IMG/VR virus record: IMGVR_UViG_3300022137_000001
Coordinates: 1-38,346 of that record
DNA length: 38,346 nucleotides
Reading direction: 5' to 3' (one strand)
Origin: a virus
A program made the translations under genes and the position numbers. Below are positions 1 through 38,346 of this stretch, piece after piece (the first letter of the stretch is position 1; each line of letters opens with the position of its first letter). A model generated the notes under the pieces. That model was not told the DNA's origin. It worked only from the letters and a program-made list of their open reading frames with translations, and did not search any database.

Positions 1-127
1 TTTTCATATATGAAAAGACAATATGTTGAAGTTTTTGAAGCAGGAAGAAAACCTCCAAATCGTTACTGGGTAGGTTTATCACGTAGAGACAGTAGATTTA
101 ATGTAGTAAGGACTAATCAGAATAATT
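1..127. repeat. Terminal overlap copy A, identical to 38220-38346
   Basis: Base-by-base comparison of both ends (ttttcatatatgaaaagaca...gactaatcagaataatt) shows no mismatch. Confidence 0.95.
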
Positions 128-753
128 TTCAAAGACAAAAAGGTTATAAAATCCGTAAAGCTTCCTGGTATGGAGAAGATGATCATGGGGGGATTACTGA
201 AGATTTTGCTGAAACTATGTCTATAGCAGCATTTGATAAAAATCCAGATAAAAGTTTAGCGAATATGCAATATGAACTTAGTCCACATCATTATAAAACT
301 GTCCCCTATGACGAGTGGTTACCTCCACATAGAAAAACATATGACTTCTGTGTAGATTTACTTAAAAATTATAATCCTGCTGAGAGAACTTTTGTACAAA
401 GGGAAAATCAGTATACCATTAGGGAAGCTTTAATTGATGACAAAATTACAAAGGCAATTAGTAATGATGTAACACCTAGTCCCGAACAAATGAAAGAATA
501 TAAAAATTTATCTTTAAAAGATAAATTAACAAATAATGAACAAGAAAGATTAGATAAATTAGATGAAGTTATGAGACTTGGAGAATATATGAATAGATCA
601 ATGTTAAGAACCAGATTTACTAAAAAAGAGTATAATGACTTTAAAAAATTATACAATGATAATAAAGATTATTGGGGCTTAAGAGATTTTGATATTTATG
701 TTGAAGACTATACTTTTAATAAGAGCTTACAAAGACTTCATAGAAATAACTAA
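1..753 (+). CDS. C-terminal part of the MuF-like/zincin fusion protein; continuation of the ORF that runs off the window at 38346
   Basis: Frame 1 from base 1 (FSYMKRQ...) is the same frame as the open frame at the window end once the overlap is collapsed. It contains TEDFAE (196-213), which partners HEMGH at 38196-38210. Stop TAA is at 751-753. Confidence 0.75.
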   Translation, partial: FSYMKRQYVEVFEAGRKPPNRYWVGLSRRDSRFNVVRTNQNNFQRQKGYKIRKASWYGEDDHGGITEDFAETMSIAAFDKNPDKSLANMQYELSPHHYKTVPYDEWLPPHRKTYDFCVDLLKNYNPAERTFVQRENQYTIREALIDDKITKAISNDVTPSPEQMKEYKNLSLKDKLTNNEQERLDKLDEVMRLGEYMNRSMLRTRFTKKEYNDFKKLYNDNKDYWGLRDFDIYVEDYTFNKSLQRLHRNN

Positions 754-824
754 AAAAATGTATGTAATAAAATATTTATCTTAGAAAAACCAATATACAA
801 TTAATAAACTTCTCTGTGATTATT

Positions 825-1133
825 ATGGAAACTGTTAAAGAAGTACTTGAAAGATTTAATTTAAATATTGATTTATCTGAAGAATTGTTAAATCTTGAAG
901 TTAGAGGGGGATATAAAACCTATGAGACTGAATACTTTGATGATGGAGATGTAAGATATATATTCTCTTCAGATAGACAATTCAAAGATAATGATTCATA
1001 TTTTACTTCAATGCTTATTTATTCCTCTGGTGAAAATTCTACTGTTGGGGATTATATTCGCCCAGAGTTAGATATGCCTCCAATAGGGTATATTTATAAT
1101 AATCAAGGTATTGCTGTACGTATGGTTGATTAA
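825..1133 (+). CDS. Hypothetical 102-aa protein; candidate immunity/inhibitor partner of the upstream zincin fusion
   Basis: ATG at 825 is preceded by gtgattatt. It is the last gene before a T-rich terminator. No motif recognised. Confidence 0.6.
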   Translation: METVKEVLERFNLNIDLSEELLNLEVRGGYKTYETEYFDDGDVRYIFSSDRQFKDNDSYFTSMLIYSSGENSTVGDYIRPELDMPPIGYIYNNQGIAVRMVD

Positions 1134-1137
1134 TCTA

Positions 1138-1170
1138 TTTTTTTACTATTTTTTTTATTTTTATTTTTCA
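1138..1170 (+). terminator. Oligo-T tract cluster (archaeal-type terminator candidate) ending the packaging operon
   Basis: T7, T8 and T5 runs lie directly after the stop at 1133. Confidence 0.35.
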
Positions 1171-1212
1171 CTGTATTTTTAGCTATTTTTTTCTCTTTAT
1201 TGTTTTCTAATT

Positions 1213-1233
1213 TTCCACTTTTATATGTTGAAG
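1213..1233 (+). promoter_or_regulatory. Copy 1 of the conserved 21-nt motif TTCCACTTTTATATGTTGAAG (TATA-box type promoter candidate)
   Basis: Identical to 31791-31811, with one mismatch to 31341-31361. TTTTATAT sits at its core, followed by an A-rich tract and then a CACACA/TGTGTA initiator-like element. Confidence 0.5.
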
Positions 1234-1481
1234 TAGGAAAAAAAGACACACATGTTCATATGATTTTAAACCTCTTATTTAATTATTAAAAAAATTTTAT
1301 TTTTTTGCATATTATCTCGTTCCTAAAAAATAAAGGGATTAACCTAAAAAAAAATATATTTTTTCTATTTTTTTTACTTTTTTTCCTAATTTCACACTTA
1401 AAAAAAAATATTGGGATATTAAATATTTTTTGTATACCTTTTTTTTATATTTTAAAAAATTGATTTTTGGTGATCATAATT

Positions 1482-2534
1482 ATGGAATCACTAGAAAACA
1501 TATCACAGAAAAGTGATAAAAAAACTGATGAACTATTTTTTACTGCACCTGTAATGATTCCTGGAGAAGCAGACTGTGATTTTAGTCGTGGTGAAAAACC
1601 TTTTACACCTGAGGAAATCCGTGAAATAGCTGTAGCTTACAAGAATTATCAGATTGTGGACCGTGAACATGAATATTTCCAGACTGGAGAAAAAGTAGGT
1701 GTTCCTGTTAAATCTTGGATTACTGATGAACCATTGAAGATTAAATATTTTGATGGGGAGGAAACCACAGTACCTGCTGGTACTTGGATGGCTACAACAA
1801 AAATCACAGACCCTGCCACTATCAGGCAGGCTTTGAATGGTGATTTCACCGGTTATAGTCCTACTGTTTTGAAGAGAAAGAGTGCGGATAAGATTAGTAT
1901 GAAACGTAGTCAAGGTGATATTATACACAGTTTTATTGATGAGGATCCTGTGGGTTTCACTATAAGTCTTGTTAATAAGCCTTGCCTTCGTAAAGCGAAA
2001 TTTTGTAAATGTGATAAGGTGAAAAATATGGATGATAAAACTTTTAAAGACCAATTAAGAAGTTTCATTGGTCTTGAGAATAATGCAACTGAAGATGGTG
2101 AGGTTGCTGAGAAATCTGAAGATGTGTATGTTACTAAAGAAGAGTTTGATGAATTTAGAGAGGATTTTCTTGCTGCTATGAAAGCAGTTAGTAAAAGGAA
2201 ACAGAAAAAAGAAAAAGAAGAAGAGGGCACTGCTGTTTCTAGTGATGATGGTGCTGATTCAGAAGATGAAGAGGAAACCACCAACAACAATAATAGTAAT
2301 GGTAATGAAGATGAGGGTACTGTATCTGATGAGGATATTGATAAAAAAATAGCTTCTCTTCAAGCTCAAATCAAAAAGCTTCAACAAATGAAATCTGGTA
2401 ACGGTTCTGATGTTGCGAAAAAAGGTAAAGGTTTAAATCAACATGATGTTACACATGTTGCTAAAAAATCCGATACTCAGACTGTCTATGAGATTATGGG
2501 TAGAAGTAGTGCTACTCACATGAAAGTAGAATAA
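1482..2534 (+). CDS. Prohead protease-like (XkdF-type) N-domain fused to an acidic, coiled-coil scaffold-like C-terminus
   Basis: RBS ttggtgatcataattATG. APVMIPGEADCDF...TPEEIREIAVAYKNYQIVDREHEY resembles the XkdF family signature. The C-terminus is a D/E/K-rich coiled coil. The gene sits just upstream of the capsid gene. Confidence 0.6.
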   Translation: MESLENISQKSDKKTDELFFTAPVMIPGEADCDFSRGEKPFTPEEIREIAVAYKNYQIVDREHEYFQTGEKVGVPVKSWITDEPLKIKYFDGEETTVPAGTWMATTKITDPATIRQALNGDFTGYSPTVLKRKSADKISMKRSQGDIIHSFIDEDPVGFTISLVNKPCLRKAKFCKCDKVKNMDDKTFKDQLRSFIGLENNATEDGEVAEKSEDVYVTKEEFDEFREDFLAAMKAVSKRKQKKEKEEEGTAVSSDDGADSEDEEETTNNNNSNGNEDEGTVSDEDIDKKIASLQAQIKKLQQMKSGNGSDVAKKGKGLNQHDVTHVAKKSDTQTVYEIMGRSSATHMKVE

Positions 2535-2558
2535 AAATAAGTATGGTTGGTGATTATT

Positions 2559-3590
2559 ATGGATAATTCACAAGTTTTAAATCAGATTGTAAATGAAAAC
2601 GAAAAATCAGCTTTCAAAGCAATGTACACCGACATGGTTACAGGCAAAGCTATTTTAAATCCTGAACAGCTCGGTCAATTCTTAAGGTATGCTACATTGC
2701 CTCAAACAATCCTTAGCGATGCAAAATTCGAGTTAATGAACAGACCCAAAAAGGAATTAAACAGAACAGGTATTAATGGTAGAGTATTAACAAACGGTTA
2801 CAACAGTGCTGGTGTAACAGATGGCTCTAACATTACTGCTGCAGATGTTGATTTCGGTGCAAACGAATTGGATGTAAAGAAATTGAAAGCTATGTGTGAA
2901 ATCACAGATGATGAAAAAGAAGACAATATCGAACAAGCTCAATTCGAACAGACCCTTCTTTCTATGATGGGTGAAAGAATCGGTGAAGACCTTGAATATT
3001 GGGCTCTTTTTGGTGATACTAGTCTCAGTTCTGATGGTTTGCTTGGTACTAATGATGGTTGGTTAAAAATAGCTGGTAATCAACTTAAATCTAAAGGTGT
3101 GGATAGTGCTAGTGGTTCTTTTGATTTGGCTACTGGTACTGTTGAGGACATGTTCGATAAAATGATTGTTGCAATGCCACCAAGATTCAGAAATAGGAAT
3201 AATCTTAAGTTCTATGTACCGTTTGAAGTAGAGGACGCTTACAGAAACTTGCTTAAATCCCGTGGTACTCAACTTGGAGATTCTACTCAAACTGGATTCT
3301 CAGGATTAAGCTATAAAGGTATTCCAATTCAACATTGTACTACTTTGGATGCTGAAGATGCAAGGACTGCTGCAGGTAATGTTAAATGTACACTTCAAGA
3401 TCCAAGGAATATGAATTATGGTGTATGGAAGAACATTACAGTTGAACCTGAAAGAGAACCAGCGAAAGAAAACACCAAGTACTGGTTCAGAATCCGTGCT
3501 GATGTTGAATACAACTTCCGTGAAGCTGCTGTTGTATCTTCTATGACTGCTGATGAAGTTAGTAAAATTCAGGCTTCCCATAAAATCTAG
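2559..3590 (+). CDS. Major capsid protein (assigned by position and size)
   Basis: RBS ggtgattattATG. 343 aa, immediately after the protease/scaffold gene and before the connector genes. Confidence 0.7.
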   Translation: MDNSQVLNQIVNENEKSAFKAMYTDMVTGKAILNPEQLGQFLRYATLPQTILSDAKFELMNRPKKELNRTGINGRVLTNGYNSAGVTDGSNITAADVDFGANELDVKKLKAMCEITDDEKEDNIEQAQFEQTLLSMMGERIGEDLEYWALFGDTSLSSDGLLGTNDGWLKIAGNQLKSKGVDSASGSFDLATGTVEDMFDKMIVAMPPRFRNRNNLKFYVPFEVEDAYRNLLKSRGTQLGDSTQTGFSGLSYKGIPIQHCTTLDAEDARTAAGNVKCTLQDPRNMNYGVWKNITVEPEREPAKENTKYWFRIRADVEYNFREAAVVSSMTADEVSKIQASHKI

Positions 3591-3604
3591 ATGTGGTGAT
3601 TATC

Positions 3605-3733
3605 GTGTTACCTAATTGGGAAGATTTACCAGGTCTTACTAGACAGTCAACTAAAGCATTATACACATTAATCAAGGAAGAGCTTGATAACAAATCCGAT
3701 AAAAGGAAATCCACCAAGAAAAATAACGAATAA
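3605..3733 (+). CDS. Small 42-aa protein (GTG start), unknown function
   Basis: Its RBS context ggtgattatcGTG is almost identical to that of the capsid gene. It fills the gap between the capsid and connector genes. It is missing from the ORF track because it is under 60 aa. Confidence 0.4.
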   Translation: MLPNWEDLPGLTRQSTKALYTLIKEELDNKSDKRKSTKKNNE

Positions 3734-3744
3734 GTTGGGTGGTA

Positions 3745-4155
3745 ATGGTGTATTGTACTAAACAAGATGTAGTAGACCTTACAGGTATAGCCCCTAAACA
3801 TTGGTTTAAGAATTCTGATACTCCTGAAGAAGACTTTAACACTCTTCTTGAAAAATGGATTGAACTAGCTTCTGATGCAGTAGACCGTTATTGTAATAGA
3901 ACATTTGAAGATTTGACCGATACCACTTCACCTCCAGGAACTGTAAGGCTTGCTACAAGTCTTATGGTTTCTAATCTTATAGCTTTTGCTCAGACTAGAA
4001 GAGATACACCTATAATTAAACATGATAATTGGAATGTAGATTTCCTCTCAGTAGATTTCCTTACAGATGACATTAAGGAAATGCTTGAAGAATATCAAGT
4101 TTCAAAGGTAAATAGCTCAACTATTGATTTCTTTGCAGTCTATGGAGATGATTAA
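3745..4155 (+). CDS. Head-tail connector (gp6-like adaptor)
   Basis: MVYCTKQDVVDLTGI...LIELASDAVDRYCNRTFE matches the N-terminal pattern of gp6-like connectors. Position supports the call. Confidence 0.6.
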   Translation: MVYCTKQDVVDLTGIAPKHWFKNSDTPEEDFNTLLEKWIELASDAVDRYCNRTFEDLTDTTSPPGTVRLATSLMVSNLIAFAQTRRDTPIIKHDNWNVDFLSVDFLTDDIKEMLEEYQVSKVNSSTIDFFAVYGDD

Positions 4156-4598
4156 TGATGGTAAGATTTACAGTTGAACTTGAAAAAACTGGTGTAGATC
4201 CATCATACATTACACATAATGTCATAAGAAGCACTCTTACAAATTCAAGTGAAGAGCTAAGACGTGAATTAACATTGAACAGTCCCAAAGGTGAAACTAA
4301 ATTCCTGTATGCTTCATGGTTTATTGAAGAAAAGGGTGAACTTGAACGGACTGTGTATTCTGATGTTCGTTATTCAGAATGGGTAAACAATGGTACTGGT
4401 ATCTATGGTGAGCGTGGAGATGTGATTAGACCTCGCAAGGCTTCCGTTCTGGTCTTTAAGATACATGGTGAAACAATTTTTGCTAAGTATGTTCGCGGTA
4501 TAAAACCTCGTAGGTTCGTTGAAAAGTCCATTAAGAACACTAAAAAACGTCTTGATGAGATGTTTGCAAGAGCTTTACAAGAAAATTATGGGGGTTAA
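4155..4598 (+). CDS. HK97 gp10-like head-tail joining protein
   Basis: YSEWVNNGTGIYGERGDVIRPRKASVLVFKIHGETIFAKYVRGIKPRRF fits the gp10 family pattern (E-x-G-T...P-x-x-x-x-L-x-F...G-x-x-P-x-x-F). TAATG overlap with the upstream gene. Confidence 0.6.
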   Translation: MMVRFTVELEKTGVDPSYITHNVIRSTLTNSSEELRRELTLNSPKGETKFLYASWFIEEKGELERTVYSDVRYSEWVNNGTGIYGERGDVIRPRKASVLVFKIHGETIFAKYVRGIKPRRFVEKSIKNTKKRLDEMFARALQENYGG

Positions 4599-4600
4599 AC

Positions 4601-5110
4601 ATGACAAATAGACCAACTTTTGATAAAGCACTAACTCGTGTACCATCAGCTATTCTTGAAATGCTTGAGAAAGAACGCTCTACTGAAGGTTTATTAGAAG
4701 ATGTAGTGGAAGTTTATCTTGGAGATAAACAGCTACACGGTGCAGATTATCCTTCAATATGGGTTGTGGAAAATGGTGTGTACCGTGAATCAGTTGGGGT
4801 AGGAAATCAGTCAGAAATGTATGTGGCTCGTTATGAATTTTATGCGATAGATTATGATAGTGAAGACCCAGTGTTAGGTCAAAGACAAAGCAGAGACCTT
4901 GCATTACGGATTGGAAAAACATTACAAAAATATTGGAGATTAACACTCCTTGATAATGACTCCGCAAGTACTGGTAGACTTTTTGATAATATGAATCTTC
5001 AATCTCTTACAACTACAGGTGAAGACCCTCAAGGTGCAGCTAACTCAGTTTCAATGTCTATGATTGTTTATGATTTCAAATTCCGTGCAAAGAGATTCTG
5101 TGATTTATAG
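4601..5110 (+). CDS. Tail completion/terminator protein (assigned by position)
   Basis: 169 aa with RBS gggggttaaacATG, lying between the gp10-like gene and the major tail gene. Confidence 0.45.
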   Translation: MTNRPTFDKALTRVPSAILEMLEKERSTEGLLEDVVEVYLGDKQLHGADYPSIWVVENGVYRESVGVGNQSEMYVARYEFYAIDYDSEDPVLGQRQSRDLALRIGKTLQKYWRLTLLDNDSASTGRLFDNMNLQSLTTTGEDPQGAANSVSMSMIVYDFKFRAKRFCDL

Positions 5111-5174
5111 AGAAGATAATGAAAAAAATTGAAAAATTAAAAATTTAAAATAAAAATATTTTTGGTGATATAAG

Positions 5175-6446
5175 ATGGGACTTAGAGTACTCGGTATAAA
5201 AGAGGAAAGCGAATATGGAAAACCAGCTATTAGTCCAGATTGGCATCAACAAGGCACAAAAATAAGTGCCAGTCTTAATGCTGAGCCAGTTACAAAAACT
5301 GGTGGAAGCCGTATGATTAAAAGAGCAAGAGCTGGAGCAATCAAACCAACCTCAAGCTTTGAATCAGATGTCGACCTTAAGAGGATTGGACATTACTTTA
5401 AGGCTTTCCTTGATAATTATAAATTTACAAGTGGAACAAAAACCAACACACACGAATTCTATGGTGGAGAATCCACCTCATTAAATAGTTTTACCCTTTG
5501 GGAAACCTTCGATGTAGCCGAAAAAACCATTGTAGGAGCATTACTCGATGGTTTGAAATTAGAGGTTTCCGATGAGTTTATGACCATGGCTGCAGACTGG
5601 ATCTACAAAGACGAAACCATGGAGGAAATCGATGCTAACACTTTTGAACAAACAAGAGTTGAAGGCGATATTCCTTTAATGTTCTATGATGTGAGCTTGG
5701 AATTGGATGACGATGTTCCTCCAGGCATTGTTTCAAGTTTCAGTTTTGAGGGTAAAAACAACCTCAATCAAGATGCAACTATTGGTCTTGGTAGCCGTAT
5801 GCCTCAGAGAAAGGCTGCAGCTCAACAAAGAGAAATTACTATCTCTATGACTTCAACCCTTGAAAAAGAAACACTTGAATTGATACAGAAAGCTGAATAT
5901 GGTGAAGCAGGTACTTCACCTTCAGAGTGTAAGGTCTATAAGATACCTATTAAGGTAATAGCTAATGTATGTGAAAACCGTGCAGATATACTTGAAATTT
6001 ATTTCCCAGAATGCCTATTCTCAGTTGAGTATGAAGCAAGTGAATCTGATGAAATTGAAGTGACATTCAATTTACAGACTATGGGCACTGGAAAAGCTAA
6101 ACTTGCAGATGGAACTAGTGTAATGACTGATATGTATGTTAAATTAATTAACAATCAACCGGAAATAGCTGCTAGTGCAGATGGAACTTCAAATGTAACC
6201 GTAAAAGTTCAAAAAGCAGATAAAAGCCCAGTTTCAAGTGTTAATGTAACCTTGAAATCAAGAGATGATAAAACTATCAGTATTGACCCTTCTGCAACTG
6301 GTTCAGATGGAACAGTAACATTTGCATCAGTAGAGTATGGTAGATACAGTGCAAGTGTTGAAGGCTATAAGGTATTATCTGGTGGTCTTGTAAGTGTAAA
6401 TGAAACAACTGAAAATTTCACAATAACAGTTGAACAAGAAGAATAA
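5175..6446 (+). CDS. Major tail protein with a C-terminal beta-sandwich decoration (carboxypeptidase-regulatory-like or Ig-like)
   Basis: RBS ggtgatataagATG. The gene sits before the chaperone and tape measure genes. The C-terminus reads NVTVKVQKADKSPVSSVNVTLKSRDDK...DGTVTFASVEYGRYSASVEGYKV. Confidence 0.6.
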   Translation: MGLRVLGIKEESEYGKPAISPDWHQQGTKISASLNAEPVTKTGGSRMIKRARAGAIKPTSSFESDVDLKRIGHYFKAFLDNYKFTSGTKTNTHEFYGGESTSLNSFTLWETFDVAEKTIVGALLDGLKLEVSDEFMTMAADWIYKDETMEEIDANTFEQTRVEGDIPLMFYDVSLELDDDVPPGIVSSFSFEGKNNLNQDATIGLGSRMPQRKAAAQQREITISMTSTLEKETLELIQKAEYGEAGTSPSECKVYKIPIKVIANVCENRADILEIYFPECLFSVEYEASESDEIEVTFNLQTMGTGKAKLADGTSVMTDMYVKLINNQPEIAASADGTSNVTVKVQKADKSPVSSVNVTLKSRDDKTISIDPSATGSDGTVTFASVEYGRYSASVEGYKVLSGGLVSVNETTENFTITVEQEE

Positions 6447-6466
6447 ATCAGAGGTGTAGGTTTAAA

Positions 6467-6928
6467 ATGGCTAAAATAATAAGAATTTCAGACATCGTTG
6501 ATGGAACAAGCAAAGAAGAAAAATACATGATAAAATCACTAAATGGGGAAGTATGGCTTAGACCTTTATCACAGAAAGAAATTAATGAAATTTCTGAGAT
6601 TGAAGCTGCAGCTATTGGTACTTTTGAAACAAATGAAAAATCAAATAATTCAAGAAATAGGGCAAGGAACATTAGATCACAACTCGAAAGTAAAGGTAAA
6701 CTTTCAGTATTGAAGACTACTCAAGCTCAAAATCAAGCAAAAATCAAGGCAGTAGCATATTCACTTGATAATTCAAAATATGCTGAAGAAAAAGAACTCA
6801 TCACAGAAGAAGAACTTTTGAAAGCTCCTTCAAATGTTATAGAAGAAATCTACTCTAAAGTTCAAGAAATTTCCGGATTAAACAATGCCGAACTTGAAAG
6901 TGATGTAGAAGAGTTTCCTCAAAACTGA
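6467..6928 (+). CDS. Tail assembly chaperone (G-like)
   Basis: Acidic 153-aa ORF directly upstream of the tape measure gene. Confidence 0.55.
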   Translation: MAKIIRISDIVDGTSKEEKYMIKSLNGEVWLRPLSQKEINEISEIEAAAIGTFETNEKSNNSRNRARNIRSQLESKGKLSVLKTTQAQNQAKIKAVAYSLDNSKYAEEKELITEEELLKAPSNVIEEIYSKVQEISGLNNAELESDVEEFPQN

Positions 6929-7067
6929 GGAAGCTAAAAGCATAATCTGGTTGGATTATTGTGGCTACCATTTAAGAGATAATCAATCAGATTTAACAAT
7001 AATTCAAATGGTTTTTCTTGTGAAAGGAAGACTTGAACTATATGAACAAATGAATAAAGTAGAATAA
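6909..7067 (+). CDS. Possible frameshift extension (T-like) of the chaperone, in the +1 frame
   Basis: The +1 frame is open from 6909 to TAA at 7065-7067 (52 codons) and overlaps the end of the G-like ORF. It has no RBS of its own. The -1 frame closes after a few codons. Confidence 0.3.
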   Translation, partial: KSFLKTEEAKSIIWLDYCGYHLRDNQSDLTIIQMVFLVKGRLELYEQMNKVE

Positions 7068-7123
7068 ACTTTATTCAAAAAACTTTTTTTTTAATTAATT
7101 TTATTTTTTTTAGAGGTTAAAAT

Positions 7124-10100
7124 ATGGTCTCACAACATATAATAAATGTAATACTAAAAGCAGAAGACCAAATCTCACAAACAGTTCAAAAAGTGAAAAA
7201 ACAAGTAGATGATTTCGGTAGCTCCTCTAAACAATCCTTCGACAAAAGCACTCAATCCTCAAAACAGTTTCAAGAATCAGTTGATAAAATAAGAAATCCA
7301 CTTGAAAAATCAAAAAACACCATAAAAGAAACCGGCATGGTGGGTAGAACTGCATTCCTCAACATGTCCAATGCCGAAAAACAAGCATTAATGAGCCTTA
7401 AAACTCACGAACAAAGAATGCAATCACTGGCACAGAAAATAGGTGTAGCTGGAGGAGGTGCAGTCAGAGCCTCACAACAATTCCAACAAATCAAATTGAA
7501 CCCAGAGCTATTATCTGATATACAAAGAGCTAATATTAAAATAACTGAAATGGGAGTAGACATTACCTCAACTCGTGGTAAGATAATGGTTCTTCGTACA
7601 GCTATTTCTACAAGTCTTGTTTCAACATGGGATACTGTACGTGCAAAGGTTTCAACAGTAGCCTCTTCAATCAGAACAAAATTAGGCTCAGCATTAGACT
7701 CAGTAAAAAGTAAAGTATCAGCGGTAGGTACATCATTCCAGACCATGGGGGGAATGATAGCATCAGCAATCGGTGCACTTGGAGTGAACTCAGTAAAAGA
7801 TCTTACGGTGGGACTTTCACTTTCAAGAGAGAAAATGAGTAGTTTGAATACTGCTATTATGGGTTCAAAAACTGCAAGTGATGCACTACTTGGATCTATC
7901 GATACCATGACAAATTCGTCTGTGGTTTCAATGGACCAGATGGTAAATGCAATGAACAAAATCAAACTTTCCACTTCAATGAGCAATGAACAATTATCAG
8001 GAACAAAAGACGTGGTCATGAAACTTGGTGAAGCTTCAATGCTCATGGGTAATGATACTCAAACAGCTACCTATCAAATGGGAGAAGCATTCAGTGGTCT
8101 TAACGGTGATTTCCAGATACTAAAAGAAAACTTCGGTATTACCAAGGACAAAATGAAACAGATGGGCTGGTCTGGTGAAGCATCAGATGTTGAAGGATAT
8201 ACCCATGCACTTGAAAAATGTTTATCTGGGCTTGGTGATCTTGGTGGTGTAATGGACACTACAAGCGGTTCTATTGCAAGAGTTCAGAAAATATTCAGAA
8301 CTGCAGGTAGACAAATGGGAGACCAGGTAACACCTTACATCAAAAAAGCTTGTGATGAATTCATAAGATTGAACGATGAAATGCCTGGTTTAACAAAAGG
8401 TATTATTGCTGCAGGTGGAGCACTTGCAGGATTTGCTACTGTAGCACCTTACATTAATGATTTTGCAAAACCAATCAGCGATTCTATTACCTCAATAAGA
8501 ACAATAGGTGAAACTGCAAGAGATGCTTGTGGATTAATAAAAGATGGTTTCGGTGCTGCAAGAACAGCTATTGATTTGATGAGAGGAGCAACAACACTTG
8601 CAACTTTGGCTGAAGAGGGTAATGCCTTTGCTTCAGCATTACTTGCTGCAAAAGATACTGCATTGGCTGCTAAAAATTGGCTTGTAGCTCAATCACAGGC
8701 AGCATTAAATCTCGTAATGGATGCAAATCCTATAATGATTGTGGTTATTGCTATTGCAGCATTAATCGCAATACTTGTATACCTGTACTATAATAATGAG
8801 CAAGTTCATGATGCAATAGATGGATTATTTGCTGCTATGCAGGGACTAGGAGAATGGTTAATGAGTAATCTTGTTCCAGCAATACAAAGTTTCGGTGAAT
8901 TATTAATGCAGATATTTGAAGCTATTACTGAAAGTGAAGCATTCCAGTTCCTGGTTGAAATTTTAACTATTGTAGCTGATACAATCATGCAAATAATTGA
9001 TTTATTCACACAATTTGCAGAAGGGCAAATAAGCTTGCAAGATTTGCTTCTTGGTGTAGGTCAAGCACTACTAGATGGCTATGTTAACATTTTGACCACT
9101 ATCCTTACAACTGTTGCAAATTTCGTTCTTCAAATATTAACTATTGCAGTTCAAGGAGCAATGAATGTAGTATTAGGTATCATTTCATGGATTAGTCAGA
9201 TTCCATTCCGTGTTGGAAATTATATTCTTCAAACTGTAACAAGAATCATTACTGGTATGGCTCAATGGGTAGCAAATGCAAGAGCAAAGGCTTCTGCAAT
9301 GGTCTCAGCAGTTGTATCATTTATTAGTAGATTACCTGGTAGAGTCTACGGTTTCATTGTAAATACTGCAACAAGAATTGCAAATGGTGCTAGTCAATGG
9401 GTATCAAATGCTAGAAGTAAAGCTTCACAAGTCGTTAGTGCTGTAATTTCACACATCAGCCAGTTACCTGGAAGAGTATATCAAGAATTTATTAACATTG
9501 GATCTAGAATTCTTTCAGCAGGTAGCGACTTGGTTAATAAGGCAAGGCAAGTAGGTAGGAACATTGTAAATGGAATGTTAAATGCAATGGGTATACATTC
9601 ACCGGGTATTATTCAGAACAAGGTAACTGCCGAGTTTGAAAACACCTTGGATAATGTTGCAAATCTTACAAGCAAAGCTGAAAATGTCGGTGCGGCGGTT
9701 GGAGAAGGCTTAGTATCTTCTTATAGTGATTTCAAATTACCCGAACAAACATTAACTGCAAATGTACAAACCAATACTGATACTTCCAATAATAATGATG
9801 AAGATTCACAAGAAGAAGTGGATAATCAAAACAACACACTAAATTCCATGGTTGCAAATGTTAATGACAAATATAATCAAATGAAATCATTAGCCGGAAT
9901 TGACCTCTCACAATTACAACTAATGAACACTCAAGCATTTACTAATATCCGTGCAAATGAAATGGCTCAAATGAATATGATGACTAATCATATCAATACT
10001 AGCCTTTTAAATATCTTGAATTATACTAGAAATGGTTTAAATCAAGCATATAACATTACACGTGAAAACCTTAGTAAAATGCAGAACAGCACTACCAGAA

Positions 10101-11317
10101 TAACAAAAGAAATGGTTAAAGCCTGGAATAGTATGAAAAACAGCATTGTTTCAGCTGCGAAAAATATTAAGAAAGAATCAAGTAGCTATTTCAATCAATT
10201 AGGTGCTACCATTGGTGGTTTTTATCGAAAACTTCAAAATCCTAACCTTTGGGGTGCAGGACCATCTAATTCTGGTATGATGCAAAGAAACCGTGTAGTT
10301 GGTAGAGCAAGTAGTGGAGGTTCTAGTAGTGGAATGAGTGTAATGAGCAGAATATTGGCTTCAAGTATTCGTCGTGAAAAACATATACCTGAATATATTA
10401 GTACTGTTCAAGCTCAAACCATACCCTGCATAACCCCTGGAATCATTGAATATAATGCTAACAATGGAAGAATAAACACTACAGAACTTATACGCGGTGG
10501 CGTGGTAAGTCCAGATTGCTTACCAACTAACAGTAGAAGTGGTGCTGGTCCTTGGGAAAACACAGTATATCCAAATGTACGAAAAATTAAGGATACTGTG
10601 AATACTTGGAGTATGAAAGGACCAAGCATACATACAGGTGCCGGAAACGTTGATACGGGGCTTGCATTCAAAGTCCGTGATTTTGCAACAGGCACACCAA
10701 ACATTAGCTTTGATAGTTTCAAACAAATGGCACAAGCAATATTCCGTACAGTTCATTATGATCATTATAGTGATTCTGAAAAGTATGGGTCTTGGCAAAA
10801 TGCAATAGCTGCAGGTAAATGTAATTGTAGTGATGGAGCAGATGCACTATTGGCATTGGCTAATACTTGTGGTTTCTCAGGTGAAAAGGTTCATTGTTAT
10901 TGGGATGGTGAAGGTCATTTCTGTACCCGGATTAATGGGCAAATCATGGATACAACTGCAATGCAACAAAGAGGTACTTGGGTTTCTTCTGCTGTAACTG
11001 GTTATGGTAGTGGTCCTGCACCTAAACATGTTGGTCGTCAAACCGTGGCTCGTAGCAGTGGATTCACAGAATCAGAAACAGAAGATAACGGTTCAAATGG
11101 TGAATTCATATTAGGTGGCGAAATCACTGTAAAACATGAATTTGAAAACCTTCCTGAAAATGTTGATGAAGCAGCTATTGTTCAAATGATTCAAGAAACC
11201 ACCAACAGTGATGGTTGGATTAAGAATCTTGCAAACAATATCCGTTTCCAGGTTGCAGATGCAAAAGCAAAGACAAAGATTGAAAGAAGACAAAATCGTA
11301 GTCGAGGCATATCATGA
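7124..11317 (+). CDS. Tape measure protein with a C-terminal transglutaminase-like Cys-His-Asp module
   Basis: 1397 aa with a central hydrophobic block (IMIVVIAIAALIAILVYLYY). It has three ~43-aa tandem repeats (IS-x-LPGRVY...QWV-x-NAR-x-KAS, nt ~9182-9590). The C-terminus reads GKCNCSDGADALLALANTCGF...GEGHFCTRINGQIMDTTA. Confidence 0.85.
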   Translation: MVSQHIINVILKAEDQISQTVQKVKKQVDDFGSSSKQSFDKSTQSSKQFQESVDKIRNPLEKSKNTIKETGMVGRTAFLNMSNAEKQALMSLKTHEQRMQSLAQKIGVAGGGAVRASQQFQQIKLNPELLSDIQRANIKITEMGVDITSTRGKIMVLRTAISTSLVSTWDTVRAKVSTVASSIRTKLGSALDSVKSKVSAVGTSFQTMGGMIASAIGALGVNSVKDLTVGLSLSREKMSSLNTAIMGSKTASDALLGSIDTMTNSSVVSMDQMVNAMNKIKLSTSMSNEQLSGTKDVVMKLGEASMLMGNDTQTATYQMGEAFSGLNGDFQILKENFGITKDKMKQMGWSGEASDVEGYTHALEKCLSGLGDLGGVMDTTSGSIARVQKIFRTAGRQMGDQVTPYIKKACDEFIRLNDEMPGLTKGIIAAGGALAGFATVAPYINDFAKPISDSITSIRTIGETARDACGLIKDGFGAARTAIDLMRGATTLATLAEEGNAFASALLAAKDTALAAKNWLVAQSQAALNLVMDANPIMIVVIAIAALIAILVYLYYNNEQVHDAIDGLFAAMQGLGEWLMSNLVPAIQSFGELLMQIFEAITESEAFQFLVEILTIVADTIMQIIDLFTQFAEGQISLQDLLLGVGQALLDGYVNILTTILTTVANFVLQILTIAVQGAMNVVLGIISWISQIPFRVGNYILQTVTRIITGMAQWVANARAKASAMVSAVVSFISRLPGRVYGFIVNTATRIANGASQWVSNARSKASQVVSAVISHISQLPGRVYQEFINIGSRILSAGSDLVNKARQVGRNIVNGMLNAMGIHSPGIIQNKVTAEFENTLDNVANLTSKAENVGAAVGEGLVSSYSDFKLPEQTLTANVQTNTDTSNNNDEDSQEEVDNQNNTLNSMVANVNDKYNQMKSLAGIDLSQLQLMNTQAFTNIRANEMAQMNMMTNHINTSLLNILNYTRNGLNQAYNITRENLSKMQNSTTRITKEMVKAWNSMKNSIVSAAKNIKKESSSYFNQLGATIGGFYRKLQNPNLWGAGPSNSGMMQRNRVVGRASSGGSSSGMSVMSRILASSIRREKHIPEYISTVQAQTIPCITPGIIEYNANNGRINTTELIRGGVVSPDCLPTNSRSGAGPWENTVYPNVRKIKDTVNTWSMKGPSIHTGAGNVDTGLAFKVRDFATGTPNISFDSFKQMAQAIFRTVHYDHYSDSEKYGSWQNAIAAGKCNCSDGADALLALANTCGFSGEKVHCYWDGEGHFCTRINGQIMDTTAMQQRGTWVSSAVTGYGSGPAPKHVGRQTVARSSGFTESETEDNGSNGEFILGGEITVKHEFENLPENVDEAAIVQMIQETTNSDGWIKNLANNIRFQVADAKAKTKIERRQNRSRGIS

Positions 11318-13494
11318 AAAAATATACGGTCTATCCTGATGATACAAGAGGGATAGGTAATATAATGAATACAATAAGTAGTGTAGAAGAGATGAGTGGG
11401 AGTAATTGTACTCCTACTCTCACCGATACTACTTTAAATTATGATAATATTAATTTTCCAGTTTTTGAAATAAAATTAAAAGGTGAAACAGCATTACTCA
11501 CAATAGACAACACACAAGAAGAAGGTACTTATAAATGGAGTGTAATGCCTTCTACTGACATGGAACTGGTTGCAACATTAAAAGATACAAATAATGAGCC
11601 TATTACTGGTGTTGATGTCTATTTCTATGAAAATGATGTACTGATAGGTTCCAGTGAAACTGTTGAAGGTACATGTTCTTGCACTTACAATACAGATTTA
11701 AGTGGAGATCATACAATTGTTGTTAAAACCTATGATGAGTTGGAATATGATGCTACAAGTACCAGTGTTCATATTTTTGTTTATTATAATACCAGTCTAG
11801 GTTTAACGGTTCAACCAACGGTGATTGATTCAGCAGATACAATAAATATCTATGCCTCTCTTGTAAATGAATACACTTCAGAGGGGGTAGTTGGTGAAAC
11901 AGTTGATTTCTACAACAACGGTACATTATTGGGTTCAGGTATTACTGAAAACGATGGTGTAGCTACTTATACTGTCAATGCGCATGACTTGAAAACTGTT
12001 AGTGACAATGTTAATTTTCAAGCAAAATTTAGCAAGACGGCACAGTATCTTGCTTCAGAATCTAGTAGCTTTGAAACTACTATAAATCTCAGTAAACCTT
12101 CAATTATTTTACAGTACCCTATACAACAATATAAGCAAGGAGATACTGTCTCTTTAACTGTTGTTGTAACTGATAAGCATAGTGTAAGATTGGAAGGAAT
12201 ACAATTACAGATTAATATAAATGGTGTTGAATATACTGGTGTTACAGATGAAAGTGGAGAATATAGTATGGATTATGTTTTCCCTTCAACAGAAGACCTT
12301 ACAGTAAATATTTCAAATGTTGAAGATAATTTCTATCAATCAACAAGTATTACTAATACCGTGAAATGTGGTAAACTCACAACTTCCACCAATCTTTCCT
12401 TGAATGCTAGTAGTAATGAAATTAGTTTTGTTGAAGACTATTCACTTGTTGCTACAGTCATAGCAAGTGATGAATCAATAGTTACTGGTGATGTGGTATT
12501 CTATGAAGACGATAACATCATAGGTACTGTAGCACTAAGTAATGGTGTTGCCTCATTAACATATCAGAACAGTACTATTGGAGAACATACCTATTATGCC
12601 GTTTTTAACGAAACAGACAATTATCTAAGTTCTACTAGTAATGAATCATCTATTACTATAATTAAAGATACTCCTAAAATCTCCTTACTTACTGGAGATT
12701 TATACACTGGTTGGGAAACTGTATGTTTCTTAACTGATAGTGCAGGTACACCTCTTTCAAATAAAAATGTGGTAATTTCAGTTTCTTCAAATAATTCTTC
12801 ATTCTCAGATTATTCAAAAACAACCTCTGATGAAGGAAAAGCTAGTCTAAATATGAACTGGAATCCTTGTACCGCCTATGCAAAATACGTTTTCAATGGA
12901 GATTCACAGTACAATCCAGTTTCACTAAATTCAACATTCAAAATCAAAGACCCTCTTTCACAAACAAAATATCCCGGCACTATTACAAGTGTACCTGCAA
13001 CAGATAGTGATGGTAAAAGGGCATGGGACGATAAAACTTGTACAAGCGATTCTGATACACTTGTCTGTAATGATATTACAGGTAGCAACGGTTCCTATCC
13101 AACACCTGCAAAAATACAGAAAAATAACGGGTCTTGGGGATTCACAATACCCGAAGATGCTACTGTAACTAAAATTGTTGTCTCATGGAAAGCGAAAAAT
13201 GGTACTAAAAGTAGTGTGAGTGCTTGTATTAATATTCCAGCTGCAAACTTTACAATATATAATGTAGGTTCATCTAATCTAACAGGCAAGGGTGTTGTGG
13301 GAGGTAAAAATACTTATACAACAAGTACAATCACTTTAACAAGCCTAAATGGAGCTACACCTACACAAATCAACGATAAAATGAGTTTCACATTGTTCAC
13401 AGACAAAAAGAACACAACAGGAAATACCGGTTCTTTCTACATCATGGGCTTAAAAATGATTGTTTATTATATTCCTAAACAGGGAGATGTATAG
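11314..13494 (+). CDS. Virion adhesin-like protein with about five tandem Ig-like repeats plus a C-terminal beta-sandwich domain
   Basis: ATGA overlap with the tape measure gene. Repeats are visible by eye (DVYFYENDVLIGSS...; TVDFYNNGTLLGSG...DGVATYTV; DVVFYEDDNIIGTVALSNGVASLTY). Confidence 0.65.
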   Translation: MKKYTVYPDDTRGIGNIMNTISSVEEMSGSNCTPTLTDTTLNYDNINFPVFEIKLKGETALLTIDNTQEEGTYKWSVMPSTDMELVATLKDTNNEPITGVDVYFYENDVLIGSSETVEGTCSCTYNTDLSGDHTIVVKTYDELEYDATSTSVHIFVYYNTSLGLTVQPTVIDSADTINIYASLVNEYTSEGVVGETVDFYNNGTLLGSGITENDGVATYTVNAHDLKTVSDNVNFQAKFSKTAQYLASESSSFETTINLSKPSIILQYPIQQYKQGDTVSLTVVVTDKHSVRLEGIQLQININGVEYTGVTDESGEYSMDYVFPSTEDLTVNISNVEDNFYQSTSITNTVKCGKLTTSTNLSLNASSNEISFVEDYSLVATVIASDESIVTGDVVFYEDDNIIGTVALSNGVASLTYQNSTIGEHTYYAVFNETDNYLSSTSNESSITIIKDTPKISLLTGDLYTGWETVCFLTDSAGTPLSNKNVVISVSSNNSSFSDYSKTTSDEGKASLNMNWNPCTAYAKYVFNGDSQYNPVSLNSTFKIKDPLSQTKYPGTITSVPATDSDGKRAWDDKTCTSDSDTLVCNDITGSNGSYPTPAKIQKNNGSWGFTIPEDATVTKIVVSWKAKNGTKSSVSACINIPAANFTIYNVGSSNLTGKGVVGGKNTYTTSTITLTSLNGATPTQINDKMSFTLFTDKKNTTGNTGSFYIMGLKMIVYYIPKQGDV

Positions 13495-13495
13495 C

Positions 13496-16321
13496 ATGGT
13501 TACTGTAACAGGATATGCAGGAAGTATAAGTCAAACCGAAGGAAAATACTCCAGCACAAAATACTATCGAAAATGGAATCAGACAGATAATCTCAAAAAA
13601 AGCGGTTCTACCATATACTGTGGCGCTTTATCAAACAATAACAACAATACTTTGATTGGTAGTAAAGCTGGTACATGGAATCGTCCTTCAACAATTAGTC
13701 TTAAAAACTTCGGATTCAACATACCTGAGGGTGCAAGAATTACAAGGATACGTGTTGGCTATTCACATTGGAGAGTAAAATACGGAGGTGCATATGGTAG
13801 TTTCCCTGCACCAACAATATCACTTTTAAACACAAAATATTCAAAAAAAGGTTATAGTTTACCTTTCGATACAAATAAAAGTAAAAGCTTTGTTACTGAT
13901 TTTACAGGTCAATTCACATCAAGTATGATTAATAATGCCAATTTTGGTGTGAAAATTAACTATCCTGCAAATACAAGTAGTAATGTTTGTAGAATAGCAT
14001 TACAGAATGTTTTTATACAGATTACATATGAAACACAGGAAGTATACATTAATGTTTCTTCTACTGAGGAAGAAGTATATGTTAATGAAGAAACAAGTCT
14101 ACTTTTAACTGTTTCAAGTAAAAATGGCAGTATATCGTCCTATACCTCCAAGGTAGAATTCACATTACCAACAGGAATAACATTCACTGGAAAAACTGAC
14201 GGTGTAGGAACATTTACACAAACAGGACAAAAAGTAGTGTGGACTGGAAACTTCAATAATTCCAAAAGCATAAATGTAACTTTTAACGTGAAATCAACAA
14301 GTACTGGCTCAAAACTTATAACTTTTCAAGAAACAGGATCTCTTGCTTCAACAAAAATACATTTAACAATACTTGAAAATAATGCAAAGTTAACATGTGA
14401 TTATATAGCTATTCATGAAGAAAAAGAAGAATTCCAGATTAACTTTGATATTACTGCAAATGAAATAGGATTACCTGCTAACGATGTAACCGTAAATTTT
14501 CCAGAAACATTTACTATACTTGATGTGGAATCTGAAGATGTTGTGATACCTGTAGGTGTTAATAATTCATTCACATTTTCAACAAATTTTACAGAACAAA
14601 CAAATAATTTCATTAGTTTTACAGTTTCATGTTCAACTGCAGGTCTACAATCATTTAGCACTATTTTTAATGGTAAAACTGTTAATTATCAAGTTAAAAT
14701 TAAACCTTCAAATCTTACAATTCCTTATTATGCTTGTATAAGACTTAATGAAGAGGAATTAGACCGTCTAGGTGATGGTAAAACCTATACAATTACAAGC
14801 ATAATGAAAATTATAATTGATGAAGAAAATCTTAGTCTATTTGACCCTTACGATTATAATTACCGTGTAGGTGTTTTTAACGCAATGGAAAATGAAAACT
14901 ATACCTCTATAGATTATCTTTCAAATTCACGGTGGAGTGAACCTGTAAGTGAAGCTAACAGTGAAGAAGAAATATCCTTAACATTTGATTACTGCAAAGG
15001 TTACCCTGTCATTATTTTCATCACTGGAGAATATATTGAAGCAAATGCAAGAGCCGTAAAACTACAATATACTCACCCTGTAGTGATGGAGAAGCAATTC
15101 ATGGAAAACCTGGAAGAACCAGGACTATTTCCATATCCACTAAAAAAGTTGGCTTCCGTTGAAGAATACTGTATTACGGAGTTAAAAACTCAGAAAATAA
15201 CAAACAATATCCGTGCCTACAAAATGGATATGTCTGGTTTGATTGTTAATGAAAACACAGTAGTTCAAGGTGTAACTGTTGATTTTGATATAATCTGTGA
15301 TTCAGAATTCTCATTACTAATGAAACTAATTACAAATGACAAGACTGGTCAGAGAAGTATTAACATCAATGAAACAACAGGTTCTGCAAGTTTAGGTGGA
15401 GAATTCGACCTTTGGGGATTAGATTTTGAAGATTTCTTAGAAGACAACCTAGAAAACGTAGAATTAGAAATCAATCTCAGTAATCCTTTTAACCATGATG
15501 CACACATTGAAATTAACAATCTCCATGTAACATTCCATTATATCGAAGTTGCTGATTCAGTTGTAAAAGCATATGTCAATGGAAAAGACCTTCGTTATTA
15601 CAATATGTTCCTTGAATCTGTAACAGTACCAGCTGGTACTGAAAACGAGGTGAAATATCTTAATGTTGATGGTACAGATTCAACATTAGCATATAGATCC
15701 AACATCCAAAAAAAGAAAATCACAATAAAATTCATTGTTGGTGGTTGTGATTTAACCGAAACATCAAAGTTCATGGAAAGAATAGGTCGTTTGTTTTCTA
15801 ATGAAAGGGACAAATTCAATAAACCAATACTAAACAGTATTGAATTCAGTAACTATCCAGACCGTGTATGGTACTTCTTAATGGAAGATGCTATAGATGC
15901 CGATGTAGAATTTGCCGAGTATGAAGGAAAAATAGAATTAATCGTACCTGCAGGAACAAGCTACAATAAAAACATGACAATAACCAATGCGTGTGGAGTA
16001 AATAGCAGTATAGCAAAAATAAACCCAGAACTATATATTCTTGCTAATGATGATGAAATCTCAATTACAGAGGAAAATTCACAACAAAAATTCATAATCC
16101 ATGGTGAAGACCTCTCAGGACAACTGCTAAGGATTGATTGTGCAAATAGAAAAGTCTACAAACTAACTGAAAGTAGCGATGTAACTGGTGAATATATTAA
16201 CACGGATATTACAGATGAAGTGGACTTTAATTCCGATTGGTTCATTGTTTATGGTGAATATAACTTCAGTTGCAATAATACAGCTAATATTCAGTCTGTT
16301 AGATTCTTTGAAAGGTGGTAG
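13496..16321 (+). CDS. Distal tail protein (Dit-like domain at the C-terminus) with a long N-terminal beta-sandwich extension
   Basis: ATG at 13496 follows ggagatgtatagc. The C-terminal segment VKAYVNGKDLRYYNMF...IEFSNYPDRVWYFLMED resembles siphovirus tail component (Dit) proteins. Confidence 0.55.
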   Translation: MVTVTGYAGSISQTEGKYSSTKYYRKWNQTDNLKKSGSTIYCGALSNNNNNTLIGSKAGTWNRPSTISLKNFGFNIPEGARITRIRVGYSHWRVKYGGAYGSFPAPTISLLNTKYSKKGYSLPFDTNKSKSFVTDFTGQFTSSMINNANFGVKINYPANTSSNVCRIALQNVFIQITYETQEVYINVSSTEEEVYVNEETSLLLTVSSKNGSISSYTSKVEFTLPTGITFTGKTDGVGTFTQTGQKVVWTGNFNNSKSINVTFNVKSTSTGSKLITFQETGSLASTKIHLTILENNAKLTCDYIAIHEEKEEFQINFDITANEIGLPANDVTVNFPETFTILDVESEDVVIPVGVNNSFTFSTNFTEQTNNFISFTVSCSTAGLQSFSTIFNGKTVNYQVKIKPSNLTIPYYACIRLNEEELDRLGDGKTYTITSIMKIIIDEENLSLFDPYDYNYRVGVFNAMENENYTSIDYLSNSRWSEPVSEANSEEEISLTFDYCKGYPVIIFITGEYIEANARAVKLQYTHPVVMEKQFMENLEEPGLFPYPLKKLASVEEYCITELKTQKITNNIRAYKMDMSGLIVNENTVVQGVTVDFDIICDSEFSLLMKLITNDKTGQRSININETTGSASLGGEFDLWGLDFEDFLEDNLENVELEINLSNPFNHDAHIEINNLHVTFHYIEVADSVVKAYVNGKDLRYYNMFLESVTVPAGTENEVKYLNVDGTDSTLAYRSNIQKKKITIKFIVGGCDLTETSKFMERIGRLFSNERDKFNKPILNSIEFSNYPDRVWYFLMEDAIDADVEFAEYEGKIELIVPAGTSYNKNMTITNACGVNSSIAKINPELYILANDDEISITEENSQQKFIIHGEDLSGQLLRIDCANRKVYKLTESSDVTGEYINTDITDEVDFNSDWFIVYGEYNFSCNNTANIQSVRFFERW

Positions 16322-16323
16322 TT

Positions 16324-18420
16324 ATGGGTTTTACAGTAATTGTTCTAGATCAAGACGAAAATCCATTGGAATATCTTGATTCTGAAAATCTTGAAATTGA
16401 ACAGACAAGTGAAGTTGGAGAATTACAGACTCTCACTATCACTTATCCACTTGATGATGAAGATATAAACAAAACAAGAAAACTATTCAAAATAGGTAAC
16501 AAGATGTGGATTCCAGGTACAAACGGTTTAGATCCTTGCCTTTATGTAATCTCAAACAGTACAAAATATGATTATTGGGACAAAAACCACATAGAAATAG
16601 AATTGGAAGAGGTGCTTGTTGAACTAAATTATGTTGAATTATTCAAACAATATTCAGCTGAAACCAAAACCATTAACAGAACATTACTTGAAGAACAATT
16701 CGGCAGCTATTTCAATATAGGTACAGTAGAATCAGCACTTGGAAGTCGTGGAAGCGTAGCATTAAACGGTACAATGACCAAACTAGAACTTCTAAGATAC
16801 ATTGAGGAAGAAACTAGTAATGTATTCCAAACAAGATATGTGAAAGACCCCGAGAAAAACTTAATACATCGTTATCTTGATTTCCTACAACCCTCAAACG
16901 TTGGTGAAGAACATGATACAGTTATAGATCTAAGTTTTAATGCTGAAAATATTGAATATGAAATCGATGAATCAGACACTTATCGTGCTATTGCTCCAGA
17001 ATTCAGTTTAAACAGTAACACAAATAGTAGTGGTGGTAGTGTAGCTGCAGAAATAACACGTACAGATTTACAAGGCATAATTGACAACTGGAGCAAACTT
17101 GCAGTAACTAAAGGTCAAAGCATACCTATGATAATAGAAAAACAGACCTCAACTGACTCAAACGGTAACACTACTGAATCAGAAATAACAACGGCATATT
17201 GGGCTGCACCATTCAGCAAAACTGCAGGAACACTCTATATCAAAGATGATGTGGACACGGGTGTGGAATATCAGGAAATATATTCACATCCAGATGCAAC
17301 GACAAAGGTTTCAACACCTAAGATAGGCACTATACAAACTTCAGAAACAAACCCGTACGTGATCTATAATAGATGTGCAAATACCTTGATTGATAAAAGG
17401 TATCCTGAAATCAATCTTGATGTTGAATTAAAGGATATTGAACAAGTTACAGAAAATAATAACAGTTTCAGTATCTATGACCGTGTATATGTGAAAATAC
17501 CCGATTATGAGAAATTAATCCGTGCACAAGTACTGAAAATAGTTAAAAATCCTCAAATGCCAGGAGAAACGAAGATTACATTAGGCAATGCTGACATTGG
17601 AACAAGAATAAATCAAGTCGCAACAACAATAGAAGCCAAATCAACATATACAATTAAAAAAGGGCAGTATGTTACTGCAAAACTTAAAAATGCAGATGGA
17701 CCATTAACCAGTAAATATTGTTCTATAACAGTTATAAAAGATTCATCAACATTAACATCATCTAAAACATCATACAAGACAGTTTCAAACACTACTCAGA
17801 AAGTAGAATATTCTTACAGTAAATGTGGTGTAAGTAGTGATAAAAAAACTATTATGGCAATAGGAAAACCTTCAACCGCTGCTGAATCTTCAAGATGGGC
17901 TTATACATACTGGAAAAGTGTTTTCAAGAATCGTTGCCCTCATTGTGGACATGCAAGTCTTGTATGGGACATTTGGTGGGCTGGAAAAAACACCAATTAT
18001 GGATATTCAAGTTGCCGTGGAAACAGTGAAGGAGGGTCTGTTGAAGGTCACATCTTCTGCAAACATTGTGACGCAGATTATGGGGTTGTTGGTGGAAATG
18101 AACATTATAGCTGGAGTAACTATAAACTTACACGTGTTTCCGGTCCAGTTCGTAGTAGTGAATCAGAAGCTAACAAACTTAAAAATGGTAAAATGGTGAA
18201 AATAACCAAAACAACCACATCAAAGAAAGTTCCAAATACCACAACAACAACTTCAACAGATAAAGGTTTCACCAAAGCATACAGTAAGAAAACAGACGGT
18301 AACGGAGATTTTAGCTTAAAAATAAATCTTGCCAAAGGGGAATACACAATAAAATTCAACTTTGGTGGGGATATAGAAAATGCTGCTTCAAGCAAAGAGG
18401 CAAAATTGATTGTTAAATAA
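16324..18420 (+). CDS. Tail-tip protein (Tal / prophage tail endopeptidase-like N-domain) with an inserted zinc ribbon and a C-terminal Ig-like domain
   Basis: MGFTVIVLDQDENPLEYLDSENLEIEQTSEVGELQTLTITYPLDDE resembles the N-terminus of phage minor structural / tail endopeptidase proteins. CPHC...CKHC lies at 17935-18069. Confidence 0.55.
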   Translation: MGFTVIVLDQDENPLEYLDSENLEIEQTSEVGELQTLTITYPLDDEDINKTRKLFKIGNKMWIPGTNGLDPCLYVISNSTKYDYWDKNHIEIELEEVLVELNYVELFKQYSAETKTINRTLLEEQFGSYFNIGTVESALGSRGSVALNGTMTKLELLRYIEEETSNVFQTRYVKDPEKNLIHRYLDFLQPSNVGEEHDTVIDLSFNAENIEYEIDESDTYRAIAPEFSLNSNTNSSGGSVAAEITRTDLQGIIDNWSKLAVTKGQSIPMIIEKQTSTDSNGNTTESEITTAYWAAPFSKTAGTLYIKDDVDTGVEYQEIYSHPDATTKVSTPKIGTIQTSETNPYVIYNRCANTLIDKRYPEINLDVELKDIEQVTENNNSFSIYDRVYVKIPDYEKLIRAQVLKIVKNPQMPGETKITLGNADIGTRINQVATTIEAKSTYTIKKGQYVTAKLKNADGPLTSKYCSITVIKDSSTLTSSKTSYKTVSNTTQKVEYSYSKCGVSSDKKTIMAIGKPSTAAESSRWAYTYWKSVFKNRCPHCGHASLVWDIWWAGKNTNYGYSSCRGNSEGGSVEGHIFCKHCDADYGVVGGNEHYSWSNYKLTRVSGPVRSSESEANKLKNGKMVKITKTTTSKKVPNTTTTTSTDKGFTKAYSKKTDGNGDFSLKINLAKGEYTIKFNFGGDIENAASSKEAKLIVK

Positions 18421-18455
18421 AAAATATTTTTTATTATTTTTTTTTAGGTGGTAAA

Positions 18456-26695: not shown

Positions 26696-26768
26696 TTTTG
26701 TGGTGCTGTTTTCAATGGTATTGTTTTATTGCATTTAGAACGATAAAAAGAAAGGAAAAAATGATAAT

Positions 26769-27011
26769 ATGAAAATGGAACAAGTAAAATATATTTTAGA
26801 GGATGAAAAGTATAAAAATTATATCGATATTGATTTTTATGCAGCTAACGGAATGCCTCTTGGTGGTATAAATAGTGCTACTAATTGGTATATTTTTGAA
26901 AAAGATATGTTGATTGTTAGTACTGGAAGTTATATTTATTTTATAAATGTTGCTGATTTGAGTCATGTGATTATTAGGGGATTAGATGAGTCTGTGTTTA
27001 AGGAGGATTAA
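26769..27011 (+). CDS. Hypothetical 80-aa protein
   Basis: ORF in the colinear early block. Confidence 0.55.
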   Translation: MKMEQVKYILEDEKYKNYIDIDFYAANGMPLGGINSATNWYIFEKDMLIVSTGSYIYFINVADLSHVIIRGLDESVFKED

Positions 27012-27014
27012 GAT

Positions 27015-27257
27015 ATGGTATATGGTATAAGACCTTCACCTACAAGTTGTTGTTGGGATTGCAAGTATTATGATGTTGAAAGTAGATTTTGTAGTAATCT
27101 TGAAACAAAGACCTCTCGTTTTGGTCTTTGTCCTGATAAAACAGAGGTAATAGGGAATGAGGCAAATGAAAGGAAAAAAGTTATGGAACGGATTTATGGT
27201 GAGGGCTTTGATGAAAATGATGAGGAAATAAAAAAAAGGTATAAGGAAGTGAAATAA
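27015..27257 (+). CDS. 80-aa Cys-rich protein (CCWDC...C...C)
   Basis: Strong RBS aaggaggattaagatATG. Contains SCCWDCKYYDVESRFCSNLETKTSRFGLCPD. Confidence 0.6.
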   Translation: MVYGIRPSPTSCCWDCKYYDVESRFCSNLETKTSRFGLCPDKTEVIGNEANERKKVMERIYGEGFDENDEEIKKRYKEVK

Positions 27258-27272
27258 TAGAGGCTGTTAATA

Positions 27273-27500
27273 ATGACTGATGATTCCGAATTAAGACATG
27301 AATTCATTAAAGAGATGGAGAAAATCGGAAAGGAGAAACCATCCCATATAGATGATATTGATGACCTCTTTGAATTAGATAAGGAAATAGCGAAGTATGA
27401 GGAATATGTTAAGGAACATCCTGAAAGGTTAGGAGTTAAAGGAAACATAAAGACCCTAAAACATGTTCGTAAAGTGTTAGGTGAAAATAATGAGAAATAG
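27273..27500 (+). CDS. Hypothetical acidic 75-aa protein
   Basis: ORF in the colinear block, with tagaggctgttaataATG upstream. Confidence 0.55.
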   Translation: MTDDSELRHEFIKEMEKIGKEKPSHIDDIDDLFELDKEIAKYEEYVKEHPERLGVKGNIKTLKHVRKVLGENNEK

Positions 27501-27681
27501 AAGTATAAAAGATATATGTAATGATTTAAGTGAAGTGAATTCTGTTTTATCTAGATTAATAGAAACTTATGATGAGGAATCTATTGATTATGGGCTTAAA
27601 ACTAATATTATGGTAATGGAAAGCCAAAGAAGAGATTTACTTAAAGAATTAAAGTTTGTTATAAATCATAGATTTATTTGA
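27490..27681 (+). CDS. Hypothetical 63-aa protein
   Basis: RBS ttaggtgaaaataATG. Overlaps the upstream gene end by 11 nt. Confidence 0.5.
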   Translation: MRNRSIKDICNDLSEVNSVLSRLIETYDEESIDYGLKTNIMVMESQRRDLLKELKFVINHRFI

Positions 27682-27705
27682 AATAAATAAAATTTGATTG
27701 TTTAT

Positions 27706-28065
27706 ATGGAGTTTGGATTTATGATGTATGAAGAGAATATAAAAAAATTTGAAAATAACACTGATGATGAAGTGGTAGATTTTCTTGAAGCTATTTCTAA
27801 TATTGAAAAGAGATTATATCGTTCAAAGACTAGAATAGCTAGCCATAAAGCATATTATCTTTTAAACACCGATTGGAAACAATTGAACGAAGAAAGGGTT
27901 AAAGAAGATTTGCCCAAAATATCCAATCAGAATATGAAGGATGCTTATATTGCATCTATGATTGATGATCTTCAAAGCGAATATGATACCCTAAAAGTCA
28001 GGTATCATTATCTTCAGGAGTTATGGAAATATAGGTTAAGACATGGAAAAATAAGGGAAGAATAA
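27706..28065 (+). CDS. Hypothetical 119-aa protein
   Basis: First ATG in an ORF that the track starts at TTG 27694. Start uncertain (alternative 27721). Confidence 0.5.
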   Translation: MEFGFMMYEENIKKFENNTDDEVVDFLEAISNIEKRLYRSKTRIASHKAYYLLNTDWKQLNEERVKEDLPKISNQNMKDAYIASMIDDLQSEYDTLKVRYHYLQELWKYRLRHGKIREE

Positions 28066-28081
28066 GTGAGGTGTTATTTTT

Positions 28082-28255
28082 ATGAATCTTTTAAATCAGG
28101 AAATACAAGCTATTGAATATCAAATAGCTTATTATAAAAAGAAAAAACAGAAATATGAAAATTTAGGTGATCATGATACTGTTAGGTATTATGAAAGAAA
28201 ATTAGAAGAATTGGAAAAAGAACTTGAAATCCGTTTAAAAGAATCAAAAGACTAA
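28082..28255 (+). CDS. 57-aa coiled-coil protein
   Basis: RBS gtgaggtgttatttttATG. Not in the track (under 60 aa). Confidence 0.45.
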   Translation: MNLLNQEIQAIEYQIAYYKKKKQKYENLGDHDTVRYYERKLEELEKELEIRLKESKD

Positions 28256-28256
28256 T

Positions 28257-28415
28257 ATGACTGGTAAAGCATTAGATGTTGTGATTGAATTTTATACAAA
28301 TAAGATTCATGAACTTCAGGAAGAGAAGAAAATTGAGTTGAATGATAAGAGAATCTTTGTATTAGATAATCTTATCAATTTTTATAATCATAAACTTGAT
28401 GATCTAAAAAAGTAA
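28257..28415 (+). CDS. 52-aa protein
   Basis: ATG lies 1 nt after the previous stop. Not in the track. Confidence 0.4.
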   Translation: MTGKALDVVIEFYTNKIHELQEEKKIELNDKRIFVLDNLINFYNHKLDDLKK

Positions 28416-28437
28416 TTTATAATGGGTTTGGAGTTTT

Positions 28438-28764
28438 ATGTCATTAGTACAACTAACATTGGAAGGAAATATTCATTACAATGCAAAATGCAGTTATTGT
28501 GGTAAGCCTTTTGATAAAAGTAATTTACCGAATCGTGTAATGTATTGTAGTGAAAAATGTAGGATGAATGCACGATTAGAGCAAAAAGCAGCATATCAAC
28601 GGAAAAGGAGGAGATTAGCCCGTAATGGTGTGATTATAATTTCTGATAAAGAGAAAGGTTGCACAACATATAATAGTAATTTCCTTTCAGAACATAGACA
28701 TAAGGATTTTAGAAGGGAACAACGGGCAATTGAAAGGGAAATGAAAAGATTAAAGTTAAAATAA
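28438..28764 (+). CDS. Zinc-ribbon protein with a basic C-terminus (candidate regulator)
   Basis: KCSYCGKPFDKSNLPNRVMYCSEKCRMNA gives C-x2-C...C-x3-C, followed by KRRRLARN. It is the last early gene before a T-rich terminator. Confidence 0.6.
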   Translation: MSLVQLTLEGNIHYNAKCSYCGKPFDKSNLPNRVMYCSEKCRMNARLEQKAAYQRKRRRLARNGVIIISDKEKGCTTYNSNFLSEHRHKDFRREQRAIEREMKRLKLK

Positions 28765-28767
28765 ATA

Positions 28768-28816
28768 TTTTTTTCCAAATTATTATCTCTTTTTTTATTT
28801 TTTTTTACTATTTTTT
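28768..28816 (+). terminator. Oligo-T cluster ending the early operon
   Basis: T7, T6 and T9 runs directly after the stop at 28764. Confidence 0.35.
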
Positions 28817-28903
28817 GTATATATTTCTTCTTAAAATAATTAACTTAATTAATTGTTTTTTACAAATATTAAACTAATTTTTTTTCAAGTTGAGGTTTTT
28901 TTT

Positions 28904-30802
28904 ATGGTAAATGAGAAGATTACAGATATGTTTGTTGAAGGGTTGTTAAAAGAGGCAAATATTGATTTTATGCCTAATGGGAGCAGTATTAAAGAAATTG
29001 AAGATGCATTGAAAACGGCATCTAAAAGAGGAACGAATAAGGTAGGATTTCCAGAGTTTGTAGGAAAATCAAAAGATTTTATATTAGTTATTGAAGATAA
29101 AGCAGAAACCAACAAACAAGCATTATATTGTGAAAAAAATTCAAATCGGCTAGATTTAAGGGTAAATGCACTAACTGATTATGCAGAGAATGGTGCGTTA
29201 CATTATGCACAACATATAATAAACAATACAAATTTTAAAAAAATTTTCGCCTTTGGATGTAGTGGAGATGAGAAACACCATATTATCAGACCAATATATG
29301 TAGATGAAAACGATTACACATTATTAGAGGAAGTTGAAAACTTTGAAAACTTTAACGAGGAAAATATAGAACAATATTATAAAGAAATTGTACTTAATGA
29401 AACTCCTAATGAAGTTATAGAAATAGAAGAAGTATTAGAAAAATCAAAAGAACTAAACGAACTGTTAACATCACGAGGTAGCTTAACAGATACAGAAAAA
29501 CCATTAGTAGTATCAGCAATATTATTGGCATTAAATGAAAATGCAGACATTGACCAATTAATGAAAGCAGATAAAATAAGTAATGATGGAAAGATAATAA
29601 ATGATGCAGTTTGTTGCAACTTGCAAAGAATAAAAGTAGAACGAAAAGTAGAAGCTATAATGCATCAATTTAATTTTATAAAAGATAGACCCAATCTTAA
29701 TGAAGTGGATGAAAATTTAGGTAAAACTCCATTAAAGTATTTTACAGAATATATTAAAGATAAAATATTTCCTGCAATCTCAACGACACATGAAGATATA
29801 TTAGGTTTCTTTTATGGTGAATTTATTAAATATAGTGGGGGTGATGGTCAATCATTAGGGATTGTACTAACACCCACACACATAACGGAATTATTCTGCG
29901 ATTTATTAGAAATTACTCCGAAAGACAAGGTATTAGACCCTTGTGCAGGCACTGGGAGTTTTTTAGTATCAGCAATGAACAGAATGATAAAGTCAGCTAA
30001 AACAAAAGAAGAGAAGAAATATATAAAGGAAAATAATTTGCATGGGATTGAATTAAAAGAAAATATGTTTTCAATTGCTACAACAAATATGATTTTGCGG
30101 GGGGATGGAAAAACAAACTTAATTTGTGCCGACTTCTTAAAACAAGATCCGCAAGAACTCAGAAAAAATAAATATACTGTAGGAATGATGAATCCCCCAT
30201 ACTCTTTAAGAAGGAATCAGGAAACAGCTTATTTGTCAGAAATACATTTTGTCAAACATTTATTAGATTCTTTAGATGATAATGCAAGATGTGGAGTTAT
30301 TGTTCCGCAATCCGCAATGGTTGGAAAAAATAAAGAAGATAAAAACATTAAAAAAGAAATACTTAAGAATCACACTTTGGAAGGAGTTATAAGTCTTAAT
30401 GGTGATACATCTTTTTATAGGGTAGGAATAATACCTTGCATTGCAATATTTACAGCCAACAGACCACACCCACAAGAAAAACGATGTAAATTTATAAACT
30501 TTGAAGATGACGGTTATAAATTGTGCAAACATATAGGGATTGTTAAAACTGAACGAGCTATTGAACGAAGAAAACATTTATTAAAATGTTGGAGAGATCA
30601 AATTGATGCACCAAGTAAATTTATGGTAAAATCAACTATAAAACCAACTGATGAATGGTTACATTCTTTTTATTATTTTAATGATGAACTACCTAATAAA
30701 GAAGAATTTATTAGAACAATGAGCAATTATTTAACATTCGAATTTGATTTAGTTATGCAAAATAAAGATTATTTACTAATGGATGGTAATAATTATGACT
30801 AA
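28904..30802 (+). CDS. BcgI-A-like fusion: N-terminal PD-(D/E)xK nuclease-like domain plus gamma-class N6-adenine DNA methyltransferase
   Basis: FPEF-x13-LVIEDK (29051-29101). Motif I VLDPCAGTGSFL (from 29936). Motif IV NPPY (30191-30202). First ATG with a tgaggt RBS is at 28904. Confidence 0.75.
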   Translation: MVNEKITDMFVEGLLKEANIDFMPNGSSIKEIEDALKTASKRGTNKVGFPEFVGKSKDFILVIEDKAETNKQALYCEKNSNRLDLRVNALTDYAENGALHYAQHIINNTNFKKIFAFGCSGDEKHHIIRPIYVDENDYTLLEEVENFENFNEENIEQYYKEIVLNETPNEVIEIEEVLEKSKELNELLTSRGSLTDTEKPLVVSAILLALNENADIDQLMKADKISNDGKIINDAVCCNLQRIKVERKVEAIMHQFNFIKDRPNLNEVDENLGKTPLKYFTEYIKDKIFPAISTTHEDILGFFYGEFIKYSGGDGQSLGIVLTPTHITELFCDLLEITPKDKVLDPCAGTGSFLVSAMNRMIKSAKTKEEKKYIKENNLHGIELKENMFSIATTNMILRGDGKTNLICADFLKQDPQELRKNKYTVGMMNPPYSLRRNQETAYLSEIHFVKHLLDSLDDNARCGVIVPQSAMVGKNKEDKNIKKEILKNHTLEGVISLNGDTSFYRVGIIPCIAIFTANRPHPQEKRCKFINFEDDGYKLCKHIGIVKTERAIERRKHLLKCWRDQIDAPSKFMVKSTIKPTDEWLHSFYYFNDELPNKEEFIRTMSNYLTFEFDLVMQNKDYLLMDGNNYD

Positions 30803-31319
30803 TATAGATTTGTCTGTTTTTAATATTGATGATTTGTTTAATTTGTCAACAGGGGCAAATATTCCCAATTCTAAATTAAAGGAGGGGAAAATTCCCAGAA
30901 TTTCTGCTAAAGGATTAAACAATGGTGTCCAACAATATACAAGTGTTGTTAAAGATTCTAATTTTAGAACTAGCAATAATTTTATTTCCATATCCTTTTT
31001 AGGAGATTCATTTTACCACCCATACTTTGCAAGTGTAGATATGAAAATCCATATATTAAAACTAAAGAACATGGAATTAAATAAATATTTGGGATTATAT
31101 TTAACAACTATTCTAAACAATCAAATGAACAAGTATTGTTATGGAAATCAGTTATCTTTAGCAACTCTAAAGAAAGGAAGAATATTGCTCCCCATTAATT
31201 GTGAAAATGAACCTGATTTTGAATATATGGAAAATATTATGAGAAACATAGAAAAAGAACAAATTAAGAAATATATTGGCTATTTAGGAAAAATTAAAAA
31301 TAATGTTAAGTATAAATAA
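30795..31319 (+). CDS. Half-size HsdS/BcgI-B-like specificity subunit (single target-recognition domain)
   Basis: IDDLFNLSTGANIPNSKLKEGKIPRISAKGLNNGVQQY resembles the start of a type I S-subunit TRD. The gene overlaps the methyltransferase stop. Confidence 0.6.
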   Translation: MTNIDLSVFNIDDLFNLSTGANIPNSKLKEGKIPRISAKGLNNGVQQYTSVVKDSNFRTSNNFISISFLGDSFYHPYFASVDMKIHILKLKNMELNKYLGLYLTTILNNQMNKYCYGNQLSLATLKKGRILLPINCENEPDFEYMENIMRNIEKEQIKKYIGYLGKIKNNVKYK

Positions 31320-31340
31320 AGCATATTTCTTTTTCTATTT

Positions 31341-31361
31341 TTCCACTTTTATATATTGAAG
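31341..31361 (+). promoter_or_regulatory. Copy 2 of the conserved motif (TTCCACTTTTATATATTGAAG)
   Basis: 20/21 identity to copies 1 and 3. Followed by an A-rich tract and TGTGTA at +38. Confidence 0.5.
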
Positions 31362-31790
31362 ATGAAGAAAAAAAAGTTTGTGTAAGGACTATTCATTTTT
31401 TGATAAGTAACCATTTATCACCTAAAAGAGGAAAAAAATTTTTTCCTATATACTTTTGTTTTTTCTTTACACAAATTACATTTTTTTATCTTTGTTTTTC
31501 ACAACCGTTTTCAAGATGGATAAGTATTAAATTATTAAAAATAGATCATGAATCGTATTATCATTTTTTGTTTAAAATTTCTCCTTAAATTAAAAGAGTT
31601 ATAAAATATATAAAGCTGCTTGGCATTATCTTGTCATATAGAAACGTCGATGTTTAACTGTTCCTTTTAACACGCAATCATGCAATTTAATTCCTTTTTT
31701 ACTTATCCACCTATTTTTTTTAAATTTCTTTTTAAATAATAATAATTATACTTTTTTTTAGCTATTCTTTTAATTTTGCAGTCTTTAATG

Positions 31791-31811
31791 TTCCACTTTT
31801 ATATGTTGAAG
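31791..31811 (+). promoter_or_regulatory. Copy 3 of the conserved motif (TTCCACTTTTATATGTTGAAG)
   Basis: Identical to copy 1. The shared upstream block TAGCTATT lies 32-33 nt upstream in copies 1 and 3. TGTGTA at +36. Confidence 0.5.
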
Positions 31812-32149
31812 GAAAAAGAAAAAATATGTGTATAATTTTTTTTCTTAAAAGGACCTTTTCTTATAAACCACAATAAAAAAAGACAATGAAAATTAAATAT
31901 TTTCTAAAAAATTCTATAATAAATTATTGAAAATAAAAATTTGTAATTAATATTTTGTAAAAATTTTTAAGTATATTTTTATAATACTTTTACATAAAAA
32001 AATCAAGAAATAAAAAGACTTAAATAAATCCGTTAAAACAATGCAGAGAATGTACGTGTTTTAACATGTTTATAAGAGATAAGGGACATTTTTTATTCTT
32101 CTTTTTTATAATATACATTCCTTTTTCCTTTACAATATATAAAAGTTGA

Positions 32150-32344
32150 TTGGGGTTGTTAAAAATATTCTTAAAAAAACAATTAAAAAGAATAGACTTC
32201 ATAGAAAAATGCCCCAACTGCGAAAATAGCAATATAGTCTATGATGAACAACATGACGAAATACTATGTCTAGACTGTGGAGCTATTATACTACAAAACT
32301 ATACATTCTACTACAAGGACAGAAAAGAGAAGAAGAAAAAATAA
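32150..32344 (+). CDS. Stand-alone TFB/TFIIB-type zinc-ribbon protein (ribbon only, no cyclin core)
   Basis: KCPNCENSNIVYDEQHDEILCLDCGAIILQN (Cys pairs at 32210-32221 and 32267-32278), then a Lys-rich tail. Only TTG in-frame starts (32150 or 32156). An oligo-T terminator follows. Confidence 0.65.
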   Translation: MGLLKIFLKKQLKRIDFIEKCPNCENSNIVYDEQHDEILCLDCGAIILQNYTFYYKDRKEKKKK

Positions 32345-32345
32345 C

Positions 32346-32387
32346 TTTTTTTTTACATTTTACCTTTATTTTTATTTTTATTTTTTT
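32346..32387 (+). terminator. Oligo-T cluster after the zinc-ribbon gene
   Basis: A T9 run begins 2 nt after the stop, followed by further T5-T7 runs. Confidence 0.4.
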
Positions 32388-32512
32388 GGAAGGGTATGGG
32401 AAAATACTAAATTGCCTCCGAAAGTTAAAAAACCACTAATTTTAATGATGTTCTATATTCTTCCAAAAATTTTATTTTATCTAAACTAATCTTTATGGGA
32501 GGTGAAATAATT

Positions 32513-32731
32513 ATGGATCAAGCAACAATAAGTTCCTATGTAATACTCATATTATCACCAATACTCGGCTACTTTGCAGTATCATCAGAAACAGCAAACG
32601 CAATCTACGGAATAATAACAGCAATAATAATGCTAACTTTAGCTATTTGGAACGAAAAACATAACAGTACAGTTATATCTGGAACTGAAAAAGAAAACGA
32701 AGACACTGATGTAATTGTAGGAGAAGAATAG
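32513..32731 (+). CDS. Holin-like protein with two TM helices
   Basis: RBS gggaggtgaaataattATG. TM1 ISSYVILILSPILGYFAV, TM2 ANAIYGIITAIIMLTLAIW, then a WNEKHNST charged tail. Resembles LL-H/SPP1-type holins. Confidence 0.55.
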   Translation: MDQATISSYVILILSPILGYFAVSSETANAIYGIITAIIMLTLAIWNEKHNSTVISGTEKENEDTDVIVGEE

Positions 32732-32732
32732 A

Positions 32733-32984
32733 ATGCAAGACGAAAAATGTATACATGAAGCTGAAATAGCTGAAATCCGACAACAAATCAAAACATTATA
32801 CACACAGGATGCACGTATAGAGAAAACCCTAGACAAAATAGATAACACACAAGAAATGCTCCTACAACAAGTAACCACACTCAACAGTACAATAAACACT
32901 CTCAAATGGAGTGTAGCTATCTTCATAACTGCAACAGGAGGAATATTCATATTCCTCATAACAGAACTAATCAAAATAATATAA
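32733..32984 (+). CDS. XhlA-like protein (coiled coil plus C-terminal TM)
   Basis: RBS aggagaagaatagaATG. HEAEIAEIRQQIKTLYTQDARIEKTLDKI...LKWSVAIFITATGGIFIFLITELIKII mirrors the architecture of PBSX XhlA. Confidence 0.5.
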   Translation: MQDEKCIHEAEIAEIRQQIKTLYTQDARIEKTLDKIDNTQEMLLQQVTTLNSTINTLKWSVAIFITATGGIFIFLITELIKII

Positions 32985-33007
32985 AATATGGTATGGTGGA
33001 TTTATAA

Positions 33008-33637
33008 ATGACTAAAGAATGGGAAAGACAAAAAGGAGAATCTGGCAAAAGCTTTGCATGGTTCAAAGTATACAGAAATCTAGGACCATTAAGGTCTTTT
33101 CCAAAGGTCATAGATTACATTGAAAATGAGAAACTTAAAGAAAAAGCAAATGAAAACAAAGTAAAAAATCCAATTGTTATACCAGTACCTACATTAAGTC
33201 AACTAACTAATCAAAGTTATAAGTGGCAATGGGTTAAAAGATGTACTGCATGGGATAATTATCAAGACCAACAACAACAGTTACAATATAATGAAGCCTA
33301 CAATCAAACAAAAGACCAACTTATCGAGATGGGTAATGACATCATGAAAACTACCGAAAATATTCTCGATGAATTAAATTATGATGATGAAAGTAGACCT
33401 ACAAGCAAAGCACATGCAGTTAAAAGTCTTGCAGATAGCTTCGAAAAAACCACCAAAACAGTAAGACTATTGTATGGTAAATCTACTGAAATCAAAGACG
33501 GTAAAACAGACCTTAAAGCAGATGTTGAAGCCAAAGTAGAAAAAGACACCAAACTTGAAACATCACAGAATATAATCATGGATCCAGAATTTGTGAAATT
33601 ATCAAAAGGATTACTTGAAAAATATTCTGAACAATAA
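33008..33637 (+). CDS. terS: Terminase small subunit
   Basis: GESGKSFAWFKVYRNLGPLRSFPKV...YKWQWVKRCTAWDNY fits a common TerS/HTH pattern. The gene is directly upstream of TerL. Confidence 0.6.
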   Translation: MTKEWERQKGESGKSFAWFKVYRNLGPLRSFPKVIDYIENEKLKEKANENKVKNPIVIPVPTLSQLTNQSYKWQWVKRCTAWDNYQDQQQQLQYNEAYNQTKDQLIEMGNDIMKTTENILDELNYDDESRPTSKAHAVKSLADSFEKTTKTVRLLYGKSTEIKDGKTDLKADVEAKVEKDTKLETSQNIIMDPEFVKLSKGLLEKYSEQ

Positions 33638-33752
33638 CACAACCTTCACACCACGATTCTGAACATGAAAAATTAAAACCTATGGATTTTCCAATATCAT
33701 ACTCTTAATTGTATAATTTTTTCTTATTTTTTTTAAACAAAATAGCTATTCT

Positions 33753-38346: not shown

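What the first reader, a model, noticed from the sequence alone, without database searches (positions are those of the whole stretch)
10700..11000. The tape measure protein ends in a transglutaminase-like Cys-His-Asp module (possible pseudomurein-cutting ejection enzyme)
The segment GKCNCSDGADALLALANTCGFSGEKVHCYWDGEGHFCTRINGQIMDTTA has the order and spacing of the transglutaminase-core / papain-like triad. That pattern is G-x-C-x-x-x-A...G-[FI]-x-x-x-x-V, then H-x-x-x-x-[IV], then D-x-T. The candidate residues are Cys codons 10820/10826, His 10916 and Asp 10949.

The characterised pseudomurein endoisopeptidases of methanogen viruses (PeiP, PeiW) use a Cys-His-Asp triad of this fold. Bacterial phages often embed wall hydrolases in the tape measure to breach the wall at infection. 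An equivalent domain here would be the entry-side counterpart of the lysis enzyme.
Basis: partly seen in the sequence, partly recalled or inferred. Interest (0 to 1): 0.65.

Follow-up and report, generated by a model that had tools for sequence, protein, structure and literature searches.

The report
Pei-like wall-cutting module in tape measure
The tail tape measure protein of this methanogen virus ends in a cysteine-peptidase domain related to the enzymes that cut the methanogen cell wall (pseudomurein), which makes it a testable candidate for how such viruses breach the wall when they infect.

Summary
ORF 7124..11317 (+, 1397 aa) is a tape measure protein (TMP). Residues ~1140-1300 form a distinct domain carrying Cys1235, His1265 and Asp1276.

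This triad, plus Asn1234 and Tyr1215, is invariant in 148 of 148 diverse family representatives.

The window sequence alone scores just under Pfam's Transglut_core cutoff. Family-level evidence is clear:
- A family profile hits the solved pseudomurein endoisopeptidases PeiP and PeiW (E about 1e-5).
- Profile-profile comparison with Pei endolysins gives 95.7% probability.
- The AlphaFold model puts Cys1235 at a helix N-terminus and matches only transglutaminase/papain-like hydrolases, PeiP among them.

The module sits 67-139 residues from the C-terminus in 114 long homologs. It was found only in viruses or proviruses of pseudomurein-walled Methanobacteriales. It coexists with separate endolysins in MSTV1, vir075, PhiF3 and Drs3.

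Best reading: a virion-borne, entry-side pseudomurein peptidase, the archaeal analogue of the TMP-embedded lysins of phages T5 and TM4. It is a sister family to Peptidase_C71, not a member. Activity and presence in virions are untested. I found no published description.

The parts
7124..11317 (+). Tail tape measure protein (TMP), 1397 aa
   Evidence: It matches PHROG TMP families: phrog_58 E=5.9e-38, phrog_1272, phrog_991 and others. phrog_38386 (unknown function) scores 951 bits. It lies between the tail tube (5175..6446), a 153-aa ORF (6467..6928) matching vir075's annotated tail assembly chaperone, and Dit-like/Tal-like tail genes.
8699..9196 (+). Hydrophobic, membrane-span-like segments of the TMP (aa 526-560 and 607-691)
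   Evidence: Kyte-Doolittle 19-residue windows reach 3.03 for aa 526-560 and 1.7-1.9 for aa 607-691. That these insert into the host membrane after ejection is inference from bacterial siphophages.
10541..11023 (+). Pei-like transglutaminase-fold cysteine peptidase module (aa 1140-1300)
   Evidence: Family HMM match over aa 1140-1300, 213.6 bits. The AlphaFold2 model has mean pLDDT 81.6 and pTM 0.73. The family profile hits PeiP/PeiW in the PDB. hhalign against Pei gives 95.7%. Foldseek hits are described under the other parts.
10721..10990 (+). High-confidence catalytic core (aa ~1200-1289)
   Evidence: Ten-residue blocks of the model reach mean pLDDT about 90-94 here. The Pfam Transglut_core match covers aa 1196-1270.
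10757..10768 (+). Y-x-x-Y motif (Tyr1212, Tyr1215), shared with Pei endolysins as Y-x-[FY]-Y-Y-N
   Evidence: Tyr1212 is conserved in 147/148 and Tyr1215 in 148/148. The motif aligns to the invariant Y..YYN of PeiP, PeiW, PhiF1 and MSTV1 Pei.
10823..10834 (+). N-C-x-D motif: Asn1234, catalytic Cys1235 (codon 10826-10828), Asp1237
   Evidence: Asn and Cys are invariant in 148/148; Asp1237 is in 139/148. Cys1235 is the first residue of helix 96-109 of the model. It aligns to the invariant NCTD of the Pei enzymes.
10916..10918 (+). Catalytic His1265
   Evidence: Invariant in 148/148. It lies in a beta-strand of the model. It aligns to the invariant G-H of the Pei enzymes.
10949..10957 (+). Catalytic Asp1276 in the D-T-T motif
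   Evidence: Asp is in 148/148, Thr1278 in 147/148 and Thr1277 in 122/148. It lies directly after the next beta-strand. The profile alignments to Pei stop before this residue, because Pei has a longer His-Asp spacer.
11024..11314 (+). C-terminal tail after the module (aa 1301-1397), ending in a basic stretch and ...RGIS
   Evidence: In 114 long homologs the catalytic Asp lies 67-139 aa (median 94) from the C-terminus. Many tails end in basic residues followed by G-[VI]. Its function was not tested; docking in the tail tip is inference.
18456..20213 (+). Candidate separate lysin: 585-aa ORF with a PeiR-like (Peptidase_C39-like) domain at aa ~175-306 (nt 18978-19373)
   Evidence: PDB 22oc 'P210 WT' matches at E=1.9e-19. 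Pfam Peptidase_C39 gives E=0.019, below threshold. BLASTP against vir075 PeiR gives E=0.016 and aligns YFCAP/YTCCP and GHY. It is context for the entry-versus-exit division of labour and is not firmly established.

Best explanation
The last ~260 residues of the tape measure protein contain a ~160-residue transglutaminase-fold cysteine peptidase (nucleophile Cys1235, His1265, Asp1276). [quoted passage not shown]

Proposed mechanism:
1. The TMP is packed inside the tail tube with its C-terminal end at the tail tip. This is established for bacterial siphophages and inferred here.
2. On receptor binding the TMP is expelled C-terminus first. This brings the module against the pseudomurein sacculus of the Methanobrevibacter-type host.
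3. The module cuts peptide cross-links locally, most likely an epsilon-lysine isopeptide bond as Pei does. The bond is inferred.
4. This opens a hole through which the hydrophobic TMP segments (aa 526-691) and the DNA reach the membrane.

A pseudomurein-binding repeat domain is not needed, because the tail holds the enzyme on the wall. Cell lysis at the end of the cycle is left to a separate enzyme.

Shown: homology, fold, strict conservation of the triad, fixed position near the TMP C-terminus, restriction to Methanobacteriales viruses, and coexistence with endolysins.

Inferred: catalytic activity, substrate and bond, retention in the virion, and timing at entry.
For: TMP identity and position in the tail module.

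The triad plus Asn1234 and Tyr1215 are invariant in 148/148 representatives whose mean column identity is about 44%.

Pfam Transglut_core matches 22/26 members, best E=4.6e-6.

The family profile against the PDB finds PeiP 8z4f at E=6.5e-6 and PeiW 8jx4 at E=9e-6. The next hit is at E=0.097.

hhalign against four Pei endolysins gives 95.7% probability and E=8.6e-9. It aligns Y..YYN, NC.D and GH.

The AF2 core has pLDDT >90. Cys1235 sits at a helix N-terminus, with His and Asp on or after successive strands.

Foldseek against the PDB lists TGase 4xz7, 3isr, CPR-C4, PeiP 8z4f (prob 0.97-1.00), LapG and the N-acetyltransferases. In BFVD the best hit outside TMPs is PeiP.

The exhaustive search finds 265 clusters, nearly all at the extreme C-terminus of 1300-2700-aa proteins. 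The Asp lies 67-139 aa from the end in 114 long proteins.

Host restriction:
- Three different queries against 50,697 phage records find only Methanobacteriales viruses.
- All 12 verified loci from 185,579 species genomes are Methanobacteriaceae, an unnamed archaeal MAG (L009), or Drs3/PhiF3-like virus contigs.

Separate lysins coexist with the module:
- MSTV1 has a Pei.
- vir075 has PeiR.
- PhiF3 has ORF27.
- Drs3 has ORF35.
- The window has a candidate.

TMP-borne wall hydrolases are established in T5, TM4 and phiIPLA35 (PMC6116005).
Against: - No activity data exist for any member of this family.
- The window sequence itself is just below Pfam's Transglut_core gathering score (21.1-22.7 against 23 bits). 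It does not match Peptidase_C71.
- Foldseek E-values are modest (3e-3 and weaker) and TM-scores normalised to the query are only 0.36-0.45. Only ~100 of the 161 residues superpose.
- The catalytic Asp is not covered by the sequence alignments to Pei, because the His-Asp spacer differs: 11 residues here against about 24 in PeiP.
- A folded ~160-residue domain must either sit in the tail-tip cavity or fold after ejection. Nothing here tests that.
- TMP C-termini are proteolytically trimmed in some phages (lambda gpH, my own knowledge). The module might therefore not be present in mature virions.
- psiM2's TMP lacks the module, so it is not universally required to infect pseudomurein-walled hosts.
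- The genome scan used a pattern covering only 78/148 of known family diversity. The taxonomy of the 265 clusters could not be read.
Confidence: 0.7

Rival explanations
1. The module is a maturation protease. It cleaves the TMP itself or a neighbouring tail protein during tail assembly and has no role on the host wall.
For: Papain/transglutaminase-fold enzymes include many self-processing proteases; CPR-C4 and LapG are among the structural neighbours. C-terminal processing of TMPs is known in some phages (lambda gpH, my own knowledge). A conserved ~95-residue tail follows the module.
Against: The closest relatives by sequence profile are wall-cutting Pei enzymes, not processing proteases. Drs3's PMBR-carrying endolysin candidate matches the TMP-module HMM as well as it matches the Pei HMM. 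A general assembly function would not be expected to be confined to viruses of pseudomurein-walled hosts.
Confidence: 0.1
2. The module works at exit rather than entry. Surplus or cleaved TMP acts as a second endolysin late in infection.
For: It is homologous to endolysin catalytic domains. The window's own dedicated lysin is only a sub-threshold candidate.
Against: Four relatives carry a separate endolysin or endolysin candidate besides the module. The module lacks the pseudomurein-binding repeats typical of PeiP/PeiW (PMC2989375). Its invariable fusion to the ejected end of a virion protein matches entry lysins of bacterial phages.
Confidence: 0.08
3. The module acts as a transglutaminase, forming bonds rather than breaking them. 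For example it might covalently anchor the tail tip to wall peptides or cross-link tail proteins.
For: The best Pfam family and the top Foldseek hit are transglutaminases. Pseudomurein peptides contain Glu and Lys residues of the kind transglutaminases join (PMC4592898).
Against: The specific homologues with known activity (Pei) are hydrolases. Nothing in the tail module suggests a need for cross-linking. Many microbial members of this fold are proteases (PMC10318531).
Confidence: 0.05
4. The resemblance is a chance motif or a catalytically dead structural domain.
For: The window sequence alone is below Pfam's threshold. A single-sequence PDB search gave only spurious hits.
Against: Five residues are invariant in 148/148, including the whole triad, against about 44% mean column identity. 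Sequence-profile, profile-profile and fold evidence are independent and agree.
Confidence: 0.02

Closest known systems
Pseudomurein endoisopeptidases PeiP (psiM2) and PeiW (psiM100), MEROPS C71 / Pfam PF12386; structures 8z4f and 8jx4
   Same: Both have the transglutaminase-type fold and a Cys-His-Asp triad. Both share the motifs Y-x-[FY]-Y-Y-N, N-C-x-D and G-H. Both are encoded by tailed viruses of pseudomurein-walled methanogens. Both are cysteine enzymes suited to anoxic, reducing habitats (PMC2989375, PMC4592898).
   Different: The module is fused to the C-terminal end of a 1397-aa virion protein rather than being a ~300-aa soluble endolysin. It has no N-terminal pseudomurein-binding repeats. 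The His-Asp spacer is short, 11 residues against about 24. It lacks the conserved Cys-rich C-terminal part of Pei. It has its own ~55-residue N-terminal helix/beta subdomain. The window sequence does not match PF12386, and only 2/26 members reach E<0.01. The presumed role is entry rather than exit.
Tape-measure-borne virion-associated lysins of bacterial siphophages (T5 Pb2, mycobacteriophage TM4, S. aureus phiIPLA35)
   Same: A wall-degrading catalytic domain is embedded in the TMP, which is ejected through the tail at infection. The presumed job is local wall digestion ahead of DNA passage (PMC6116005).
   Different: Those domains cut bacterial murein, and the review calls the phiIPLA35 domain a muramidase; that the T5 and TM4 motifs are metallopeptidase-like and Rpf-like is my recollection. 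Here the fold is a Pei-like cysteine peptidase and the wall is archaeal pseudomurein. I found no archaeal example in the held literature.
Pfam Transglut_core (PF01841) superfamily: bacterial and archaeal transglutaminase-like cysteine proteases (e.g. 4xz7, 3isr, LapG)
   Same: Same fold, triad order, and nucleophile at a helix N-terminus.
   Different: The match is generic. The window sequence scores 21.1-22.7 bits against a cutoff of 23. These proteins are not virion components and do not act on pseudomurein.
Drs3 ORF35 (pseudomurein-binding repeat protein) catalytic domain
   Same: Its C-terminal domain (aa 173-268) matches the TMP-module HMM (E=2.9e-13) as well as the Pei HMM (E=7.1e-13). 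It has a short His-Asp spacer like the TMP module.
   Different: It is a free 300-aa protein annotated as a pseudomurein-binding repeat protein, so it has endolysin architecture. It is encoded in the same genome as a TMP that carries the module.

Membership tests
Tail tape measure protein | Long, largely helical protein encoded between the tail assembly chaperone and the distal tail/baseplate genes, matching TMP profiles | tested here: met
   phrog_58 E=5.9e-38 and more than 10 other TMP PHROGs. Flanked by Phage_tube_2 (5175..6446), a 153-aa ORF at 6467..6928 that matches vir075's annotated tail assembly chaperone, SPP1_Dit-like (13460..16321) and Prophage_tail (16315..18420).
Transglutaminase-like / papain-like cysteine peptidase superfamily (Pfam Transglut_core PF01841) | Profile match at or above the curated gathering score | tested here: inconclusive
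   Window: 18.5 bits (whole TMP), 21.1 (C-terminal 297 aa) and 22.7 (161-aa domain), against a cutoff of 23. 22/26 family members match at E<0.01, best 4.6e-6.
Transglutaminase-like / papain-like cysteine peptidase superfamily (Pfam Transglut_core PF01841) | Cys-His-Asp triad in that order, Cys at the N-terminus of a helix, His and Asp on following beta-strands | tested here: met
   Cys1235 is the first residue of model helix 96-109. His1265 is in strand 124-131. Asp1276 lies just after strand 134-136. All three are invariant in 148/148. The three-dimensional distances between the residues could not be measured.
Transglutaminase-like / papain-like cysteine peptidase superfamily (Pfam Transglut_core PF01841) | Fold similarity to solved members | tested here: met
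   The Foldseek PDB top hits are all of this fold: 4xz7, 3isr, 7ob6, 8z4f, LapG, the NATs and menin. Probability is 0.97-1.00 for the best, E from 3e-3, TMq 0.36-0.45.
Pseudomurein endoisopeptidase Pei (MEROPS C71, Pfam Peptidase_C71 PF12386) | Match to the PF12386 profile | tested here: not met
   No PF12386 hit for the window protein at E<=1. Only 2 of 26 family members reach E<0.01, best 0.0044.
Pseudomurein endoisopeptidase Pei (MEROPS C71, Pfam Peptidase_C71 PF12386) | Detectable homology of the catalytic domain to PeiP/PeiW | tested here: met
   Family profile against the PDB: 8z4f E=6.5e-6, 8jx4 E=9e-6. hhalign 95.7%, E=8.6e-9. PeiP is the best non-TMP structural match in BFVD.
Pseudomurein endoisopeptidase Pei (MEROPS C71, Pfam Peptidase_C71 PF12386) | N-terminal pseudomurein-binding repeats (PMBR, PF09373), as in PeiP/PeiW | tested here: not met
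   No PMBR hit anywhere in the TMP at E<=1. PeiP/PeiW architecture as described in PMC2989375.
Pseudomurein endoisopeptidase Pei (MEROPS C71, Pfam Peptidase_C71 PF12386) | Hydrolysis of the Ala-epsilon-Lys isopeptide bond of pseudomurein; thiol- and divalent-cation-dependent | not testable with these tools
   This needs recombinant protein and sacculi or synthetic peptides (assay in PMC4592898).
Virion-associated (entry) lysins carried by tape measure proteins | Wall-hydrolase-type catalytic domain within the TMP polypeptide | tested here: met
   The domain is in frame within the TMP ORF, with no stop or frameshift. The same arrangement is seen in five named viruses and in 114 long homologs.
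Virion-associated (entry) lysins carried by tape measure proteins | Domain present in the mature virion and active on the host wall | not testable with these tools
   This requires virion proteomics or zymography, for example on MSTV1 or Drs3.

The most novel reading that the evidence does not exclude
This is the founding member, as far as description goes, of a large unannotated family of virion-borne pseudomurein hydrolases: at least 265 clusters at 50% identity. It would be the first entry-side cell-wall enzyme proposed for tailed archaeal viruses. It is a sister family to Pei, with its own architecture and possibly a different bond specificity. Methanobacteriales siphoviruses would then split wall cutting between a tape-measure enzyme for entry and a PeiW-type or PeiR-type endolysin for exit.
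Probability: 0.6. Interest if true: 0.7.

Novelty: new variant of a known kind. Interest (0 to 1): 0.62.

Why it matters
A 2024 review of archaeal virus entry treats pseudomurein hydrolases only as exit enzymes and calls passage of the cell envelope at entry largely a mystery (PMC10791045). How archaeal viruses cross the wall when they infect is therefore essentially unknown.

A conserved, host-restricted Pei-like enzyme on the ejected end of the tape measure gives a concrete and testable answer for the Methanobacteriales. That order includes the dominant methanogens of the human gut and the rumen.

It also adds a large, diverse pool of candidate pseudomurein-cutting domains that work without a binding module. 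These could be useful for protoplasting methanogens, for in situ probing of them, or for anti-methanogen (methane mitigation) enzymes alongside PeiW, PeiP and PeiR.

Current databases label these proteins only 'tape measure', 'prominin' or 'hypothetical'.

Tried and rejected
- Single-sequence PDB search of the C-terminal 297 aa gave only spurious alphaRep and MMP-8 hits. NCBIfam gave nothing relevant.
- The word-indexed protein search found only 2 homologs with the single sequence and 17 with the profile. The exhaustive search was needed.
I replaced it with a hand-made degenerate pattern covering 78/148 known members. Five of its 17 hits were chance matches in bacterial genomes, rejected by HMM.
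- Two real hits sat in MAGs labelled Clostridia and Bacteroidales. I first considered them possible bacterial-phage occurrences. Their TMP, and for L014 also the next tail protein, are Drs3/PhiF3-like, so I rejected that.
- I considered that this genome lacks any endolysin, so that the TMP module might double as the lysis enzyme. I withdrew this when ORF 18456..20213 showed a C39/PeiR-like region.
- Follow-up on that region failed: no homologs in the indexed search; the single-sequence AlphaFold model had pLDDT 45, unusable, so no fold search was run on it; the phage tblastn gave only unannotated hits.
- Literature: Medvedeva et al. 2023 (the source of vir075 and vir249) is not held and could not be checked. 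A 'PeiR/P210' search returned only irrelevant papers.
- The Rfam, tRNA and tandem-repeat scans of the window added nothing to the finding.
- A megablast of the window against the phage collection found no match.
Full report
**1. What is at the coordinates**

The quoted peptide is real. It is residues 1231-1279 (nt 10814-10960) of a 1397-aa ORF at 7124..11317 on the + strand. The cysteine codons are at 10820 (Cys1233) and 10826 (Cys1235). His1265 is at 10916 and Asp1276 at 10949.

The ORF is a tape measure protein (TMP). It matches more than ten PHROG TMP families (phrog_58 E=5.9e-38) and phrog_38386, a family of unknown function, at 951 bits. It lies between a tail tube gene (5175..6446), a 153-aa ORF that matches vir075's annotated tail assembly chaperone (6467..6928), a Dit-like gene (13460..16321) and a Prophage_tail/Tal-like gene (16315..18420).

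The first and last 127 bases of the window are identical, so it is a complete circular assembly of about 38.2 kb. It carries terminase, portal, Mu-F-like minor capsid, protease, capsid, tail, integrase, ERF recombinase and methyltransferase genes.

**2. Is the motif more than chance?**

On its own the window sequence gives a sub-threshold Pfam Transglut_core hit on exactly this stretch: 18.5-22.7 bits against a cutoff of 23, E=1.2e-4 to 2.6e-3.

An exhaustive HMMER search of 1.84 billion representative proteins found 265 clusters at E<=1e-3. Of these, 145 are at E<=1e-10. Almost all matches lie at the extreme C-terminus of 1300-2700-aa proteins.

I aligned the domain from 148 of these representatives. 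Asn1234, Cys1235, His1265, Asp1276 and Tyr1215 are invariant in 148/148. Tyr1212, Gly1272 and Thr1278 are present in 147/148. Mean column identity in a 26-sequence subset is 44%. The triad is therefore under strict constraint, and the nucleophile is Cys1235.

**3. What the domain is**

- Sequence profiles. Of 26 diverse members, 22 hit Transglut_core at E<0.01 (best 4.6e-6), and 2 hit Peptidase_C71.
- Solved structures. A profile of the 26 sequences searched against all PDB sequences finds two significant matches: PeiP (8z4f, E=6.5e-6) and PeiW (8jx4, E=9e-6). The next hit is at E=0.097.
- Profile-profile comparison. Against an alignment of four viral Pei endolysins (psiM2, psiM100, PhiF1, MSTV1) the result is 95.7% probability and E=8.6e-9 over 76 columns. 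The alignment pairs Y-x-[FY]-Y-Y-N, N-C-x-D and G-H.
- Structure model. An AlphaFold2 model of aa 1140-1300, built from an 18-sequence alignment, has mean pLDDT 81.6, with blocks above 90 across the catalytic core. Cys1235 is the first residue of a helix. His1265 is in a beta-strand. Asp1276 follows the next strand. This is the canonical papain/transglutaminase arrangement.
- Fold search, PDB. Foldseek returns only this fold at the top: a TGase (4xz7), the 3isr cysteine protease, CPR-C4, PeiP 8z4f, LapG, arylamine N-acetyltransferases and menin. Probabilities are near 1, but E-values are modest (3e-3 and weaker) and TM-scores are 0.36-0.45. Only about 100 residues superpose.
- Fold search, viral library. 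The best hits are the Drs3 TMP, an unnamed 769-aa entry (A0A6B9J578_2, E=3.7e-9) and then PeiP itself.

**4. Membership**

The domain belongs to the transglutaminase-like cysteine peptidase superfamily and is a homologue of the Pei catalytic domain. It is not a Peptidase_C71 member in the curated sense:
- The window protein does not match PF12386.
- It has no pseudomurein-binding repeats.
- The His-Asp spacer is 11 residues, against about 24 in PeiP.
- The Cys-rich C-terminal part of Pei is missing.
- It has its own N-terminal helix/beta subdomain.

Drs3 ORF35 is a free PMBR protein, and its catalytic domain scores equally on the TMP-module HMM (E=2.9e-13) and the Pei HMM (E=7.1e-13). It bridges the two groups.

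**5. Evidence bearing on function**

- Position. In 114 long homologs the catalytic Asp lies 67-139 residues (median 94) from the C-terminus.
- Host range, phage records. tblastn of the window domain and of two divergent family members against 50,697 phage records finds only vir075, vir249, Drs3, PhiF3 and MSTV1. All five are viruses of Methanobacteriales.
- Host range, genomes. I scanned one genome from each of 185,579 species with a degenerate pattern built from the invariant residues. It gave 17 loci, 12 of which the domain HMM confirmed. Nine are in Methanobrevibacter or Methanobacteriaceae assemblies and one (L009) is in a MAG labelled only 'archaeon'. Two are in MAGs labelled bacterial, but their TMPs and neighbouring tail protein are Drs3/PhiF3-like, so they are mis-binned methanogen virus contigs.
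- Window's host. Its closest relatives among those loci are in Methanobrevibacter MAGs, at 45-48% identity. The host is inferred to be Methanobrevibacter-like.
- Division of labour. MSTV1 has a separate Pei endolysin. vir075 has a PeiR endolysin. PhiF3 has ORF27. Drs3 has ORF35. The window has a candidate: a 585-aa ORF at 18456..20213 with a C39/PeiR-like region (PDB 22oc E=1.9e-19; Pfam C39 E=0.019; alignment to vir075 PeiR across the Cys and His motifs).
- Membrane segments. The TMP has a strong hydrophobic segment at aa 526-560 and weaker ones at aa 607-691.

**6. Mechanism**

The best-supported reading is a virion-associated lysin for pseudomurein. The enzyme rides at the tip-proximal end of the TMP and is expelled first on receptor binding. 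It cuts peptide cross-links locally so that the TMP and DNA can reach the membrane.

The analogy is to the TMP-borne murein hydrolases of T5, TM4 and phiIPLA35 (PMC6116005). Pei chemistry supplies the rest of the analogy: thiol-dependent cleavage of the Ala-epsilon-Lys isopeptide bond (PMC2989375, PMC4592898).

The steps from homology to activity, substrate, virion location and timing are all inference.

The rivals are a self-processing protease, an exit enzyme, a cross-linking transglutaminase, or a dead domain. All are less consistent with the Pei relationship, the host restriction, the coexisting endolysins and the invariant triad.

Points against the main reading:
- psiM2's TMP lacks the module, so it is not indispensable for infecting such hosts. 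TMP lysins of some bacterial phages are also dispensable in the laboratory.
- The genome scan sampled only about half of the family's diversity.

**7. Novelty**

In the held literature I found no description of a Pei-like or transglutaminase-like module in a tape measure protein, and none of any entry-side pseudomurein hydrolase. A 2024 review discusses pseudomurein hydrolases only for egress and calls envelope penetration at entry an open question.

Database labels for these proteins are 'tape measure', 'prominin', 'hypothetical' or 'unknown function'.

Medvedeva et al. 2023, the source of vir075 and vir249, could not be read, so prior mention cannot be excluded.

I rate this a new variant of a known kind. 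TMP-embedded entry lysins and Pei enzymes are both known. Their combination is new, and so is an archaeal, pseudomurein-directed entry enzyme.

**8. Verdict**

Biochemical proof is still needed.

Noticed in passing
window 1-127 and 38220-38346: The first and last 127 bases are identical, so the window is a circular assembly of about 38,219 bp. A + strand ORF starting at 36705 (Phage_Mu_F-like minor capsid protein) runs off the end of the window and probably continues across the junction into the ORF that ends at 753. The ORF lister does not show it.
   Followed up: yes
window 18456-20213 (domain about 18978-19373): A 585-aa ORF just before the integrase has an Ig-like domain. Its aa ~175-306 region matches PDB 22oc 'P210 WT' (E=1.9e-19), Pfam Peptidase_C39 weakly (E=0.019), and vir075's PeiR around the catalytic Cys and His. 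It may be a PeiR-type lysin fused to a larger, possibly tail-associated protein. I could not identify what 22oc is.
   Followed up: partly
L030 5521-6423 (Drs3 ORF35): The C-terminal domain of the Drs3 'pseudomurein-binding repeat protein' matches the TMP-module HMM (E=2.9e-13) and the Pei HMM (E=7.1e-13) about equally. It has a short His-Asp spacer. It looks like an intermediate between endolysin and TMP versions of the domain.
   Followed up: partly
L014 and L023: Two contigs binned into MAGs labelled 'Clostridia bacterium' (49 kb) and 'Bacteroidales bacterium' (3 kb) encode TMPs. L014 also encodes a tail protein. These are 25-42% identical to those of Methanobacterium viruses Drs3 and PhiF3. 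They are probably mis-binned methanogen virus contigs.
   Followed up: partly
L028 6521-10673: A related provirus lies on a 518-kb JGI contig, and its fragment P0001 is 94% identical to the window module. Its tape measure gene is split into four called ORFs (1012, 158, 181 and 49 aa). This is either provirus decay or sequencing errors.
   Followed up: no
window 10820-10924: The window's module is unusually cysteine-rich around the active site. It has Cys1233, 1249, 1258 and 1267 besides Cys1235. At positions 1258 and 1267 most relatives have Gly and Trp; at 1233 and 1249 Cys is the commonest residue but stays below half (41/148 and 60/148). Possible metal or disulfide chemistry was not examined.
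   Followed up: no
window 11024-11314 and homologs: The tail after the module ends in a basic stretch followed by Gly and a hydrophobic residue in many TMPs of this family (...RSRGIS here...RARGV and ...RARGI elsewhere). It may be a docking or processing signal.
   Followed up: no
L031 29511-30239 (PhiF3 ORF27): ORF27 is annotated as PeiW-like pseudomurein endoisopeptidase. By eye its sequence shows C39/PeiR-type motifs (YTCGPSS ... GGHYVYL), and it did not match the Pei HMM.
   Followed up: no
window 25654-25726: A perfect (ATT)x24 microsatellite lies in the early/replication region. The adjacent 26-28 kb stretch has very high GC skew (0.447) and many ORFs of 50-80 aa.
   Followed up: no
window 28853-31319: The viral genome carries an N6 DNA methylase (649 aa) followed by a type I restriction-modification specificity-subunit-like gene (178 aa).
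   Followed up: no

What the first reader, a model, noticed from the sequence alone, without database searches (positions are those of the whole stretch)
32150..32344. Ribbon-only TFB/TFIIB mimic encoded just upstream of the late genes
The ORF core KCPNCENSNIVYDEQHDEILCLDCGAIILQN reproduces the N-terminal zinc ribbon of archaeal TFB and eukaryotic TFIIB (CP-x-C...D-x3-[GD]E-x-x-C-x-x-CG-x-[VI]). The protein ends about 25 residues later in a Lys-rich tail, with no B-reader/linker or cyclin-fold core.

The TFB ribbon is the part that docks on the RNA polymerase dock domain. A ribbon-only protein is therefore predicted to compete with host TFB for RNAP, or to tether RNAP for a viral factor. Either would be a host-transcription takeover or switch device.

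The gene has its own oligo-T terminator and sits after a long noncoding leader that contains the conserved viral promoter motif. It has no ATG or GTG start; only TTG 32150 or 32156 is in frame. Virus-encoded RNAP-binding inhibitors are known in archaea (ATV ORF145/RIP), but they are unrelated to this fold.
Basis: partly seen in the sequence, partly recalled or inferred. Interest (0 to 1): 0.8.

Follow-up and report, generated by a model that had tools for sequence, protein, structure and literature searches.

The report
Stand-alone TFB zinc ribbon in methanogen virus
A tailed virus of the gut methanogen Methanobrevibacter carries a real, conserved 64-residue gene that keeps only the RNA-polymerase-docking zinc ribbon of the host initiation factor TFB, and it always sits between the replication and packaging genes, which marks it as a candidate late-gene switch whose action on the polymerase is still untested.

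Summary
ORF 32150..32344 (+) is a real gene: dN/dS over the ribbon and tail is 0.05 against an 80%-identical ortholog. It encodes a C4 zinc ribbon of the TFB/TFIIB type. Pfam PF08271 scores 35.8 bits (cutoff 29). The family profile scores 48 bits against the P. furiosus TFB ribbon and 24 bits against eS27. hhalign against cellular TFBs gives 96% probability, and the top fold match is 1PFT.

There is no B-reader loop, B-linker or cyclin core, and the window encodes no TFB core or TBP. The TTG start, the T9 after the stop codon, the 830-bp untranslated leader and the repeated promoter-like motif are all confirmed.

New here: the gene belongs to a family of small proteins with one copy per genome. 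In about nine lineages of methanogen tailed viruses it lies just upstream of the terminase genes, even where TerL is only 24-32% identical or not detectably related. Some members keep a B-reader remnant or carry an extra tail module.

The proposed mechanism (docking on host RNA polymerase to control late transcription) is inferred and untested. Known precedents are Sulfolobus TFB3 (a truncated TFB) and full-length TFBs on mobile elements. NCBI already names the ortholog "TFIIB-type zinc ribbon-containing protein". Verdict: a new variant of a known kind, of moderate to high interest.

The parts
32150..32344 (+). CDS of the 64-aa stand-alone TFB-type zinc-ribbon protein (TTG start, TAA stop)
   Evidence: dN/dS is 0.048 over codons 20-64. 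The start codon is supported by L001, L008 and L017.
32207..32296 (+). Zinc-ribbon core, residues 20-49 (Cys21, Cys24, Cys40, Cys43; YD-x2-HDE; CG-x-I)
   Evidence: Pfam PF08271 covers residues 20-51. AF2 predicts three strands, E29-32, E37-40 and E46-49, with pLDDT 86-89. The top Foldseek hit is 1PFT. The family profile scores 48 bits against 1PFT.
32150..32206 (+). N-terminal extension (MGLLKIFLKKQLKRIDFIE). Conserved at protein level in L001, L008 and the MSTV1 upstream copy, but with unusually low synonymous divergence from L001.
   Evidence: AF2 pLDDT is below 50 for residues 1-10.
32300..32341 (+). Post-ribbon predicted helix plus Lys-rich tail (NYTFYYKDRKEKKKK). It is colinear with the start of the TFB B-reader region, and the GPEWRAF motif is absent.
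   Evidence: AF2 predicts helix H51-63.
32346..32354 (+). T9 run two bases after the stop codon, a signal resembling an archaeal oligo-T terminator. A second run, T7, lies at 32381-32387.
   Evidence: T>=8 runs on the + strand lie almost only at operon boundaries in this window. Function as a terminator is inferred.
31320..32149 (+). Untranslated leader, 20% G+C, 86% identical to L001 although about 49% of synonymous sites in the ORF differ. It has 13.3 T>=6 runs per kb, against 0.35-0.7 per kb in coding regions.
   Evidence: No Rfam match.
31341..31361 (+). Copy 1 of the 21-nt promoter-like motif TTCCACTTTTATATATTGAAG (TATA box with both flanks conserved)
   Evidence: The motif is conserved in L001, MSTV1, L008, L009 and L015.
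31791..31811 (+). Copy 2 of the motif, about 340 nt upstream of the ribbon start codon
1213..1233 (+). Copy 3 of the motif, at the head of the capsid-morphogenesis genes
   Evidence: The same position is occupied in L001 (16376), MSTV1 (18239), L015 (11039) and L013 (6580).
32012..32093 (+). Conserved leader element: a hairpin (stem 32032-32039 / 32058-32065) with an invariant loop AATGCAGAGAATGTA and an invariant 3' flank ending in T6
   Evidence: Fold z-score is -2.07. There are two compensatory pairs in L015, from three sequences only.
32513..32731 (+). First gene downstream: a 72-aa membrane protein with a strong GGAGGTGA ribosome-binding site. It travels with the ribbon gene as a cassette.
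   Evidence: It is 87.5% identical to L001, 59% to L008 and 51% to L015.
32733..32984 (+). 83-aa coiled-coil protein with a C-terminal membrane segment (PHROG 1193, 'hemolysin', XhlA-like). Possibly lysis-related.
   Evidence: It is 91.6% identical to L001.
33008..33637 (+). Terminase small subunit
   Evidence: phrog_6299, E 5e-34
33753..35219 (+). Terminase large subunit
   Evidence: phrog_38, E 3e-65
28438..28764 (+). ORF26-type CxxC...CxxxC zinc-finger protein. Its C-terminal ~30-aa module is fused to the TFB-like ribbon in relatives P0035 and P0017, so it is a possible functional partner or analogue.
   Evidence: BLASTP E 1e-7 and 1e-6. The MSTV1 homolog ORF26 is expressed in lysogens (PMC11375127).

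Best explanation
The ORF encodes a small virus-specific derivative of the N-terminus of the archaeal initiation factor TFB. It comprises a C4 zinc ribbon, a short N-terminal extension and one short basic helix, and it has no DNA-binding core.

Shown:
- It is a real gene under purifying selection.
- It is TFB-type by profile and by predicted fold.
- It belongs to a family of small proteins with one copy per genome, located at the junction between the replication/early module and the terminase/late module of Methanobacteriales tailed viruses.
- It lies downstream of the same 21-nt promoter-like motif that also heads the capsid genes.

Inferred:
- Like the TFB ribbon, it docks on the dock/RNA-exit region of the host RNA polymerase.
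- From there it modulates transcription of the late (lysis, packaging, morphogenesis) genes. A positive switch is the most likely form, either helping polymerase at the motif promoters or helping it read through the oligo-T-rich leader and operon boundaries.
- Because it has no DNA-binding domain, promoter specificity would have to come from a partner or from the promoter-bound TBP-TFB complex, as proposed for Sulfolobus TFB3.
For: Domain identity:
- Pfam PF08271 scores 35.8 bits against a cutoff of 29.
- 22 of 23 family members hit PF08271.
- The family profile scores 48 bits (E 7e-12) against the P. furiosus TFB ribbon 1PFT, while eS27 scores 24 bits.
- hhalign against 14 cellular TFBs gives 96.1% probability, E 2.9e-9, colinear from the ribbon into the B-reader region.
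- In the AF2 model the ribbon has pLDDT 86-89. The top Foldseek hit is 1PFT, followed by the Brf1, Brf2 and TFIIB ribbons inside initiation complexes at 1.3-2.0 A over about 32 residues.
- The residues R41 and E43, invariant in cellular TFBs, correspond to (H/R)35 and E37 in the viral family.

Real gene: dN/dS is 0.048.

Position:
- The gene lies 1.3-3.5 kb upstream of TerL in the window, L001, MSTV1, L003/4, L005/6, L008, L010, L011 and L015.
- The window TerL is only 24-32% identical to that of L003, L008, L011 and L015, with no detectable match in L001 or MSTV1.
- This is the position held by late-gene regulators in bacterial phages (lambda Q; RinA/ArpU in Gram-positive siphoviruses). That comparison rests on established knowledge and was not tested here.

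Other points:
- The motif heads both the ribbon unit and the capsid unit. In L015 a copy also sits 17 nt after the ribbon stop codon.
- The TFB ribbon is the part of TFB that binds the RNAP dock (PMC7289017).
- A truncated TFB can activate in trans (TFB3; PMC6101594).
- The MSTV1 ribbon gene (ORF28) is not among the four loci reported as expressed in lysogens (PMC11375127), which fits lytic-phase expression.
Against: - There is no direct evidence of RNAP binding or of any effect on transcription.
- The TFB3 ribbon alone (N-Zn, 49 aa) could not activate.
- Methanobrevibacter TFB has a canonical four-Cys ribbon (P0104), so the TFB3 rationale of supplying an intact ribbon does not apply.
- TFB-like ribbons occur in tandem arrays and in membrane-anchored proteins (P0010, P0024, P0026), so the module is not restricted to initiation factors.
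- The gene lies downstream of, not upstream of, the motif shared with the capsid operon. It may therefore be co-expressed with the late genes rather than ahead of them.
- The MSTV1 version is only 42 aa and sits in a locally duplicated region.
- Foldseek E-values are weak (0.1 or higher) because the domain is tiny.
- The single sequence also passes the S27e Pfam cutoff (29.9 bits against 24.5).
Confidence: 0.45

Rival explanations
1. Competitive inhibitor (host shut-off). The free ribbon occupies the RNAP dock, prevents host TFB from recruiting polymerase, and globally represses TFB-dependent initiation. This would be analogous in outcome to ATV RIP.
For: The domain assignment is the same. The protein has no DNA-binding or core domain, so the simplest biochemical consequence of dock binding is competition. 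The TFB ribbon is what recruits RNAP (PMC7289017). A viral RNAP inhibitor has a precedent (PMC5123050, PMC9501531).
Against: The virus encodes no RNA polymerase, TFB core or TBP, so its own late genes depend on host TFB. A global competitor made at the head of the late module would therefore hurt the virus. The virus is temperate with low-level induction (PMC11375127). The conserved non-ATG start without a Shine-Dalgarno sequence argues for low abundance, which is a poor fit for a stoichiometric competitor.
Confidence: 0.15
2. A generic small zinc-ribbon adaptor unrelated to RNA polymerase. It could be a nucleic-acid- or protein-binding factor acting in DNA packaging or pac recognition, in restriction alleviation or anti-defence, or as a regulator working through another partner. 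On this reading the TFB resemblance reflects only shared ancestry of the fold.
For: - TFB-like ribbons appear in non-TFB architectures.
- There are weak hits to Lar restriction alleviation (19.7 bits for the window protein; 4 of 23 members at E<=0.001) and to the PADLOC candidate PDC-S64 (25 bits).
- In the window and L008 the gene follows an N6-methyltransferase/S-subunit pair.
- It lies next to TerS and to a constrained untranslated region that could contain a pac site.
- Relatives fuse the ribbon to a tail module shared with another zinc-finger protein.
Against: The Lar score is below its cutoff of 28.6. The methyltransferase is absent upstream in L001, MSTV1, L003, L005, L007, L010 and L011, yet the ribbon keeps its place. 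Homology to TFB is specific: twice the bit score of any other ribbon family, and colinear beyond the ribbon into the B-reader region.
Confidence: 0.3
3. A virus-encoded mimic of ribosomal protein eS27 (S27e), which in archaea is also a roughly 60-residue C4 ribbon protein. It would act on the ribosome.
For: Pfam S27e scores 29.9 bits, above its cutoff of 24.5. NCBIfam S27e scores 29 bits (cutoff 70). 14 of 23 family members hit S27e.
Against: The family profile scores 48 bits for the TFB ribbon and 24 bits for the best eS27. The top fold match is TFB. hhalign against TFB gives 96% probability and extends past the ribbon. The YD-x2-(H/R)DE and CG-x-V-L-x-(Q/E)-(N/G) motifs match TFB.
Confidence: 0.03
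4. The ORF is not translated. It would be a chance reading frame in an AT-rich intergenic region lacking an ATG and a ribosome-binding site.
For: The only in-frame start is TTG, with no Shine-Dalgarno sequence upstream. The first 19 codons show 1 synonymous and 4 nonsynonymous changes.
Against: dN/dS is 0.048 over codons 20-64. Four invariant Cys are kept across proteins that are 28-49% identical. There is one copy per genome at a fixed position. Relatives use ATG starts (L015, MSTV1).
Confidence: 0.02

Closest known systems
Archaeal TFB / eukaryotic TFIIB N-terminal zinc ribbon (Pfam PF08271; structure 1PFT)
   Same: It has the same C4 ribbon with the same spacing, the same (Y)D-x2-(R/H)-x-E and CG-x-V motifs and the same three-stranded fold. 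It is colinear with TFB from the ribbon into the start of the B-reader region.
   Different: It lacks the B-reader loop (GPEWRAF), the B-linker and both cyclin repeats, so it cannot bind TBP, the BRE or promoter DNA. It is 64 aa, against about 300 aa for TFB. It is only about 35% identical to a Methanobrevibacter TFB ribbon, so it is not a recent capture.
Sulfolobus TFB3 (truncated TFB paralogue, DNA-damage-inducible activator)
   Same: It is a TFB derivative that keeps the four-Cys ribbon, lacks the DNA-binding core and acts (TFB3) or would act (here) in trans alongside the canonical TFB (PMC6101594, PMC7289017).
   Different: TFB3 is cellular and about three times longer. It needs a C-terminal coiled coil, and its ribbon alone is inactive. 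It co-occurs with a TFB1 whose own ribbon is degenerate. The viral protein has only a predicted helix of about 13 residues, and its host TFB ribbon is canonical.
TFB homologues encoded by mobile elements (Italian rudiviruses; thaumarchaeal integrative-conjugative elements)
   Same: In both cases a virus or mobile element carries its own derivative of the host initiation factor (PMC9501531, PMC6563490).
   Different: The sources describe those as TFB/TFIIB homologues (arCOG01981), not as ribbon-only proteins. Their domain content was not checked here. No function is established for them either.
ATV ORF145/RIP
   Same: It is the only characterised archaeal-virus protein that binds host RNAP directly, and part of it topologically mimics the TFIIB B-linker (PMC5123050, PMC9501531).
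   Different: RIP has an unrelated fold and ancestry (a paralogue of a virion protein). It binds inside the DNA channel and is a global repressor. The protein here is a true homologue of the TFB ribbon.
Bacterial phage late-gene regulators located just upstream of the lysis/terminase genes (lambda Q; RinA/ArpU/Ltr family; P2 Ogr zinc-finger activator)
   Same: They occupy the same genomic position, at the early/late junction immediately before the holin-like and terminase genes. They are small and contact RNA polymerase rather than acting as classical repressors. Several are derived from, or mimic, the host initiation factor. This comparison rests on established knowledge, and only the gene position was tested here.
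   Different: There is no sequence or fold relationship. Those proteins act on bacterial sigma-dependent polymerase. Function here is untested.
Poxvirus/NCLDV A2L-type zinc ribbon (late transcription factor VLTF-3)
   Same: It is a viral late transcription factor carrying a TFIIB-related zinc ribbon. There is a weak Pfam hit to PF08792 (17.1 bits).
   Different: The score is below the cutoff of 22.9. Those viruses encode their own polymerase, and the proteins are larger.

Membership tests
TFIIB/TFB-type zinc ribbon domain (Pfam PF08271) | Profile score at or above the curated gathering threshold | tested here: met
   The score is 35.8 bits against a cutoff of 29, E 5.6e-9, covering residues 20-51. 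22 of 23 family members match.
TFIIB/TFB-type zinc ribbon domain (Pfam PF08271) | Four Cys ligands arranged CxxC-x(15-17)-CxxC | tested here: met
   The motif reads C21-P-N-C24 ... C40-L-D-C43. All four Cys are invariant across 25 family members.
TFIIB/TFB-type zinc ribbon domain (Pfam PF08271) | Three-stranded antiparallel ribbon fold closest to TFB/TFIIB ribbons | tested here: met
   AF2 predicts strands 29-32, 37-40 and 46-49 with pLDDT 86-89. The top Foldseek hit is 1PFT (prob 0.99), and the TFIIB, Brf1 and Brf2 ribbons fit at 1.3-2.0 A. This is a prediction, and E-values are weak for so small a domain.
TFIIB/TFB-type zinc ribbon domain (Pfam PF08271) | Discrimination from other C4 ribbons (eS27, TFIIS, Rpo12, Lar) | tested here: met
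   The family profile scores 48.1 bits against 1PFT, 24.2 bits against the best eS27 and 23 bits against Brf2. hhalign against TFB gives 96.1% probability.
TFIIB/TFB-type zinc ribbon domain (Pfam PF08271) | Zinc binding | not testable with these tools
   This needs metal analysis of purified protein.
Bona fide general initiation factor TFB/TFIIB | B-reader loop and B-linker (GPEWRAF ... HDKGLST) | tested here: not met
   The protein ends 21 residues after Cys43. Alignment with Methanobrevibacter and Methanobacterium TFBs shows no GPEWRAF motif.
Bona fide general initiation factor TFB/TFIIB | Two cyclin-fold repeats (PF00382) that bind TBP, BRE and DNA | tested here: not met
   There is no PF00382 hit in the ORF or in the window ORFs that were scanned, which include all of the larger early-region ORFs. 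Several small early ORFs were not scanned.
Bona fide general initiation factor TFB/TFIIB | Binding of the ribbon to the RNAP dock domain | not testable with these tools
   Only single-chain prediction was available. This needs a co-fold or a pull-down.
TFB3-type truncated TFB activators | Intact four-Cys ribbon without a cyclin core | tested here: met
TFB3-type truncated TFB activators | C-terminal coiled-coil motif essential for activation | tested here: not met
   Only a predicted helix of about 13 residues (51-63) plus a Lys tail is present. The TFB3 ribbon alone is inactive (PMC6101594).
TFB3-type truncated TFB activators | Co-occurrence with a host TFB1 that has a degenerate (two-Cys) ribbon | tested here: not met
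   The Methanobrevibacter sp. TFB P0104 has CPEC...CARC, that is four Cys.
Ribosomal protein eS27 (PF01667) | Profile score above the cutoff and best match among ribbon families | tested here: inconclusive
   The single sequence scores 29.9 bits against a cutoff of 24.5. NCBIfam S27e scores 29 bits against a cutoff of 70. The family profile prefers TFB by 24 bits.
Lar restriction-alleviation protein (PF14354) | Profile score above the cutoff | tested here: not met
   The score is 19.7 bits against a cutoff of 28.6.
ATV RIP/ORF145 RNAP inhibitors | Homology to the RIP/P131 fold | not tested
   No RIP entry appeared among the Foldseek PDB hits listed (top 50 of 270). No direct comparison was made.

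The most novel reading that the evidence does not exclude
The ribbon protein is the archaeal-virus counterpart of lambda Q. It would load onto host RNA polymerase at the dock/RNA-exit site, the place vacated by the TFB ribbon at promoter escape. It would then travel with the elongating enzyme and make it resistant to oligo-T termination. The polymerase could then read through the terminator-dense leader, the T9 after the ribbon gene and the T-runs between late operons, giving a self-reinforcing late switch. The conserved 21-nt promoter motif and the conserved leader hairpin would be the loading or sensing elements.
Probability: 0.1. Interest if true: 0.85.

Novelty: new variant of a known kind. 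Interest (0 to 1): 0.58.

Why it matters
Archaeal viruses encode no RNA polymerase, and almost nothing is known about how they time late gene expression. Only one viral protein, ATV RIP, is known to touch the host polymerase.

A conserved viral family reduced to the polymerase-docking piece of TFB, fixed at the early/late junction of viruses that infect the dominant human-gut and rumen methanogens, gives a concrete candidate for that switch that can be tested experimentally. It would also be a minimal natural probe of the TFB-ribbon/dock interaction.

If it proves to be an activator or antiterminator, it would show that archaeal viruses, like bacterial phages with sigma-like factors, build late regulators from fragments of the host initiation factor. 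If it proves to be an inhibitor, it would be a genetically encoded tool for shutting down transcription in methanogens.

Tried and rejected
- Single-sequence search of IMG/VR found no relatives.
- A profile-based locus search failed because no stretch of the alignment was conserved enough.
- Exact-word scans for the ribbon DNA and the leader blocks found nothing in viral contigs, genome contigs or metagenome contigs, apart from L015. Leader covariation therefore rests on three sequences.
- Rfam gave no match in 31000-32800.
- The conserved block 31600-31700 shows no fold signal, z = +0.69.
- The sigma-70 promoter and hairpin-terminator scan is uninformative for an archaeal virus: 11 sites against 10.3 expected, and no terminators.
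- PHROGs holds no annotated family for the ribbon; only weak hits appear.
- I first suspected that the 'zinc finger ORF26' reported as expressed in MSTV1 lysogens was this gene. It is a different protein, with window homolog 28438..28764.
- A link to the upstream methyltransferase (Lar-like restriction alleviation) was rejected as the main reading, because most relatives lack the methyltransferase.
- Start at the second TTG (32156) was rejected, because L017 has CTG there and L008 has no equivalent.
- The supplementary tables of the MSTV1 paper are not held, so per-gene RPKM for ORF28 could not be read.
- My hand alignment contained one-base typos in two loop regions. The stem arms were checked against the verbatim sequences.
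Full report
**What the window is**

The window is a complete, circularly permuted genome of a tailed virus or provirus of Methanobrevibacter, related to M. smithii tailed virus 1 (MSTV1, PP537965). The gene order is as follows.

| Window coordinates | Content |
|---|---|
| 1-20213 | head and tail genes |
| 20523-21674 | integrase |
| 23062-28764 | early genes, including an ERF recombinase |
| 28853-31319 | N6-methyltransferase plus a type I S-like subunit |
| 31320-32149 | 830-bp untranslated stretch (the leader) |
| 32150-32344 | the ORF in question |
| 32513-32984 | two small membrane proteins |
| 33008 onward | TerS, TerL and portal |

An IMG/VR contig (L013) is nearly identical across the packaging genes.

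**Checking the observation**

Its core is C21-x2-C24-x15-C40-x2-C43.

It is a real gene. Against the 80%-identical ortholog in an M. boviskoreani provirus (L001), codons 20-64 differ at 15 synonymous and 9 nonsynonymous positions, giving dN/dS 0.048. Scanning every reading frame of the window and 12 related loci with a family HMM finds one copy per genome, plus a degenerate duplicate in MSTV1.

The other sequence claims also hold:
- The only in-frame starts are TTG 32150 and TTG 32156.
- A T9 run begins two bases after the stop codon.
- T>=8 runs on the sense strand lie almost only at operon boundaries in this window.
- The leader carries two exact copies of a motif that also occurs at 1213.

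**Start codon**

No Shine-Dalgarno sequence precedes either TTG. By contrast, the next gene has GGAGGTGA seven bases before its ATG.

The comparative data favour 32150:

| Locus | Start region |
|---|---|
| Window | TTG-GGG-TTG |
| L001 | TTG-GGG |
| L017 (near-identical metagenomic contig) | TTG-GTG-CTG, which abolishes the second TTG |
| L008 (more distant) | GTG-GGA |

The L008 N-terminus MGFTIFDKNKLQKTDLFIEC parallels MGLLKIFLKKQLKRIDFIEKC in the window. L015 and MSTV1 use ATG and have shorter N-termini. A non-ATG start without a ribosome-binding site, conserved in several lineages, suggests deliberately weak translation.

One oddity remains. The first 19 codons show only 1 synonymous and 4 nonsynonymous changes relative to L001 (dS 0.10, against 1.7 for the rest of the ORF). 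This points either to nucleotide-level constraint on the 5' end or to a recombination boundary.

**What the protein is**

Three lines of evidence agree that this is a TFB-type ribbon.

- *Single-sequence profiles.* The sequence passes the Pfam TFIIB zinc-ribbon model at 35.8 bits (cutoff 29). It also passes the eS27 model at 29.9 bits (cutoff 24.5). NCBIfam is ambiguous at the single-sequence level.
- *Family profile.* An exhaustive search of 1.84 billion representatives and a profile search found a family of small proteins of 42-136 aa. Their shared motif is C-x2-C-x3-(I/L)-x-YD-x2-(H/R)DE-(I/V)-x-C-x2-CG-x-(V/I)-L-x-Q-(N/G). The family profile scores 48 bits (E 7e-12) against the solved P. 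furiosus TFB ribbon 1PFT, 24 bits against the best eS27 and 23 bits against Brf2. Of 23 members, 22 hit PF08271.
- *Profile-profile comparison and fold.* hhalign against 14 cellular TFBs gives 96.1% probability (E 2.9e-9). It aligns the family with TFB columns 13-67, that is the ribbon and onward into the B-reader region (VLRQG..DY..P...F against VIDE..ID.GPEWRAF). The AF2 model has three strands and a C-terminal helix, with pLDDT 86-89 over the ribbon. Its top PDB match is 1PFT, followed by the Brf1, Brf2 and TFIIB ribbons inside pre-initiation complexes at 1.3-2.0 A over about 32 residues. E-values are weak, as expected for a 35-residue domain.

A genuine Methanobrevibacter TFB (P0104) reads [43 protein letters not shown]. 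The viral ribbon is about 35% identical to it, so it is an old derivative and not a recent capture. R41 and E43, which are invariant in cellular TFBs, correspond to (H/R)35 and E37 in the viral family.

The window protein stops 21 residues after the last Cys. It has no GPEWRAF motif, no B-linker and no cyclin repeat. No TFB core or TBP was found in the window ORFs scanned.

'Ribbon-only' is therefore nearly right. The protein also has a short N-terminal extension and a conserved post-ribbon segment, LQN(Y/F)(T/S)xY, which is predicted to be helical and ends in a Lys-rich tail.

**Genomic context in relatives**

In every contig long enough to judge, the ribbon gene lies 1.3-3.5 kb upstream of TerL, at the end of the replication/early module. 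It is usually flanked by unusually long intergenic DNA. This holds for L001, MSTV1 (annotated only as a 42-aa hypothetical protein), L003/L004, L005/L006, L008/L009, L010, L011 and L015. L007 also carries the gene just before a run of large genes that was not examined further.

These viruses are deeply divergent. The window TerL is 24-32% identical to that of L003, L008, L011 and L015, and has no detectable match in L001 or MSTV1. The ribbons, in contrast, remain 40-48% identical.

The ribbon gene, the leader and the two small membrane proteins form a cassette that is 82-92% identical between the window and L001, while TerS and portal are about 25% identical. The gene therefore marks a module junction that persists when the packaging genes are exchanged.

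**The promoter-like motif**

The motif TTCCAC(T/C)TTTATAT(A/G)TTGAAG is a TATA box with both flanks conserved. It is shared by the window, L001, MSTV1, L008/L009, L013 and L015, and the copies in these genomes are on the sense strand of the late genes (two short IMG/VR fragments also carry it). It occurs in the leader before the ribbon gene and again at the head of the capsid genes. In L015 a further copy sits 17 nt after the ribbon stop codon and another lies before the packaging genes.

**Mechanism**

Steps that are shown:
- The gene is real.
- It is homologous to the TFB N-terminus.
- It has a fixed position at the early/late junction.
- It shares a promoter type with the capsid operon.

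Steps that follow from established knowledge:
- The TFB ribbon is the element that binds the RNAP dock and recruits polymerase (PMC7289017).
- Archaeal viruses depend on host RNAP, TBP and TFB (PMC9501531).

Steps that are inferred:
- The viral protein docks on the same site.
- It tunes late transcription.

I favour a positive role (activator or read-through factor) over global inhibition, for four reasons:
1. The virus needs TFB-dependent transcription for its own late genes.
2. The gene sits where bacterial phages keep their late activators and antiterminators.
3. Weak-translation signals argue against a stoichiometric competitor.
4. A truncated TFB that activates in trans exists (Sulfolobus TFB3, PMC6101594).

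Against this reading:
- The TFB3 ribbon alone is inactive.
- The host TFB ribbon is canonical.
- The protein has no DNA-binding part.
- TFB-like ribbons also occur in tandem-array and membrane-anchored proteins.

Some relatives (P0035, P0017) fuse the ribbon to a 30-residue tail. That tail is otherwise found on a different viral zinc-finger protein (window 28438..28764; MSTV1 ORF26, expressed in lysogens). This shows that the ribbon can serve as a carrier for another module and points to a possible partner.

**Comparison with what is known**

The domain is a member of the TFIIB zinc-ribbon family; every testable criterion was met. The protein is not a TFB, because the B-linker and cyclin core were tested for and are absent. 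It is not a TFB3-type factor either, because it lacks the coiled coil and the host has no degenerate TFB1.

NCBI already labels the L001 ortholog 'TFIIB-type zinc ribbon-containing protein'. The MSTV1 paper does not discuss the gene or any promoter. Full-text searches found no paper describing ribbon-only TFB derivatives in archaeal viruses. They did find TFB homologues in rudiviruses and in thaumarchaeal conjugative elements.

I therefore rate the finding as a new variant of a known kind.

**Verdict**

The mechanistic reading is plausible but untested, and the 'competitor/takeover' version is the less likely one.

| Claim | Confidence |
|---|---|
| Real TFB-derived ribbon gene | about 0.95 |
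| Acts through RNAP to regulate late transcription | about 0.45 |
| Acts as a TFB competitor | about 0.15 |
| Ribbon used for something unrelated to RNAP | about 0.3 |

Interest is 0.58.

Noticed in passing
window 1213-1233, 31341-31361, 31791-31811 (+); L001 9238, 9642, 16376; L002 (MSTV1) 11269, 18239; L008 2623, 2989, 4749; L015 3433, 3894, 4592, 5560, 11039: A 21-nt element, TTCCAC(T/C)TTTATAT(A/G)TTGAAG, is conserved almost exactly across viruses whose proteins are only 25-45% identical. In these genomes it is on the sense strand of the late genes, at the head of the ribbon unit and of the capsid unit. Conservation on both TATA flanks suggests more than a generic TBP site. The MSTV1 paper does not mention promoters.
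   Followed up: partly
window 31320-32149, especially 31608-31684 and 32012-32093: The 830-bp untranslated leader is 86% identical to L001, although about 49% of synonymous sites in the adjacent ORF differ. All its conserved blocks recur in the more distant L015. A hairpin (32032-32039 / 32058-32065) with an invariant loop shows two compensatory base-pair changes in L015, from three sequences only. Sense-strand T>=6 runs are 20-40 times denser here than in coding DNA. There is no Rfam match. It could be a leader RNA or attenuator, a non-coding RNA or a packaging site.
   Followed up: partly
window 28438-28764; L002 10587-10895; proteins P0035, P0017 (L010 2124-2432): A C-terminal module of about 30 residues, (G/S)xFLSxHxxxDFxxE...E(M/L)KR(L/I)G, is shared between the ORF26-type CxxC...CxxxC zinc-finger protein and some members of the TFB-ribbon family (BLASTP E 1e-7 and 1e-6). 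Two different zinc modules therefore carry the same tail. MSTV1 ORF26 is one of the few genes expressed in lysogens.
   Followed up: partly
L002 (MSTV1) 11377-11722 and about 12095-12170: MSTV1 has a tandem duplication of the 5' end of the ribbon gene: the 33-nt word ATGAAACATGCAGAAATAGAGTGTCCTGTTTGT occurs at 11406 and 11594. This creates an unannotated 83-aa ORF with a good ribbosome-binding site and a TTG start, overlapping the annotated 42-aa ribbon ORF. The following gap in MSTV1 contains a stretch that reads like a tRNA by eye (not scanned with ARAGORN), whereas the window has no tRNA.
   Followed up: partly
window 32150-32984 versus 33008-36793; L001, L017: The genome is sharply mosaic. 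The ribbon and two membrane proteins are 82-92% identical to L001, but TerS and portal are about 25% identical and TerL has no detectable match. Contig L017 is identical to the window from about 31660 onward but resembles L001 upstream of that point, which places a recombination joint inside the leader.
   Followed up: partly
window 32150-32206: The first 19 codons of the ribbon ORF have very low synonymous divergence from L001 (1 synonymous and 4 nonsynonymous changes; dS 0.10 against 1.7 for the rest). This could reflect a nucleotide-level constraint such as a translation-initiation or RNA element, or a recombination boundary.
   Followed up: no
window 32433-32455: Between the ribbon terminator and the next gene there is a block conserved in L001, AAACCAC-TAATTTTAAT-GATG. 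It resembles a degenerate copy of the 21-nt motif (CCAC followed by a TATA-like run). It lies about 60 nt upstream of the ATG at 32513 and could be the promoter of the late unit.
   Followed up: no
proteins P0010, P0024, P0026: TFB-like ribbons occur as tandem arrays in larger proteins. One has a C-terminal membrane segment, and two are very acidic and halophile-like. The module is therefore reused outside initiation factors.
   Followed up: no
window 32150-32344 (protein residues 10-48): The ribbon region hits the PADLOC candidate defence family PDC-S64 (25 bits, E 2e-6), matching profile positions 253-291 of 339. That protein probably contains a similar ribbon.
   Followed up: no
L010 1317-3130: In this relative the ribbon gene is flanked on both sides by divergently oriented pairs consisting of a MarR/wHTH regulator and an 88-aa protein, an apparent local duplication of a regulatory cassette around the ribbon gene.
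   Followed up: no
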